A stretch of DNA of 64,000 bases from the NCBI GenBank assembly GCA_965222605.1, contig OZ244960.1, positions 5,088,001-5,152,000 of the forward strand, read 5' to 3'. The position numbers were made by a program, and so were the translations under genes. The DNA comes from Candidatus Latescibacterota bacterium. Its GTDB lineage: Bacteria > Latescibacterota > UBA2968. The notes beneath the pieces were generated by a model that was not told where the DNA came from, did no database searches, and saw nothing but the letters and a program-made list of their open reading frames with translations. Below are positions 1 to 64,000 of the stretch, piece after piece; within the stretch, counting starts at the first letter, position 1, and every line of letters starts with the position of its first letter.

Positions 1-2
1 TG

Positions 3-284
3 CTCGCACCCCGGGGAACAATTCACCTCATCGCGAAGTATCAAGGTGCTCCATTGCCTCTGGAAGGAGACGCCTTCATGAACAAGCAGATCATCGCGGG
101 CATCCGCATCGACACATCCAGAGAGGCGTGTATGCGGGATGCAGCCCAGATGCTGATTGACGGACGGATCAAAGTCGCCGAACTGATCACCCACAGACTC
201 CCATGGGAACAAACTCCGGATGCGTATCACCTGCTCTATCACAGGCCGGACGAAGCACTCGGCGTCATTCTGGAGTGGGATTGA
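3..284 (+). CDS. Zinc-binding/MDR-family dehydrogenase, C-terminal part (5'-truncated by window edge)
   Basis: Frame is open from position 3. The C-terminus 'GRIKVAELITHRLPWEQTPDAYHLL...GVILEWD' is typical of MDR dehydrogenases. Confidence 0.7.
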   Translation, partial: LAPRGTIHLIAKYQGAPLPLEGDAFMNKQIIAGIRIDTSREACMRDAAQMLIDGRIKVAELITHRLPWEQTPDAYHLLYHRPDEALGVILEWD

Positions 285-393
285 TTTGGTTGTCTGTCCA
301 ATGGGATCTCTCCCTTAGAGCCTCGGCATTTGCGTTCCGGTTACAGATGGAAACGCCGCTGGCACGCGTTTTGGCAGCAGGACAGGAGACGCT

Positions 394-1581
394 ATGAAGA
401 AACTTCGACTGGCCGTTGTGGGGTGCGGTGCTTATGAAAGCTCTCGCGCTCGCGGATATATCGCGACGATGGTCAAATTGGCCGACCGCTACGATTTGTG
501 CGCGATCTGCGATCACAGCGAGGAGTCGTTACAGGTCGTTGGTGAGCGCTTTGGCATTGATGCGCGATATACCGATTTTGAAGCGATGCTCGATGGGGAA
601 AAGCCGGATGTGGTTTTTATACTTGTCCCCACCGATGGACAGGCGGTTATGGCTTTGACGGCTGTTGAGCGAGGTTGTCATATCATCACGGAGATTCCGT
701 ATGCCCACACTCTGGCAATTGGCGATGCGATTGATCTGGCGTGCCGGGATAGAGGTGTCGTCTGGGAGGTCGCTGAAAATGTCTGGCTCTGGCCCCAGGA
801 ACAATTAAAGCAAAAGATCGTTAGAGAAGGGCTGCTTGGAAAACTGACACATGCTCGTCTTTGGTACACGTCTGGAAGCTACCACGGTATCAACGGGGTC
901 AGAATGATCCTCGACAAGGCCGCGACCCGTGCCCTGGGCTATGCACAATCGGTGGAGGTGTTGCCTTATAGCAATTATGGCGGGGCGCAGGAAATGACCC
1001 GATGGTGGGAGAGTGCTGTTGTCGAGTTTGAAGATGACGTGGTGTGTCTATACGAAATGTCGCCAGCGGGTGCGCGCGGCAATTGCTGGGATATCGAAGG
1101 GGTGGAGGGGCATCTTTCGGGCAATGAACTGGTGCTTTATGGAAGTGGTTCCTATCCGATTCGGGAGATGTTCGAGGAGATTGACGGAGAGCAGATTCTC
1201 TCGTCTGTTCGGGTGGATACCGATCCACCGGTTGTCTGGGAGAATCCATTCAAGCGCCAGAAGGTTTCCCATGCGGACGATGTGGCAAAAGCCGCGATTC
1301 TCAGCAGCCTTCACAAGGCAGTGACAGAGGGATCAGAACCACAGTACCGTCCCGAAAATGCCCGCAGGGATCTGGAGATCTGGATTGCGATTCGCGAGAG
1401 TGCGAATAGGGGAAGTGTCTGGATCGATCTTCCGATGACAGAGCAGACGGATCTCGAGCAACGCTTTGAAGCCGAATATATTCGGCAGTACGGCGGCCAT
1501 CCCGTCACAGACCGCGAGCGTCTGATAGATGCCCCTTTCCAGCGTCTCAGTCCGCTCTGGACCGTGGCAGGCTGGTTGTGA
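394..1581 (+). CDS. Gfo/Idh/MocA family oxidoreductase
   Basis: Rossmann start 'KLRLAVVGCG', 'YTDFEAMLDGEKPDVVFI', 'HIITEIP' (EKP-like motif); RBS AGGAG upstream. Confidence 0.85.
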   Translation: MKKLRLAVVGCGAYESSRARGYIATMVKLADRYDLCAICDHSEESLQVVGERFGIDARYTDFEAMLDGEKPDVVFILVPTDGQAVMALTAVERGCHIITEIPYAHTLAIGDAIDLACRDRGVVWEVAENVWLWPQEQLKQKIVREGLLGKLTHARLWYTSGSYHGINGVRMILDKAATRALGYAQSVEVLPYSNYGGAQEMTRWWESAVVEFEDDVVCLYEMSPAGARGNCWDIEGVEGHLSGNELVLYGSGSYPIREMFEEIDGEQILSSVRVDTDPPVVWENPFKRQKVSHADDVAKAAILSSLHKAVTEGSEPQYRPENARRDLEIWIAIRESANRGSVWIDLPMTEQTDLEQRFEAEYIRQYGGHPVTDRERLIDAPFQRLSPLWTVAGWL

Positions 1582-1609
1582 TGTGAACTATTCAGATTGG
1601 AGAGATATT

Positions 1610-2275
1610 ATGCGTTTTTTTCTGGTATTCTTGTCGATGATTATTGTTTCAATTCAAACCGTGCAGGCGCAACCGGCAGATGTAAAAAGTCATGTTGCTG
1701 CGCTTAAAGGCAAGACGTTCTGGATCAAAATTGATTTTGTAGAGGTGAATGACGGGATTCGAGGCATTGATGCGGCAAATGTTCTGGAGAATGGCGAGGT
1801 TTCATACCGCGCCACAATAGGCGGTTTTCGTCAGTCCCAATCTCAGTCGGGAGAGGATTTTGCCGAAGAAGTCCGGAATATCATTGTGAGAGATGAGCTT
1901 GGGGGGTGGAGTGTGCGGGTGATCCAAAGAGGCGCGAAGGTTGTGATCCGAAATGCCGAGGCAAAGGAGAAAGAAGTTTATATTGAACTCGATAAACTGT
2001 CGGGTGCTCGCCATGCCGTTCGCCTCAAAGTCAATAAGGATAATTACACGATTCCCGAAGTTGAACGTCTTTTCAATGTCGCCTTTGCTGCAAGCGAAGC
2101 GGAATTAGAAGGTGCAGAGGAGACCGTTTTGCTTAAAATGAACATGTCGATTGAAGAAGTGATTGCCCGAAAAGGCAAACCCAAAACGCGCGTTGAACTC
2201 GGCTCCAAAACCATTCTCGCTTACGACGATTTGAAGTTGATATTCAAAGATGGGAAATTGGTTGATGCGGAATAA
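1610..2275 (+). CDS. Secreted hypothetical protein with SmpA/BamE-like small C-terminal domain
   Basis: ATG 1610 follows GGAGAG. Signal peptide MRFFLVFLSMIIVSIQTVQA|Q. C-terminus 'MSIEEVIARKGKP...ILAYDDLKLIFKDGKLVD'. Confidence 0.7.
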   Translation: MRFFLVFLSMIIVSIQTVQAQPADVKSHVAALKGKTFWIKIDFVEVNDGIRGIDAANVLENGEVSYRATIGGFRQSQSQSGEDFAEEVRNIIVRDELGGWSVRVIQRGAKVVIRNAEAKEKEVYIELDKLSGARHAVRLKVNKDNYTIPEVERLFNVAFAASEAELEGAEETVLLKMNMSIEEVIARKGKPKTRVELGSKTILAYDDLKLIFKDGKLVDAE

Positions 2276-3071
2276 AGTCTCCTCGTACTCCTACATTCTC
2301 CAGCACATCTCTCATCGCTTTGCCCTCTTCGCGGAACCATTGCATTAAGATGCTCACATCGGTTCCCACGCAAAAGTGTTTCACGCCCATGTCCAAATAT
2401 CGCTTCACGCCTTTGGCATCTCCGAGTTCTGCCCGGGGCGCGATGCCCATTTTAAGCGATGTTTCAATCACATATTTTTCGGCTTCTTGTACCTTTTCTC
2501 TGGCATAGCCCGTACTCAAAGAATAATCCGACGGGCCGAACTGTATCATATCTAAGCCCGGTACGGAAAGCAGTGCCTCCAAATTTTCGACCGCTTCCTT
2601 TTTTTCTATCATGACCGCAACAACAGAATCGCGGCACGACTGAATAAATTCAGACCCTCCTGCATCTGCACCAAATCGCACGTACCGGCGCATATTCACG
2701 CCGTGATGCCCGCCATCTTCTGGCGTATCAGGACGCACGGTTGCCACACACGCCGCCACATCTTCTACTGTACGCACATCGGCGAATAAAACATTCTGAA
2801 TACCCGCACCTATGGCGCGATTTGCAATATGTCCACGCGGATCTTCCTCGACTTTGATCATCGCCGACATATCGTCGAACAAATCAATAGCCCGACCAAT
2901 ATTATCCATCGTGTGTAAATCATAGGGGGCGTATTCCGATACGTATTCGATATAATCAAATTGTCCTGAATATCCCACCATTTCAAATACCGATGGCCAC
3001 GGGCTGTGTACGTGGGTTCCCAAACTGGGTTGATCGGCATCGAGCAATTCTCTTAGCTTATTGCGGCGCAT
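2244..3071 (-). CDS. HpcH/HpaI aldolase family protein
   Basis: 'GQFDYIEYVSEYAP', 'VAVMIEKKEAVENLEALLSVPGLDMIQFGPSDYSLS'; RBS AGGAGG upstream. Confidence 0.85.
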   Translation of the reverse strand: MRRNKLRELLDADQPSLGTHVHSPWPSVFEMVGYSGQFDYIEYVSEYAPYDLHTMDNIGRAIDLFDDMSAMIKVEEDPRGHIANRAIGAGIQNVLFADVRTVEDVAACVATVRPDTPEDGGHHGVNMRRYVRFGADAGGSEFIQSCRDSVVAVMIEKKEAVENLEALLSVPGLDMIQFGPSDYSLSTGYAREKVQEAEKYVIETSLKMGIAPRAELGDAKGVKRYLDMGVKHFCVGTDVSILMQWFREEGKAMRDVLENVGVRGDFIPHQPISHL

Positions 3072-3180
3072 GTTGCCTCCTTTGAGTTGATTTGTCGCAC
3101 ATCGTAGCGCGTCTCATTTCTTATCAATATAGCAAAATAGCGAGAAAAGCCCAGTGGACTTCTCTGGCCCTTATCCAGAC

Positions 3181-3229
3181 CTCAAAAATTTTGAGTTGCC
3201 TCTTGACAAGGGTGAAGATATACTATTGT
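3181..3229 (+). promoter_or_regulatory. Putative sigma70 promoter with adjacent palindrome, upstream of the DUF1800 operon
   Basis: TTGCCT(3196-3201)-17 nt-TATACT(3219-3224). A TTGACA lies at 3203. Palindrome CTCAAAA-A-TTTTGAG (3181-3195) abuts the -35. Confidence 0.5.
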
Positions 3230-3328
3230 TGAAAATTAAAGCATGTTATATTAAATACAAAATAGCCATTCTGGCGATTGACACTGAAAAATCACAACCA
3301 ACGAGGTATTCCAGCAAAGGGGGAAACA

Positions 3329-4717
3329 ATGCCGAACGACGATATTGCGTTAATGGCCCACCTGATACGTCGCGCCGGGTTTGGGGCCACGAGAACAGAA
3401 CTGGAGGACTATGTCGAAAGGGGCTACGAAAACGTCGTAGAAGACCTGGTCGAGTCGGAGCGATGCGATCCGGTTGATGAGGATATTTTGCACCGTTATT
3501 TTGGCAGCTTTGAAGCGGGATATGTGGAAAAATGGATGTATCGAATGGTCCGCAGCAAGCGCCCGCTCGAAGAAAAAATAGCCCTTTTCTGGCATCACGT
3601 ATTCGCCACCGGGGTTGGGAAAAATCAGCACCTCCTCGCTTCTGCCCGCCAGATCGACACTTTCCGGCGCGTGGGGCTTTCAAATATGCGGGAAATCCTG
3701 CTCGAGTTATCGAAAGACCCCGCTATGATCTTCTGGCTGGACAACAATGAAAACCGCAAAGGTGAGCCTAATGAGAACTACGGCCGGGAGCTGTTAGAAC
3801 TCTTCTCGATGGGCGTTGGCAATTATACAGAAGACGATATTAAGAATTGCGCCCGCGCCTTTACCGGCTGGACGTTCGCCCAGCCGCCGCCTCTGTATCC
3901 GCAAGGCTTCTACGATGCGAAATTCGTTTTCCTCGAAGAAGACCACGACGATGGCGAAAAGACTTTTCTGGGACATACGGGCAATTTCAACGGCGACGAC
4001 ATCGTCGATATCATCGCCGAACAGCCCGCCTGCGCCAAATTTATATCCAGGCATCTCTACAACTTCTTTGTCGCAGACGAGCCGCAAGTTCCATCCTGGC
4101 ATGTGACTCCGCCGCAGGATCCCGAAGCGGTTGAAACTCTGTCAAATGCTTTTATGGAGTCGAAAGGCGATATGCGCCATGTCCTCAGAACGCTTTTCAA
4201 TTCTGACTTCTTCAAGGAAGCGCAAGGGAAAAAAGTGAAAAGCCCGACTGAACTCGTCACGGGCATCTTGAAATTGATCGGCACCTATCAACGTCCCGAT
4301 CCGGGTATGGGAAAATATTCGGGTGCCACCACGTTAATGGGGCAGAAATTGCTGGATCCGCCGACCGTGGAAGGCTGGCACACTGGTAGGGAATGGGTCG
4401 ATGGCGGTACGCTGACCGAGCGTGTGAACTTTGCCGTTCGCGAGGTAAGCGATGCGTCCCGGCCGGGTATTGGCGAAATCATCAATCGGCTCAAAGCTGA
4501 GGGAAGGGTACTCGCCCCTGATGAGTTCGTGGAAAAATGTTTGGATCTCGCAGGCCCTATGACCGTGAGTGATACGACCCGCGAATCATTAAGCAAATTT
4601 GCGGAGTCAGGTGGCGACCTCGATCTATCCGCTGACAACGGGTCTGGAGAGAGCACAGATCGCGTGGTGCAGATGCTGCAACTCATTGTCGCTTCGAGAG
4701 AGTATCAATTTGCGTAG
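3329..4717 (+). CDS. DUF1800 family protein
   Basis: 'AHLIRRAGFG', 'LEEKIALFWHHVFAT', 'PNENYGRELLELFSMG', 'ARAFTGW', 'PPTVEGW'. Start placed at ATG 3329 after AAGGGGG. Confidence 0.9.
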   Translation: MPNDDIALMAHLIRRAGFGATRTELEDYVERGYENVVEDLVESERCDPVDEDILHRYFGSFEAGYVEKWMYRMVRSKRPLEEKIALFWHHVFATGVGKNQHLLASARQIDTFRRVGLSNMREILLELSKDPAMIFWLDNNENRKGEPNENYGRELLELFSMGVGNYTEDDIKNCARAFTGWTFAQPPPLYPQGFYDAKFVFLEEDHDDGEKTFLGHTGNFNGDDIVDIIAEQPACAKFISRHLYNFFVADEPQVPSWHVTPPQDPEAVETLSNAFMESKGDMRHVLRTLFNSDFFKEAQGKKVKSPTELVTGILKLIGTYQRPDPGMGKYSGATTLMGQKLLDPPTVEGWHTGREWVDGGTLTERVNFAVREVSDASRPGIGEIINRLKAEGRVLAPDEFVEKCLDLAGPMTVSDTTRESLSKFAESGGDLDLSADNGSGESTDRVVQMLQLIVASREYQFA

Positions 4718-4738
4718 TGCACGGAAAGGAGAAATAAA

Positions 4739-5875
4739 ATGGCTTCTAAAGATCCGGTTCTGGTCGTTGTTGAGTTGAAGGGCGGCAACGACTTCATGAA
4801 CACAATTATCCCTTATACCAACGGCATATACCACGATTGCAGGCCCATTGTTGGGCTTCGCGAGGATGAAGTTTTACCGATGAATGATACCCTGGCCTGG
4901 CACCCCAATACGGTGCCCCTGAAGGAGATGTTTGAGCAGGGTGATGTGGCGATTGTGCAGGGTATCGGGTATCCCGACTCGAGCCGATCGCATTTTCGGG
5001 CCATGGATGTCTGGCATACCTGTGAACCCATAGATATTGGCACAGAGGGCTGGTTGGGCAGAGTGGTGCGTGATCTGGATCCGAGGGGGGAAAATGTCTT
5101 GACCGGCATCAACTTCGGAAAAGGACTTTCCAGAGCGTTGGCTGTTTCCGGCGTTCCCATAACATCTGTTGACGACCTCGACAATTACGGCTTGATGACC
5201 AGCATTGCGGAAGACCCGAAGCGAAAGCAGGCGATTGAGATATTCAAGACCATGTACGAACCCGCGATTGGCACGGGTGTGGTGATGGATTATCTTTCGC
5301 AAACGGGCCTGGATGTCATCAAAGGCTCGGATGAGTTAAAGAAGGCTCCGGCAATGTATCAATCCGACGTGGAATACGAAAGCAATTCGATTGCGAAGGC
5401 GCTGAGAGATGTCGCGCGTGTTCACCTTTCCGGTCTTGGAACAAGGATCTTTTATACTCAGCACGGGGGGTATGACCACCATGCAAATGAAATGCCGTCA
5501 CATCCCAAGTTGCTGACGGAGTTGTCGGAAGCAATCCGCGATTTCTTCCAGGATCTGAGAAACCACAATGCCTCCCAAGAGATTGTCATGCTCGTTTTCT
5601 CAGAGTTTGGACGACGCATGAGGGATAATGCCAGCGGCACTGACCACGGCACAGGTGGCGGTGCATTTATCATCGGTGACGGTGTGAATGGCGGGCTATA
5701 CGCAGAATATCCCTCTCTTGATCCCTCTCGATGGGCCAACGGCGAAGATCTTGAGCATACAATTGACTTTCGCGGCATATACGCAACGCTCCTGGAGCAA
5801 TGGATGGGAATGGATGCTACCCCGATTGTGGATGGGACATTTGAACAAATCCAGCCTTTCAAAGAGGCTATGTGA
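4739..5875 (+). CDS. DUF1501 family protein (no Tat signal)
   Basis: 'LVVVELKGGND', 'SRSHF', 'GGYDHHANE', 'FSEFGRR', 'GTDHG', 'DFRGIYATLLEQW'. Canonical partner of DUF1800. Confidence 0.9.
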   Translation: MASKDPVLVVVELKGGNDFMNTIIPYTNGIYHDCRPIVGLREDEVLPMNDTLAWHPNTVPLKEMFEQGDVAIVQGIGYPDSSRSHFRAMDVWHTCEPIDIGTEGWLGRVVRDLDPRGENVLTGINFGKGLSRALAVSGVPITSVDDLDNYGLMTSIAEDPKRKQAIEIFKTMYEPAIGTGVVMDYLSQTGLDVIKGSDELKKAPAMYQSDVEYESNSIAKALRDVARVHLSGLGTRIFYTQHGGYDHHANEMPSHPKLLTELSEAIRDFFQDLRNHNASQEIVMLVFSEFGRRMRDNASGTDHGTGGGAFIIGDGVNGGLYAEYPSLDPSRWANGEDLEHTIDFRGIYATLLEQWMGMDATPIVDGTFEQIQPFKEAM

Positions 5876-5896
5876 TATCGAAAAGGGAGGTGAATC

Positions 5897-6892
5897 ATGG
5901 GCAGACCTTATGGCCTGTTGCGGGCAGGATTTCCATTTTACAAGACTCTGGGCATGAGGCGGCTGACGAATTTTCCGATCGATATTGCCCTGGGCAAAGA
6001 AGGCTGTCTCTACATATTGTGTCGGACCAGAGACGCATCAACGATCAGGAAGTACCATATAGATGATAAAGATCTTGGTACCGTCGGTCGTGGACTGACG
6101 TGGGCGGTTGCAATTATTGCCGACAGCGAGGAGAATCTCTATGTCTCAGACGAGGCCAAGCATTGTATTTTGTCCTTTGACAAAGATGGCAAAGATCTGG
6201 GCAAATGGGGTGAGTATGGCGATGGGGATGGACAACTGAACGGTCCGGCGGGTATTGCTTTTGATGCAGAAGAGAATATCTACGTTTCCGATAGTCTGAA
6301 CCACAGAGTCCAGAAGTTTACCAAAGACGGTGAATTTATCTCAAAGTGGGGGAGGTTCGGCGATGGAGAGGGCGAGTTTAACATGCCCTGGGGGATCACA
6401 GTGGATGAACTGGCCGATGTTTATGTCGCAGATTGGCGAAATGACAGAGTTCAGAAGTTTACAGGTGACGGGGAGTTTATCTTCGCATTCGGGAAATCAG
6501 GCAGCGGAAATGGCGAGCTAAATAGACCCACTGGGGTGGCCGTAGATGAGCATGGCGATATTTACGTTGCCGACTGGGGAAATGACCGCGTACAATTGTT
6601 CAATTCCGAGTCGAATTACGTACAGAAATTCCTGGGAGATGCAACTCTGTCAAAGGTCGCAATTGATTACATGATGACCAATGCCGGCCCAAATCGCCTG
6701 AGGGATATGGCAGATCTCGAACCACAAAAATATTTTCGACGTCCGGGAGGGGTGACAGTCAATGGAGATGGACTGATGTTTGTCGCGGACAATGGCTCTT
6801 ATCGGGTGCAGGTTTATCAGAAGCAGGCGGTTCCGCTTACAGAAGAGCAATTTTCCGCGCCGAGACGTTCGCCTACGCTTCACCAGGAATAG
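5897..6892 (+). CDS. NHL-repeat beta-propeller protein
   Basis: Repeated 'G.GDGQ(L/F)N.P.GI..D...N(I/V)YV.D..N.RVQKF' blades; RBS GGAGGT. Confidence 0.9.
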   Translation: MGRPYGLLRAGFPFYKTLGMRRLTNFPIDIALGKEGCLYILCRTRDASTIRKYHIDDKDLGTVGRGLTWAVAIIADSEENLYVSDEAKHCILSFDKDGKDLGKWGEYGDGDGQLNGPAGIAFDAEENIYVSDSLNHRVQKFTKDGEFISKWGRFGDGEGEFNMPWGITVDELADVYVADWRNDRVQKFTGDGEFIFAFGKSGSGNGELNRPTGVAVDEHGDIYVADWGNDRVQLFNSESNYVQKFLGDATLSKVAIDYMMTNAGPNRLRDMADLEPQKYFRRPGGVTVNGDGLMFVADNGSYRVQVYQKQAVPLTEEQFSAPRRSPTLHQE

Positions 6893-6913
6893 GCTGAACT
6901 TGTCGAATACGGA

Positions 6914-6946
6914 GGCCCTCAGTTTTCGCTGGGGGCCATTTTTTAT
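6914..6946 (+). terminator. Rho-independent terminator
   Basis: GGCCCTCAG-TTTTCG-CTGGGGGCC hairpin followed by ATTTTTT, about 20 nt after the NHL stop. Confidence 0.75.
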
Positions 6947-7012
6947 AACTCGAATGGAATTCCAATGCACAGATCCCCTGTGTGCTAATGAACCTGCCCG
7001 GCCTGTTATCTG

Positions 7013-8983
7013 ATGACCAATCCTTTACAAGCACACCCTTTGCTGGCCGGAGAGCCAGAACAGTCATCGGTGCGCCCGGGTGCTATTGTCCTGGGGGTGG
7101 TGTTCACACTTTGCATCAATGGCTTCGACCCTATCTCTCGTTACTTGATCCACTCTTCCTCATTCACACACAGCCAGATGCCGTTTGCCTTGCTGGTGGG
7201 GCTACTGCTCCTGGGCTATCTCTACAATCCCCTCGTTCGGGGGCGATTTCCCAACCTCGCTTTGACCCGCCGGGATATGGCTGCGGTGCTTGCCATTGGA
7301 TTTCTCGGCACAACAGTACCCACCCTGGCCCAGCGATTTGTAGCCGTGATTTCGGCTCCGGATTACTACGCTTCTCCCGAAAATGAATGGCCCACCTACA
7401 CACTGCCCAATCTGCAACGCTGGTTGTTCCCCAGCAATGTCGGCGATGGTGTTGGGATGTTCTATCGCGGGCTGGTTCCCGGTGCGCCTCTGCCCTGGGA
7501 GATATGGATTGGGCCGCTCTTCTGGTGGTTCAGCCTGCTCATCGCGATCATGCTGGCCTGTTTCTGCCTCTCCGTCATTTTGAGAAAACAGTGGTCGGAA
7601 AGCGAGCGCCTGGCATTTCCCTTTGTGGAACTCTCGCTGATGCTGGTAGAGAACCCCGGACCCGGACGAAACCTGCCCCAATTTTTCGGCCTGCCCCTTT
7701 TCTGGATCGGGTTTGCGATTCCGGCAATCATGCTTTTTTGGAATACAGCAGGCCACTTCTTTCCGGGCCTTCCTACATTCGCATTTCTCAATATTAGAAC
7801 ACTGCTTCCCATCGGACGGGGATTTATGCCTTTCTTTCTCCAGTTCGATTTCTACGTCATTTGTTTCGCCTATTTCACCACCCTGGAAATTCTCCTGTCG
7901 ATGTGGTTTTTCCACATTTTGGGCATGTTGCAGGCTGGCATTTCCAACCGGATCGGGTTTGGACCAAGAGGCTATGGTTCGGGGGTGATCTCTCAGAACA
8001 ATTACGGCCTGCTGGTTTTTGTGCTGTGGAGTCTCTGGATCGCACGCGGACACATCCACAATGTCTGGCGCAAAGCAATTGGAAAAGGCCCCGAGGTAGA
8101 TGATTCGACCGAATTGCTCTCCTATCGCGCAGCGACCTTCGGTTTCATCCTTGCCAGCCTTTTCATTTTTTTTTGGCTCTGCAAAACTCAGATGAATCCG
8201 GGTGTGGCTGTGGCATTTATGTTTTTTTCCCTGATTCTCTATTTGGGGATGGCCAAGATCGTGGCGCTCAGCGGATTGGTGTCTTTACGGGGTTCGGGAC
8301 CTACCGGACCCGTCAAAGGATTGATCGGCATCTGGAATATGGATGATACGACGATTGCGGCTTTGAACCAGATGGGCACGCTTTACGGCAACGCAAAGGG
8401 ATTTGCCATGCCGGGTGCGGTCAATGCCGCCAGGGCAGGCGACCACACCGATCCCCACAGGCGCCGCCTGGGTGGCGCAATTCTCATTGGCGGAATCCTC
8501 TCAATCCTCGCCTTTGTGATCACCACCCTTATTCTGGGTTATTACGGGCCAGGAGCTGAGAATTTTGGAGATTACAGTTATACGCGGGGTAACCGGGCCT
8601 TTTTTAATTATACCGTCTCGGATATCAAAGGGCGCCCAGATGCAGAACGGCAATGGTGGGATTTGGGTTTCGGAACCTTTGGGGCGGCGATAACTCTGCT
8701 GCTGATTTTTCTGAACCAGCGGTTTTCCTGGTGGCCCCTTCACCCGGTGGGATTCACCGTTTCCCTCCAGTATCCCACTCGCGCGTCCTTTTTTTCGGTA
8801 TTTTTGGCCTGGCTGATGAAAATAATTGTGCTCAAAGTCGGCGGCATTGAGCTTTTCAATCGATCTCGTGTCTTTATCTTTGGCGTTCTCATGGGCTATA
8901 CGCTGGGTGTTCTGGTTTCTTTTATTCTGGATATTTTCTTTTTTATGGGCCAGGGCCACCGCATGCACACGCCCCCGCTGTAA
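7013..8983 (+). CDS. DUF6785/DUF6784-like polytopic membrane protein (putative transporter), paralog 1
   Basis: 656 aa with many TM segments; motifs 'YYASPENEW', 'ILRKQWSESERLAFP', 'RFSWWPLHPVGF', 'FLAWLMKIIVLKVGG'. Confidence 0.75.
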   Translation: MTNPLQAHPLLAGEPEQSSVRPGAIVLGVVFTLCINGFDPISRYLIHSSSFTHSQMPFALLVGLLLLGYLYNPLVRGRFPNLALTRRDMAAVLAIGFLGTTVPTLAQRFVAVISAPDYYASPENEWPTYTLPNLQRWLFPSNVGDGVGMFYRGLVPGAPLPWEIWIGPLFWWFSLLIAIMLACFCLSVILRKQWSESERLAFPFVELSLMLVENPGPGRNLPQFFGLPLFWIGFAIPAIMLFWNTAGHFFPGLPTFAFLNIRTLLPIGRGFMPFFLQFDFYVICFAYFTTLEILLSMWFFHILGMLQAGISNRIGFGPRGYGSGVISQNNYGLLVFVLWSLWIARGHIHNVWRKAIGKGPEVDDSTELLSYRAATFGFILASLFIFFWLCKTQMNPGVAVAFMFFSLILYLGMAKIVALSGLVSLRGSGPTGPVKGLIGIWNMDDTTIAALNQMGTLYGNAKGFAMPGAVNAARAGDHTDPHRRRLGGAILIGGILSILAFVITTLILGYYGPGAENFGDYSYTRGNRAFFNYTVSDIKGRPDAERQWWDLGFGTFGAAITLLLIFLNQRFSWWPLHPVGFTVSLQYPTRASFFSVFLAWLMKIIVLKVGGIELFNRSRVFIFGVLMGYTLGVLVSFILDIFFFMGQGHRMHTPPL

Positions 8984-8991
8984 TAACAAGC

Positions 8992-9750
8992 CTATGGCGA
9001 TTTTTGATCCAGTTTGACGCGATCGTAGGAATCGGGGTCATTTCGTACAATATCGAGCAACTGATCGACATACGCGCGAATTCGGAACAGACGGCACGAG
9101 GCATCCCCAACTTTGCCGGTCTCCAAAATGCCTACCCGATCCCAGACTTCACCGAGTCGAATGCGGTCGAGCCAGATGTATTCCGCATTGGGGTTCTCCT
9201 TCAGTCGCTCATTCCAGAACATTACTTCTACGACATGGATATATGTGGATGATTGGTAGTCAACGCCGAGCATCAGGAGCTTGCCGTCCTGTTTGTAGGC
9301 ACGCATCATCGGGGAGTTTGTCCCATAGGTCTTTCCCCAGGGCGGACGGTCCCAGGGTGATGTCATGCCTTCCTCTGAGAGATGATCCGCAACGAAATTT
9401 TTGGTGCCTTGTCCGCGTGCTGCCACGGAGTGGGAATAGTGATCGGATCTGTGTGTCCCGGGCATCAACTTGAAATACTCGGTCAACCAGCCGACTGAGG
9501 ATTCCGTTTTTGCAATGTCCCAGGAACCCGCCCGCTGTTCTCGATCGCCGATCAGGTTGAACGATGGCATCAGGAGCACGCCACCAATACCCAGTGCGTT
9601 CTCAAGCGAGGCGATCACTGTTTCCGCTCCACCCTGGACCACTCCCAGGCTTTTGAATGAGGAGTGGACGAAGAGAATATCGCCGATCTTGACGCCGAGG
9701 GTCTTTAGATTATCACAAAGTTGCGCTGTAGTGTATCCCAAACCGGGCAT
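8992..9750 (-). CDS. AAC(3) family N-acetyltransferase
   Basis: 'LGVKIGDILFVHSSFKSLG', 'LLMPSF', 'RSDHYSHSVAARG', 'LMLGV...STYIHVVE'. Confidence 0.85.
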   Translation of the reverse strand: MPGLGYTTAQLCDNLKTLGVKIGDILFVHSSFKSLGVVQGGAETVIASLENALGIGGVLLMPSFNLIGDREQRAGSWDIAKTESSVGWLTEYFKLMPGTHRSDHYSHSVAARGQGTKNFVADHLSEEGMTSPWDRPPWGKTYGTNSPMMRAYKQDGKLLMLGVDYQSSTYIHVVEVMFWNERLKENPNAEYIWLDRIRLGEVWDRVGILETGKVGDASCRLFRIRAYVDQLLDIVRNDPDSYDRVKLDQKSP

Positions 9751-9779
9751 GTTATTAGCCTTTCCCTCTGCGCGGTATT

Positions 9780-9826
9780 ATAAAAGAGAGCGGAGAAATC
9801 CAGTAGATTTCTCCGCTCTCTTTTAT
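9780..9826 (-). terminator. Strong (bidirectional-type) terminator ending the ACIII/oxidase operon
   Basis: Perfect 21-bp inverted repeat ATAAAAGAGAGCGGAGAAATC-cagta-GATTTCTCCGCTCTCTTTTAT, 12 nt beyond the subunit IV stop. Confidence 0.85.
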
Positions 9827-9838
9827 CTTATCATATTG

Positions 9839-10156
9839 TTATTGCAAATAGTGGCTCATCGGTATGCCCAACCAGCCGCGACTGACGTAATCTGCCATTG
9901 CAAAGGCAAAGAGGATCAACAAGAACAAAATACCCACGCCTGCGAGCAACCAGGTCAATTGGCTGGCGTATTTGACGTGCATAAAAAATAAAATCACAAT
10001 CGTGGCTTTTGTGCATGCTATACCAAGTGCTACCACATCATTCAACATGCCCAAATTCTGATAAGCCACCCAAACCGTTAGGCCGGTCAAAAACATCAAG
10101 GAGGCAAATACCGCCAGATAAATGCGTACAGTTGGGCCGTGGTGATGTTCAGCCAT
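9839..10156 (-). CDS. ctaF: Cytochrome c oxidase subunit IV
   Basis: 'YLAVFASLMFLTGLTV', 'KATIVILFFMHVKY'. ATG 10156 overlaps the subunit III stop. Confidence 0.85.
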   Translation of the reverse strand: MAEHHHGPTVRIYLAVFASLMFLTGLTVWVAYQNLGMLNDVVALGIACTKATIVILFFMHVKYASQLTWLLAGVGILFLLILFAFAMADYVSRGWLGIPMSHYLQ

Positions 10157-10827
10157 CAGTGTCCCCCCTGTGTGCCAAGAAGGTAGAGCAATGGAAATAG
10201 GAAAATCCAGACAATATCGACAAAGTGCCAATACAGGCCAAAAATTTCAACAGGGGTGTTGTATTCAGCCGTGTAAGTCCCCTGCGCGGTCTTAATAAAT
10301 AGCCAGGTCAACAGGCCAATGCCAATGATCATATGCAGGGCATGCATTCCGGTCATTCCGAAATACAGAGAAAAGAAGAGAGCCAGTTGGGGCGAATGTT
10401 CACCGTGCGGATGCCATACCAGACCGGGAACCAAACCGTGCTCGATCTTCTCGGAGTATTCAAAATATTTGACCACTAAAAAGGTAAATCCTAAAATTCC
10501 GGTCAAAATCAGATAGACCAATATTCCCTTTTTATTGCCCTCATGCGACTTGTGAACAGCCATCGCCATCGTCAGGCTGCTGATAATCAACACCGCAGTA
10601 TTAAATGCGCCCAGAGGAATATCCAGGTAGCTACTGCCTTCAAAAAAAGCATCGGGATAATGAGATCGATAGATCAAATACGTCGCAAAAAAGCCCCCAA
10701 AAAACAGTATTTCCGTAATCAGAAAGCTCCACATGCCAATGACGACGGATTCCTTCTGCTGCGGCATATCCTCGAACTGGTGGGCCAGTCCGTGCGGGTG
10801 ATCGTGATGTACTGCGTGATCGGCCAT
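10156..10827 (-). CDS. ctaE: Cytochrome c oxidase subunit III
   Basis: 'GMWSFLITEILFFGG', 'NTAVLIISS', 'TGMHALHM', 'GLYWHFVDIVWIFLFPLLYL'. Confidence 0.95.
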   Translation of the reverse strand: MADHAVHHDHPHGLAHQFEDMPQQKESVVIGMWSFLITEILFFGGFFATYLIYRSHYPDAFFEGSSYLDIPLGAFNTAVLIISSLTMAMAVHKSHEGNKKGILVYLILTGILGFTFLVVKYFEYSEKIEHGLVPGLVWHPHGEHSPQLALFFSLYFGMTGMHALHMIIGIGLLTWLFIKTAQGTYTAEYNTPVEIFGLYWHFVDIVWIFLFPLLYLLGTQGGH

Positions 10828-12458
10828 TAGTGCTCCTCAATTGGTCCGTACTGATAGGCTTCTTCTGTCACGACAGGCGTTTCTTCAAAATTAAATGTGG
10901 GCGGTGGGGAGGTCGTTTCCCACTCCAGTCCTTTGGCTCCCCAGGGGTTATCAGGTGCTTTTGGCCCCTTAAAGATCGACCATGTCAAATACGCGCCGGG
11001 AATCACATACCCCAGGGCCAGAATTGACGCACCCAGAGACGATGCCACATTCAAAACCTGAAATTCGTCGGGATAGACGTGATAACGCCTCGGCATGCCC
11101 ATATATCCCAGAATAAACTGCGGAAAAAACGTCAGATTAAAACCGAGAAATACCAGCAAGGCCGAAACGCGCCCCCAAATATCGGGATACATCTTGCCCG
11201 TAATTTTGGGCCACCAGAAGTGCATGCCCCCCATATATCCCATCACCTGACCACCGACCATAATATAATGGAAGTGCGCCACCACGAAATACGTGTCGTG
11301 CAGGTGAATATCCAGGCCCATACTCGACAAAAATAGTCCGGTTAAACCCCCAACCAAAAATAAGCCCAGGTACCCATACACATAAAACATCTGGGTGTCA
11401 TATATAATAGACCCCTTGTATAAGGTCGCTGTCCAGTTGAAAACTTTGATCGCAGAAGGCACTGCCACCAGGAATGTGATGATAGAGAACACCATGCCGG
11501 CATAAGTCGATTGGCTGCTCACAAACATGTGGTGTCCCCACACCAGGAAGCCCAAAATTGCAATGGCCACACTTGAGAACGCGACAAATTCATATCCAAA
11601 GACGCGCTTGCGCGCAACAGCGGCCACCATTTCGCTCATCACGCCCATTGAAGGCAAAATCATGATATAAACTGCTGGATGCGAATAGAACCAGAACAGA
11701 TGCTGGAACAGAACGGGATCGCCGCCGAGGTTTGGATCGAAAAACCCAAACCCAAACCCGCGCTCGAGCATTAGCAGCACCAGCGTAATTGCGATAACGG
11801 GTGTGCCCAACAGCATAATCAAACTGGTGGCATAATGCGACCAGACAAACAGCGGCAGGCGGAACCAGGTCATTCCCGGCGCGCGCATGGTGTGGATTGT
11901 CACCACAAAGTTGAGTCCCGTCAGAATGGACGAGAAACCCGCCATAAAAGCGGCCATAGCGGCCAGAATCACATTTGAGTTTGAATAGGTGCTGCTATAC
12001 GGCGTATAAAAAGTCCAACCCGTATCAACACCGCCTCCAACCACGGCAATTGTTCCCAAAATACCCGCAACAACATAAACATACCAGCTCAGAAGATTGA
12101 TGCGCGGAAAAGCCAGGTCTTTCGCGCCAACCATAATGGGGACTAAAAAGTTGCCAATGGTTGCGGGAATGGAAGGCACCAAAAAGAAAAAGACCATGAT
12201 GATGCCGTGCATTGAGAAAACTTTGTTATAAGTATCCGAAGACATCAAATCGCCTTCGGGAGTCATCAGTTCAAAGCGAACCAAACCGGCAAATAACCCA
12301 CCCAGGGCAAAAAAGATGGAAATTGAAATAATATACAAAACGGCAATGCGCTTGTGGTCCCTGGTTAACAACCAAGACTTCAGTCCGTAACCGTTATTCA
12401 GATAATTGACGTTCGGCGCATCTTCAGACGCTTGAACATCTTGCTCGATGATTGCCAT
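10827..12458 (-). CDS. ctaD: Heme-copper oxidase subunit I, type A2
   Basis: 'DHKRI', 'GWTFYTP', '[11 protein letters not shown]' (YS motif of A2 enzymes), 'WGHHM', 'VVAHFHY', 'GMPRRY'. Confidence 0.97.
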
Positions 12459-12464
12459 GACGCA

Positions 12465-13415
12465 TCACTCCATACTCGTGAGTTCGGGGGCTTTCAGCGA
12501 TTTGATATAGGCGATTAACTGAATGATCCCTTCTTCGCTGATCTGACCTTTGAAAGTTGGCATAATGGGTTTGTATCCGGCCATGACTTTGGCGGAAGGG
12601 TTCAGAATTGATTCTCGAATATAGGCTTCGTCAACCACCGCAGTACCGCCGCCTTCCAAAGCCACTGTTTTGCCAAAAAGACCCGCCAGAGATGGCCCGC
12701 GTCCTGTCCCGTCCATTTTGTGGCAGGTATGACAGGCGTATTGTTCAAACAATCTTTCTCCAGCCACTTCCATTGGCTCATTCGCAGTCCCGCCAGTCAA
12801 CCAGGCTTCGTAATCTTGAGGTTCCAGGACATGTACTGTACCAATCATACGCGAATGCTCGGTGCCGCAATATTCGGCGCAAAACAGATGATACGAACCG
12901 ACCTGCGTCGCTTTAAACCACAAATTGGTATATCGCCCGGGCACCACATCCTTTTTTACGCGAAAAGCGGGAATATAAAAACTGTGCAACACATCTTCCG
13001 ATGTCATGGTCAGGCGCACCGATTCACCCAGAGGCACGTGTAATTCGTTAATCTCCTTTTTGCCTTCTGGATGTTGCAATTTCCACATCCACTGTTTGCC
13101 CACCACATACATTTCCATGGCGTTTGGCGGGGGTGTAATTAGATGGAAATACAATACGGTTGCCCACGCAAATACACCCAGTGCGAGCACCGCAGGAATG
13201 GCGGTCCAAAATATCTCGAGGCCGAGATGCCCCGCAATTTGTCGCGGCACTTCGTCGTCCGATTTGCGCTGATACTTAATCGCAAAAATAACCACCAAGA
13301 TGACAACTAAGAGCGCGAAAAACACGCACAGTGCCAAAATGCCAAAATAAAGCGCGTCAACGTGAAAGGCAAAACTCGAAGCTTGATCTGGAAAAAGAGG
13401 AAAATCAGTCTGCAT
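12465..13415 (-). CDS. ctaC: Cytochrome c oxidase subunit II with fused cytochrome c (caa3 type)
   Basis: CuA site 'DVLHSF...CAEYCGTEHSRM'; C-terminal CHTCH with downstream Met. Start placed at MQTDF; 13427 is an alternative. Confidence 0.95.
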   Translation of the reverse strand: MQTDFPLFPDQASSFAFHVDALYFGILALCVFFALLVVILVVIFAIKYQRKSDDEVPRQIAGHLGLEIFWTAIPAVLALGVFAWATVLYFHLITPPPNAMEMYVVGKQWMWKLQHPEGKKEINELHVPLGESVRLTMTSEDVLHSFYIPAFRVKKDVVPGRYTNLWFKATQVGSYHLFCAEYCGTEHSRMIGTVHVLEPQDYEAWLTGGTANEPMEVAGERLFEQYACHTCHKMDGTGRGPSLAGLFGKTVALEGGGTAVVDEAYIRESILNPSAKVMAGYKPIMPTFKGQISEEGIIQLIAYIKSLKAPELTSME

Positions 13416-13461
13416 GTGCCAACTCAAAAGTTAGAGGTCCGATGGACTTTTTTTTGAAGCG

Positions 13462-14265
13462 TTAATTTGCCTGGAATGGCGACCGCTCTCGGCGCACCAT
13501 AATAAAAATAAATGCTAAGATACAAATTACAGTAATCACACCGGCAATGCGAACCAAACGATAAATTGCCAGCGTATATTTGCCAGTCAATGGATTGTAC
13601 TGAAAACAATAGAGCAGAATCGCATCAATCGGAGAACTGATCTGAGCTTGCGCGGCTTCCAAAAGTCCCAGTTGCAAATCCCGCGGCGCAAATTCGACTC
13701 CAAATAGATACCGAGCGATTTTCCCATTGGGAGTCAAAATTGCAATCCCGCTGGCGTGAACGTATTCGTCTGTTTCGGGATCGTATATATAGCGATATCC
13801 AATAGCCTGGGTCAATGCGTTGATCGATGCCCGATCTCCAGTGAGAAAATGCCATCCATTTTCTCCGCCTTCTCGACCGTATCCATCGACGTAATTCACC
13901 TTTTTTGCCGCTGCCAATTCTGGATATTCGTCGGGATCAATGCTAAATATCACCACCACAAAATCTCGTCCGGCATTGAGAGAAACGGGACGCAACCCCG
14001 ACAACAAACCATTCAAAATCTGTGTACACAACATGGGGCATTCATAATATGCGGGCACTAAAATAATGGGGTGATCATCCATATATCGCGCCAGCATAAC
14101 ATCTGTGCCCGATTCATCGCGGAACTTCAAATTTACCGGCACAGATGCGCCCAATTTCTGGTTAATCCCAACAGAATCCAGCACTGTGGGATTCGGGGTG
14201 AGGTCTTGTGCCTGCACATTGCTGATCAGATACATCATCGCCATACAGGCGAATAAAATGCGCAT
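13462..14265 (-). CDS. SCO1/SenC copper chaperone
   Basis: 'YYECPMLC' CxxxC, 'WHFLTG', 'EYVHAS'; signal peptide and C-terminal TM anchor. Confidence 0.9.
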   Translation of the reverse strand: MRILFACMAMMYLISNVQAQDLTPNPTVLDSVGINQKLGASVPVNLKFRDESGTDVMLARYMDDHPIILVPAYYECPMLCTQILNGLLSGLRPVSLNAGRDFVVVIFSIDPDEYPELAAAKKVNYVDGYGREGGENGWHFLTGDRASINALTQAIGYRYIYDPETDEYVHASGIAILTPNGKIARYLFGVEFAPRDLQLGLLEAAQAQISSPIDAILLYCFQYNPLTGKYTLAIYRLVRIAGVITVICILAFIFIMVRRERSPFQAN

Positions 14266-14268
14266 ATT

Positions 14269-14646
14269 TTATTCTCGCACCGGGAACTCGCGTTCGAGCA
14301 CCAGGTCTATGGCTCGCTCAATTGGAAGATGAACAACTCCGGCGTCCCTATCTACCCAACCGTATTCGGTAAGCGTACGATTGGTTTCGGCACGCACTTG
14401 CGTTAGTTCAGCAGAAGGTACGGTCTGGATTAGCGGTCCCTGATAGGGCTTTTGATGTGCAGCCATGGGTGGCGGATCATCTGTCATATAAATCACGGCT
14501 TGTTCCAGACCGAGAAACATAGCCCACATAGCGATAAAAGACAGAATGGCTATGGCTATGATTCCCGCGGTGGCAGCGAGAATTGGGCCAATGTTGAGAT
14601 GATAGTCTTCGTAGCCCTTTTCGCGGGCATTGTGCTTTTCTGCCAT
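14269..14646 (-). CDS. actG: Alternative complex III subunit G-like
   Basis: Single TM followed by 'YGWVDRDAGVVHLPIERAI'; located after actF. Confidence 0.7.
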   Translation of the reverse strand: MAEKHNAREKGYEDYHLNIGPILAATAGIIAIAILSFIAMWAMFLGLEQAVIYMTDDPPPMAAHQKPYQGPLIQTVPSAELTQVRAETNRTLTEYGWVDRDAGVVHLPIERAIDLVLEREFPVRE

Positions 14647-14647
14647 A

Positions 14648-15841
14648 TCAGTGACCTTCTCCGGCAAAAGTTTCCGCCATGCGCGGATCGTGCAATGGCA
14701 TCAACGGCACACCTTTTAGCTGCATCGCAAAAAATCCCAACCACAAGCCGCCAATACTGACGAGGACCAGCACATCCAGCAAAAACCCAAACCACATACC
14801 GTCAGAACCGCCGTGCCCAAAAGCCGGTGTAATAAAATAATAAAGATCGACATAGCGCATAAACAACATAAAAAATGCGATAACCGTCATAAGTGCGGCG
14901 CGGCGTTTGATCGCCCGCTGCAATAGCAAAAAGAATGGCAGAAAAAAGTGAAAAAGAATCAACGCAGTCCCTACATATTGCCAACCGCCATGCGATCGAC
15001 GAATATACCAGGGCGCTTCTTCAGCCAGGTTGCCAGACCATGTAATCAAAAACTGGGAAAAACTCACATAAGCCCACAGACATGTAAATGCAAACATCAG
15101 AGTGCCCAGATCGCTCAAATACTTGAATGCATCAACTTCCCGATAGACCTCGACATCCTTTAATTTGATCACCCACAAGATGCACAGTGCCATGGCACCC
15201 AATGCGCCACCCACCACAAAAATTAAGCCGTAGATCGTCGAAAACCAGTGCGGTTCCAAAGACATGACCCAATCTGTTGCCGCAAATGTAACGGTCAAGA
15301 TCAACATGGGAATCCCGGGGCCGCTCAGGTTAATCATCCGCCTTTTCAGACCCGGTTCGCCAGTTTCATCTTGCTCTCGCGACCATTTCGTCAGCAAAAA
15401 CATCCAGAGCAACCACAAAGCAAAATAAACGACTGCGCGAATATAAAATCCAGTCTCATTCAAATAAGGCTTCTTAAAGGTCAAAATTGGATCTTTGGCT
15501 ACGACATCTGTATGCGTCCATTCGTACAAATGGTGCATACCCAGAAGCGCAATGGGAATAAACAGGACAGCCATGAGCCACAGTGTGCGCGCGCCCGACT
15601 CCAATAACCGCCGAATGACAAATCCCCACCGCCCGCTGACCAGATGGTGCAACATCAACACCCCCAGACAGCCCAGAGAAATGACCAACCAGTAGATATA
15701 TCCAACGAGATACGATTGGAAAAATTGTTGAGAATCGGCAAAGGCACCAATAAATAAAAGTACTAAGCCCGAGGCACCCACGAGAAGGCCTCGTTGTTGT
15801 ATTTTATCTACAAACGGATGGTTGAAGGATTTAGTAGCCAT
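14648..15841 (-). CDS. actF: Alternative complex III subunit F
   Basis: 'HLYEW', 'DWVMSLEPHWFSTIYG', 'WAYVSFSQFLITWSGNLAEE..WY..R'. Start placed at MATKSF. Confidence 0.9.
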   Translation of the reverse strand: MATKSFNHPFVDKIQQRGLLVGASGLVLLFIGAFADSQQFFQSYLVGYIYWLVISLGCLGVLMLHHLVSGRWGFVIRRLLESGARTLWLMAVLFIPIALLGMHHLYEWTHTDVVAKDPILTFKKPYLNETGFYIRAVVYFALWLLWMFLLTKWSREQDETGEPGLKRRMINLSGPGIPMLILTVTFAATDWVMSLEPHWFSTIYGLIFVVGGALGAMALCILWVIKLKDVEVYREVDAFKYLSDLGTLMFAFTCLWAYVSFSQFLITWSGNLAEEAPWYIRRSHGGWQYVGTALILFHFFLPFFLLLQRAIKRRAALMTVIAFFMLFMRYVDLYYFITPAFGHGGSDGMWFGFLLDVLVLVSIGGLWLGFFAMQLKGVPLMPLHDPRMAETFAGEGH

Positions 15842-15854
15842 AATACATAATATC

Positions 15855-16493
15855 CTACTCGTTTTCAAGCCGCTGACGCACATCTGCAGGAACATCGTCC
15901 AGCGTGGCGTTTTGGCTCAGTTGTAACGCCCGAACATAGGCTATAATAGCCCATCGATCTCGCGGTTTGATACGCGATGCATAGCTATACATTGCGCCAA
16001 AACCATTGGTCATTACATCAAAAAAGTAACCCGGTGTCTCATTTTGCAATCGCTCAACATGGTATGATGGGGGTTGCTTCATGCCGCGGCGCACCACCAT
16101 CCCGCGCCCATCACCTTCATATCCATGGCATGGGGAGCAGTAAATATTGTAGCGGTCTCTGCCGCGGAGAATCACATCGCGCGTAATGGGAAAGGGAAAT
16201 GTCTCCGCAGGTTTACCATCTACTATCCCGGTATATAAATGCGCGTCTGTACGCAAATGACCGCGTGCAACCGTACCTTTTATCCATGGCCGAGAGGACC
16301 GGTTATCCGCAAAAAAAGAATTTTTTTCCAGCGGTTCAAATCTCGACTGGTTGTACATTTCTTGCCGCAAACGCTCGATAGCTGTCGTGCCCTCACACCC
16401 TATTATCATAAAGAGTGCGAGCACCAGTCTCACGGGATGGGCAACGCCGATGAGCAGTTTTATCCCACTCGCTAATCTACGGTTCGACATCAT
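15855..16493 (-). CDS. actE: Alternative complex III subunit E, monoheme cytochrome c lipoprotein
   Basis: Lipobox-like IIGC, 'FFADNRSSRP..GTVARG', CSPCH, 'DRWAIIAYVRALQ'. Confidence 0.9.
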   Translation of the reverse strand: MMSNRRLASGIKLLIGVAHPVRLVLALFMIIGCEGTTAIERLRQEMYNQSRFEPLEKNSFFADNRSSRPWIKGTVARGHLRTDAHLYTGIVDGKPAETFPFPITRDVILRGRDRYNIYCSPCHGYEGDGRGMVVRRGMKQPPSYHVERLQNETPGYFFDVMTNGFGAMYSYASRIKPRDRWAIIAYVRALQLSQNATLDDVPADVRQRLENE

Positions 16494-17016
16494 CTACCTT
16501 TTTTGCTTTCAGGCTTTCGAGAAATGCACGGGTTTCGGAAATATCAAATTTGGGATCTTCGGTTTCGATACACAAAAAGAACCCATCACCAGAAGCGCGT
16601 TCAAAATTGGGAACATTGAAAACCGGGTGATAGAAACGTGGCAAACCATTGAGGATGAGCATGCCAATCAATGCACCGAAAGCGGAAAATAGCACGCCGA
16701 GTTCAAATGTCACGGGAATAAAAGAGGGCCAGCTCAAGAGGGGCCGACCACCCACGTTGAGCGGGAAGTCTATCACAGATACCCAGTACTGAAGCCCAAA
16801 GCCGAAACAGGCACCGAGCATCGCGCAAATCAACACAATGGTGGGCACGCGGTGCTTGTCATAACCCATTGATTCCGACAGATCGTGTATCGGCATTGGA
16901 GAATAAGCATCCATCTTGCGATACCCCGCTGCATGTGCATCTCTCGCAGCTTTGAGCAATTCGTCGGGACCATCAAATTCGGCCAAAAGACCGTATAATT
17001 TTTCAGCCATAATCAC
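16477..17016 (-). CDS. actD: Alternative complex III subunit D (DUF3341)
   Basis: 'YGLLAEF', 'DAYSPMPIH', 'NVGGRP..SWPSFIPVTFELGVLF'. Confidence 0.92.
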   Translation of the reverse strand: MIMAEKLYGLLAEFDGPDELLKAARDAHAAGYRKMDAYSPMPIHDLSESMGYDKHRVPTIVLICAMLGACFGFGLQYWVSVIDFPLNVGGRPLLSWPSFIPVTFELGVLFSAFGALIGMLILNGLPRFYHPVFNVPNFERASGDGFFLCIETEDPKFDISETRAFLESLKAKKVDDVEP

Positions 17017-17022
17017 ACCCGT

Positions 17023-18423
17023 TTAATCATCGGCAGAAGCTGTTTCCGCAGGTTCTCTGTGGCTTTTATTCGCCACTAACTGGCGGATTTCAAAAATATT
17101 AATGACGGGCATCACCCGAATAAACAGGATCATCATAAAGAGGAAAAATCCAATTGTGCCTGCGTACAATCCCCAGTCCCACGGCGTTGAGTGATACATA
17201 TCCCAGGACGAAGGCATAAAGTCGCGGTGCAGACTTGTCACCACGATGATAAATCGCTCGAGCCACATCCCCACATTGATAAACATGGAAATAATGAACA
17301 GCCCTATTGGACTCAGGCGCACCTGTTTAATCCATAATAATTGGGGAATGGCCACATTGCACAAGATCAATGACCAGTAGGTAGAAGAATAAGGGCCAGA
17401 AGTGCGATTTTGCATCATATAGCCTTCGTAGGGGCTGGCACTATACCATGCAAAAAACTGCTCCATCGCATAGCCATAAGCCACAAAGAGTCCGGTGGCG
17501 AGCATCACCTTGCCCATATTGTTCAGGTGGCGATCGGTGATATAATCGTGCAATCCGTAAAAGTAGCGAACGGGCAGCCCCAGCGTCAGCACCATTGCAA
17601 AACCAGCATATACGGCACCCGCCACAAAATAGGGAGGGAAGATGGTTGCATGCCAGCCGGGAATTAGCCCTACGGAAAAGTCCAAACTCACGATGGAGTG
17701 TACGGACAGCACCAGTGGCGTCGATACACCCGCCAAAAGAAGCGAGGCCATTTCATAGTTAAACCAGTGCTTGGCCGATCCGCGCCATCCCATTGACAAC
17801 ACGCCGTAGATGATCTGCGAAATTTTGTGTTTGGCCTTGTCGCGCAGGGTGGCAAAATCGGGAATCAGGCCCAGATACCAGAAGATCAGGGATACTGTAA
17901 AGTAGGTGCCAACGGCAAATACGTCCCATATCAGTGGACTGCGGAACTGCGGCCATACAGACATCGTATTGGGATAGGGCAACAGCCAGTAAGCCGCCAC
18001 CCAGGGACGCCCTGTGTGCAACAGCGGAAACATACCTGCGCACATGACGGCAAAGATGGTCATGGCTTCGGCAAATCGGTTGATCGAATTGCGCCATTGC
18101 TGACGCATGAGCAATAAAATAGCCGAAATCAATGTGCCGGCATGTCCAATACCGATCCACCAGACAAAGTTGATAATTGCCCAGCCCCAGCCAACGGGAA
18201 TGTTTAAGCCCCAGATACCGGTTCCTTTGATCAGCAGCCAGGTCGCAGACAACATCAACAACTGCAGGATAGCACCCGCAATTAACATCGCTGCAATCCA
18301 CCCCAAAGGCGTGCGACTGGTGATAATTGCACTGAGTTTCTGCGTCACCGTTGTATAGGTCTGCCCCGGACCGAGCACCGGCGCCGGCATCGTCGGATCT
18401 TTTATAGGTGCAGGACTACCCAT
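17023..18423 (-). CDS. actC: Alternative complex III subunit C (NrfD/PsrC family quinol-binding)
   Basis: 'NFVWWIGIGHAGTLISA', 'INRFAEAMT', 'HTGRPW', 'FRSPLIWDVFAV', 'GMWLERF'. Confidence 0.95.
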   Translation of the reverse strand: MGSPAPIKDPTMPAPVLGPGQTYTTVTQKLSAIITSRTPLGWIAAMLIAGAILQLLMLSATWLLIKGTGIWGLNIPVGWGWAIINFVWWIGIGHAGTLISAILLLMRQQWRNSINRFAEAMTIFAVMCAGMFPLLHTGRPWVAAYWLLPYPNTMSVWPQFRSPLIWDVFAVGTYFTVSLIFWYLGLIPDFATLRDKAKHKISQIIYGVLSMGWRGSAKHWFNYEMASLLLAGVSTPLVLSVHSIVSLDFSVGLIPGWHATIFPPYFVAGAVYAGFAMVLTLGLPVRYFYGLHDYITDRHLNNMGKVMLATGLFVAYGYAMEQFFAWYSASPYEGYMMQNRTSGPYSSTYWSLILCNVAIPQLLWIKQVRLSPIGLFIISMFINVGMWLERFIIVVTSLHRDFMPSSWDMYHSTPWDWGLYAGTIGFFLFMMILFIRVMPVINIFEIRQLVANKSHREPAETASADD

Positions 18424-21412
18424 GCTGTGAAATCTCCGGATTGGGATTGGTCAACCGCGCCAGATACGTGGTGCGCGGTTTGGTATTTAACTCTGTTAAA
18501 ATGCCGTAATTTCTCTGTTGGGCTTTGAGCTTGGCCACGCGGCTATTGGGGTCTTTGATATCGCCAAACACAATGGCATCTGTAGGACACGCACCCTGAC
18601 AGGCGGTTGTAATATCGCCCTCTTTCAATTCGCGGTCCTCGACCTTAGCCTCAATTCGCGCAGCACTAATGCGCTGCACACAATAGGTACATTTTTCCAT
18701 TACACCGCGACCGCGCACCGTCACATTGGGATTGCGCTGTAATTTGAAACTCTGTGTTTCTTCGTCGGTATAGTGGAGGAAATTGAAGCGCCGCACCTTA
18801 TAGGGGCAGTTATTCGAACAATACCGCGTGCCCACACAGCGGTTATAGGCCATATCGTTCAATCCCTCTGCGCTGTGTACGGTCGCGCCAACGGGACAGA
18901 CCAGTTCACACGGTGCATTCTCGCACTGCATACAGGGTACTGGCTGGTTATAAAGTTCGGGATTGTCCAGATCGCCTTTGTAGTAGCGGTCGATGCGAAT
19001 CCAGTGCATTTCGCGTCCGTTGAGCACCTGATCTTTGCCCACCACCGGGATATTATTTTCCGACTGACAGGCGACTGTGCAGGCATTGCAACCACTGCAC
19101 GAATTCAGGTCAATTGCCATGCCCCAGGCTATGCCATCGTTGTCGTGAATCCCATCAAAAAAGTTTGCATCGGGACCGGGATCGTGCCCCATTTCGTGTA
19201 CAAAATGCGGATGTTTTTCGTATTCATCGACTGTGCCAGATCGCACCAGCGCGCGGCCTTCCATACTGTGGTGATCCTGTGTGCAGGCCAGGGGATACGT
19301 CTGCCCCGTTTTTGTCATTGACGCGCCCAACGCAAACCAGGGCGAATCAGATGTCTGAAGTGCGTAAGCATTAAAGCCAACGCCATTACCCACGCGCCCG
19401 GCAGCGGTGCGTCCAAACCCGAGATGTACAGTAACGGCATTTGCGGGGTGCCCAGGTGCGATCCAAACAGGTGCTTCCACCGAGCGATTATTCGCGCTTA
19501 ACACGACCACATCGCCATTTTGAAGCCCCATCATCTCGGCAGTTGCCGGCGCGATCAAAGCTGCATTATCCCAGGTAAGGCGCGTATGGGGTTTGGGCAA
19601 TTCTTGCAACCAGCCATTATTGGCATATCGCCCATCGCCAATTGTGGGATCCAACCGGAAGTTCACTTCGAGACCCTCACGCACCTGCGATGGTGTGCCG
19701 TAATTTTCGGTTAAGCTCACAGAACGCTCGGGCAAAGCCGTATCGGGAACCAATCCGTCGTGCAAATAGGTTTGCCAGGTTGTTTCAAATTCGCTGCCTT
19801 TGTACTGTTCTCTCCAATATTCTTTGACCCGATCGTAATCCGTGCGTCCATCCCCCAGCATCATAGCCACCAGTTCCGCGGCGGACTTGCCACCATAGAG
19901 CGGCTCGATCAATGGCTGGACAATAGACACGGTGCCATCAAAAGCGCGTGTATCGCCCCAGGCTTCTAATGCGTGTGCTTCGGGCAAATGCCAGTGAGAC
20001 AATCGCGCGGTTTCATTTTGGGATTGGCCCAGATGGATGCGCGTTGTCACCATCTGGTAAGCTGCGGCAAAATTGAGATCTGCTGGCGCATTATAGACGG
20101 GATTGCCACCCAAAACCACCAGCAGTGAAACCCTGCCTTCTGACATATCAACAGATAAATCTTTGAGGGAAGCGTACTGATTGGTCGGCTCGGCTTCTAC
20201 TGGATCTGTGTACGTCACGGTCTTGCCCACATTGCCCAACGCATTGTTGATGGCGTGTGCAAGCGCGTGAACAGCAGGCGGTTGATGATCGCCGGCGATC
20301 ACCAGCGATGCGCCGCGGTGTGCTGTCAAATCTTTAACCAGGGCATTGAGCCAGGTATCGTGCCCGGCACTATCGCCACCCGTCGCGTTTATTTCCAGTG
20401 CCGTAGCTACTGCTCGCGCAAATCCCTCGACCTGACTGGCTTTCAATGGCAGGCGATGATCGGCAAAAGACCCCGTGTTGGATGGGGTGGATTCAACGAC
20501 GTAGATTCGGTTCATATCGGCTTTTTGACCGTCGATGACCTGGCGGCCCAGAGCAACGTGCCGAGCGTGTCGAACACTTGCCGCGCCGCTATCCATAAAA
20601 TCGGCGTCTAAAGACAAGATGCGTTTGGCATCTTCGAAATGATACTGCGTTTCGACCACTTCGCCAAAAGCCATTCTGGCACCTTCGCGCACGTTGTCGC
20701 GTGTACCAGGCTCAAATTGATGCCACCTTGCATTGGGATATTTTTCTAATAGTGCGCGGGTCTGGCTGATCAAAACCGGAGAAGTCACCGTTTCTGTCAA
20801 CAGACGCAACCCTTCTCCCTGGTCTAAATCGAGTTTTGCCACTTCGGTCGCAAGTGTAGCAGAAAATCTCGACCATGTACTCGCACGCCCGTTTGCCACG
20901 GGTACCTGCGTGCGGTCCGGGTCATAGAGGTCGAGTATTTGAGCCTGTGTAATTGCATCTGTGGGACCAAAAGTCGCATTGCCCGATCGGGGTGTTGCAG
21001 GATGTGAGGGATTGCCCTCTATTTTGGTTGGACGCCCAGCATGACTTTCGACCAATACGCCCCGGGCGAATCCGCCTTGAGAGAGAGCCGAAGCAAAAAA
21101 CAGGGGTTTGCCGGGTACGATCTGTTCGGGCGCACGGACATAGGGTACGATTTTTTCTGGCGGCTGGCGCGTACACGAAGTCAAACCGGCAAAAGCCAGA
21201 GACGCCCCCATCACCTGTAAAAATTTTCGGCGACCGACTTTATCGTCCCATTCGGAAGCCCCTTCGGGAAATTCGCGGTGCAAATAGTTGCGAAATTCTT
21301 CCGTATCGGCCAATTCATTCAGGCTGCGCCAATAATCCTGCCCCTCGCGTGTAGCCAAGCGTTTTCGAATCGCAGAGAGGTCCAAACCGTCTTTATGTGC
21401 TGTGCGTATCAT
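18416..21412 (-). CDS. actB: Alternative complex III subunit B (molybdopterin-oxidoreductase-like domain plus Fe-S domain)
   Basis: 'YWRSLNEL', Tat/lipoprotein signal 'RRKFLQVMGASLAFAGLTSC', 'GRPTKIEGNP'. Fe-S motifs CSGCNACTVAC, CMQCENAPCELVC, CVGTRYCSNNC, CTYC...CQGAC. ATGA overlap with actA. Confidence 0.95.
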   Translation of the reverse strand: MIRTAHKDGLDLSAIRKRLATREGQDYWRSLNELADTEEFRNYLHREFPEGASEWDDKVGRRKFLQVMGASLAFAGLTSCTRQPPEKIVPYVRAPEQIVPGKPLFFASALSQGGFARGVLVESHAGRPTKIEGNPSHPATPRSGNATFGPTDAITQAQILDLYDPDRTQVPVANGRASTWSRFSATLATEVAKLDLDQGEGLRLLTETVTSPVLISQTRALLEKYPNARWHQFEPGTRDNVREGARMAFGEVVETQYHFEDAKRILSLDADFMDSGAASVRHARHVALGRQVIDGQKADMNRIYVVESTPSNTGSFADHRLPLKASQVEGFARAVATALEINATGGDSAGHDTWLNALVKDLTAHRGASLVIAGDHQPPAVHALAHAINNALGNVGKTVTYTDPVEAEPTNQYASLKDLSVDMSEGRVSLLVVLGGNPVYNAPADLNFAAAYQMVTTRIHLGQSQNETARLSHWHLPEAHALEAWGDTRAFDGTVSIVQPLIEPLYGGKSAAELVAMMLGDGRTDYDRVKEYWREQYKGSEFETTWQTYLHDGLVPDTALPERSVSLTENYGTPSQVREGLEVNFRLDPTIGDGRYANNGWLQELPKPHTRLTWDNAALIAPATAEMMGLQNGDVVVLSANNRSVEAPVWIAPGHPANAVTVHLGFGRTAAGRVGNGVGFNAYALQTSDSPWFALGASMTKTGQTYPLACTQDHHSMEGRALVRSGTVDEYEKHPHFVHEMGHDPGPDANFFDGIHDNDGIAWGMAIDLNSCSGCNACTVACQSENNIPVVGKDQVLNGREMHWIRIDRYYKGDLDNPELYNQPVPCMQCENAPCELVCPVGATVHSAEGLNDMAYNRCVGTRYCSNNCPYKVRRFNFLHYTDEETQSFKLQRNPNVTVRGRGVMEKCTYCVQRISAARIEAKVEDRELKEGDITTACQGACPTDAIVFGDIKDPNSRVAKLKAQQRNYGILTELNTKPRTTYLARLTNPNPEISQHG

Positions 21413-22077
21413 CGATGACATGTCGAGCAATCCGTGGAAGGGTTAATATCGTAGTCTCGAACCAGTTGTGTGCCCAGCATGGCTTGCGATACCGCATGTC
21501 CGCGTTCATCCATTGGTTTCCATGCCATATTGAAAACTTCTTCGCGGGGACGCACATATTTTTCGGGTGCCCGGTGACATTCCAGACACCATTCCATATT
21601 GAGGGTGTTCACTTTCCACATCAGCGGCATTTGATCGACCTGCCCGTGACAGGTTTGACATCCGATGCCTTTGTGGACGTGAATACTATGATTGAAATAG
21701 ACAAAATCGGGGAGATCGTGTACGCGAACCCACTCTATGGGATTCCCCGTGCGATAACTTTCGCGGATGGGTTCGAGAAGGGGGCTTTCCGTCCAAATCT
21801 GAGAATGACAGGTCATGCAGGTTTCAACAGGAGGGATATTGGCGAAAGAAGATTCTTCAACAGAGGTATGACAATAGCGACAATCGAGGCCCACGCCGGT
21901 CACGTGGTGTTTGTGACTGAAGGGTACGGGCTGTTTTCTTGCGACCAGGACATCGGTTGTGTAGTGCAATCGGTTGGTGTTGAGCAGAATGGTGAGGCCC
22001 GTTCCAACAACAACCAGAACCACGACAATACTGATTCTGGCAAACGCGTCACTGCCACGCGGAAAAAGCTGCGCCAT
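21409..22077 (-). CDS. actA: Alternative complex III subunit A, pentaheme cytochrome c
   Basis: N-terminal TM, 'QPVPFSHKHH', five CxxCH (CRYCH, CMTCH, CQTCH, CLECH, CSTCH). Confidence 0.95.
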   Translation of the reverse strand: MAQLFPRGSDAFARISIVVVLVVVGTGLTILLNTNRLHYTTDVLVARKQPVPFSHKHHVTGVGLDCRYCHTSVEESSFANIPPVETCMTCHSQIWTESPLLEPIRESYRTGNPIEWVRVHDLPDFVYFNHSIHVHKGIGCQTCHGQVDQMPLMWKVNTLNMEWCLECHRAPEKYVRPREEVFNMAWKPMDERGHAVSQAMLGTQLVRDYDINPSTDCSTCHR

Positions 22078-22138
22078 TTATGAATCCTGTGAAGTGAGAT
22101 GAGACAAAATGCGATCGGGTCGAGCCTACGAAAAGCTT

Positions 22139-22167
22139 AATATACATGAATCTACATGCGAGTCAAG
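22139..22167 (-). promoter_or_regulatory. Putative sigma70 promoter of the act/cta operon (copy 1 of a repeated 26-mer)
   Basis: Minus strand TTGACT-16 nt-TATATT, about 60 nt upstream of actA. Confidence 0.6.
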
Positions 22168-22243
22168 TAATAAGTTTTGCTCATATTTAAACTGTACATT
22201 ATTATCTACTTTGTTTGGCATACAAAACACAATCGCTTTTTAA

Positions 22244-23368
22244 TTATGAGTGTCTGCCATACAAATGTTCTACATCGCGCCGATTGCCGCATGTGGGTAG
22301 TTCGGCAATGTATTGGTAGTCAGGTTCACGCGCCTGTCTGTCCAAAATTTTAGCAATCTGTTTCCACGTTTCGCGCAAGCCGCGGGGGCAGTGGGGCATC
22401 TCGTGTTTGATCAGCCTGTGTAGCCGACCGAGCTTGTAGCACGGAACCGCAGCGTACATGTGGTGTTCGGTGTGGTAGTTCATATGCCAGTAGAGAAATT
22501 GGAGCAGGGGATTGAGGTAGATCGTGCGGCAGCAGAGACGAAAATCCGGCACCTTGTCTTGCAGGCCAACGTGCTGTGCATTGTTGCAGAGAAAGTGCAA
22601 CCACGACCCGAACATTTTCGGAAATGTGATGACCAGCGGAACAATCCAGTACCCATACGCCAAAGATATACCCGCGATCAAGAGGTGGCCGATGAGCAAG
22701 GTGCGCTCCCATCTGGTGTAGGCGCGACACCGCTCTGGATCGCTTTCGGGAAAGAGCATTCCAATCCAGGAATTTTCCCTGTTGATATAGCCGGTAAAGT
22801 TTCGAAACCTCTCTTTGAGCAGTGTGTAGGGATACTTGTGGTTTACAATGGCTCGCTTCCACAGACCTTTGAGGTCGATTTTTTGAGGGAGTACGACTTC
22901 TTGATCGTCAGGTGCATGCAGGGCGTATTTGTGGTGCTCGGTATGGCTGGCCCAGAATAGATGGTGGTTGTACCAGCCGAGGAAGGATAAAATGCGGAGG
23001 AAGAAGCGATTGAGCCATCGAGTCTTGAAGACCGAATCGTGTACCAGTTCGTGAAAGCCGTTGACCAGAAAATGCCAGAAGTGCCCGTTGATGAAGACCA
23101 GTAGCGCAGTGATATACCAGGGCCAGTGACGCGATGAGTAAATGGCCGCTCCAGCAGAAACCGTTAGCACGCTTAGAAAACCGAGTGTCTGAGCAAAGCC
23201 GAGGAAATCACTTCGCTTGTTGAATTCGCGCAATGTCTCGCGGGTGACGCGGCAGCGATACCATTTGATGCGCGTTTTTTTGGGCGGAGTGTTGTATTTT
23301 GGCCCTTCTGTCAATACGTCTCGATCAGAGAGCGCGTTCTGGCTTGCGTTTTCAGTTTGTGTGTTCAT
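22244..23368 (-). CDS. Membrane fatty acid desaturase superfamily protein
   Basis: His boxes HELVH, HTEHH and NYHTEHH, plus TM segments. Confidence 0.88.
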   Translation of the reverse strand: MNTQTENASQNALSDRDVLTEGPKYNTPPKKTRIKWYRCRVTRETLREFNKRSDFLGFAQTLGFLSVLTVSAGAAIYSSRHWPWYITALLVFINGHFWHFLVNGFHELVHDSVFKTRWLNRFFLRILSFLGWYNHHLFWASHTEHHKYALHAPDDQEVVLPQKIDLKGLWKRAIVNHKYPYTLLKERFRNFTGYINRENSWIGMLFPESDPERCRAYTRWERTLLIGHLLIAGISLAYGYWIVPLVITFPKMFGSWLHFLCNNAQHVGLQDKVPDFRLCCRTIYLNPLLQFLYWHMNYHTEHHMYAAVPCYKLGRLHRLIKHEMPHCPRGLRETWKQIAKILDRQAREPDYQYIAELPTCGNRRDVEHLYGRHS

Positions 23369-23407
23369 GTCGATGATTCGCCTGTTTAAAGCTTAAGATC
23401 AACGACC

Positions 23408-23436
23408 AAGATACGCGAATCTATGTGCGAGTCAAG
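23408..23436 (-). promoter_or_regulatory. Putative sigma70 promoter of the desaturase (copy 2 of the repeated 26-mer)
   Basis: Minus strand TTGACT-16 nt-TATCTT. 23411-23436 is 22/26 identical to 22142-22167. Confidence 0.6.
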
Positions 23437-23509
23437 CTCGTTCTGTGAACCGATCCCCGCACATACGCACGTCGCAGTCATATCCCAGATAAACGGCCAT
23501 GGGTTCCCC

Positions 23510-23538
23510 TTGCTTTGGAAAAATGAAACGGCTATTAT
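23510..23538 (+). promoter_or_regulatory. Putative sigma70 promoter
   Basis: TTGCTT-17 nt-TATTAT, then RBS GGAGGAG and ATG 23581. Confidence 0.6.
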
Positions 23539-23580
23539 GGACCACCCCACTGCGAATGTAGAGAATGGAGGAGTACAGCA

Positions 23581-24972
23581 ATGAATTCACCAGATCCACT
23601 TATTGCATCCAACCACCGCCAACTCTTTGTCGATAAGCACTTTATCGACAGCCTCGAACAGGTGCATATTCATCAGCACGCGCCCATCCCACGCGAAACG
23701 TGTCTCAGCCTCAATCGCCCCTGGGAAGGTGAAACGAGTTGGTGTCCTGTTGTTATCAAAGATGGCGATAGATATAGAATGTGGTACCGATCTCAAGATG
23801 AGCAACAAGACACGGGTGGTTTTAACCACACGTTCACGGCTTATGCTGAAAGTGAAGACGGTATTTGTTGGCGGCGTCCCAACCTCGGTTTGTTCAACTT
23901 TAATGGTTCAACTGATAACAATATCTGTGTTGACAATCCCAATACCAAAAACATCGCGGTTTTTAAAGATGAACGTCCCTGTGTGCCAGAATCCGAGCGG
24001 TACAAAGCAGCGGGTCGCTGGAGTGGCGGCAAACCCGCTCGCATCTACGGTCTCGTCTCGCCCGATGGCATTCACTGGCAAAATGCAGCAGACGGGCCAC
24101 TTATCGTCGCTTCTGAGGACGATCCCAATTTTGACAGTCCGGTCAGTGCTTTTTGGGATGAACGTCAGGGGTGTTATGTCCTGTACGCACGAGGCTGGTC
24201 TCCCGATGGCAATGAACCGCGAATGCGCGCCATTCGAATGACTACTTCTCGGGATTTCATAAATTGGGACGCTTGGCAATATATCCGCATTGATGGTCAA
24301 ACGCGCTTTGATTATCAACTTTATACCAATGCCGTTCATCCCTACGTACGGGCGCCCTACTACTTCGCGTTTCCCAAACGCTTTATTTCAACGCGCAAAG
24401 CTCTGCCTGGCTGGGGGCACGAAGGTCTTTCCGATGTCCTCTTTCTCGCCAGTAGAGATGGTTTGAATTTCACACAGCCTTATGCCGATGCGTTTATGCG
24501 TCCCGGTCTGGATCAAAACAACTGGCACGAGCGCTCCATTTTCATCGCACCGCACGTTGTCTCTACAGCGCCCGGCGAACTCTCTCTTTATTCTGTGCAA
24601 AATTATCGCACACCCCATGTACACATTCGGCGTTTCACTCTGCGGGAAGATGGGTTTGTCTCTGTTCGCGCTGACGCGAGGACTGGTATTCTTACGACCA
24701 AATCGTTCACTTTCACCGGTACCCAATTGGAAATCAATTATTCTACGAGTATTGCCGGATCGATTCGCATTGCATTGCTCGACGAAGCGGGCGATCCTCT
24801 TCCAAAATTCGCGCTCGACGACTGTCCCCATATTTTCGGTGATGAAATCGCGCGTATTGTTCGTTGGGAAAACGCCAATGCTATCGATATTGCCTCGCAC
24901 CAACCCATCCGTTTGCAATTTGAGCTAACCGAGGCAGACCTTTTTTCTTTTCGATTCTTCAACCCCGATTAA
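23581..24972 (+). CDS. Five-bladed beta-propeller glycoside-hydrolase-like protein with C-terminal beta domain
   Basis: 'RQLFVD', 'RPWEG', 'YRMWY', 'AYAESEDGICW.RP.LG', Asp-box-like S.DG..W/F repeats, 'LREDGFVS', 'DLFSFRF'; no signal peptide. Confidence 0.65.
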   Translation: MNSPDPLIASNHRQLFVDKHFIDSLEQVHIHQHAPIPRETCLSLNRPWEGETSWCPVVIKDGDRYRMWYRSQDEQQDTGGFNHTFTAYAESEDGICWRRPNLGLFNFNGSTDNNICVDNPNTKNIAVFKDERPCVPESERYKAAGRWSGGKPARIYGLVSPDGIHWQNAADGPLIVASEDDPNFDSPVSAFWDERQGCYVLYARGWSPDGNEPRMRAIRMTTSRDFINWDAWQYIRIDGQTRFDYQLYTNAVHPYVRAPYYFAFPKRFISTRKALPGWGHEGLSDVLFLASRDGLNFTQPYADAFMRPGLDQNNWHERSIFIAPHVVSTAPGELSLYSVQNYRTPHVHIRRFTLREDGFVSVRADARTGILTTKSFTFTGTQLEINYSTSIAGSIRIALLDEAGDPLPKFALDDCPHIFGDEIARIVRWENANAIDIASHQPIRLQFELTEADLFSFRFFNPD

Positions 24973-24993
24973 CGCATAAATCCTCGATACGTT

Positions 24994-25020
24994 GGGCGGG
25001 CACAGGGGCACCGCTCCTAC
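24994..25020 (-). repeat. GTAG-family REP-like palindromic element
   Basis: Minus strand GTAGGAGCGGTGCCCCTGTGCCCGCCC: GTAG tetranucleotide plus imperfect GC-rich hairpin, intergenic. Only one copy noticed. Confidence 0.5.
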
Positions 25021-25037
25021 ATTCTGATTTAGCCTTT

Positions 25038-25068
25038 CATCTGTGTCCATCTGTGTCCATCTGTGGTT
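25038..25068. repeat. Short 10-bp tandem repeat
   Basis: CATCTGTGTC CATCTGTGTC CATCTGTGGTT, directly visible upstream of dgoD. Confidence 0.85.
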
Positions 25069-25097
25069 GCTTTTGATTTTTTTTCCGGAGAAATGTC

Positions 25098-26243
25098 ATG
25101 AAAATCGCCAAAATCGAACAATTCTTTCCCCGTAGGAGAATGCGCTTGATTAAAATTACGACCGATACCGGTATTGTCGGCTGGGGGGAAACTACTCTTG
25201 AGGGCAAACCCAAAAGCACATGGGCCGCCGTAGAAGAACTGGCCGATTACCTCATTGGGAAAGATCCCCTGCGGATTGAGCACCACTGGCAACATATTTA
25301 CCGATCTGCTTTTTATCGCGGGGGCAATGTGCTTATGACGGCTCTTTCGGGTATTGACCAGGCGCTTTGGGATATTGCTGGTAAGTACTTTAATGTGCCG
25401 ACCTATCAGCTTCTCGGGGGACCGGTGCGCGACCGCATTCGCGTCTATGCCCATTGGGGGATTCGCGACAGTTCAGAACGCGGCCTGGACTCTGCGCGCG
25501 AGCGTCTCGAAATGCTGCAAAAAAAGGGTGGGTACAAAGCTTTTAAATCGGGACCCGGTGGCAAGTGGCGCGCCCACGAACCTCCCGCGGTGATCGATCA
25601 CTTTGTCAAATGTGCCTACACCATGCGCGAGTGGGTTGGCGATGATTGCGAACTCTGTTTTGATTTTCACGGCAAGATGACGCCCGCACTCGCCGTGGAA
25701 ATCTGCCACGAGATCAAAGGTATGCGTCCCATGTTTGTCGAAGAACCCGTGCCACAAGAAAATGTCGATGCGCTCAAACACGTTTCCGACCATGTACCTT
25801 TTCCCATTGCCACGGGCGAACGCCTGCTTTCGCGCTGGGAGTTTCGCACTGTTTTTGAAAAAAATGCCGTTGCCTATATCCAGCCTGACGGATCGCATGC
25901 AGGCGGTATTTCCGAACTCAAACGCATTGCGAACATGGCCGAAGTGTATTACGTGCACATCATGCCGCACTGTGCCATTGGGCCGGTTGCTTTTTCCGCA
26001 TGTATGCAGGTTGATGCCGCTGTGCCCAATTTTCTCATTCAAGAGCAAGTCGATGCGGGCCTGGGTGAGGATCTCTTACAAGCCCCCTGGGTTGTCAAAG
26101 ATGGACATATTGACTTGCCCACCAGGCCTGGCCTGGGCTTTGACCTTATACCCAAAGAAGCCGAACAAAATATCGGGGTGTACGAAGAAGAACTCGGCGG
26201 GGAATACTTTTACGAAAACGATGGCAGTGTTGCGGATTGGTAA
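25098..26243 (+). CDS. dgoD: Galactonate dehydratase-like enzyme (mandelate racemase subgroup, enolase superfamily)
   Basis: 'ITTDTGIVGWGE', 'IEHHWQHIYRSAFYRGG', 'SGIDQALWDI.GK', 'DFHGK', 'FVEEP', 'ATGERL', C-terminal 'DGSVADW'. Confidence 0.85.
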   Translation: MKIAKIEQFFPRRRMRLIKITTDTGIVGWGETTLEGKPKSTWAAVEELADYLIGKDPLRIEHHWQHIYRSAFYRGGNVLMTALSGIDQALWDIAGKYFNVPTYQLLGGPVRDRIRVYAHWGIRDSSERGLDSARERLEMLQKKGGYKAFKSGPGGKWRAHEPPAVIDHFVKCAYTMREWVGDDCELCFDFHGKMTPALAVEICHEIKGMRPMFVEEPVPQENVDALKHVSDHVPFPIATGERLLSRWEFRTVFEKNAVAYIQPDGSHAGGISELKRIANMAEVYYVHIMPHCAIGPVAFSACMQVDAAVPNFLIQEQVDAGLGEDLLQAPWVVKDGHIDLPTRPGLGFDLIPKEAEQNIGVYEEELGGEYFYENDGSVADW

Positions 26244-26246
26244 TAT

Positions 26247-27155
26247 ATGAACGAAATAACAGAACAACCTGACAAAATGGGCAAGTCGTTTCTCGATCTC
26301 GTCAAACGGGGTGAAACGCGCTGGATACGATATATTTTAACACTGCTGATTATTATTGCCATCTGGACTTTTGGCAGTGGCGCGGTTCTGTTCGGTGTTT
26401 ATGGCTCTGAACCCGAAGGTTTTCCCATGGATGGCACAAATCCTTTTCTGGATTTCATTGCCCTCAACTTGCTCTTTGTCACGGTGCTGATCGGCCTGTG
26501 GATTGGCATTCGCAACGCACACAAACGCTCTTTACGCACGCTGATTACGCCACGCGACCGCATCCGCTGGGGGCGCATATTTCAGGGCTTTGGTTTGCAA
26601 ATGGGCCTGGGTATTGTCTTTGCAGCTATTGACGCTCTGCTCTTTCCCGATAACTACACTTATACTCTGGACCCCGAACGTTTTTACAAATTCGTCCTTC
26701 TCGTCCTTCTTCTCACTCCCTTCCAGACTACTACCGAAGAATTGCTCACGCGCAGTTACTTTTTGCAAATGCTCGGTCACTTCACGCGACATCCCATTGT
26801 CCTCGTTATTCTCAATGCCCTGCCCTTTGCCTTGTTCCATTTGATGAATCCCGAGATCGCAGCGTATGGCGTAATGCCCATGTTGATCTCCTACTTTGTC
26901 GTCGGTGCATTTCTCTCCTTCGTCACGCTCAAAGATAACGGAGCAGAACTCGCCATTGGTATTCATGCCGCGAATAACATGTTTGCAGCGGTCCTCGTCA
27001 ATTACAAAGGCTCCGCGCTATCCACCAATGCCATCTTTACGATAAGTGAGGTCAATGTTTGGTCAGGCACGGTTGCTTACATCGTCTCCGCAGCCATTAT
27101 GTATCGGATATTGTTCCGCAATCACAAATCTGAACCAGTCATCGCTTTTCAGTAG
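26247..27155 (+). CDS. CPBP (CAAX/Abi) family intramembrane metalloprotease
   Basis: 'QTTTEELLTRSY', 'FALFH', 'AIGIHAANN'. Confidence 0.9.
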   Translation: MNEITEQPDKMGKSFLDLVKRGETRWIRYILTLLIIIAIWTFGSGAVLFGVYGSEPEGFPMDGTNPFLDFIALNLLFVTVLIGLWIGIRNAHKRSLRTLITPRDRIRWGRIFQGFGLQMGLGIVFAAIDALLFPDNYTYTLDPERFYKFVLLVLLLTPFQTTTEELLTRSYFLQMLGHFTRHPIVLVILNALPFALFHLMNPEIAAYGVMPMLISYFVVGAFLSFVTLKDNGAELAIGIHAANNMFAAVLVNYKGSALSTNAIFTISEVNVWSGTVAYIVSAAIMYRILFRNHKSEPVIAFQ

Positions 27156-27171
27156 ATTCAGGTTTTAAATG

Positions 27172-27222
27172 AAAAAGACAAATGGGAGATATGGCTTTTA
27201 GCCGTGTCTCCCATTTGTTTAT
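27172..27222 (+). terminator. Long hairpin, probable terminator
   Basis: 19-bp stem ACAAATGGGAGATATGGCT-TTT-AGCCGTGTCTCCCATTTGT with two G.U pairs on the plus strand, A-rich 5' flank, about 20 nt after the CPBP stop. Confidence 0.7.
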
Positions 27223-27334
27223 CCAGCGATGAGAAAAGGCCAATAACGTGTCCAGTTTTCAGATACTCATCAGCGCAGCTTTGCGAGGATCGGATTCGAC
27301 AGGGTGAAGCTTGGGAAATGCCTCGGATTATAAC

Positions 27335-27363
27335 TTGCACCATCATCGCATTCATAATAAATT
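27335..27363 (+). promoter_or_regulatory. Putative sigma70 promoter of the TBDR locus
   Basis: TTGCAC-17 nt-TAAATT in an AT-rich spacer; RBS AAGGAGG before ATG 27423. Confidence 0.5.
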
Positions 27364-27422
27364 AGGGAAGATACAATAAGTGCGATTCATCCTGATTATA
27401 CCACAGCCGAAAGGAGGCGTTT

Positions 27423-28133
27423 ATGATCCGATTCCGAAGTATTCTGTTTGGCGGAGTTCTTGTGCTGGTCCTGGGGGGAATCTCATTTGCCCAGGATTTT
27501 ACCCCCCGAGTAGGCATCGGGGGGAATATCAGTCTGAACCTGCCCGTACTGGGACTCCGAACCTGGTTTACGCAGGCCCCGCAATTCGGGGTCAATATAG
27601 TGTATCATCGCCATGCGCGGACAGAGGTGGAGTTCGAATACTACCACGCCCGGTTTGACGGTGGGAGTCTGGAGGATGCCGAGTTTATGTGGGCACCGAC
27701 CGGTACCACAGATCTTCAGTCTTACAAAAGTCCCAACGCGAAGTCCAAAATGCGTTTTCACAGCTTCCTGGTCAACGGCGTCTTCTTTTTTCACAAAGAG
27801 CTCAACAGTCAAAAAGCTCGGCCTTATTTTGCATTCGGGAGTGGTCTTTATCACTACCGTACCACTGAAACAGGGCTCATCTTTCCAGGACAGACGGGTA
27901 ATGCGTTGGACACCAGCATTGTCCTGGAACCCGACGGGAATGTCCGAACGACTGTGGGTATCAATTTTGGTCTGGGCATTGCTTTCTATACATCCGATCG
28001 ATTCGCCCTTGATTTGCGTGGTCGATACCACATTATCATAGGTCAGTTACGCCCCATGGAGGCGTGGGGATTGAAGCAGGTTTATCCCCTCCATGCGCTG
28101 GACCTGGGTATTCGCGTGAAGACCTACTTTTAG
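27423..28133 (+). CDS. Small outer-membrane beta-barrel protein (OmpA-like/8-stranded)
   Basis: Signal peptide ...GGISFA|Q, amphipathic strands, 'RPYFAFGSG', 'GINFGLG', C-terminal beta-signal 'LGIRVKTYF'. Confidence 0.8.
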   Translation: MIRFRSILFGGVLVLVLGGISFAQDFTPRVGIGGNISLNLPVLGLRTWFTQAPQFGVNIVYHRHARTEVEFEYYHARFDGGSLEDAEFMWAPTGTTDLQSYKSPNAKSKMRFHSFLVNGVFFFHKELNSQKARPYFAFGSGLYHYRTTETGLIFPGQTGNALDTSIVLEPDGNVRTTVGINFGLGIAFYTSDRFALDLRGRYHIIIGQLRPMEAWGLKQVYPLHALDLGIRVKTYF

Positions 28134-28145
28134 GGGGAATACAAT

Positions 28146-31100
28146 ATGCGAGAATTAAAACGAATTCTCCTGTGGGGCATGGCGCTGAGTCTGATTCTGA
28201 TCGGCGCTGACTTGACATTCGCCGCAACTACAGGAAAGCTCTCCGGTACCGTCAGAGACGCCCAGGGGCAACCGCTTCCCGGAGCCAATGTGGTCGTCAA
28301 AGGGATGCGTTTGGGGGCCACCACAGACGCCGAAGGAATCTATTTTATTCTTACCGTACCACCCGGGGTGCACACATTGACTGCCTCTCTGGTGGGCTAT
28401 GGAACGATCTCCCAAACCGATGTAAAAGTCGCCGTTGACCTGACTACGACGGTCGATTTCGCGCTGGAGGAAATAGCTCTACAGGCCACAGAACTGATTG
28501 TGATTGCCCAGCGTCCACCTGTGGAACTGGATAAAACCACCAGCAAATACATCCTGGGATCAGAGGATATTGAGTCACTCCCCATCGTCAGAAGCGTATC
28601 TGAACTCGTCGCTTTACAGCCCGGCGTTTTGCCGGAGGGAAATGACATGATCCGCGGCACCGGTGCCGCGGATGTGACCTATTACGTAGATGGAATCCCC
28701 ATCGTGACTACCGATGGCGTGGGTGCATTTGATCGATTCCAGTTTCAAAATATATCGGCTGTCCAGGAACTCACCGTATTGACCGGAGGATGGGAGGCAG
28801 AATATGGCAATGCCCAGGCCGGTATCATCAACCTTGTCACTCGGGAGGCGGGGGAAAATTATTCGGGGCGGTTGGAGTACAAGTTTGATCCTTCGGGCAA
28901 AAGACACTGGGGCAACAACGTTTACGACGCCCCTCAGTTTAGAAATGAATTGAAGTGGGGGAATGCCGCCTGGGAAAATGAGACGGATCCCGAAATGGGA
29001 CAAAATATCCACCAGCGGATCGATTATACCGGTGCAGCAGGCCATTTCATAGAGGCGAATCTATCTGGCCCGCTTACGCCTGACGCCGGGCTATTCGTCA
29101 GCACTCGCTTTGATCGGTCCTCCCGTTCGTTTCCTTCCTCTTCCTCGCACACTCCGGGAAATACGCGCAATACAGTCAAGCTAAATTACAATATGTCAGA
29201 CAATATAAAGGTCAAGCTCGGCGGATTCTACCATTGGGGCAAAGGGTGGAACAACGGCATCAGTTTGGATAGAAGTGCCACGGCCGGCGCCATTCGAGGT
29301 CTGGGAGACGGTGGGAGAAACATCTTTCTACCGGAAGGAAGTTCTGCGGGACGGTTCACGGATAGTGAGAGTTTGATCTACGCCTCTTTGACCCATACCT
29401 TGAGTCCAAAGACATTCTATGAAGCCAAAATATCGCGCTCTTTCTCCAAACAGGATACCAGCGATATTCCCGTAGCTACCCAGCCCTTGCGCAGGGATGC
29501 GGCCGGGTACTTCAACCTGTCGCGCGACGTGCGTGCCTACGAAATTTCAGCGCGCGCGCGTTACAACGTCAAGTTCGATATTTCCAGCCAGATCACGAGA
29601 GGGCATCTGGTCAAGGCCGGGGTTGAACTCACCTATTCCGACGCCTGGGCATTTGGGGAGATTGGAGAAAACGAATCCCGCCGCGTCGTTGCCTTTTACT
29701 CAAAAGATGGAGCTCAGGATGGGAACTTTCAGCGGGGAATCAACCCTTTCCAGTGGGGACTCTATCTGCAAGATAAGATGGAATTCAGCGGCATGATCGT
29801 CAACGCAGGCGTTCGCCTGGATGGATTCCAAAATGGAGAAAAAGGCTCCGCAGTTCCACCTTTTGAAACATCACCTATGTACAACAAACTCCGACATTTC
29901 CGAAACGCACCACGGACAGACGCCGATGCCAAAATCGCGTTCAGCCCTCGATTGGGCGTTTCTCACCCCATCACCGCTGCGAGCACTATCCGGTTTTTCT
30001 ACGGGAGATTTTACAAATTTCCGAATCTCTGGACGATGAACCGACAGGTCTGGGTGGGGAGTTTCCCCGACATCGACATCAACGGCAACGGGCAAATCGA
30101 CCCCGAGGAGCGGTACAATGATCTCGGAAAGGAAAACCAGATCGGCGTTGGAAACGTGGCCACACCACCCGAAAAAACCACCAGTTTTGAGGTGGGAACC
30201 GACTGGAACGTGGTTTCGGACTATACCCTGTCGCTAACCGCCTACTACAAAACGGTAGATAATCAGTTGTCCACTGGTACAACGGGTGGCGAGACGACGA
30301 TTTGGCAGGATCCCGGCACGGGGAGAACCGAGCAGATCCGCGTCAACCTGAGCATCAGGTATGAGGACGTCAAGGGAATTGAGCTTGGTTTCCAGAAGCG
30401 ATTCAGCAATAACTTCGCGTTTCAGACTTCCTTTAACGCGCAGTGGCTATCGGGAGGGCGTGGAGGGGGAGCAGGAGACCGGTTCTTCCCGGATTCAACG
30501 TGGGTCGCCGCTGGAAATTACTGGTTTGGCTATGAGAGTCGAAACGGGCAGGAGGTTCCGATTCCCCTGACCCAGGATGAAATCCGAGAAATCGGATCCA
30601 AAGCGAATCAACTCCTTCGCGACATCCGGGCAGGTGGTGGTCCCAGCAAGGGGCAGGCAGGACCGAATGAACATTTTCTAGCGGCTATTGAAAAGGAACC
30701 CGGCATCTGGGCTATTACCCCCATTCTTTCCGAGCTGAATATTGGCGGCATACGAGGCAGGGACAGAACGGCATTTGGGAGCGTGGCGTTTCTCTACCGA
30801 ACGCCGAGCAATTGGGGCCCAAAGGTTGGCGAAGCGGGTTTGTTCGGAAATATCCAGGCCAACATGATCTATCGCATGCAGACCGGCAGCCGGTTCGAAT
30901 ACTCGCTTCCGGAAGGTGGCGTGGAGGAACGAAATGAACCGCTTCGCACCTGGATTGATTTGAATGCCCAAAAGACGTTCTACGGCCTGAGGGACCGCTT
31001 CGACGTCACGTTGTTCGTCGAAACATACAATCTGTTCAATCAGAAAGATCGGCGGGCAAGAAACTTCGATTATATCCAATGGGGTTTGAGAAAACCCAGG

Positions 31101-31199
31101 CCAACAGACCAGCGCTACAAGGATTTTGGAGATCCGAACGACAGGGCTTTTCTGGGTTTCCCAAGGCAGGTGCATTTGGGATTGAGACTCAGTTTCTAA
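28146..31199 (+). CDS. TonB-dependent receptor with N-terminal CarboxypepD_reg-like domain
   Basis: 'TGKLSGTVRD..GQPLPGANV', plug 'IRG...YYVDGIP', 'VLTGGWEAEYGNAQAGIINLVT', 'YLQDKMEF..MIVNAGVRLD', 'SPRLGVSHPIT', C-terminal 'PRQVHLGLRLSF'. Confidence 0.93.
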   Translation: MRELKRILLWGMALSLILIGADLTFAATTGKLSGTVRDAQGQPLPGANVVVKGMRLGATTDAEGIYFILTVPPGVHTLTASLVGYGTISQTDVKVAVDLTTTVDFALEEIALQATELIVIAQRPPVELDKTTSKYILGSEDIESLPIVRSVSELVALQPGVLPEGNDMIRGTGAADVTYYVDGIPIVTTDGVGAFDRFQFQNISAVQELTVLTGGWEAEYGNAQAGIINLVTREAGENYSGRLEYKFDPSGKRHWGNNVYDAPQFRNELKWGNAAWENETDPEMGQNIHQRIDYTGAAGHFIEANLSGPLTPDAGLFVSTRFDRSSRSFPSSSSHTPGNTRNTVKLNYNMSDNIKVKLGGFYHWGKGWNNGISLDRSATAGAIRGLGDGGRNIFLPEGSSAGRFTDSESLIYASLTHTLSPKTFYEAKISRSFSKQDTSDIPVATQPLRRDAAGYFNLSRDVRAYEISARARYNVKFDISSQITRGHLVKAGVELTYSDAWAFGEIGENESRRVVAFYSKDGAQDGNFQRGINPFQWGLYLQDKMEFSGMIVNAGVRLDGFQNGEKGSAVPPFETSPMYNKLRHFRNAPRTDADAKIAFSPRLGVSHPITAASTIRFFYGRFYKFPNLWTMNRQVWVGSFPDIDINGNGQIDPEERYNDLGKENQIGVGNVATPPEKTTSFEVGTDWNVVSDYTLSLTAYYKTVDNQLSTGTTGGETTIWQDPGTGRTEQIRVNLSIRYEDVKGIELGFQKRFSNNFAFQTSFNAQWLSGGRGGGAGDRFFPDSTWVAAGNYWFGYESRNGQEVPIPLTQDEIREIGSKANQLLRDIRAGGGPSKGQAGPNEHFLAAIEKEPGIWAITPILSELNIGGIRGRDRTAFGSVAFLYRTPSNWGPKVGEAGLFGNIQANMIYRMQTGSRFEYSLPEGGVEERNEPLRTWIDLNAQKTFYGLRDRFDVTLFVETYNLFNQKDRRARNFDYIQWGLRKPRPTDQRYKDFGDPNDRAFLGFPRQVHLGLRLSF

Positions 31200-31213
31200 G
31201 AGGATAAGACAAC

Positions 31214-33472
31214 ATGACTACTATAAAAAGAAAAAGTGTCTTGTTTCTGCTTTTTCCATTGCTGGCGACCCTCTTGCTAACTTCGGAATTGTGGGCGCAG
31301 TCGAGTCCCTTCCAGAGGAAATTCCGACACATGACGCGGGGGAAGGTCTGGCATACGTACAGGAACGGACTCACAGGTCGGGTTCACCGGCAGGTGATGA
31401 GGGATATAGCTGGTATGCAATATCCGGGTTCCATCATTCCGCTGGAACCCACCGAGTTTGAGCAATACTGGAGCTTTGTCAACTATCACTGGTATCCGCG
31501 GTTTACCCGCCGATACGATACCTCTCGAGGCGAGGGTGTAATGATTCTAACAAGAGATCACGGCACCTCGGCAGTTGGCCCGAGTCAGGAATCCGAGGAT
31601 ATTCGGGAAAAGGTATATGACATTGTCAACAGCCCGGAAAAAGATCTGGGATTTATGACCGCCTCCCACTTTACCGGGTTCAGCCCAATGTCCAACTACT
31701 GGCCCGGAGCACCTCCAATTGTAGGTGAGCCTGTGGAGATCCACAACCACGACTATGGGCGGTATATCGGGGACGATTCTCAAGGTGAGGAAATTCTCAT
31801 CACGGCATGGTCCTCCAAAACGGGTATCAGTGTGTCGCAAAAAGCCTTTTCCTGGAGCTATCCCGACTTTGACGACTTCATCATCTACGAATATACTTTC
31901 CACAACAATGGAGACGCCAACGGAGACGGCCAGCCGGATCCCGGTATGCCCGTGCAACTCAACGACGTCTATTTTGCGTTCGTAAACATCATGACCATCT
32001 CTCAGGCGGGGTGCTTTATTTCAAGCCCGGGTGCGTGGTGGGTCGATTTCCCCGAATTGAGGGACGATTTCTACAGATACACCGGTGCCGACAACTACGA
32101 CGGTCCGGCCGAATACGCTGACCTGAAGCTCAGCTACCATTACGACGGGGACGCGCCTTCTACTTTGTGGAATGACGTTGGTGGACCCTACGTTTCGGCG
32201 CGTCACCATTCACTGTTCAAAGGCACGGCGCGAATCGATGGAGAACTGACAGACTTCCAGTACTTTGGGTTTGCCCCTCTGGATTATACCCCACCCTTTA
32301 CAAACGATTCGGAAAACTACGTTGCGCCAAAAGTCGCGGATCAGCCGGTGTCGGTAAAGTGGTGGGAAATCTTCAGCAGAAATAACTTCACATACCCGGA
32401 TCCCAGTAATGATGGTGATGAGCAACTGTGGAATAAACTCGTCGAAGACCAGAGAATCCAATCCAATCCCACCGACATCGGTGATTACGCCCACAGTTAC
32501 ACGTATGGACCATACGATATTGGTCCTGGTGAAAAAGTGAAAATCGTGGCGGTTTTTGCCGGGGGAACAGCTGCCGACGCCAAGGGTACGGGCATCATCG
32601 AATGGGCGCAAACGGGCAATCAAGACGAGGTTTCTCTGGGCCGGGAGGCCCTCGTGGATCATGTGCGCCGTGCTCAATTCGCCTACGATAGCGGCTACGA
32701 TCTGCCCGACCCGCCTCCGGATGTGCGATTTTCAGTGGGAAATAGCGAACGTGGGCAGGTTCTCCTCACATGGCCAGATAATGCCGATCGCGCGTTGGAT
32801 CCTGACTATCGCGAGGCCGATGTAAGAGCCTACCGGGTCTATAGTTCAGGGACCAGGGAAGCGGGGCCTTACAAGTTGCTGAAAGAGATTCCCGTGGGGG
32901 ATGCCGCTCATTTGAGTGGCGGCATCTATTCCTTCGAGGATGAGACTTCCGCTCCCGGCTTCAACTACTGGTACTCGGTTCGCACGGTCGATTCTGGGCA
33001 TTCATCCTGGACTAATAACAACGGTACCAAGACGCTTGCCGACCTGCCCGACAAGGTGCGGCAGAATGTTCAGAGTGGCATGGAAAGCGGGCATTCTTCG
33101 CCTGAGCAGCGGATGCAGGTCTTCACCAGTCCCAAGATCCCCGCAACTGCTAACAAAGACAATTTCGACGATGAAATCCTGGTTGTGCCCAATCCCTATC
33201 GGGATGATGGCACACACAGATATCCGGGATCCAGAAAGATTCGATTTACAAATATCCCCAGAAAGGCCCATATCAAGATCTATTCTCCATCTGGAGACCT
33301 GATCTGGACGATCAATCACGATTCGCCCCTGGGAGAGGCAGAATGGAATCAGGCGCCGCGATCCTTCGCGAGACCAGAGGTGCCATCGGGCATCTACTTC
33401 TACTCTGTGGAATCTCTTGTGGAATCTTCAAAAGGACAGATACGATTCGGTTCGTTTGTAATCATCAAATAG
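31214..33472 (+). CDS. Secreted protein: unknown N-terminal domain, FN3-like domain, T9SS type-A-like/FlgD-Ig C-terminal domain
   Basis: Signal ...ELWA|Q. FN3-like 'PDPPPD...LLTW...AYRVY...YSFED...YWYSVRTVD'. CTD 'ILVVPNPY...IRFTNIP...IKIYSPSGDLI...EW...PSGIYFY.V...GSFVIIK'. Confidence 0.8.
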   Translation: MTTIKRKSVLFLLFPLLATLLLTSELWAQSSPFQRKFRHMTRGKVWHTYRNGLTGRVHRQVMRDIAGMQYPGSIIPLEPTEFEQYWSFVNYHWYPRFTRRYDTSRGEGVMILTRDHGTSAVGPSQESEDIREKVYDIVNSPEKDLGFMTASHFTGFSPMSNYWPGAPPIVGEPVEIHNHDYGRYIGDDSQGEEILITAWSSKTGISVSQKAFSWSYPDFDDFIIYEYTFHNNGDANGDGQPDPGMPVQLNDVYFAFVNIMTISQAGCFISSPGAWWVDFPELRDDFYRYTGADNYDGPAEYADLKLSYHYDGDAPSTLWNDVGGPYVSARHHSLFKGTARIDGELTDFQYFGFAPLDYTPPFTNDSENYVAPKVADQPVSVKWWEIFSRNNFTYPDPSNDGDEQLWNKLVEDQRIQSNPTDIGDYAHSYTYGPYDIGPGEKVKIVAVFAGGTAADAKGTGIIEWAQTGNQDEVSLGREALVDHVRRAQFAYDSGYDLPDPPPDVRFSVGNSERGQVLLTWPDNADRALDPDYREADVRAYRVYSSGTREAGPYKLLKEIPVGDAAHLSGGIYSFEDETSAPGFNYWYSVRTVDSGHSSWTNNNGTKTLADLPDKVRQNVQSGMESGHSSPEQRMQVFTSPKIPATANKDNFDDEILVVPNPYRDDGTHRYPGSRKIRFTNIPRKAHIKIYSPSGDLIWTINHDSPLGEAEWNQAPRSFARPEVPSGIYFYSVESLVESSKGQIRFGSFVIIK

Positions 33473-33488
33473 TCTAAGGAGCTTTGCT

Positions 33489-34475
33489 ATGATGACCAGG
33501 ATATACGCATCAATCTGCGCATTCGCGATTGCTATTTCGCTCCAATCTCCCGCCTATGGGCAGTTTATAGAGATCGAGGACGAGGACATTTACTCCTCAA
33601 CCGCTGCTTCGCGAATTGGGCTCACGGGGTTCGGGTTTTTGAAGATTTCACAAGGCGCGCGGTCTGCGGGAATGGGGGATGCGTACACGGCCATATCCAA
33701 CGATATCAATGCGGCATTCAAGAACCCTGCCGGTCTGACCCATATGAAACGGATCGAGTACGTGTTCTCTTACAACCGGTGGTTGGTAAACAGCACGGTT
33801 GCCTCCGGCGCTGTTGCGGCGAATACGCCGTATGGCGTGGTGGGCGTCACCTTTATAGGTTTCTACCCTGAGAAGAGCAAGGAAACCACCATACTCCAGC
33901 CGCTCGGAACGGGGGAGATGGTGAATGCTGGGGATGTCGCCATCGGATTTCTTTACGCGAAGAAAATGACCGATAAGCTCTCTTTCGGCGTTCACGGTCG
34001 CTGGATTCAGGAAACCCTGCACGACAAGAATATTGCCAGTTATGATGTCTCTCTCGGCACGCTATTCTACACGGGATTTGGCTCCAGCAGGTTGGCGATG
34101 ACATTGCAGAATTTCGGCAAAGACATAACGCCAGAAGCGGTCACTTTCGCCACGCCAATGGTCTTCAATATCGCCGCTGCTATGGAGGTTTATGGAAAGG
34201 CGGAAGACCCCACCTATCTCACAGCCGCAGTCGATTTCAGCTATGCCACTGATTTTGGTGAGCGGCTACATTTTGGCGGTGAGTTCTGGGTCGCAAGAGT
34301 ACTCGTGCTTCGAGCCGGATACAAGACCAATTACGACATCGAGAGTTATTCACTTGGTGCCGGTGTTCGCGTGAACTATTCGGATGGTAGGCAGGTCTCT
34401 GTCGATTTTGCCTATTCGGCGATTGACGGTGGCTTCGATGCTCCGCTGCGCGTGTCTCTGAGCGGGAGTTTTTAG
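33489..34475 (+). CDS. PorV/PorQ-family (FadL-like) outer-membrane beta-barrel
   Basis: 'FLKISQGARSAGMGDAYTAISND..AAFKNPAGL', 'VLRAGY', 'SLGAG', 'VDFAY', terminal Phe. Confidence 0.88.
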   Translation: MMTRIYASICAFAIAISLQSPAYGQFIEIEDEDIYSSTAASRIGLTGFGFLKISQGARSAGMGDAYTAISNDINAAFKNPAGLTHMKRIEYVFSYNRWLVNSTVASGAVAANTPYGVVGVTFIGFYPEKSKETTILQPLGTGEMVNAGDVAIGFLYAKKMTDKLSFGVHGRWIQETLHDKNIASYDVSLGTLFYTGFGSSRLAMTLQNFGKDITPEAVTFATPMVFNIAAAMEVYGKAEDPTYLTAAVDFSYATDFGERLHFGGEFWVARVLVLRAGYKTNYDIESYSLGAGVRVNYSDGRQVSVDFAYSAIDGGFDAPLRVSLSGSF

Positions 34476-34536
34476 ACCGAGCAAATCAGGAGAAGGGCCT
34501 GCGAAGAACTCCTTTCAAAGGATTGCGAGGAGATAT

Positions 34537-36525
34537 TTGTCCTCTCTGCAAGATCCCATCGTTAGCCATCCAGTGCCTTCCGCCGCAGAGGAGCGGGGAA
34601 TCACGTTGCGTTCGTTTCTGATTGGGTTGGGTGTGGTCTGTCTGGTCAACCTGTGGGTCACGTGGTCGGATTTAATGATCCATTCCTCAGCCTGGAATCT
34701 GAGCCACTTCCCCATAGTGAATTTCATTCCGTTTGTCATCCTCACAGTCTTATCATCGGTTTCAAACAGGTTGTTTGGTTCGCGCTGGTCTTTTTCATCT
34801 GCCGAACTCGCCACCATTCTGGCCATGGGGCTGGTGGGCAGCGTCGTGCCGACCAACGGATTTATGGGATATGTGATCGGCATTTTGGCCATGCCGTATT
34901 ACCTGGCCACCCCCGAGAATGGTTGGGCGCTCTATTTTCACCCCCACCTTGCCGACTGGATGGCGCCGCGAAATGAAAACGACGCCGTGCGCTACTTTTT
35001 CGAAGGCCTACCCAAAGGTGCGCACATCCCCTGGGAAACCTGGGCAAGCCCGCTTTTCTGGTGGCTCACATTTGCAGCGTCGATCACGCTGATCTCGGCC
35101 TGCACGGTTGTCATTTTGCGCAAGCAATGGACGGAGAACGAACGGCTCGATTATCCCATCATCAGCGTAGGCATCGACATGGCGCTGCGCTCGAATCCCC
35201 GGAACTGGCTGCCGGAATACATGAAAGGCAAGCTGTTCTGGGGTGGTTTTTCGGTCGCCTGCGGAATCGTTTGTTGGAATATTCCCAGTTACTTCGTACC
35301 CGGCCTGCCCGAATTCCCTCTACTTTATAGGTGGTTTACGCTGGCCGCTGGTTTTCCCACAATTGATTTTCATATCAGTTTTTTTGCACTGGCTTTTGCA
35401 TTTTTTGCCAGGCTTGAAGCCCTGTTCAGCGTCTGGTTCTTCTTCCTGATTTTTCTAATCCAGAGCGCGGTATTCAACCGATTCGGATTCACCATCGGCA
35501 CCTCGGGAGATCCCTGGTCTTCCCACAACCCCGCTGTTGGCTGGCAAAGCTGGGGGTCTCTCTGCTTCATCGTGGCCTGGGGGATCTGGGTTGCTCGTCA
35601 TCATCTACGCGACGTGTTTTCCAAGGCCATCTGGGGGGCACCAGGTGAGGGCAGCACTGAAGAGATGATGTCTTACCGGATGGCTCTTACCGGCCTGATC
35701 AGCGGACTGGTTTATGCCATTGGATTTCTGTACTGTGCGGGCATGAGCTATACCATGGCCTTCGCGCTCTTGCTTTCCACGCTCATCGGCTACCTGGGTG
35801 TATCCCGCATCTTAGTGGAAACCGGGTTGCTCTACGTGGTCGTACCGGTAACGGGTCAGTCCTCCACCGTATATTTTCTGGGATCGCGTGGCCTGCCGGA
35901 ATCCTCGATGACAGCCATGGTATTCACCTACATCCTCGTCACGAGGGGCGCCGGTATGTTCATGCCTTCGCTGACCCATCTGGGCAAGCTCGCAGACCGG
36001 ATTCCCCAGATTCGAAAGCGTCTGATCTACGCGCTTGGTGCCTCAATCGCGAGCGGCGTTCTGGTTGCCGCCATTGTAACCCTGTACCTGGGTTACACGA
36101 AGGGGGCATACAACTTCAACGTATGGGTGTTGGGCGGGGGCGGCAGTCAGCGGCCTTTCATCGATACGCTGGTCAAGATGCAGTCGCCATTCACAACAGA
36201 CTGGTATCGCATCTTCTTTTTTTCATTCGGGGCGCTGGTCTCGGCCGTGCTGGTGGCTTTGCGCTACCGCTTTCCCTGGTGGCCCCTTTCTCCTATCGGA
36301 TTTCCTCTGGCCACTTCCTGGCCCATGCGCAGAGTCGGGTTCACCATCTTTCTGGCCTGGTTCATCAAGGCCACCATCATGAAACTGGGAGGTGCCGTGC
36401 TCTATCGCCGGTGCCAGCCCTTTGCAGTCGGGCTTCTGGTCGGTTGGGCAGCCGGAGTCGGCATCTCTTTCGTGGTTGACATCTTCTACTTTCCCGGCAA
36501 CGGACACGGGATTCACTCGTATTGA
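34537..36525 (+). CDS. DUF6785/DUF6784-like polytopic membrane protein (putative transporter), paralog 2
   Basis: TTG start after GAGGAG; 'YYLATPENGW', 'LRKQWTENERLDYP', 'RFPWWPLSPIGF'. Confidence 0.75.
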   Translation: MSSLQDPIVSHPVPSAAEERGITLRSFLIGLGVVCLVNLWVTWSDLMIHSSAWNLSHFPIVNFIPFVILTVLSSVSNRLFGSRWSFSSAELATILAMGLVGSVVPTNGFMGYVIGILAMPYYLATPENGWALYFHPHLADWMAPRNENDAVRYFFEGLPKGAHIPWETWASPLFWWLTFAASITLISACTVVILRKQWTENERLDYPIISVGIDMALRSNPRNWLPEYMKGKLFWGGFSVACGIVCWNIPSYFVPGLPEFPLLYRWFTLAAGFPTIDFHISFFALAFAFFARLEALFSVWFFFLIFLIQSAVFNRFGFTIGTSGDPWSSHNPAVGWQSWGSLCFIVAWGIWVARHHLRDVFSKAIWGAPGEGSTEEMMSYRMALTGLISGLVYAIGFLYCAGMSYTMAFALLLSTLIGYLGVSRILVETGLLYVVVPVTGQSSTVYFLGSRGLPESSMTAMVFTYILVTRGAGMFMPSLTHLGKLADRIPQIRKRLIYALGASIASGVLVAAIVTLYLGYTKGAYNFNVWVLGGGGSQRPFIDTLVKMQSPFTTDWYRIFFFSFGALVSAVLVALRYRFPWWPLSPIGFPLATSWPMRRVGFTIFLAWFIKATIMKLGGAVLYRRCQPFAVGLLVGWAAGVGISFVVDIFYFPGNGHGIHSY

Positions 36526-36537
36526 AAGAGAGGCATT

Positions 36538-37905
36538 ATGGCAAATTCAATAGAAATCGGTATCGCGCGTGCCGACATCACCCCTGCGGTGGGCATACCC
36601 ATGGTCGGTTTTGCTGGACGAGGATCTTCGACGCGTGTAAACGACCCGTTGTACGCTACGGCCATGGCTGTTTCCTGTGCGGGGGAGCAAGCCGTATTGA
36701 TCGCTTTGGATCTCCTTCAGTTTAAGGCGGAAACGGTTGCCGAGTTTCGCGCACTCATCCAGGCCGCATCGGGAATCTCCGCTGATCGGATTATCCTGGC
36801 ATGCAGCCACACCCATTACGGGCCTGATATCGATCGCGCAGGTAAGCAAACCTCATCGCCGGGACCGGGTCCAGCCGAAGCCTCTGAGTTGGTCGATGCC
36901 TATCGGATTCATCTCGGATTCAAACTGGCGGGTCTGGTACAGGAGGCACAGCAAAATTTGAAGCCAGCGCGAATGGGTATCGGCTGGGGCAGTTCCGACA
37001 TCGGTATTAACCGCAGGGAGAAGACCCCTGATGGGCGGATTATTCTCGGCAACAACTACGACGGGCCTGTTGACCGCGAGGTCGGCATTGCGCGGATTGA
37101 AGATACAGAGGGAAATCCCATCGCTTGTCTGGTCAATTTTGCGACGCATCCCGTTGCACAGACTTCTCAGCAACGCGCCATTTCCGCCGGGTTTCCCGGA
37201 AAGATGGCCCGCGTGGTAGAGAATCTCACTGGCGCGTATTGTCTTTTTCTACAGGGGGCGGCAGGAAATATCAATCCATCTGCCGGATTCCGGATTCCAG
37301 ATCAGCGGCCCGAAGACCTCCACAAACCGTCGGACAGCCTGGGGATTCGACTGGGCTGCGAAGCGGTACGCGTGTGGGAAACCATCACAGTCGGCGAGTC
37401 CCAGGGCTTGAATATCGCTTCAAAAACCATAAGTCTGCCTCGCTACATGTACGGCGACTTAAAAAGCGCAAAACAGCTCGATGGGGAATTTGCTCATGAG
37501 TTGGAAACGAGAAATCTCTCAGAAGGGCAGCGATATTGGACAGAGCTGAGGCAAAGTCGGGTGCGGGAAGCGATTAGAAGCCATCAGACGGGGGTTCCTC
37601 TCGATCCCGTTGAGGCGGAATTGCAGACATGGCGAATCGGCGATCTCGCCTTTGTGACTGCACCGGCGGAGATTTTTACTGAAAATGGCACGCTTGTGAA
37701 AAATCAATCTTCGTTCGATCACACTTTCTTCGTGGGCTATGCCAATGGCTCCATTGGGTATGTACCTACCGTGGATGCCTACCCCGAGGGGGGGTACGAA
37801 GTCACCCACGCCTGCCAGGTTGACCCCGAGGCGGGCGGTATGATCAACGAGAATTGCCTGGCACTGCTCCGGCAGCATAGCGAAGGAGATTTATATGGCA
37901 AATAG
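36538..37905 (+). CDS. Neutral/alkaline ceramidase-like amidohydrolase, paralog 1
   Basis: 'GIARADITP..G.PMVGF', 'DPLYA', 'SHTHYGP', 'INRR', 'NFATHP', 'FLQGAAGNINP', 'PAEIF', 'GYVP...GGYE'. Confidence 0.8.
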   Translation: MANSIEIGIARADITPAVGIPMVGFAGRGSSTRVNDPLYATAMAVSCAGEQAVLIALDLLQFKAETVAEFRALIQAASGISADRIILACSHTHYGPDIDRAGKQTSSPGPGPAEASELVDAYRIHLGFKLAGLVQEAQQNLKPARMGIGWGSSDIGINRREKTPDGRIILGNNYDGPVDREVGIARIEDTEGNPIACLVNFATHPVAQTSQQRAISAGFPGKMARVVENLTGAYCLFLQGAAGNINPSAGFRIPDQRPEDLHKPSDSLGIRLGCEAVRVWETITVGESQGLNIASKTISLPRYMYGDLKSAKQLDGEFAHELETRNLSEGQRYWTELRQSRVREAIRSHQTGVPLDPVEAELQTWRIGDLAFVTAPAEIFTENGTLVKNQSSFDHTFFVGYANGSIGYVPTVDAYPEGGYEVTHACQVDPEAGGMINENCLALLRQHSEGDLYGK

Positions 37906-39367
37906 ACCCAATATCCTGGTGATCATGTCCGATCAGCACAGCAAATTCCACATCGGATGTTATGGCGATGAAGTGGTTCGAACCCCGCATATGGACCGGC
38001 TTGCCGCCGAAGGCATACGGTTCAACAACGCCTATTGTGCAGCGCCGCTTTGCGTACCCAGCCGGATGGCTTTTATGACATCCAGAACGCCCACCGCGAA
38101 TCGCGTCTGGACAAATAGTCACATCCTCTCTTCCGCCATTCCCACCTGGGCACATGGCATGGGCGCAGCCGGCTATGAAACTGCTCTGATCGGCCGGATG
38201 CACTTTATTGGATCGGATCAGCGGCACGGATTCGAACGACGGCCGATCGGCGAACACGGCGCGCACCATCCGGGGGCACGCCGGAAAGGCGCCCCTCTAT
38301 TCCGCAAGATGCCCCTGGGAGTATCTGGGCAGAGCCGCGTAAGTGTAGAATACGCCGGATACGGGTTGTGTACCTATCAGGCCTATGATGACATGGTCGT
38401 TGCTTCTGCCCTCGATTATCTGGATGAAAAGGCTCAAGATAGGGGGGATCGCCCGTTTGCCGCCGTGGCTGGTTTTGTTTTGCCACACTGCCCTTATATC
38501 GCGGCCACAAAGGAACTTTTTGAATATTATTACGACCGGGTAGATGTTCCACAGCCAACGCCTGAAGAGGCACAGAGAGCACCTGCGGCCATTCGCAAGC
38601 TGAAACGCCTGCGCGATCTGGATCATCCGCTTCCCGAAGAACGCATTCGCGTGGCCCGGGCAGCCTATTTTGCCATGTGTGAGTATTTTGACAGCATCGT
38701 CGGCCAGATGCTCCAGAAGCTGGATGAGACGGGGCTGGCCGAAAACACGCTGGTCATCTACTGCTCTGACCACGGCGAAATGGCCGGAGAACACGGACTG
38801 TGGTCCAAAAGCAATTACTACGAAGCCTCTGTTTCCGTGCCCCTCATTGCCCGTTTGCCCGGGGTCATCCCAATGGGTGGAATCAGCGATAGCATCTGCA
38901 ACCTCATGGATATTGGACCGACCCTGATCGAGATGGCTGGCGCTACTCCCATGCCTGCTACCGATGGACGTTCGCTGTGGCCCCAGATGTGCGGAGAGAA
39001 CGATCCGAACTGGGTCGATGAAACCTTCAGCGAACATCTCTGGGAAGCCAACGAAGTGCCTTCGAGAATGATTCGAAGCGGTCCGTGGAAGCTTTACAAG
39101 TACAACGAACCCACCCCTCCAGCGCTCTTTAACCTGAAAGAAGACCCCGGAGAACTCAATGACCTGGGTCTGGACACGCGGCACCAGGATGTCCGAGAGA
39201 AGCTCTTGAAACGCCTCTACGAAGATTGGGATCCCGCAGGTATTATCAATGAAACAGCTATTCTGGACCGGGATTATCGTGTCATTTCGGCATGGGGCCA
39301 GGCCGTCCAGCCCATACACGAAGACACTGTAGCCGTGCCGGATGTGGAAGATATAGAACTTCGATAG
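37895..39367 (+). CDS. Formylglycine-dependent sulfatase (Cys-type, choline-sulfatase-like)
   Basis: 'PNILVIMSDQH', 'TPHMDRLA', CxPxR 'LCVPSR', 'GRMHF', 'SDHGE', 'KSNYYE'; no signal peptide. Confidence 0.92.
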   Translation: MANRPNILVIMSDQHSKFHIGCYGDEVVRTPHMDRLAAEGIRFNNAYCAAPLCVPSRMAFMTSRTPTANRVWTNSHILSSAIPTWAHGMGAAGYETALIGRMHFIGSDQRHGFERRPIGEHGAHHPGARRKGAPLFRKMPLGVSGQSRVSVEYAGYGLCTYQAYDDMVVASALDYLDEKAQDRGDRPFAAVAGFVLPHCPYIAATKELFEYYYDRVDVPQPTPEEAQRAPAAIRKLKRLRDLDHPLPEERIRVARAAYFAMCEYFDSIVGQMLQKLDETGLAENTLVIYCSDHGEMAGEHGLWSKSNYYEASVSVPLIARLPGVIPMGGISDSICNLMDIGPTLIEMAGATPMPATDGRSLWPQMCGENDPNWVDETFSEHLWEANEVPSRMIRSGPWKLYKYNEPTPPALFNLKEDPGELNDLGLDTRHQDVREKLLKRLYEDWDPAGIINETAILDRDYRVISAWGQAVQPIHEDTVAVPDVEDIELR

Positions 39368-39395
39368 ATGGTGAATTCAAATTAAGTGTGATCAC

Positions 39396-41384
39396 GTGTC
39401 CCAACCATTAGAAACTCGACGCGACCGACAAGATCAGGTGCCCGACTCTTCTCGATATAGGGGGTTGACCCTTCGCTCGGTACTCATTGGGCTTTGCGTT
39501 GCTGGTCTGGCCAACTTCTGGGTGACCTGGTCCGACTACGTCATACATTCCTCGACATGGAACCTGAGCCATTTTCCGATGGTCAACTTCATCCTCTTTC
39601 TATTGTTGACCGTCTTTTCCGCTGTGGCCGGACGAGTGCTTGGCCCCCGGTTTGCGCTTGCACCTTCGGAATTGGCAACAATAATGAGCATGGGGCTGGT
39701 CGGCAGCGTCGTGCCCACCAACGGATTTATCGGATATGTTCTCGGCATTCTGGCGACGCCGTATTATCTGGCGACGCCGGAAAACGGATGGGGAATCTAT
39801 TACCATCCCTACATTCCCGATTGGATGGTGCCATCGAACTCGGGTGAATCCATGCGGTATCTCTTTGAGGGGTTGCCCGGTGGCCTGCAGATTCCATGGC
39901 AGGTCTGGATTGGTCCTCTTCTCTGGTGGCTGAGTTTTGCCGGGGGTATTGCCCTGGTCTCGGCCTGTACTGTCGTATGCTTGAGAAAACAATGGACTGA
40001 TTACGAACGCCTCGATTATCCCATCATCGGGGTGGGAACCGATATGGCAATGAGGTCGCGGGCTGTGGGTTGGTTGCCGGAATATATGCACGGCCGCATT
40101 TTCTGGGGTGGATTCGCGGTTTCTTGCGGCATCGTTTGCTGGAATATTCCAGGCTACTTCATGCCCGGTATACCTGCTTTCCCGCTCTTGCCTCAGTGGT
40201 TCACCTTTGCAACCGGTTTTCCGACGATTGATTTCCACATCAGCTTTTTTGCCTTTGCCTTCGCCTTCTTCGTCAATCTCGAGGCCCTGTTCAGCGCCTG
40301 GTTCTTTTTCTTGCTGTTCATTTTACAAAGCGGCGTCTTCAACCGGTTTGGCTACACCATAGGCACTCGTGGTGATCCCTGGTCCTCTCTAAATCCTGCA
40401 GTGGGTTGGCAAAGCTGGGGGGCGATGTGTTTTATAGTCTTCTGGGGGCTCTGGGTTGGGCGAAATCACATCAAGCAAGTCTTCTACCAGGCCTTCTGTT
40501 CCGCCCGGGCTGGTCGTTCAGAAGAAATGATGTCCTACCGCATAGCTATTTTCGGGTTGGTCTTCGGTCTCGTCTATGTGATCGGCTTTCTGCACCATGC
40601 GGGAATGAGCTATAAGATGGCTGTTATCCTGATTTGCTGTACTCTCGTCGGATACCTTGGTGTTGCCCGTATCGTAGCCGAGACAGGCCTTCTTTATGTC
40701 GTCGTACCGGTGACGGGCCAGTCGGCTACCATATACCTTCTGGGGTCATATGGTATGCCTCCGGAAAGCATGACGTCCATGGTCTTCACCTATATGCTCG
40801 TTACCCGGGGCGCAGCTATGTTTATGCCCTCGTTCACGCAAATGGGCAAACTCGCGGATCGAATTCCCCAGATTCGACGAGGACTGATGCCGGCACTGGG
40901 TGGTGCAATCGTCGCCGGGGTCGTGATTTCCATTGTGGTTACCTTCTATCTGGGATACAGCCAGGGCGCCTACAACTTCAACACCTGGGTATTCGGTCTG
41001 GGAAGTCAGGTTCCCTTTATCGACACACTCACGAAAATCCGAACGCCCTTCTCCACGGACTGGAATCGCCTTTTTTTCTTTGGAATCGGAGTGGCTGTCT
41101 CTGCCTTGTTGACCTTTCTGCGTTACAGGTTTCCATGGTGGCCCCTTTCTCCGATCGGCTTTCCGCTTTCCACCTCCTGGCCAATGCGGAGGATCGGGTT
41201 CACAATTTTTCTGGCCTGGTTGGTAAAGGCGCTGGTTATGAAGATCGGAGGCGTTGTCCTCTACAGGCGATTTCAGCCCTTTGCACTGGGCCTGGTTGTC
41301 GGTTGGGCCGTCGGTGTGGGAATATCTTTTGTGGTAGATATCATCTGGTTTCCCGGTCAAGGACACAGGATTCACTGGTATTGA
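39396..41384 (+). CDS. DUF6785/DUF6784-like polytopic membrane protein (putative transporter), paralog 3
   Basis: GTG start, 662 aa, colinear with paralog 2 and sharing long identical blocks. Confidence 0.75.
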   Translation: MSQPLETRRDRQDQVPDSSRYRGLTLRSVLIGLCVAGLANFWVTWSDYVIHSSTWNLSHFPMVNFILFLLLTVFSAVAGRVLGPRFALAPSELATIMSMGLVGSVVPTNGFIGYVLGILATPYYLATPENGWGIYYHPYIPDWMVPSNSGESMRYLFEGLPGGLQIPWQVWIGPLLWWLSFAGGIALVSACTVVCLRKQWTDYERLDYPIIGVGTDMAMRSRAVGWLPEYMHGRIFWGGFAVSCGIVCWNIPGYFMPGIPAFPLLPQWFTFATGFPTIDFHISFFAFAFAFFVNLEALFSAWFFFLLFILQSGVFNRFGYTIGTRGDPWSSLNPAVGWQSWGAMCFIVFWGLWVGRNHIKQVFYQAFCSARAGRSEEMMSYRIAIFGLVFGLVYVIGFLHHAGMSYKMAVILICCTLVGYLGVARIVAETGLLYVVVPVTGQSATIYLLGSYGMPPESMTSMVFTYMLVTRGAAMFMPSFTQMGKLADRIPQIRRGLMPALGGAIVAGVVISIVVTFYLGYSQGAYNFNTWVFGLGSQVPFIDTLTKIRTPFSTDWNRLFFFGIGVAVSALLTFLRYRFPWWPLSPIGFPLSTSWPMRRIGFTIFLAWLVKALVMKIGGVVLYRRFQPFALGLVVGWAVGVGISFVVDIIWFPGQGHRIHWY

Positions 41385-41484
41385 GAGAGGCTTTTTGTCG
41401 ATCTAATCTATTTGCACACTGTAGGCTACAGGATAGTAGATATTCAAAAACTGAACTTCGACTGATCTATTGGAGTGAGAATCT

Positions 41485-42954
41485 ATGAATCGCGTAACCG
41501 ATCCCCGCGGGGAATCTCTAAAACTGATCGTCCCTTCCCAGACAGCCATCGGACAGCCGTTTACAGTCACTTTGGTCGCTTTTCTTCCAAATGGCAGGAC
41601 CAACTGGCATTACGACGGCACCTTGCACTTTGAGGTACTCTCAGATCCCAAGGTGCAAGGCGCTGGGCAAGTCCATGCGATCCCGGTTGCGGGTGGTGCT
41701 TTTAAGCATACTATGCGCTTGCTGACCGCCGGGTTGCACCGCATCTCCGTAAGAGATGAAGAGCGGGAGATGATCGCTCTTTCAAATGCCATTGTGGCCT
41801 ATGAAGATGCTCCTGAGTTGAATCTTTACTGGGGTGATATCCATATTCACGCAGGCGAAAGAAATCGGCATCAGGAAATTTCCGATGCGTACGCTTCCAT
41901 CGACTACAACTACCATTTTGGACGGCATGTAGCGGGTCTGGATTTTATGGCGCTGTCCGACCATGACCATCTCGGGTCCTGGAGGCGTGGTATCATTCCG
42001 ATATGGAACCGGTTCAAGAAAGCTGCGGAATACTTTTATCGTCCGGGTGAATTCGTCACCCTCCTGGGTTGGGAATGGACAAATGGTATCCACTTATGTC
42101 CGGGACGCCCTCAATATGGGCAAAAATGCGTCTATTTCAGGGATGGTGATGGTCCAATCTTCAGCGCGTCTGATCCCGGCAGCGACACGCCCGAAAAGCT
42201 GTACGATCACCTTCGGGCGCATCGTTGTTTTGTAATACCCCATCACGTTTCGGCACCGATCAATTTCTACAATGATTGGGACCATCACGACCCCGGCATT
42301 GAGCGCCTGGTGGAAATCTACTCGGGCTGGGGATGTGGAGAGCGCTCCGCCGGTGATGGCAACGCCTACCCGATTCGACCTGATCGCGAAGGTGACATGA
42401 AAGGCCACCATGTGATAGATGCACTTGCGCGAGGGCATACACTCGGGTTTACTGCCGGGGGAGATACGCATGATGCGGCGCCGGGAATCGGACATACATT
42501 TAATGGCCTTACCGGGAGGTTTGAGAACCAGCGTTGGGGGGGATTCAAGAAGCGGTATCGCCCCGGACTCCAGGGCGTGTGGGCGGAGGATCTCACGCGC
42601 GAGTCCATCTTTGAATCTATTTATTCCCGCCGGTCATACGGAACAACAGGTGCTCGCATCATTGTGAACACAGAACTGAACGGTGCGCCGATGGGAACAG
42701 TATTTGCTCTTCAGCCAGCCCATCCCTTCACCTATCGCGCTCATGTGGTCGGCACCAACAGATTGAAGCAACTCGAAATCGTTCGGAACGGAGAAACCGT
42801 ATATGTGAAGCAACCGGATTCAGAAACTTGCGACATCGAATTCACCGACCCCTTTCCCATAGACGACCGAGCTTACTACTACCTTCGCGTCACCCAAGAA
42901 GACAGTCACATGGCCTGGGCGAGTCCCCATTTTCTCCCGGGAAAGGCGGGTTGA
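41485..42954 (+). CDS. PHP-fold metallohydrolase (DUF3604 / CehA-McbA-like), paralog 1
   Basis: 'YWGDIHIH', 'LDFMALSDHD', 'GWEWT', 'IPHH', 'LVEIYSGWG', 'GGDTH', 'RRSYGTTG', 'YYLRVTQED...AWASP'. Confidence 0.8.
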   Translation: MNRVTDPRGESLKLIVPSQTAIGQPFTVTLVAFLPNGRTNWHYDGTLHFEVLSDPKVQGAGQVHAIPVAGGAFKHTMRLLTAGLHRISVRDEEREMIALSNAIVAYEDAPELNLYWGDIHIHAGERNRHQEISDAYASIDYNYHFGRHVAGLDFMALSDHDHLGSWRRGIIPIWNRFKKAAEYFYRPGEFVTLLGWEWTNGIHLCPGRPQYGQKCVYFRDGDGPIFSASDPGSDTPEKLYDHLRAHRCFVIPHHVSAPINFYNDWDHHDPGIERLVEIYSGWGCGERSAGDGNAYPIRPDREGDMKGHHVIDALARGHTLGFTAGGDTHDAAPGIGHTFNGLTGRFENQRWGGFKKRYRPGLQGVWAEDLTRESIFESIYSRRSYGTTGARIIVNTELNGAPMGTVFALQPAHPFTYRAHVVGTNRLKQLEIVRNGETVYVKQPDSETCDIEFTDPFPIDDRAYYYLRVTQEDSHMAWASPHFLPGKAG

Positions 42955-42999
42955 TATTTTGCAAAATTGGATTTACAAATGTCATAAGGAGCCGTATCT

Positions 43000-44430
43000 A
43001 TGAACCTATCAGGTTTTTTTATCGTGGCCCCATCTGTGGTCGGAATTGACGAGCCGTTCGAGCTGAAGCTCAAGCTTCTCGGAGACGTCCGGGAGATCCC
43101 TCCCGAATGCTTCCCTCTCAACCAGACCGAACCTCAATTGAGCAGCCGGTACAACCTGTCTCCAAGGGGACTGGCCTTCAAGGACAACGTCCTGCCCGAA
43201 TTCGAGGGTTCGATTGACCTTTCCGGCGGTGACGGCTATGAGGGGCCGGCCACTTATACATTTGAAGGGGGCCGTCGGCCTATTGCCGCCATACCTGGAA
43301 TCCGCTATACTCGGGAAGGCTTCCACTATATTACCGTTACGGCCAACGGGAAGCAGGCCCGCAGCAATCCCATCCGCGTCTGTCAGGCCCCCCCGGCAGA
43401 ACGCCTCTTCTGGGGAGACACCCACGCCCACACGATCTTCAGCGACGCTATTCGTTCCCCCGAGGAAGTCTATGGCTTTGCCCGCGACGAAGGATTTCTG
43501 GACTTGTTTTCAATGACCGATCACGCCGAAGCCCTGACAGATCGGCAGTGGGACTACTTCGTCAGCGTCGCAAACGACTACTATGAACCGGGCCGGTTTG
43601 CCACACTCTTGGCGCTTGAGTGGACCAATTTCGAAGTTGGCCACAGAAACGTTTACTACCCGGGCGACTACGGTCCTATACTTCGCGCTACAGACCCGCC
43701 CTACCAGGACCTGGAAGGCCTCTATCGAGCCGCCAGAGAACACGGTGCCCTCCTCGTCCCGCACCATTCGGCCAACACCCAGATGGGCGTCAAATGGCAC
43801 GCGGGGCACGACCCCGAAATGGAGCGCCTTGTAGAAATTCACTCCGTGTGGGCATGCAGCGAAAGGGCCGAACACCAGGGCAACCCTTACCCCATCCGGG
43901 TTCAGGACGGTGAAACTGACGGCCAGCACGTCATCGATGCTCTGAACCTGGGCTACCGGTTCGGCATCATTGGTAGCGGAGACATCCACGATGGAAGACC
44001 CGGAGACGATCTTTCCCGCCTGCAAAACATGGTACAATCCCATCTCACCGCACGGCAGGGTATTATGGGATTCTGGGCGAAGGAACTTACCCGTGAATCC
44101 GCATTCAAAGCCATGTGGAACCGCCGCGTTTTTGGTACCATGAATGTCCGCGTGTACCTCCGCTTCGAAGTCTGTGGCGCTTTTATGGGATCCACCATCA
44201 GGCACGACGGCTCCCGTCAGATCCGTTTGGAAGCTGCCAGTGAGTCCCCCTTCACGCTTATTGAGATTGTGCGGAACGGCGAAACCGTCCAGAAGATTGA
44301 ACCCGGCGAATGCGAAATTCTCTGGGATACGCAAGACAAGGGTTCGGGCGGCACGGACTACTACTATGGCCGCCTCATGCGAGAAGACGGCCAGATGGCG
44401 TGGTCCAGCCCGGTGTGGGTCGAGCCCTGA
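43000..44430 (+). CDS. PHP-fold metallohydrolase (DUF3604 / CehA-McbA-like), paralog 2
   Basis: 'FWGDTHAHTIFSD', 'TDH', 'LEWT', 'GHRNVY', 'VPHH', 'LVEIHSVW', 'SGDIHDGRPG', 'AWSSPVWV'. Confidence 0.8.
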   Translation: MNLSGFFIVAPSVVGIDEPFELKLKLLGDVREIPPECFPLNQTEPQLSSRYNLSPRGLAFKDNVLPEFEGSIDLSGGDGYEGPATYTFEGGRRPIAAIPGIRYTREGFHYITVTANGKQARSNPIRVCQAPPAERLFWGDTHAHTIFSDAIRSPEEVYGFARDEGFLDLFSMTDHAEALTDRQWDYFVSVANDYYEPGRFATLLALEWTNFEVGHRNVYYPGDYGPILRATDPPYQDLEGLYRAAREHGALLVPHHSANTQMGVKWHAGHDPEMERLVEIHSVWACSERAEHQGNPYPIRVQDGETDGQHVIDALNLGYRFGIIGSGDIHDGRPGDDLSRLQNMVQSHLTARQGIMGFWAKELTRESAFKAMWNRRVFGTMNVRVYLRFEVCGAFMGSTIRHDGSRQIRLEAASESPFTLIEIVRNGETVQKIEPGECEILWDTQDKGSGGTDYYYGRLMREDGQMAWSSPVWVEP

Positions 44431-44481
44431 TTCGCTCTGTGCCGCATCTTGCCCAGTGGTTGTCAGACTGTGGAGAAAACT

Positions 44482-45978
44482 ATGGATAGAGTGATCATTG
44501 CAGAGTGCAAGCAGGAAGTCTCGACGTTTAATCCCGTGCCCAGCCAGTACGACGATTTTCGAATCGTGCGTGGGCCTGACATGCTCGATTTCCATCGCGG
44601 CGTCGGTCAAGAAGTCGGCGGTGCCCTGAGCGTTTTGGACCGGGAAGAATCGCTTCACCTCGTGCCCACATACGGAGCATGTGCAAACACGTCTGGAGGT
44701 GTGCTTTCAAAAGACGGATTTGACCGTTTGAGCGATGAGTTTCTCAAAAGTATCCGGGGTGTCGGTGAGGTGGATGGGGCTTATTTCTCGCTTCACGGTG
44801 CCATGCAGGCCGAGAATGAAAATGATCCCGAAGGCTACCTGTTGCAAGAAGCCCGCCGCATCCTCGATGACCAGATTCCGATTGTGGTATCCCTGGACCT
44901 GCACGGTATCCTCACTGATCGGATGCTCGAGCACTGTGACGCTGTCGTCACGTACCACACCTATCCGCATATCGACTTCGTCGAAACAGGAAAGCGCGCG
45001 GCCTCCCTGCTGATCAGAATGCTGGATGGAAACATCCGCCCCGTGACTGCAAGAGTCAAGATTCCGGCGCTGGTGCGTGGCGATGAAATGATTACCGAGA
45101 CCGGGGCAATTCGCGAATGTATTCAGTTGGCGAAGCGGATCGAAGCCAGCGAAGCGGGTCTTTCTGCTGGCGTGATGTGGGGAAACCCGTTCACCGATGT
45201 CCCGGAGCTTCGAACAAATAGTATCGTTGTCATGGATGGCGATGAAGCCGCCGCCACCCAATACGCGGTGGATCTGGCAAACCGGTTCTGGAAGCATCAC
45301 AAAAAGATGCAGGTGCCCCTGACCAGCCTTGAAGAAAGCGTCCGGCTCGCTGCCGAAGTCGATTCTGGAACCGTCGTCATGATGGATGCAGCCGACGCGA
45401 CCAGTTCTGGTGCATCGGGTGACAGCAACGCCATTGTGCGAGAACTGATGCGCCAAAAATATCCCGGGAGAGTCCTTGCTCCGGTCGTGGACCCCGCCGC
45501 CGCCCAGAAAGCTTTCGACGCGGGTATAGGCGCCACTATCCGCACCACCTTAGGCGGCGCATTCGACAGGGCCAGGTACGAACCGCTGGAAATAGAGGCC
45601 CGGGTCCACCTGCTTTCAGACGGCGTTTTTCGCAGCGAGTCCTTCGGCTGGCACTGGAATTCGGGAAATACCGCTGTCCTCAAGGCGGATAACCATACTC
45701 TTGTGGTCGGTACAAGGCCAGTCAGCCTGTTTGACCGATCGTGGTTTTACGCTCATGGACAGGATCCAAAGAAATTCGACCTGGTTGTCGTAAAGTCGCC
45801 TCATTGCGAGCCCCATATGTTTGCCGACTGGTGCGCGAAGTTGATCAATGTCGACGCCCCCGGAGCGACGAGCGCGAACTTACAGAGCCTCGGACATACG
45901 ATTTGTAATCGACCGATTTTTCCGCTGGATGATGTCGTGGAATTTCATCCGGCAGCGGATATATTTCGTCGGAATTAA
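44482..45978 (+). CDS. M81 family metallopeptidase (MlrC-like)
   Basis: 'KQEVSTFNP', 'SLHGAM', 'DPEG.LL', 'SLDLHG', 'YHTYPHID', 'DAAD..SGA.GD', 'VVVKS'; ATG after GGAG. Confidence 0.9.
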   Translation: MDRVIIAECKQEVSTFNPVPSQYDDFRIVRGPDMLDFHRGVGQEVGGALSVLDREESLHLVPTYGACANTSGGVLSKDGFDRLSDEFLKSIRGVGEVDGAYFSLHGAMQAENENDPEGYLLQEARRILDDQIPIVVSLDLHGILTDRMLEHCDAVVTYHTYPHIDFVETGKRAASLLIRMLDGNIRPVTARVKIPALVRGDEMITETGAIRECIQLAKRIEASEAGLSAGVMWGNPFTDVPELRTNSIVVMDGDEAAATQYAVDLANRFWKHHKKMQVPLTSLEESVRLAAEVDSGTVVMMDAADATSSGASGDSNAIVRELMRQKYPGRVLAPVVDPAAAQKAFDAGIGATIRTTLGGAFDRARYEPLEIEARVHLLSDGVFRSESFGWHWNSGNTAVLKADNHTLVVGTRPVSLFDRSWFYAHGQDPKKFDLVVVKSPHCEPHMFADWCAKLINVDAPGATSANLQSLGHTICNRPIFPLDDVVEFHPAADIFRRN

Positions 45979-46060
45979 ATAGGACATAGACATCACTAAC
46001 ACATATATTGGATCACCCTCGCTTCCATCAGGCATTGGAACTGACACAGAAAGGGCACCT

Positions 46061-47791
46061 ATGCTAAACGCCAACCAGATCGACCCCATCCGATTTGAAG
46101 TCATCCGAAATGCGCTGTCCGAAGCCACGGAAGAAATGGCGATTGCCCTGCGCCGCAGTGCTTACTCCACCAATATCAAAACCCGAGCCGACTTCTCCTG
46201 TGTCCTCTTTGATAGCCGGGTTCGAGTCGTCGCCCAGGCCTTCGCGCAGCCCGTCCACCTCGGCTCCCTGTCCTTACTTGTCCCCCGGATGGTGGAAGCA
46301 TACGGGGCTGAAAATCTGGGCCCCGGCGACGCCATCCTGGCCAACGATCCCTACCTGGGTGGTGTACACCTGAATGACATCACCCTCATTTCACCAGTGT
46401 ACCACAACAACACTTGCCTGGGGTATGTTGCCAACCTGGCTCACCATGTGGATGTAGGTGGAGGGTCCCCTGCGAGCATCGGTGCTTTCAGGGAAGTCTT
46501 CCAGGAGGGCGTAATCATACCGCCAGTCAAGCTCGTTGAGCGGGGCGAACTCGTCACCGATATCTTCAATCTCATCCTCGCGCAAATTCGTTCGAAACGC
46601 GAAATGGCAGGCGATCTGCGTGCCCAAATCGCAGCCAACAACACAGGTGTTCGCCGCTTATGTGCCCTCGCCGATCGCATAGGCGGCGACACGGTGTCGT
46701 TCTATATTCGTGAATTGATTGCCTACACGGAACGTCGCACGCGCGTGGAAATTAGAAATTTGCCGAATGGCGATTTTTCGGCCGATGGACAGGTGGATAA
46801 CGACGGTTTTACGGACCGGCCAGTACACCTTGCCGCACGAATCAGCATTCAGAATGATCAGATATTCTTCGATTTTACCGGCTCTGACGTTCAGCGTAGC
46901 GCTCCGGTGAATTCAACCGCGGCGATGACTTTTTCCGCCTGTGCCTATGTTCTCAAGTGCCTCATTGACCCGGATGTGCCAGTCAATGCGGGTTTCTATA
47001 ATACGGTTCAAATGGTCGCGCCCGAGGGAACGGTCGTCAACTGTTCTCCCCACGCACCGGTTGTAGGAGGCTGGGAGACTCAATTACGGCTAACAGATGT
47101 CATGCTAAGGGCCCTGGCCCCCGCATTTCCCGATCACATCCCAGCAGGTACCAAAGCCATGGTATGTCATGCGGGATTCGGCGGAATCATCGCCGGCACA
47201 GGCGAGTATTACTGCTTTTTGGAAACCCTGGGCGGTGGCTATGGTGGTCGTGCCGCGAGCGATGGGCCGGACGCCGTTCAGACTCATGGGCAGAACACCG
47301 AAAATGCACCCATTGAGGAAACAGAAATCAACTATCCGGTACGCATCGCGCGCTACGAACTGGTCGAAAACTCTGAAGGTCCTGGTAAATTCCGGGGCGG
47401 ATTGGGCCTCCGGCGTGACTATCTCTTCCCCGACGATGAAGCCTCCTTCACCATCCTCGCCGACCGCGACAGGAAGGGCCCCTGGGGCCTATTCGGCGGC
47501 AAACCTGGCCGCACTGCCAGTTATTTTCTCAACTCGAACGGAAAAACTGTCCGACTCGGTTCGAAAACCACCGTTCAGATCCAACCGGGAGACATTGTCA
47601 GCTATCGCACCTGCGGTGGCGGCGGCTACGGTCTGCCCGCAGAGCGGGATCCCGAACGCGTGTTGCGCGACGTTCGAAACGGTATGGTCAGCCGGGAGCG
47701 AGCAAGGGAGATCTACCGAACGGAGATCGATACGGAGACCTGGCGTGTGAACGATGGAGAAACGATGAGGTTGCGGAGCGAGACTACCTGA
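46061..47791 (+). CDS. Hydantoinase B / 5-oxoprolinase family subunit (pair 1)
   Basis: 'DPIRFEVIRNAL', 'DFSC', 'PVHLG', 'NDPYLGGVHLND', 'HHVDVGG', 'GPGKFRGG.G', 'GGGGYG.P.ERDP'. Confidence 0.93.
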   Translation: MLNANQIDPIRFEVIRNALSEATEEMAIALRRSAYSTNIKTRADFSCVLFDSRVRVVAQAFAQPVHLGSLSLLVPRMVEAYGAENLGPGDAILANDPYLGGVHLNDITLISPVYHNNTCLGYVANLAHHVDVGGGSPASIGAFREVFQEGVIIPPVKLVERGELVTDIFNLILAQIRSKREMAGDLRAQIAANNTGVRRLCALADRIGGDTVSFYIRELIAYTERRTRVEIRNLPNGDFSADGQVDNDGFTDRPVHLAARISIQNDQIFFDFTGSDVQRSAPVNSTAAMTFSACAYVLKCLIDPDVPVNAGFYNTVQMVAPEGTVVNCSPHAPVVGGWETQLRLTDVMLRALAPAFPDHIPAGTKAMVCHAGFGGIIAGTGEYYCFLETLGGGYGGRAASDGPDAVQTHGQNTENAPIEETEINYPVRIARYELVENSEGPGKFRGGLGLRRDYLFPDDEASFTILADRDRKGPWGLFGGKPGRTASYFLNSNGKTVRLGSKTTVQIQPGDIVSYRTCGGGGYGLPAERDPERVLRDVRNGMVSRERAREIYRTEIDTETWRVNDGETMRLRSETT

Positions 47792-47816
47792 TCATCGGTT
47801 CTGAAGGAACATAAAA

Positions 47817-49904
47817 ATGGCGTACCGACTGGGCATTGACATTGGTGGAACATTCACAGATGCAACGCTCATTGATGAAGAAACTGGAGACGTCCGTGTC
47901 GGTAAGGTGTCGTCCACACCGCGGGACCCTTCCCTCGGATTTATGGAAGCCACCCGTCGAATTCTGGGCGAAGCAGAAATTGAACCGACTAAAGTGGGCT
48001 ATATCGTACACGGAACCACAGTGGTCACCAATGCAATTATCGAAGGCAAAACCGCTCGGACTGGTTTTATCACCACCGGTGGCTTCCGCGATCTGCTTGA
48101 AATCGCGCGCCAGATCCGTCCGTCGCTTTACGACCTGCAGTTTGAAAAGCCCCGTCCGCTGGTACCGCGCTACCTCTGCTTCGGTGTGCCGGAGCGTCTG
48201 GATGCGAGGGGAAAGATTCTCGAACCTCTCGATGAAAAAGCCGTCTCCGTCACGGCGAGCCAACTGCGCCGGGAGGGTGTGGAATCGATCGCGGTCTGTC
48301 TGCTTCACGCCTACGCCAATCCTGCCCACGAGCAGCAAGTCGGAGAGATCCTGAGAAGGGACTTTCCCGAAGCGATGGTGTCGCTGTCTTCGGAAGTATC
48401 ACCGGAATTCCGGGAGTATTTCCGGGCCAGTACCACCGTCATCAACGCCTGTATCCGGCCTGTTGTTGCGCGCTACCTGGAAAACATCCAGGCTCGGTTG
48501 CGAGAAGAAGGGTTAACGGCGCAACTTTTGGTGATGCAAAGCAGCGGAGGAGTTCTGACCTTTGGAGCGGCAGCTAAAAAACCGGTTTTTCTCGTCGAAT
48601 CAGGTCCCGCGGCCGGAGTGATCGCAGCTACCTATCTGGGCGATACACTGGGTCATCCCAACGTGATCTCTTTTGATATGGGAGGGACAACGGCCAAAGC
48701 GGGTCTCGTACAGGACGGTCGGCCCCAGGTGACCAAGGATTACGAGGTCGGGGCTACCGCTCAGGCGGGTGTAGGTGGGGCAAGAGGCGGGGGATATCCC
48801 ATCCGCACGCCCGTCATCGACCTGGTGGAAATCGGTGCCGGCGGGGGGTCGATCGCCTGGATAGATCCGGGTGGTGTGTTGCGGGTGGGGCCGCACAGCG
48901 CGGGAGCCGATCCCGGTCCGGTATGCTACGGAAAGGGCGGCGAAGAGCCCACGATCACCGATGCCAACCTGGTGTTGGGGCGCCTCAATCCGGATTATTT
49001 TTTGGGCGGTGAGATCGCACTGAACGCGGAAGCCGCTCGAAAGGCGATTCAGCAGAAATGCGCTGCTCCCCTGGGACTGGACCCCGTAGAAGCCGCCCAC
49101 GGGATTGTGGAAATCGCCAACGCGGCCATGGTCAACGCCCTCCGGCTGGTTTCTGTTCAGCGGGGATACGATCCGAGAGAATTCGTGTTGGTGGCCTTCG
49201 GCGGGGCCGGTCCGGTACATGCCTGCCGCCTGGCGGCAGAAATGGAGATTCCGACCATCCTGATTCCGATGAGTCCAGGAACCACTTCGGCGATGGGCTT
49301 GCTCGTGACAGATCTCAAGCACGACTACTCGACAACATTCATATGCCAGGTAGATAAGCTGGATCTCAAAGAGGTGGCGACAGCGTTCAGCAATATGGAA
49401 CAACAGGGGAGGGCGATACTGGAGGAAGAAGGAGTGCAGGACAAGGACAAGGACTTCCTCCGCCAGGTAGATATGCGCTATGTAGGCCAAAGCTATGAAC
49501 TGACCGTGCCGCTTTCTGGAACTGAATTCACACCAGCCGAGATTGAAACCTTGCTGGTCCACTTTCATCGGGAACACGACCGGGCCTACGGATACAGCGC
49601 CCCTGAAGAACCTGCGGAATTTGTCAATCTCCGCCTTTCAGCAATCGGCCGAATCGCAAAACCCCGGCTCCGCAGTCTCGATTCAAATTTGGACGCTCCG
49701 GCTCTCAAAACCAGCCGGCCCGTTTACTTTTCCGAACGCAACGGATTTGTGGATTGTCCGATTTACGACCGCTATACCCTCGCCTCGGGGAACATCGTGG
49801 ATGGCCCTGCGATCGTTGAAGAAATCGATTCCACGACCGTTATCCACCCCGGGTACCGAGGAGCCGTAGATACGTACGGGAACCTGATTTTGACCAGGGA
49901 ATGA
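47817..49904 (+). CDS. Hydantoinase A / 5-oxoprolinase ATP-binding subunit (pair 1)
   Basis: 'GIDIGGTFTD', 'HGTT', 'ESGPAAG', 'DMGGTTAK', 'EIGAGGGSI', 'SAGADPGP.CYG'. Confidence 0.93.
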   Translation: MAYRLGIDIGGTFTDATLIDEETGDVRVGKVSSTPRDPSLGFMEATRRILGEAEIEPTKVGYIVHGTTVVTNAIIEGKTARTGFITTGGFRDLLEIARQIRPSLYDLQFEKPRPLVPRYLCFGVPERLDARGKILEPLDEKAVSVTASQLRREGVESIAVCLLHAYANPAHEQQVGEILRRDFPEAMVSLSSEVSPEFREYFRASTTVINACIRPVVARYLENIQARLREEGLTAQLLVMQSSGGVLTFGAAAKKPVFLVESGPAAGVIAATYLGDTLGHPNVISFDMGGTTAKAGLVQDGRPQVTKDYEVGATAQAGVGGARGGGYPIRTPVIDLVEIGAGGGSIAWIDPGGVLRVGPHSAGADPGPVCYGKGGEEPTITDANLVLGRLNPDYFLGGEIALNAEAARKAIQQKCAAPLGLDPVEAAHGIVEIANAAMVNALRLVSVQRGYDPREFVLVAFGGAGPVHACRLAAEMEIPTILIPMSPGTTSAMGLLVTDLKHDYSTTFICQVDKLDLKEVATAFSNMEQQGRAILEEEGVQDKDKDFLRQVDMRYVGQSYELTVPLSGTEFTPAEIETLLVHFHREHDRAYGYSAPEEPAEFVNLRLSAIGRIAKPRLRSLDSNLDAPALKTSRPVYFSERNGFVDCPIYDRYTLASGNIVDGPAIVEEIDSTTVIHPGYRGAVDTYGNLILTRE

Positions 49905-49968
49905 CCCGGACGCCTCCGGGACAATGCTCAGGGCACAGGGGAGAGCGAGACTTCTGGAATACACTGAT

Positions 49969-51897
49969 ATGGCAGAGGAGCAAAGGGTGCCTCATACTGA
50001 AGCTGAATACGGAATCGTCCTGTCGAAAAACGTCATGGTCTCCATGCGGGACGGTACTCGTCTGGCCACAGATATTTACCGTCCGGCACGCAATGGAGAT
50101 CCATTGCCGGGGCCCTTTCCCACAATTCTGTGTCGCACTCCGTATGACAAATCCGATGCACGCTATGCAGAAATAGGAGACTTTTTTGCGCCACACGGGT
50201 ATGTGACCGTGCTCCAGGACCTGCGAGGCCGATATCGTTCCGAAGGTTTGGGTCAGTACTTCCATGTTGCCAACATCAACGACGGCCTGGACGGCTATGA
50301 CACAGTAGAATGGATCGCTGCCCAGCCATGGTCAAACAAACGCGTGGGGGCTGTTGGCAGTTCTTTCGCAGCCCTGGTGCAGACACGAATGGCGTTTCAC
50401 CGTCCGCCGCATCTCACCGCCATCTGGCCAGACGTAACACCCATCAACAGCTATCACCACCAGGCACGAGAAGGCGGGGCCATGCAGATGCACATGTTCT
50501 GGGCGCTTTTCCTCCATGCTCAGGACGCACAGGAAATCCAGAATGACCCTGAAGCGCAGGACGCTGTTTGGAATGATCTCCAGCGGATTCGCGAGCTTCT
50601 CGTTTCAACACCGTTTCAGCCCGGTCAAACTGCTCTATCCGCAGTTCCCAACCTCGAAAAAACGCTTTTTGACTACTATCATCGGGGGGAGTACGATAGT
50701 TTCTGGGAGCGGGAATACAACGATTTCGAGCGAAATTTCGAACGCCACGCAGACATTCCCGGCACCTATTCAAGCGGCTGGTACGACCCGTACGCGGTAG
50801 CCATCACGGCCTATTTTGCCGCAATGGCCGAACAAAACTCTTCGCCGCAACGACTGGTGATGGGCCCCTGGAATCACGTGGGGATGAGAGGAGATTCTTC
50901 TTTTACGGGAGATGTAGATTTTGGGTCTGACAGTGTTTGGGGTGTAAGCCGCTACTTCGAAGAGCAACGCCGGTTTTTTGACGCATGGCTAAGAGACATG
51001 CCTTCAGGAAAGGAAGACGACCCACCTGTGAGTATATTTGTGATGGGCGGAGGGACAGGTCGCAAAACAGACGAGGGGAAATACCATCACGGAGGTAGAT
51101 GGCGCCGTGAGTGGGAGTGGCCACTGGCCCGTACTCGTACCATCCAGTACCACTTTCATTCGCAAGGCTTACTGAGTACGGATGAGCCTGATGAGGAAAG
51201 CCCTCCCCTGTCCTTCACCTACGATCCCGCCAATCCGGTACCTACGATTGGAGGCAGTCTGTGCGGTATTATGGAACTCCCGAAGGATGATGGAGACCTG
51301 GACCAGATGTGGAGCCGGTTTCTCTCTCCGGTCACGCGACTGCGCAACATCGTTATTCCTGGGCCGGCCCATCAAAAGGAATCTGCCGACGTATTTGGCG
51401 CGAATCCCCCCTACCAGCTTTTGGCGGATCGGCCAGATGTGCTGGTCTTTCAGACCTCTCCTCTGGAGGAGGATCTGGAAGTAACCGGATCCGTCATCGT
51501 CACATTGTGGATTTCTTCCTCGGCTCCCGATACCGATTTCACCGCGAAGCTCATTGACCTTGCGCCGGCCAACGATGACTATCCGGGCGGATATGCAATG
51601 AACCTCGTGGATTCCGTGATTCGCACGCGGTATCGAAATAGCTGGGAACAGGAAGAACTCATGGAACCTGGTGAAGTCTATCGGGTTCAGATTCCTCTGC
51701 CCCCAACCAGTAATTTGTTTCAGGCCGGGCATCGGATTCGGATCGACATATCCAGTAGCAATTTCCCTCGCCTGGACCTGAATCCCAATACGGGCGAACC
51801 GATGGGAAGGCATACACACACGGTACCCGCGCGCAACACGGTATATATGGACAAGCATCGGCCGTCGGGCGTGCTTCTGCCGACGATCCCCGTCTAA
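49969..51897 (+). CDS. CocE/NonD family serine hydrolase (peptidase S15-like)
   Basis: 'MRDGTRLATDIYRP', 'RTPY', 'QDLRGRYRSEG', 'DGYDTVEWIAAQPWS', nucleophile elbow 'GSSF', 'GWYD', 'GPWNH'. Start could be 49924. Confidence 0.92.
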   Translation: MAEEQRVPHTEAEYGIVLSKNVMVSMRDGTRLATDIYRPARNGDPLPGPFPTILCRTPYDKSDARYAEIGDFFAPHGYVTVLQDLRGRYRSEGLGQYFHVANINDGLDGYDTVEWIAAQPWSNKRVGAVGSSFAALVQTRMAFHRPPHLTAIWPDVTPINSYHHQAREGGAMQMHMFWALFLHAQDAQEIQNDPEAQDAVWNDLQRIRELLVSTPFQPGQTALSAVPNLEKTLFDYYHRGEYDSFWEREYNDFERNFERHADIPGTYSSGWYDPYAVAITAYFAAMAEQNSSPQRLVMGPWNHVGMRGDSSFTGDVDFGSDSVWGVSRYFEEQRRFFDAWLRDMPSGKEDDPPVSIFVMGGGTGRKTDEGKYHHGGRWRREWEWPLARTRTIQYHFHSQGLLSTDEPDEESPPLSFTYDPANPVPTIGGSLCGIMELPKDDGDLDQMWSRFLSPVTRLRNIVIPGPAHQKESADVFGANPPYQLLADRPDVLVFQTSPLEEDLEVTGSVIVTLWISSSAPDTDFTAKLIDLAPANDDYPGGYAMNLVDSVIRTRYRNSWEQEELMEPGEVYRVQIPLPPTSNLFQAGHRIRIDISSSNFPRLDLNPNTGEPMGRHTHTVPARNTVYMDKHRPSGVLLPTIPV

Positions 51898-51917
51898 GCA
51901 TTCATTGGAGAGAACAC

Positions 51918-53219
51918 ATGGAAACTCGATTGCAGGCCGGATTTGCACGAACGGATATTACCCCAGATCTGGGATGCCTGCTGATGGGCTACCCGGATCC
52001 AGACCGCAGAGCCGAATCCGTACGCGACCGACTCTACGCGAATGCGCTCTACCTGGAACAAAACAGCGTGAGAGCCGTTATCCTCAGCCTGGATGTGAGC
52101 CTTGTAGATGATGTCGAAGTCGAGTCCATTCGTCGGGGAATCCTCGATCGCACAGGCATCCCTTCAGATCATATCACTGTCTGTGCTATCCAGACTCACA
52201 GCGGACCCTGCACCCTTGAGTGCTGGGGATGGTGCGAAAAGGACAAACCTTATATCGAAAGGCTCGTCGAGAGAAGTATTGAAGCCGCCGTCACAGCTGC
52301 TCAATCTCCCATACCTGTAACTGTGGGCATCGGCACAACGCAGAGTGACGTGGGAGTCAACCGTCGAGTGGTCCTTGAAAACCACGAGGTTGCTCTGGGT
52401 GTCAATCCCTGGGGGCCTTACGATCCCGAGATGACCCTTTTGCGATTTGAAGGGAAGGATGGGCCGCTTGTCTCATTGATCCACTACGGCGCGCATCCAA
52501 CCGTTTTCTCCAGTGCCAACAGGGCAGTGTCCCGCGATTGGCCGGGTGTCATGATCGACCGGGTGGAACACCTCACGGGTGCTCCGGTTTTCTTTGTCAA
52601 CGGTGCCGTCGGTGATATCGCCCCCCGCACTAATAGTCTCCGCGCCGTCGGAGATGGCGAAATGGCACTCATGGAAGTCGGTTTGCGAGCCGGAATGGAT
52701 GCGATGCGTGCGTACCGGTCCATCAAGACGTTCCAGGACCTGCCGTTGTCCATCATTAACGGGGACATCACGATGCCCTACCGGTCGCTGCCGCCACTGG
52801 AAGAAGCCGAGCGGGAGTTCGCCTTGACTAAATCCGAAAAGGATGAGCCAGGGAGGGGCATGTGCGAGTACAAACACTGGGAAGCCGTTATCCATGCCCA
52901 CAAAACCGAACCGTTACCTGGCAAAACCTACCGGCAGGTGATCACCTCTCTCGGACCGATCGCATTTGTCCCTTTCCCTGGCGAGCCATTCGCAGAAATC
53001 GTACTTCGATTGCGCCAGTACAGTCCCTTTCAATATACGCTTTGCGCCAGTACTTCGTGTGGCAGCTATGGCTATTTCGTCACGCGGGATTCGCTGCACC
53101 GCGGTGGGTACGAAGTCTGGGTGGCCAAAGCCTTCGGCGCATACATCCTGGCGGAGAACATCGACGATGTTCTGGTCGAAGAAAATCTGGCTCTCCTGCG
53201 CAATCTGCATGACCTGTAG
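51918..53219 (+). CDS. Neutral/alkaline ceramidase-like amidohydrolase, paralog 2
   Basis: 'AGFARTDITP', 'QTHSGP', 'VNRR', 'YGAHP', 'SRDWPG', 'NGAVGDIAP', 'PGEPF', 'GGYE'. Confidence 0.8.
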   Translation: METRLQAGFARTDITPDLGCLLMGYPDPDRRAESVRDRLYANALYLEQNSVRAVILSLDVSLVDDVEVESIRRGILDRTGIPSDHITVCAIQTHSGPCTLECWGWCEKDKPYIERLVERSIEAAVTAAQSPIPVTVGIGTTQSDVGVNRRVVLENHEVALGVNPWGPYDPEMTLLRFEGKDGPLVSLIHYGAHPTVFSSANRAVSRDWPGVMIDRVEHLTGAPVFFVNGAVGDIAPRTNSLRAVGDGEMALMEVGLRAGMDAMRAYRSIKTFQDLPLSIINGDITMPYRSLPPLEEAEREFALTKSEKDEPGRGMCEYKHWEAVIHAHKTEPLPGKTYRQVITSLGPIAFVPFPGEPFAEIVLRLRQYSPFQYTLCASTSCGSYGYFVTRDSLHRGGYEVWVAKAFGAYILAENIDDVLVEENLALLRNLHDL

Positions 53220-53297
53220 GCCATCACATTCAGGTTTCACCCATGGATATCCTCCAGGAGAATCAACTTCCGGGCTGTTGACTCTTCGCCTTAGAGG

Positions 53298-54854
53298 TCA
53301 ACCCCTGCGTTCGGCGGCTGAGCCAAAGCCGCCGCCGCCGGCCTCGCGCATCGAAATCCGATCACCGGGTGACAGCTCGACACGCGATTTGGGGTCGACC
53401 GGTTGACCATTGACTTCGTACCGGCGAAGTGCCCCGTCGTCGCCGCCTTGTAGCCCCTTGGCTGCAAATTCGGTTCGCTGACCCATTAGGGCGATCTCGA
53501 GGAGATGGCCGGTGTCATTACGAAAGACCACTTCCTGGCCGTCGCCGCCGCGCCACTTCCCGTCGCCGCCTGTGTCGGGTAGGATCTCACGCTTTTCGAT
53601 GGTGATGGACGTGCGGTTTTCCCAGACCTCCGTGGGGACCACAGTCATGTTGGACGGCGCCGGTGTGACGGCGCGGCCATCCTGCCCCAGCATGGCACCG
53701 AGCCCGCCGGCGAGAAAGAAGAGTGAGGAGATTTCCTCGCCGTCACGGTGACGTCCCTGGACGCTGAAGACATTCATCATGGCGGCGTCGGCTTGGACAC
53801 GGTCCGGCAGGGCCGGCGCCATGGCACCCATCAAGAGCGGGACAACGAAGTGACCCACCGAATGTCGCCCACCGGTCGCCCACGGCGGTTGCGCATTGAG
53901 GATGCAATGATCGGGTGCCGAGATATCGATCGGCCGTGCCGCGCCGGCATTGTTCGGCAGATTGGGGATCGTCAGACACTTGATCACGTAGTTGGCCTGG
54001 GCGCGGGTGTAACAGAACGGCACGTTAATTGAGGCCCGCACAGGGCCTTCAGTGCCGGTGAAATCTATGGCGACATGACTGCCGTCTACTCTGACGTTGG
54101 CGGCCAGTTGAATTGGCCGGCCCGGCCCCTCAATTACAATGGCATTGGCATAAGAGCCGTCAGGGATCTCGGCGATGCGTTCGCACATTGCGGCCTTGGC
54201 GTGATCGTTGATGGCGTCGGAGAGTGTTTCGAGCTCATCGAGACCGTACTCGTCCATGAACTCCAGCAAGGCCCGCCCGCCGACTTCGTTACAAGCGACG
54301 TTCGCCATCAAATCGCCAATCGTCTGTTCCGGAACGCGGACGTTGGTGCGAACAATATCGAGGAGGAGTTCATTCAGCTGCCCACCGTCGCTTAGCTTGC
54401 ACACGGGAAGGCGCAGGCCCTCGTGGTACACCTCCGTGCAGTCAGACGCCATGCCTTTGCCGCCGATATCCGGCAGATGCGTGACACTCATGGTGAACCC
54501 TGTCAGGCGATCGCCACGAAATACCGGACGCATGACATTGATGTCGAATAAGTGACCGGTGCCCATCCATGGATCGTTGGTGGCGATGACATCGCCGGGT
54601 TTCAACGTGTTGGCCGGAAACGCACGCAGCATGTGAGCGATGGTCTGTGGTGCCGTTCCGGTGAAGGACGGCACCGAGTAGCTGCCCTGCGCCACGAGGT
54701 GTGCCCTGGCGTCAAAGATCATACATGACAGGTCGTAGCCCTCTCGAACATTCATGGAGAACGATGTGCGGACGAGCGACAGGACGAGTTCGTCGGCAAT
54801 CGAGACCAGGCGGTCCCATAAGATCTTGAGACTGACGGGATCGTACTGGGTCAT
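53298..54854 (-). CDS. Hydantoinase B / 5-oxoprolinase family subunit (pair 2, short C-terminus)
   Basis: 'LWDRLVSIADE', 'NDPWMGTGHLFD', 'HLPDIGG', 'GGDGKWRGG.GQ', 'GGGGFG'. Confidence 0.92.
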   Translation of the reverse strand: MTQYDPVSLKILWDRLVSIADELVLSLVRTSFSMNVREGYDLSCMIFDARAHLVAQGSYSVPSFTGTAPQTIAHMLRAFPANTLKPGDVIATNDPWMGTGHLFDINVMRPVFRGDRLTGFTMSVTHLPDIGGKGMASDCTEVYHEGLRLPVCKLSDGGQLNELLLDIVRTNVRVPEQTIGDLMANVACNEVGGRALLEFMDEYGLDELETLSDAINDHAKAAMCERIAEIPDGSYANAIVIEGPGRPIQLAANVRVDGSHVAIDFTGTEGPVRASINVPFCYTRAQANYVIKCLTIPNLPNNAGAARPIDISAPDHCILNAQPPWATGGRHSVGHFVVPLLMGAMAPALPDRVQADAAMMNVFSVQGRHRDGEEISSLFFLAGGLGAMLGQDGRAVTPAPSNMTVVPTEVWENRTSITIEKREILPDTGGDGKWRGGDGQEVVFRNDTGHLLEIALMGQRTEFAAKGLQGGDDGALRRYEVNGQPVDPKSRVELSPGDRISMREAGGGGFGSAAERRG

Positions 54855-56941
54855 GACGTCTCTCCGCTCGGTGCCAATGTCGCAATCAAGTTGCCTATGT
54901 CATCAACTTCGATCGTGTCGCCAACGCTCAGGACGGTTGTTGCCTCATTCTCTTGGATGAGGGCAGGACCCGTTATGCGCTGCCCTTGGTCCAGGGCGTA
55001 ACGATCGTAGATAGGACAATTGGCAAGTCCCGTTGCGTCGTCGCAGAAGATACTGGCCTCACCAACCTGTTCTTGTGAGGTCAGAGCGCCGCTGAATGGG
55101 CGATAGCGATCTGCGAATTCCGGCTTAGGTCCGCTCGCCTCCACTTTCCAATTGACGATCTCAATTCCGGTATCGATTGGCGTGGCGGCAAAAATCTTGG
55201 CATAGGTTTCGCGAAAGAGATCGGCGATGCCATTGCGGTCAATGCCCGGCGGAAGCGGCACTTCAACCTCGTGGCCCTGGCCGCAATACCGCATGTCAAG
55301 CCGCCTGTCAATTTGAATCTGCGCGTCGTCAATGCCGGCCTCTGCAAGGAGGCAACGTGCTTGGCGTTCAACCAGATTGAATCCGGCGTCGAGGCCATCT
55401 GCATCCAATTCTTCGAGATTGACCCGCCCAGAGCGCAAGGTTGCATAGGAGATCGGAGTCATCAAGAGTCCAATCGCCGACATCACGCCAGCACCGACGG
55501 GGAAAACCACCTTTGGGATTCGCAGCTTTCGAGCAATACGAATGGCGTGTGCCGGACCGGATCCGCCAAACGCGATCATTGTGCAGCGGCGGTAGTCGAA
55601 GCCGATTTCCGCAGCATGGGTGCGGAATGCCCGCGCGACGTCCTCGTTGATGACCTCATGAACACCCCAGGCGGCTCGGATCGTGTCGACCCGAAGTGGT
55701 TCGGTGACATTCCGGTCAATTGCATGATGTGCGGCTTCGCTGTCCAGGATCATATTCCCACCAAGAAATGCCTCTGGAACCAGATAGCCGAGGGTCAGGT
55801 TGGCATCCGTCAACGTTGCGTTGTCGCCGCCCTGGCTATAACAGGCTGGACCGGGCTCCGCGCCGGCGCTCTTGGGTCCAACGGCCAAAAGATTGCGTTC
55901 GTCGACATTGGCGATCGACCCGCCACCGGCACCAATCTCAATCATGTCGATCACTGGGATACGGAGTGGGAGACCGCTGCCTTGCTTGAAGTCATGCTCT
56001 CGCGCCACCTCGAACTCGTAGCGGCGCAGGGGGCGGCCATTGCGGATTAGGGCGCCCTTTGCCGTCGTCCCGCCCATGTCAAATGCCAGTAGATTGGGTT
56101 CGCCAATTCGCTGTCCCAAATTGGCCGCCATGAGGGCGCCGGCGGCCGGCCCCGACTCGATAAGCCGCACCGGATAGCGCCGCGCGATTTCAGGCGTGAC
56201 CATGCCGCCAGACGATGTCATCACCAGAAAACGACCATCAAATCCCATGGTGGACAGTCCGGTCTCCAGGCGTTCGAGATAGCGATCGGTCAGCGGGCGC
56301 ACATACGCGTTGATCGTGGTTGTCGACCAGCGTTCATATTCCCGCATGAAGGGCAGTACGTCGGACGAGGTGCTGACCTGCAAGTCGGGGAATGCCTTCG
56401 CGACAGTATCTCGGGCCTGGTTTTCGTGATCCGGATTGGCATAGGCATGCAAGAAACAGATGGCCAGAGCCTCTATCCCATGCGCAGAAACCAGGTGTGC
56501 GACGGCCGCTTGGACCTCTTTTTCATTCAAGGGTGTCTCAACCTGCCCATCAAATAGGATGCGTTCCGAAAGCTCGGCGCGCAGATCCCGTGGGACGACT
56601 GGCTCTGCAAAACCCAGTCGCAGGTCGAACAAATCGTAGCGACGCTCCATGGCGATATCCAGGACATCGCGGAAGCCCCTGGTGACCAACATGCCAGTCG
56701 TCGCGCCGCGGCGTTCGATGACGGCATTCGTGACGAGCGTCGTGCCGTGTGACAGGACGGTGACGTCGGAGATATCGACGCTGGTTCGGCTGAGTAGTGC
56801 TGCAATTCCGGTCAGAACGCTGAGCGATGGATCGGACGGTGTGGTCAATTGCTTGTGTGTTGAGAGTTCGCCGGAGTCGTTATCCACCAGTGCGAAATCG
56901 GTAAAGGTGCCGCCGATATCGACGCCAAGCCTATGGGCCAT
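54851..56941 (-). CDS. Hydantoinase A / 5-oxoprolinase ATP-binding subunit (pair 2)
   Basis: 'GVDIGGTFTD', 'HGTTLVTN', 'ESGPAAG', 'DMGGTTAK'; overlaps its neighbours. Confidence 0.93.
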   Translation of the reverse strand: MAHRLGVDIGGTFTDFALVDNDSGELSTHKQLTTPSDPSLSVLTGIAALLSRTSVDISDVTVLSHGTTLVTNAVIERRGATTGMLVTRGFRDVLDIAMERRYDLFDLRLGFAEPVVPRDLRAELSERILFDGQVETPLNEKEVQAAVAHLVSAHGIEALAICFLHAYANPDHENQARDTVAKAFPDLQVSTSSDVLPFMREYERWSTTTINAYVRPLTDRYLERLETGLSTMGFDGRFLVMTSSGGMVTPEIARRYPVRLIESGPAAGALMAANLGQRIGEPNLLAFDMGGTTAKGALIRNGRPLRRYEFEVAREHDFKQGSGLPLRIPVIDMIEIGAGGGSIANVDERNLLAVGPKSAGAEPGPACYSQGGDNATLTDANLTLGYLVPEAFLGGNMILDSEAAHHAIDRNVTEPLRVDTIRAAWGVHEVINEDVARAFRTHAAEIGFDYRRCTMIAFGGSGPAHAIRIARKLRIPKVVFPVGAGVMSAIGLLMTPISYATLRSGRVNLEELDADGLDAGFNLVERQARCLLAEAGIDDAQIQIDRRLDMRYCGQGHEVEVPLPPGIDRNGIADLFRETYAKIFAATPIDTGIEIVNWKVEASGPKPEFADRYRPFSGALTSQEQVGEASIFCDDATGLANCPIYDRYALDQGQRITGPALIQENEATTVLSVGDTIEVDDIGNLIATLAPSGETS

Positions 56942-58010
56942 GGGATGCTCCACTGAGAACTGAGTGAAACGCCCTCAGTGTGATCTCAACGGCGTTCTCA
57001 GTGATTTCGTGGTGGGTCACAAGACGCACGTCATCGCCGAACGGCAAAACCAGCACGCCCTCACGTTCAAGCGCGGCGGCAAGGGTTTCGGGGCGCATTG
57101 TGTCTGGACGTGCGAGCACGATGTTCGACTCCACCTGGGACTTGTCAATACTAAGAGTTGGCTGGGAAGACAGACCATTTGCCAGTTGTCGCGCAGTGGT
57201 GTGATCTATGTGCAGTCGTTCGATCATCGTCTCGAGCGCAACGATACCTGCCGCGGCAACAATGCCGGCCGGTCGCCAACCGCCGCCGAACATTTGTCTG
57301 ATGCGCACCGCCTCGGCGATGAACCCATCGGGTCCGGCAAGGATCGCGCCGAGTGGCGCACCAAGTCCTTTGTTGAGATTGAAGGAAACGGTATCGCATG
57401 TCATGGCGATGTCACGCGCCGGGATTCCTAAGGCGACGGCTGCATTGAAGATCCGCGCGCCGTCAAGGTGCACCGGTACCTCCTGACTGCTGGCGATGTC
57501 GTAAATAGCTGTCATGTGTGCCGTGGGCACGACACGACCTCCAGAACGCACGTGCGTGTTTTCCTGGGCGACTGCGGCGGGGCGCGGGTGCTGTGCATCG
57601 CTGTGTCGGAGGGAATCACGCAAAGCGTCGAGGTCAAGCGCACCGGCCTGGGCCGGGATCATCTTCGGCATGGCACCGGACAGCGCGGCGGTGGCGGCCG
57701 ACTCCGATGTCACCACGTGGGCGTAGGCTTCCGTTACGAACAACTCACCGGGCCTGCAATGAATATGTAGCGCAATTTGGTTGGCCATCGTGCAAGTCGG
57801 CACAAAAAGAGCGTCGTCCTTTCCGATGACCTCCGCCGCGCGATTTTCGAGGTCGGCAACGATCGTGTCTTCGCGTAGCCCGAAGCCGCAGGGTTGCCTC
57901 GCAGCACGCAGCATCGCTTCAACCATGGCCGGAGTTGGTCGGGCAACAAAGTCCGATCTGAGATCGACGACCTGAGCTGCACCGCCGTCAGCAATGTTCT
58001 CGCACATCAT
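56931..58010 (-). CDS. Low-specificity L-threonine aldolase family PLP enzyme (divergent)
   Basis: 'DLRSD', 'TMANQ', 'ENTH', 'HLDGARIFNA', PLP lysine in 'NKGLGAP.G', 'GGGWR'. Confidence 0.88.
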   Translation of the reverse strand: MMCENIADGGAAQVVDLRSDFVARPTPAMVEAMLRAARQPCGFGLREDTIVADLENRAAEVIGKDDALFVPTCTMANQIALHIHCRPGELFVTEAYAHVVTSESAATAALSGAMPKMIPAQAGALDLDALRDSLRHSDAQHPRPAAVAQENTHVRSGGRVVPTAHMTAIYDIASSQEVPVHLDGARIFNAAVALGIPARDIAMTCDTVSFNLNKGLGAPLGAILAGPDGFIAEAVRIRQMFGGGWRPAGIVAAAGIVALETMIERLHIDHTTARQLANGLSSQPTLSIDKSQVESNIVLARPDTMRPETLAAALEREGVLVLPFGDDVRLVTHHEITENAVEITLRAFHSVLSGASHGP

Positions 58011-58126
58011 GTTCCTATCACCACCTGATGGCCATGGGCGTCACGGCGAAGTTTGTGAATTATTCAGGCTAGCTTCGTCGTCCATGGCACCAGCCTTGAA
58101 ATGCTTGCATAAACCCGCACAATCCT

Positions 58127-59548
58127 TTAGGTCCCAATCTCGGCGAGCAACCTAACCGCCTCCTCCACGATCTTCTCCAGACACCCCGGCTCCACCTTCG
58201 CCCACTTCGCCGGCTTGGTACGAATCTCATGCCCGCCCCGCGGGTAACTGTGACGCGGGGCGATGTAGCCGGCAAAGTCGGTTGTGTTGTGAGCGACGAA
58301 AGTATAGGGGAAGGGCGACCGGACTTTGATCTCCAGTTGGCCTTCGACGAAGGGCTCGCCGGGGAGTCCGACGAGGGCGATGTCGCCGATGCGCATGACT
58401 TGAATCTCATATGCGAGCTCTGGGGAGCGCTCGCGCTCAAGCTCCACGCTCATCAGCATGGCCGCATCCATCCAATCGGCGTTCACGCGGTGAGGCGTCC
58501 CATCTTCATCCCAGCGCGGCTCGGGGTGCTCGGCGAGGAGCTTCTTGGCGGCTGCGCGGTCGGCGGGATCGGCCTTCTTTAAGGGGAGCGGGACGAACTT
58601 CACTCGTGCGTCCAGCGTGGCCTCTTCTTCGAAGGTGAGTGCACTGAGGATGTGCCGTGAGGTCTCGGCCAGCGCGCGCCCCATTCGCCGGTGGTCCGGG
58701 ACGAAATCGGCGTGGAAGGCGGGCCACGGGTTTATGTTGCCGCAGCAACCGTTGAGCACCAGGGGAACGCACGTTTCACCGCATTCCTCCTGCATCCCGG
58801 CGCACCAAACGCCCGGCCAGTCCGGCGAGACGGTGTAGTGCTGCGTGGCGAACACGTTGACCGGATGGCACGTGAAGTGAAGGAGCATAGCGCTCATCTT
58901 CATTTTCTCATCGCGCAGACACACCATCCCCACCTCGGGGTCCGTCGGACCTTCGAGGAAGGCGATGTCCGTGGGCCCCAGCGGCCTGGACGCCCTGGAG
59001 AACTGTCCCGGCATCACTATGCCCCCATCGCGGGTTACTCCCCTCCGGTTAAAGGCCAGATCATCACGGACCGCCCGGCACGCGCCGAGTTGGACCGGAT
59101 GCAAGGCTTTGTCCGCGGCTTCAACGCACGAAAGGATTTTGCCGACGGCGTACTCGCAGTACTCAGATTGGGAGCCGCGGAGGTACTCTAGTTCAGGCGG
59201 AATGTTGGGCAGCGCCTCGTCGATGATAAAGTTGCCGAGGGGCGGCGTGGAATGGGATTGCGGAAGATGTACCATGATGTCGTCGGGCGCGATTCCACAG
59301 CGGAGCTCAATGCCCTGGCGAATCTTCTGCGTCCACGGAAGCGTGACGATTTCCAGGTCCGGTTGGACGATACAGAGTTTCCGTGTGCGGGATTCCAGGA
59401 CGAGAGCCCGGGCGTATAGCGGTTCAGCCATCGTGCGCGCATCGCGTAACACGCCCCACGTGCCGCCCAAGTGTGTGCCTGCGTTCGGCGTTATGTCAAT
59501 CAGCGCGCCGCCGGCCCGGAGGACATTGGGTCGGTCGGATGTAGTCAT
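58127..59548 (-). CDS. Neutral/alkaline ceramidase-like amidohydrolase, paralog 3
   Basis: 'DITP', 'EPLYARALVL', 'QSHSTP', 'FNRR', 'GPTDPEV', 'FTCHP', 'SPDWPG', 'NGCCGNINP', 'PGEPFVE', 'GYI...GGHE'. Confidence 0.8.
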   Translation of the reverse strand: MTTSDRPNVLRAGGALIDITPNAGTHLGGTWGVLRDARTMAEPLYARALVLESRTRKLCIVQPDLEIVTLPWTQKIRQGIELRCGIAPDDIMVHLPQSHSTPPLGNFIIDEALPNIPPELEYLRGSQSEYCEYAVGKILSCVEAADKALHPVQLGACRAVRDDLAFNRRGVTRDGGIVMPGQFSRASRPLGPTDIAFLEGPTDPEVGMVCLRDEKMKMSAMLLHFTCHPVNVFATQHYTVSPDWPGVWCAGMQEECGETCVPLVLNGCCGNINPWPAFHADFVPDHRRMGRALAETSRHILSALTFEEEATLDARVKFVPLPLKKADPADRAAAKKLLAEHPEPRWDEDGTPHRVNADWMDAAMLMSVELERERSPELAYEIQVMRIGDIALVGLPGEPFVEGQLEIKVRSPFPYTFVAHNTTDFAGYIAPRHSYPRGGHEIRTKPAKWAKVEPGCLEKIVEEAVRLLAEIGT

Positions 59549-59674
59549 AACGTCTCCTTCTAAAACAAAAGAATCTGTCGGCTGATCAATGAGAAATTCT
59601 GCACGAACGATTCTCGCTGCATACAGTGCAAACGATGTCGCTGGACACTATCTTCGAGAAGCATGTGTTTTCTA

Positions 59675-62620
59675 CTAACCGGACAACGCAAGGTTGCCCA
59701 CTATCTTCCGGAATCGGTTTGCTGCCTCCTGTATGGTCTCTTCGGTACCGCCGAACATGAGCCTCACATGGTCTCCGGACCCGTACGGTCCGCCGGGCTC
59801 GACAGCGACGCCGTATTCTGAAAGCAGCGCTTCGGCAAATTCCGCGCTGGGAAGGCCGAGTCCGCGTACGTTCAGAAATAGAAATGGCGCTCCTGCCGGG
59901 ACGGCAAAGGAAATCCCCGGTGCCTGGTCCAGGCCCTCTATCATCAGGTCACGGTACTGCTGATACCGCCTGGCAATCTCGTGCACCCAGTCCTGCGGTC
60001 CCTCCAATGCCGCCTGCGCTGCCCGCTGGGCGATATGGCTGCAGGTGAGCACATTCCACTCAAGCACCTTCCGGCAAGCAGCTATCAGGTCCGAGGGCCC
60101 GACAATATACCCCAGCCGCCACGGCTGCATCGCATAGCTCTTGGTAAAACTGCACAATGTCAGCAGCCGGTCCCGGATCTCTGGAATGGAGGCCGCCCTC
60201 AAGTGCTTTCGCCCGTCATAGACCATCTTGTCGTAGCACTCGTCAGAGAGAATCAAGAGATTGTGCCTGAGGGCCAGCTCCGCGATCGCCTCGAGATCTC
60301 TCTTTGACGCCACATATCCTGTCGGATTGCCGGGCGAATTCAGGATCACCATGCGGGTTCTTGACGAACAGGCCGCTTCCACGGCCTCGAGGTCCCAGCG
60401 CCAGTTCTGTTCCTGGTGAGTCGGCACGCAGACCGCGACGGCTCCGGCGAGGTGAAGCGGGCCTCCAAATTGAAATCCCGGACTGAACATCAGAACCTCA
60501 TCGCCCGGCGCGAGCAGCGCCAGAAACGCGATGCTCATGGCATGCATGGCGCCGTGCGTAATCAGGATCTCCGTATCCGGTTCCGGTCGGATCCCGTCAT
60601 CGGTTTCCCATCTTGCCGCGATGGCTTTCCGAAGTTCGGGGAAGCCGTTGGAAGGGGCCATCGCATTCTCGCCTATGGCCTTTTCGGCGGCGGCCAGGAC
60701 ATGTTCCGGCGGCGGCCAGGCGGGCGAACCCTTAAGCGACAGGACTTCGCTTCCCGCGACCTGGAACGAGGTGACGCGGTCTGCCATTTCCTTCGAGCTG
60801 ACCCTGCCGGCCAGGGCCGCCCGACTCGGTATCCTGGAAAGGTCTTCTGCAGAGAGATCCGCCGATGCCCTATCTTCATGTTCGCCTGCTGCCAGCATCC
60901 TCTGCCGGGTCGCGGCTGTTGCCTCTTCATCCATACTCAGTGTTAGGGGGTCGATCAGCACACCATAAACTTCCCTGGCCTGCTCGAGGCTGACCTTGTC
61001 ATTCCGTACATCTTCCAGGACCATTTGAGGATTCCGTTCCACAGGCGTGCCCCAGCCGCCGCCGCCTGCCTGAAGATGGCGCAGGATCTCTCCTTTCCTT
61101 AACACGATCGCTTCGCTTGGAAGCACAGGAAGAAGTGACTGGTGCGGTCCAGAATAGAGAGTATTGCAGGTTGGAGACCCGGAAAGGCCGCCCTGCAGCC
61201 CGTACGGTCGATGCGCCCGTCGGTCCGAACGCATGCTCAAAACGGCTTCCTCCGCGAGGATCCTGTATTCTCTCATGAGTGCCAACCCGCCCCGGTATTT
61301 TCCCGGTCCGCCGGAATCCATGACCAGGCCGTACTGCAATATCTCAATGGGGTGACGTGCTTCGATGAGTTCGACGGGCTGGTTGGATTGATTGGCGCCG
61401 GGATTGGGAACGCCTTCGGCGCCGTCGCGATCCGGCCGACCGCCTGAACAGCCGAGAACGGATTCTGTAAAGACAAATGGCTCGCCTTCGTGATAACCGC
61501 CAATCGAGGGAAACGTTGCGCCGCCCTCCCCTGCCGCCGGCACACGGTCCGGAACGGCCCTGGCCAGCGCGCCCAGAAGGGTGTCCAGCATCCGAAAGCC
61601 CGTAATCCCGCGGGTTGAGCAGGCGGCAGGCAGGACGGGGTTCATAATCGTACCCTCCGGTGCGAGAACCCGGATGGGCCGCATATAACCCTCATTGTTG
61701 GGGATATCACGCCCTCCCAGACATCGGAAAGCAAGGTAGGATGCTGAGAGAGTCATCGGGAAGGGCGCATTAATGCCGCCTTTCACCTGCGGCGCGCTCC
61801 CGCTCCAGTCCACGACTGCCTCCTCACCGGCAATCGTGATGGTCACCTGAAACCGGATCGGTTCCGGTTCGCTGCCCAGACCGTCGATGAAATCCGTGAA
61901 CTCATAGCTGCCGTCTGGGATGGCCTGAATCTCTTCCCGCATCATGCGTTCGGAGAGTTCGAGAAGTTGGTTGAGATAATGCCCCAGCGAATCCGATCCA
62001 TATTTTTCCAGAAGCTGCATATAGGCCTGTTCAGCCTGGCGGCAGGCAGCGAGCTGGGCGCGCATATCGCCCGCGACTTCCACAGGTACCCTGACATTTT
62101 TTTCTATAAATCTGAATACCGTATCATTGGGTGTTCCCCGGTCGTAAAGTTTGACGAGTGGAATGCGGAGACCTTCCTGGTAGATCTCGGTGGAGAACGA
62201 CGTATTGCTCCCGGGTGCGATCCCACCAACGTCCGCATGGTGGACTAGGGCAACTGCAAAGCCCTCCAGTACGCCAGCATAAAATATGGGCAGGGTGAGA
62301 TAGATATCCGGCAGATGCATGCCGCCGGCACCGTAAGGGTCATTGGTAATAAACACGTCGTCCGCATGTATTCTGTCTTCATATGCCCGGGTGAGTTCTG
62401 CCATGGCCACGGGAAACGAGCCGAGATGCAGCGCGGTCGTGAGACCCTGGGCGATCATTCTGCCTTTTGCGTCAAACAGCGCGGTGGAATAGTCCATGGA
62501 ATCTCGCACCACTGATGAATAGGCACTGCGCATCAGCACAAGCGCCATTGTATCAGCGATCATTTCCAGGGCGTTGCGAATGACTTCAAGAGTTACAGGG
62601 TCTGTCTTGTTCATGTCCAC
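59675..62620 (-). CDS. Fusion protein: hydantoinase B/oxoprolinase plus class I/II PLP aminotransferase
   Basis: N-terminal ~575 aa is HyuB-like ('NDPY..GMHLPD', 'HHADVGG', 'GGGGWG.P.ER'). C-terminal ~380 aa has 'G.PELRKAIA', 'LNSPGNPTG', 'SDECY', 'SFTKSYAM..WRLGY'. Single uninterrupted frame. Confidence 0.9.
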   Translation of the reverse strand: MDMNKTDPVTLEVIRNALEMIADTMALVLMRSAYSSVVRDSMDYSTALFDAKGRMIAQGLTTALHLGSFPVAMAELTRAYEDRIHADDVFITNDPYGAGGMHLPDIYLTLPIFYAGVLEGFAVALVHHADVGGIAPGSNTSFSTEIYQEGLRIPLVKLYDRGTPNDTVFRFIEKNVRVPVEVAGDMRAQLAACRQAEQAYMQLLEKYGSDSLGHYLNQLLELSERMMREEIQAIPDGSYEFTDFIDGLGSEPEPIRFQVTITIAGEEAVVDWSGSAPQVKGGINAPFPMTLSASYLAFRCLGGRDIPNNEGYMRPIRVLAPEGTIMNPVLPAACSTRGITGFRMLDTLLGALARAVPDRVPAAGEGGATFPSIGGYHEGEPFVFTESVLGCSGGRPDRDGAEGVPNPGANQSNQPVELIEARHPIEILQYGLVMDSGGPGKYRGGLALMREYRILAEEAVLSMRSDRRAHRPYGLQGGLSGSPTCNTLYSGPHQSLLPVLPSEAIVLRKGEILRHLQAGGGGWGTPVERNPQMVLEDVRNDKVSLEQAREVYGVLIDPLTLSMDEEATAATRQRMLAAGEHEDRASADLSAEDLSRIPSRAALAGRVSSKEMADRVTSFQVAGSEVLSLKGSPAWPPPEHVLAAAEKAIGENAMAPSNGFPELRKAIAARWETDDGIRPEPDTEILITHGAMHAMSIAFLALLAPGDEVLMFSPGFQFGGPLHLAGAVAVCVPTHQEQNWRWDLEAVEAACSSRTRMVILNSPGNPTGYVASKRDLEAIAELALRHNLLILSDECYDKMVYDGRKHLRAASIPEIRDRLLTLCSFTKSYAMQPWRLGYIVGPSDLIAACRKVLEWNVLTCSHIAQRAAQAALEGPQDWVHEIARRYQQYRDLMIEGLDQAPGISFAVPAGAPFLFLNVRGLGLPSAEFAEALLSEYGVAVEPGGPYGSGDHVRLMFGGTEETIQEAANRFRKIVGNLALSG

Positions 62621-62635
62621 TCTCTCACACCGTGG

Positions 62636-64000
62636 TCAGGCATGTCGAAGAATGATGTTCTGGAACTCGTCCATAGATGCCTGCCAACCTGGCGGCACGA
62701 CGGTGGTCGAGTCCAATTCTTCGATGATCAAGGGTCCTCCGGTGGGCGCGGCACGGAGGGATTGCCGTGAACAAACCGCGGTTTCCAGGTCACCGTCGGC
62801 CGGCCCGAAAAAGGCTGTTCTGCAGCCGTTTGGTACGACGTTCTCTTCCCGGTGATCCGCACGGAACAGGTCCCGCGGCTCATCCGCTCCAAACTCCCGA
62901 ATGACGCTCGAGACAATCCTGAGGTTGACCAGTTCGATGGGGTCATGGTTTGCCCGGTGGCCGTAGGTCGTGAGGTGCTCCTGCTCGAATACCTCCGCCA
63001 ATGTCGTTAGTTCCCCGGGTCCAAGCGGAACGCCGGGTGCAGGCACGGTCAGCTCGGTGGCCTGGTTGACATAGCGCAAATCGGCAAGCCGCCGTACTCG
63101 AATCTGTTCGGGGCGATATCCTTCGGCAACGAGCGTCTCCACCGTCTGCGACTCGAGTTCGCTATAGAGCCGGTTCAAGTCTTCGGGCCTGACCTCTTCC
63201 AGTCTGCGACACCAGGTTCGGACGGATTCATGCTCGGGTTCGGACACAAGCAGCCCGAAGGCACTGAACAGGCCGGGATGCGGCGGAATAATAACTTCTC
63301 GCATGCCCAGGGCCTGTGCGAGGGTTGTGGCTACGAGGGGCCCGCACCCACCGAATGCCAACAGGGCGGCCTCACGCGGATCTCTTCCGCGATACGTAGA
63401 AACGGACTTCACGGCCCGGATCATGGTCGCACAGGCCAGTGTAAAAGCCCCATAGGCGGCCTTCATCAGGCATTGTTGCATCGGTCTGGCCACTTTCTTC
63501 TCGAATATCCTCCTCGCTTGCGCTGTCGCCAGTTTCATCTTCCCGCCAAGCAGAGCATCGGGACTGAGATAGCCGAGCAGGACGGCGGCGTCCGTGAAGG
63601 TCGGCTCCTCGCCTCCAAGCCCGTAGCAGACGGGCCCGGGGTCTGCGCCGGCACTTTCCGGCCCGACCCGGAGCCGGCCGTGACGGTCAACCGAAACGAT
63701 ACTCCCGCCGCCCGCTCCGATCTCCGCGATATCGATGACCGGCAGCTTGAGCGCATATCCTGCGCCTTTGACAAGGCGGCTGCTCAGGTTGATACCGGCG
63801 CCGACTTCATATTCGGAAGTCCGCGCAACGGTTCCGTTCTCAACTATGGCGGTCTTGGCGGTTGTGCCGCCCATGTCCAGGGTAATCACATTTGTGTAGC
63901 CTGCTTTGCCGGCCATCCAGGCTGCGGCCATCACCCCGGCCGCCGGTCCGGATTCAATCAGGTGGGCGGGCTTCTTCTGCGCCGAGTCGGCTGTCATCAC
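62636..64000 (-). CDS. Hydantoinase A / 5-oxoprolinase ATP-binding subunit (pair 3; 5' end outside window)
   Basis: 'ESGPAAG', 'DMGGTTAK', 'EIGAGGGSI', 'SAGADPGP.CYG', 'STTVVPP'. Confidence 0.92.
   Translation of the reverse strand: MMTADSAQKKPAHLIESGPAAGVMAAAWMAGKAGYTNVITLDMGGTTAKTAIVENGTVARTSEYEVGAGINLSSRLVKGAGYALKLPVIDIAEIGAGGGSIVSVDRHGRLRVGPESAGADPGPVCYGLGGEEPTFTDAAVLLGYLSPDALLGGKMKLATAQARRIFEKKVARPMQQCLMKAAYGAFTLACATMIRAVKSVSTYRGRDPREAALLAFGGCGPLVATTLAQALGMREVIIPPHPGLFSAFGLLVSEPEHESVRTWCRRLEEVRPEDLNRLYSELESQTVETLVAEGYRPEQIRVRRLADLRYVNQATELTVPAPGVPLGPGELTTLAEVFEQEHLTTYGHRANHDPIELVNLRIVSSVIREFGADEPRDLFRADHREENVVPNGCRTAFFGPADGDLETAVCSRQSLRAAPTGGPLIIEELDSTTVVPPGWQASMDEFQNIILRHA

Follow-up and report, generated by a model that had tools for sequence, protein, structure and literature searches.

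What takes the place of SusD in a TonB-dependent uptake locus in which the SusD gene position is held by a 752-aa secreted protein with a T9SS-like C-terminal domain (CTD), followed directly by a barrel of the PorV/PorQ family? The question is raised by a four-gene cassette at 27423-34475 of a 64-kb window (the whole stretch of DNA that was analysed) from an uncultured Candidatus Latescibacterota bacterium. The genes encode, in this order, a small outer-membrane barrel, a TonB-dependent transporter (TBDT), the 752-aa protein and the PorV/PorQ-family barrel (genes 1 to 4; Table 1). All lie on the + strand, and the coordinates in the ORF list agree with the tight spacing of 12-16 nt given in the preliminary description, the gaps being 12, 14 and 16 nt. 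As read from the translations, a signal-peptidase-I-type signal peptide is present at the N-terminus of all four proteins and the lipobox Cys is absent from all four, including, as had been described, the protein in the SusD position.

Table 1. Features of the cassette and its surroundings (positions in the window)
Feature	Position	Strand	Basis or remark
Terminator-like hairpin	27180..27216	+	After upstream Rce1-like gene; read from sequence
Gene 1, small outer-membrane beta-barrel, 236 aa	27423..28133	+	Signal peptide; weak OMP_b-brl match (Pfam/NCBIfam)
Gene 2, TonB-dependent transporter, 1017 aa	28146..31199	+	CarboxypepD_reg 71 bits, Plug 35.9 bits
Gene 3, secreted non-lipoprotein, 752 aa	31214..33472	+	Signal peptide aa 1-29, N-domain, FN3-like domain, linker, CTD
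N-domain, unnamed beta-supersandwich family, aa 30-495	31301..32698	+	Fold model pLDDT 85.3, pTM 0.90
FN3-like beta-sandwich, about aa 496-600	32699..33013	+	Model strands 507-593; Foldseek matches to tandem FN3 structures
Divergent type-A-like T9SS CTD, aa 652-752	33167..33472	+	Profile-profile comparison
Gene 4, PorV/PorQ-family outer-membrane barrel, 328 aa	33489..34475	+	Signal peptide, C-terminal F; NF033709 143.1 bits
DUF6785/DUF6784 polytopic membrane protein, 662 aa, 11 hydrophobic segments	34537..36525	+	Commonest cassette neighbour
Co-directional run of putative catabolic genes	36538..53219	+	Family matches

The hairpin ahead of the cassette, which has a 10-bp outer stem and an inner GGCT/AGCC stem followed by GTTTAT, was missed by the consensus scan because its loop is longer than 8 nt; it likely marks the start of a new transcription unit. 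A strong Shine-Dalgarno sequence was read at 27410-27417, ahead of gene 1. The single promoter-like region that had been claimed in front of the cassette was not recovered, a sigma-70 scan of 27156-27422 returning no site.

A pattern scan of genomes gave at least 593 matching stretches, of which at least 506 were confirmed as relatives of the 752-aa protein; the family comprises 53 protein clusters, and synteny was counted in the best 80 of these relatives. Of these 80 loci, 65 are labelled Latescibacterota or Latescibacteria, the top one being 97% identical, and the cassette is also found in genomes labelled Gemmatimonadota, KSB1 and Calditrichota. At least seven copies within the best 80 lie on the single chromosome OZ253501.1, and grouping the 73 complete loci at 70% identity or more yields 21 orthogroups. 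A TBDT-like gene precedes the gene 3 relative in 79 of the 80 loci and a PorV-like gene follows it in 78, the three loci that miss one or the other all stopping at a contig edge, and in 60 the TBDT is itself preceded by a gene 1 relative. Among the 80 the genes always keep to the order 1-2-3-4 and to a single strand, so the conserved triplet that had been predicted does exist, and its repetition in essentially all of them puts the arrangement well outside what chance would give. The best reading is that the cassette is one copy of a nutrient-uptake unit massively duplicated in Candidatus Latescibacterota.

The TBDT, gene 3 and the PorV-like gene co-diverge, with r = 0.96-0.98 over all pairs and 0.72-0.78 over divergent pairs, and none of 500 permutations in a Mantel test of the three large genes attained the observed value; the expected co-phylogeny of the partners was thus found. 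Linked genes co-diverge regardless of whether their products bind. When the domains of gene 3 were compared separately, CTD distances gave a partial r of 0.37 with the PorV-like barrel and 0.15 with the TBDT, while those of the N-domain gave 0.47 with the TBDT and 0.27 with the barrel, a pattern, no more than suggestive, in which the CTD tracks the barrel more closely and the N-domain the TBDT.

OMP_b-brl is found in 20 of the 23 members of the gene 1 family. In gene 2 an N-terminal CarboxypepD_reg extension (aa 32-108) is followed by a conserved TonB-box-like stretch E-x-V-V-V-A-E-R-P-P (about aa 116-125), a plug (aa 130-226) and then a divergent barrel with a C-terminal F. Its family profile matches FepA-type plugs at E about 1e-14 and the SusC homologue 8aa4_A over the N-terminal third only (E 3e-11), and against the SusC/RagA model TIGR04056 gene 2 scores 65 bits, below the cut-off of 368.

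Nothing in Pfam or NCBIfam matches gene 3 above threshold; the sub-threshold matches are to CHU_C (19 bits against a cut-off of 27, aa 680-740) and to the PorZ C-terminus (24.5 bits, aa 644-729). SusD families gave no match to gene 3 or its relatives in Pfam, NCBIfam or the family scan. A lipobox-like pattern occurs in just four of 80 relatives, each time inside the hydrophobic core, and the family is for this reason not one of lipoproteins. An AF2 model of the whole protein was obtained with pLDDT 86.8 and pTM 0.88. The large N-domain, unrecognised as had been stated, is modelled as a beta-supersandwich; no named Atlas cluster was found for it among the clusters searched, and it has 526 representative relatives at E<=1e-3. 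Its Foldseek matches are weak (TMq 0.29-0.37) and fall on the N-terminal sandwiches of GH116, GH94, GH65 and GH15; no ligand site was identified on it. The protein had been described as a surface substrate-binding lid or an enzyme. Because the likeness of the N-domain is confined to the N-terminal, non-catalytic sandwich of GH116/GH94/GH65 and the catalytic barrel is missing, an enzyme appears less likely than a binding protein. The FN3-like domain is borne out by the fold model, its support at sequence level being weak and sub-threshold.

The CTD, which had been placed at about 33170-33472 and lies there (Table 1), shows the motifs PNP, I-x-I-Y..G-D-L-V and G-x-Y, a 9-residue insertion and a terminal K. 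In hhalign it was aligned with bona fide Por_Secre_tail tails at 97.4% (E 1.3e-11), the FN3 control reaching 0.6%. TIGR04183 and PF18962 did not match the gene 3 tail at E<=0.1, and among 51 family members Por_Secre_tail was found in none, FlgD_ig in 11 and CHU_C in five. The assignment as a type-A T9SS-like CTD is therefore upheld as homology and falls below the curated CTD thresholds. In 75 of 80 relatives the chain ends in K or R; for type-A CTDs, the available part of one study (PMC10994853) describes a lysine close to the C terminus that hardly varies and matters for function. The CTD is also the most conserved domain of gene 3 (mean distance 0.488 vs 0.557 for the N-domain), which is more in keeping with a module that stays on the protein than with a signal that is cut off.

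That a PorV/PorQ-family barrel comes right after the CTD protein was confirmed by NF033709, the cut-off of which is 90 bits, and by the family profile, for which F. johnsoniae PorV was the only match in the PDB (E 2.1e-21). The equivalog cut-offs were both missed (PorQ 58 bits, cut-off 220; PorV 54 bits, cut-off 250), and no PorP/SprF match was reported by Pfam or NCBIfam. The CTD (aa 640-752) and the mature barrel were submitted to complex prediction in three runs with controls. All three runs scored 0.92, the best control 0.00; they share at least 86% of contacts, with partner pLDDT of at least 85, so the interface that had been suggested is predicted with confidence. The mark used is attained by 58 of 80 solved complexes and by 2 of 110 mismatched pairs, counts that apply only roughly here because the alignments were custom-built. 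The score may partly be explained by likeness, since SprA-PorV-CTD structures have already been solved, as reported in the available text of PMC10994853. The contact sites recur on the barrel every ~35-40 residues, one of them 12-14 residues from its C terminus, and from this spacing and this position the contacting face would be the extracellular side. In these models, then, the gene 4 barrel is predicted to hold the gene 3 CTD.

Of 81 sources, 50 contain the DUF6785/DUF6784 cluster, usually one to four genes downstream and on the same strand, and the protein likely provides the inner-membrane transport step. The run behind it contains two ceramidase-like genes, a sulfatase, another DUF6785/6784, two DUF3604, an M81/MlrC peptidase, hydantoinase B/A and an S15 peptidase; judging from strand and spacing, it may belong to the unit of the cassette. 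Conservation in the orthologous loci L001, L003 and L004 covers the first five genes, up to and including the first DUF3604. Neighbours of the cassettes also include GntR and LacI regulators, sulfatases, GH130-like proteins, peptidases and oxidoreductases, the enzymes varying widely from orthogroup to orthogroup. By gene content, the surroundings of the cassette are PUL-like.

The preliminary description is partly supported overall, and the reading we prefer, with slightly better than even confidence, is that of a modular SusD-less uptake unit in which the T9SS delivers the surface partner and a private PorV paralogue retains it. The 752-aa protein, which has a signal peptide, would be exported by Sec to the periplasm; at the surface its CTD, predicted to bind the barrel, would stay uncleaved as a permanent non-lipid anchor, comparable to the known retention of PorZ on PorQ and of PorU on PorV. 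The anchored ectodomain (N-domain and FN3) would catch substrate and pass it to the adjacent TBDT, as gene position and co-divergence suggest, in a role parallel to that of the SusD lipoprotein for SusC. The substrate would then cross the inner membrane, probably via the DUF6785/6784 protein, and meet the locus-specific enzymes. Giving each cargo a PorV of its own breaks with the rule known so far, since a single PorV in F. johnsoniae serves every type-A CTD according to the available part of PMC12618676. No published description was found of a SusD-less uptake cassette with a CTD protein on its own PorV-like barrel.

The barrel could instead ferry the 752-aa protein from the translocon until a PorU-type sortase cuts the CTD, leaving a free or LPS-bound binding protein rather than a barrel-anchored partner. 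Such release is the usual fate of type-A cargo in the available parts of PMC10202324 and PMC10994853, the tail is type-A-like, and transient binding fits the complex prediction as well as permanent binding does. We nevertheless consider it unlikely: the discarded part would be the most conserved domain, which co-diverges with the neighbouring barrel, a generic shuttle needs no private barrel in each cassette (78 of 80 loci), and PorU is absent from the cassette flanks examined (43 commonest flank families, 7 large flank ORFs).

It is quite improbable that the phylum lacks a working T9SS for the 752-aa protein, which would then remain periplasmic or leave through the TBDT-like protein, the barrel being contacted from the periplasmic side. 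Export by a TBDT-like protein is reportedly seen with Myxococcus Oar and PopC, and Oar-type receptors also have a CarboxypepD_reg N-terminus, as gene 2 does. SprA, PorK/L/M/N and PorU were not found among the 39 window proteins, the 43 commonest flank families or the 7 large flank ORFs, and the tail is below curated CTD thresholds. Against this, Por_Secre_tail is above cut-off in 10 of 60 scanned distant N-domain relatives (60 of the 150 listed), and TIGR04183 domains occur in Latescibacterota loci, a canonical one (38.4 bits, cut-off 23) being carried by a protein just downstream of the cassette at locus L022, on a 5.4 Mb Latescibacterota contig. Moreover, barrel topology would put the predicted interface on the extracellular loop face, and the TonB-box-like motif and plug are conserved as in importers. 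Equally doubtful is a barrel acting as an independent FadL-type channel for hydrophobic substrates, with the Ig-like tail contacting something else: a weak Toluene_X/FadL match (21 bits), the FadL fold common to PorV-family barrels (PMC12611786, available part) and the ceramidase-like and PhyH-type genes beside some cassettes are outweighed by 143 bits to the PorV family, by PorV as sole PDB match, by the barrel's constant place directly after the CTD protein, by the predicted interface (0.92 against 0.00) and by neighbouring enzymes that differ widely across orthogroups.

The SusD-less unit preferred here can be compared with several known systems. With SusC/SusD (RagA/RagB) of Bacteroidota PULs it shares a TBDT of ~1000 aa with a CarboxypepD_reg-type extension, followed by the gene of a large secreted partner, with regulators, an inner-membrane carrier and enzymes close by, and many paralogous copies per genome with differing enzyme sets. 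Its partner, however, is not SusD, being all-beta instead of helical and no lipoprotein, gene 2 fails the SusC/RagA model, and two barrels are added. BtuG on BtuB and TbpB with TbpA are lipid-anchored non-SusD surface proteins that capture ligand for a TBDT; the 752-aa protein is proposed to serve its TBDT likewise, whereas its anchor would be a protein barrel gripping the CTD. In type-B systems such as SprB-SprF, the cargo gene also adjoins that of its own cargo-specific PorP/SprF carrier or anchor barrel (PMC12618676; PMC10202324, available parts), but the gene 3 tail aligns with type-A CTDs, CHU_C being sub-threshold, and the barrel is of the PorV/PorQ family. BamG-BamH offers a FadL/PorV-fold barrel as outer-membrane pedestal for an extracellular protein (PMC12611786, available part), and gene 4 matches BamG weakly (19.3 bits); BamH, though, is a lipoprotein bound by its N-terminal tail, without a CTD, and the complex serves to assemble barrels instead of taking up nutrients. 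In PorQ-PorZ and PorV-PorU, as described in the available part of PMC10202324, a protein with an uncleaved CTD is kept at the surface by a PorV-family barrel, the CTD of PorZ on PorQ and that of PorU on PorV. The gene 3 tail weakly resembles the PorZ C terminus, and PorZ (5m11) appears in the gene 3 fold search with E 8.6e-6. Each of those pairs is a single-copy housekeeping component of the secretion machinery, whereas the cassette pair, with a barrel below the PorQ and PorV equivalog cut-offs, is multiplied within a genome and coupled to a TBDT.

The preliminary description had recognized four tightly spaced, co-oriented genes, and ORF calling in the window bears this out, with gaps of 12, 14 and 16 nt. 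Signal-peptidase-I-type signal peptides were read from the translations at the N-termini of all four products, and a lipobox cysteine in none of them. A promoter-like region had also been proposed ahead of gene 1; a sigma-70 scan of the 267-nt upstream gap gave none, the promoters of FCB bacteria lying outside the consensus of that scan, and the same consensus scan gave no terminator in the gap that follows gene 4. The features located are collected in the table.

Features of the cassette and its neighbours (window coordinates, except for the last entry)
Feature	Coordinates	Strand	Remarks
Terminator-like hairpin	27180-27216		3' of the gene upstream of the cassette; read from sequence
Ribosome-binding site	27410-27417		strong; ahead of gene 1; read from sequence
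Gene 1, small outer-membrane barrel	27423-28133	+	
Gene 2, TonB-dependent transporter (TBDT)	28146-31199	+	
Gene 3, 752-aa protein	31214-33472	+	
Gene 4, PorV/PorQ-family barrel	33489-34475	+	
DUF6785/DUF6784 paralogue	7013-8983	+	11 hydrophobic segments
DUF6785/DUF6784 paralogue	34537-36525	+	11 hydrophobic segments
DUF6785/DUF6784 paralogue	39396-41384	+	11 hydrophobic segments
Ceramidase-like paralogue	36538-37905		weak match to N-terminal part of neutral/alkaline ceramidase
Ceramidase-like paralogue	51918-53219		as preceding entry
Ceramidase-like paralogue	58127-59548		as preceding entry
618-aa protein of related locus L022	L022:13741-15594		just 3' of cassette; Latescibacterota contig, 5.4 Mb; TIGR04183 38.4 bits (cut-off 23)

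Gene 1 belongs to a family in which 20 of 23 members match OMP_b-brl. The product of gene 2 carries a CarboxypepD_reg N-terminal extension (Pfam, 71 bits), a plug domain (Pfam, 35.9 bits against a cut-off of 23.9) and, before the plug, a TonB-box-like E-x-V-V-V-A-E-R-P-P stretch which is kept across 26 relatives; 78 of 79 relatives end in an aromatic residue (F or W). Plug, TonB-box-like motif and terminal aromatic together place it among the TonB-dependent transporters in the general sense. Its barrel matched no Pfam barrel model at E ≤ 0.1 and is therefore divergent. It was also found that the protein scores below the SusC/RagA model TIGR04056 (65.2 bits against 368.25), with aa 31-277, the N-terminal quarter, alone aligned, and that on comparison of the family profile with the PDB the SusC homologue 8aa4_A aligned over profile positions 12-369 only.

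The absence of SusD, on which the preliminary description had built its proposal, is upheld, as no SusD family match was obtained for gene 3, for the 39 window proteins or for the 43 commonest flank families. The model of gene 3 is all-beta instead of the helical TPR-like fold of SusD/RagB, and the protein is without a lipobox. AlphaFold2 gave the 752-aa protein a pLDDT of 86.8 and a pTM of 0.88 from a 51-sequence alignment, in three parts, and the N-domain (aa 30-495) folded alone reached a pLDDT of 85.3 and a pTM of 0.90. Fold matches of this domain were weak (TMq 0.29-0.37, E about 1e-6 to 1e-5) and confined to the beta-supersandwich that forms the non-catalytic N-terminal part of GH116, GH94, GH65 and GH15. 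An enzymatic role, one of the options put forward earlier, was dropped in its glycoside hydrolase form: searches with the whole chain and with the N-domain returned non-catalytic sandwiches only, at low TM, and no catalytic barrel. Since the fold resembles non-catalytic sandwiches and lacks such a barrel, the N-domain is read as a probable binding or scaffold module rather than a hydrolase. The family has no name in Pfam or NCBIfam, and an Atlas search gave unnamed clusters only. It is a large family, with 526 representative clusters found at E ≤ 1e-3 and still 214 when the limit is E ≤ 1e-10. Por_Secre_tail was above its cut-off in 10 of the 60 distant N-domain relatives scanned (out of 150 listed), and the superfamily is hence repeatedly joined to type IX secretion (T9SS) signals. 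The FN3-like domain claimed next to it (about aa 496-600) is present in the predicted fold, with weak support from the sequence.

The C-terminal tail (aa 652-752) had been described as a type-A-like T9SS C-terminal domain (CTD). Curated models miss it: the window protein gave no TIGR04183 or PF18962 match at E ≤ 0.1 in Pfam and NCBIfam, and among 51 family members Por_Secre_tail was found in none, the related FlgD_ig in 11 and CHU_C in five. Homology stands by profile comparison. When the profile of the family tails was aligned by hhalign with a profile of the 10 tails passing Por_Secre_tail, supplied by the distant N-domain relatives just named, a probability of 97.4% was obtained (E 1.3e-11, 63 columns), against 0.6% for the FN3 region as control. 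The alignment keeps the PNP, I-Y..G..V, W and G-I-Y motifs in step and shows a 9-residue insertion after PNP. In the AlphaFold2 model the tail forms seven strands of at least three residues between aa 656 and 750, with pLDDT mostly 70-97, and so has the beta-sandwich of about seven strands that marks type-A CTDs. Of 80 relatives, 75 end in K or R; a nearly invariant and functionally important lysine near the C terminus is described for type-A CTDs (PMC10994853). Mean distances were 0.488 for the tail, 0.495 for FN3 and 0.557 for the N-domain, making the tail the most conserved part of the protein. Such conservation would not be expected of a signal that is cleaved and lost, and a shuttle-and-release arrangement, to which the type-A-like character of the tail would lend itself, is considered an unlikely alternative to retention of the tail on the neighbouring barrel.

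Assignment of gene 4 to the PorV/PorQ family was confirmed with NF033709 (143.1 bits against a cut-off of 90, aa 46-326). Equivalog cut-offs were not reached for PorV (NF033710, 53.7 against 250), PorQ (NF033711, 58.1 against 220) or PorV2 (34.8 against 325), and the sole match of the family profile in the PDB was Flavobacterium PorV, 6h3i_F (E 2.1e-21). The complex of CTD and barrel, proposed earlier as a check, was predicted from the tail segment aa 640-752 and the barrel in its mature form (aa 26-328), in three runs with three controls. All three runs gave 0.92 and the best control 0.00. Of 80 solved complexes, 58 come up to a mark of 0.92, as do 2 of 110 mismatched pairs; these counts are only a rough guide here as custom alignments were used. 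At least 86% of contacts agree between runs and partner pLDDT is at least 85. Confident contacts on the tail include its last strand and the conserved stretches PNP, IY..GD and GIY, and those on the barrel include sites that recur about every 35-40 residues, one of them 12-14 residues before the C terminus; the usual topology of barrels would put this interface on the extracellular loop face. The prediction supports, rather than demonstrates, binding of the tail to the neighbouring barrel. Since PorV-CTD complexes have already been solved (PMC10994853), the high score may reflect likeness to these. That gene 4 encodes an independent FadL-type channel is improbable, given the predicted partnership with the tail.

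A genome scan with one genome per species gave at least 593 pattern matches, and 506 relatives were confirmed among the matches listed, of which the best 80 were analysed (loci with L numbers). The labels of these best 80 of 506 were mostly Latescibacterota or Latescibacteria (65) and Gemmatimonadota or Gemmatimonas (10), the others being "uncultured bacterium" (two) and KSB1, Calditrichota and Cytophagia (one each). The best of the loci analysed, on chromosome OZ242320.1, is 97% identical, and among the best 80 at least seven copies of the cassette lie on OZ253501.1 and at least six on OZ244937.1. On searching the ORFs of these loci with the window proteins (phmmer, E ≤ 1e-5), the conserved synteny that the earlier proposal called for was observed: the TBDT was found in 79/80, the PorV-like gene in 78/80 and the small barrel in 60/80, always in the order 1-2-3-4 or 2-3-4 and on one strand. 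The three loci that lack a TBDT or PorV-like gene stop at a contig edge. Two close relatives of the window locus contain split genes: in L002 (about 6900-10000) the TBDT is in pieces of 710 and 323 aa, separated by about 1.2 kb in which a minus-strand ORF lies, and in L003 (12270-13260) the PorV-like gene is in overlapping ORFs of 203 and 127 aa. These could be insertions, frameshifts or assembly errors of individual MAGs.

Full-length genes 2, 3 and 4 are present in 73 loci, which fall into 21 orthogroups at ≥70% identity. The co-phylogeny anticipated for the partners is seen in the distance matrices of the three genes, which correlate with r = 0.96-0.98, and with 0.72-0.78 among pairs more than 45% divergent; none of 500 permutations in a Mantel test reached the observed correlations. 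Genes 2-4 thus duplicate as a block without swapping; linkage alone could give the same pattern. At the level of domains, the tail has a partial r of 0.37 with the PorV-like barrel (controlling for the TBDT) against 0.15 with the TBDT, and the N-domain 0.47 with the TBDT against 0.27 with the barrel; this tracking of tail with barrel and N-domain with TBDT is suggestive only. In L065 (KSB1) one TBDT and one PorV-like gene accompany three tandem paralogues of the 752-aa protein, in the order 2-3-4-3-3, and in L049 another copy follows 3 kb downstream. In some lineages, then, a single barrel may be shared by several CTD proteins.

Most frequent among the neighbours of the cassette is a DUF6785/DUF6784 gene, found in 50 of 81 sources, usually one to four genes downstream on the same strand, and its product may be the inner-membrane transporter of the cassette. 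Other neighbours vary by orthogroup: sulfatases, ceramidase-like and DUF3604 proteins, as in the window; GH130-like, PALP and PhyH proteins; oxidoreductases of the GFO/IDH/MocA and SDR types; peptidases; and regulators of the GntR or LacI type. The cassette with its surroundings is polysaccharide-utilisation-locus (PUL) logic with different parts. Ceramidase-like relatives are frequent beside cassettes elsewhere (a cluster in 17 loci). GWxTD-domain proteins also recur there (L008:13372-14748, L068:19694-22231, L076:16740-20234 and others), with clusters in 23 and 12 loci; they either stand alone, at about 459 aa (in one 11-locus orthogroup as the very next gene after the PorV-like one), or are fused to TPR repeats (846-1310 aa). 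Directly 3' of cassettes that lack gene 1, tandem genes for proteins of about 618 aa were seen in L022 (the gene of the table and the next two), L024, L026 and L046, and two members of this cluster, L022:18009-19859 and L024:17805-19724, weakly match dCache_2. Their products may be additional surface binding proteins.

Genes for the T9SS core (sprA, porKLMN, porU) were found in none of the 39 window proteins, 43 commonest flank families and seven large flank ORFs (about 10 kb on each side of the cassettes, too short a span for this lack to carry much weight). Of six flank proteins scanned, four are from Latescibacterota-labelled loci and have FlgD_ig above its cut-off; together with the TIGR04183 domain of the L022 protein (table), they give indirect support for the use of T9SS signals by Latescibacterota. 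A periplasmic or T9SS-independent arrangement, which the lack of core genes in these flanks would suit, is rated as improbable as the FadL-type channel.

Elsewhere in the window, the minus strand at 10156-21430 carries alternative complex III genes (a 1004-aa molybdopterin/4Fe-4S subunit, an NrfD-like subunit, ActD and cytochromes c), followed by a SCO1-like gene and by those for subunits II, I and III of cytochrome c oxidase. This cluster indicates aerobic respiration in this Latescibacterota lineage. In a 981-aa ORF at 59675-62620 (minus strand) a complete hydantoinase B/oxoprolinase domain is fused with one of the class I/II aminotransferases; across the window there are three genes for hydantoinase B and two for hydantoinase A. 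An adjoining DUF1800/DUF1501 pair at 3278-5875 (plus strand) is followed by an NHL-repeat beta-propeller gene at 5897-6892, and an aminoglycoside 3-N-acetyltransferase family gene is annotated at 8992-9750 (minus strand; Antibiotic_NAT, 132 bits).

The reading preferred here is SusD-less uptake with a CTD partner retained on the neighbouring barrel, in five steps. The 752-aa protein, which has a signal peptide, would be exported by Sec to the periplasm; its type-A-like tail would guide it through the T9SS translocon; and the barrel encoded next door would capture the tail, as the complex prediction suggests, and retain it. For retention there are precedents in the PorZ CTD held on PorQ and the PorU CTD on PorV, and cognate PorV-like barrels have been suggested to protect the CTD from cleavage (PMC10202324). 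The anchored sandwich ectodomain would then serve the TBDT in the place of SusD, as gene order and co-divergence suggest, and passage of the inner membrane, perhaps through DUF6785/6784, would be followed by locus-specific catabolism. Taken as a whole, this mechanism is held to be slightly better than an even bet. More speculatively, and with the balance somewhat against it, Latescibacterota and neighbouring FCB candidate phyla may have evolved or retained independently an alternative to SusCD: a TBDT partner free of a lipid anchor, in which a beta-sandwich lid is brought out by its T9SS-type tail and held permanently by a private PorV paralogue, each cassette having its own CTD-barrel recognition pair, which would amount to a specificity code among type-A-like CTDs.

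No description of such a cassette was found in open-access papers and bioRxiv. In the sections of the Caldithrix genome paper that were consulted, the receptors mentioned are BtuB-type only, and in those of the 2015 Latescibacteria SAG paper Plug-domain proteins are mentioned only for B12 and iron. If the proposal is true, neither SusD nor the export of lipoproteins is a requirement for TonB-dependent nutrient capture with a partner at the surface, and a T9SS-type tail on a PorV-like barrel is an anchoring route other than lipid. The succession of TBDT, N-domain/CTD protein and PorV-like gene, often followed by DUF6785/6784, offers a marker for substrate-utilisation loci, useful in a widespread uncultured phylum where PUL finders based on SusCD see nothing. 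The 21 orthogroups among the 73 complete loci are also a natural library of pairs of CTD and PorV-family barrel, which could address how carriers recognize CTDs and how these are protected from cleavage, both treated as open in the T9SS literature.

Among known systems, the cassette would work like the SusC/SusD pair, but it differs from that pair in falling short of the SusC/RagA model and in having neither a SusD match, nor the SusD fold, nor a lipoprotein signal. Oar-type TonB-dependent receptors have a CarboxypepD_reg N-terminus, an Oar-like barrel and a role in protease export. In gene 2 a CarboxypepD_reg extension is present, and no barrel model of any kind matched. The proposed anchoring step is like that of PorQ-PorZ and PorV-PorU, and also like that of the cognate PorP/SprF barrels of type-B cargo (PMC10202324, PMC12618676), from which the cassette differs in that its tail is type-A-like. 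In Flavobacterium a single PorV is said to serve all type-A CTDs (PMC12618676), whereas the cassette has its own barrel beside a type-A-like tail.
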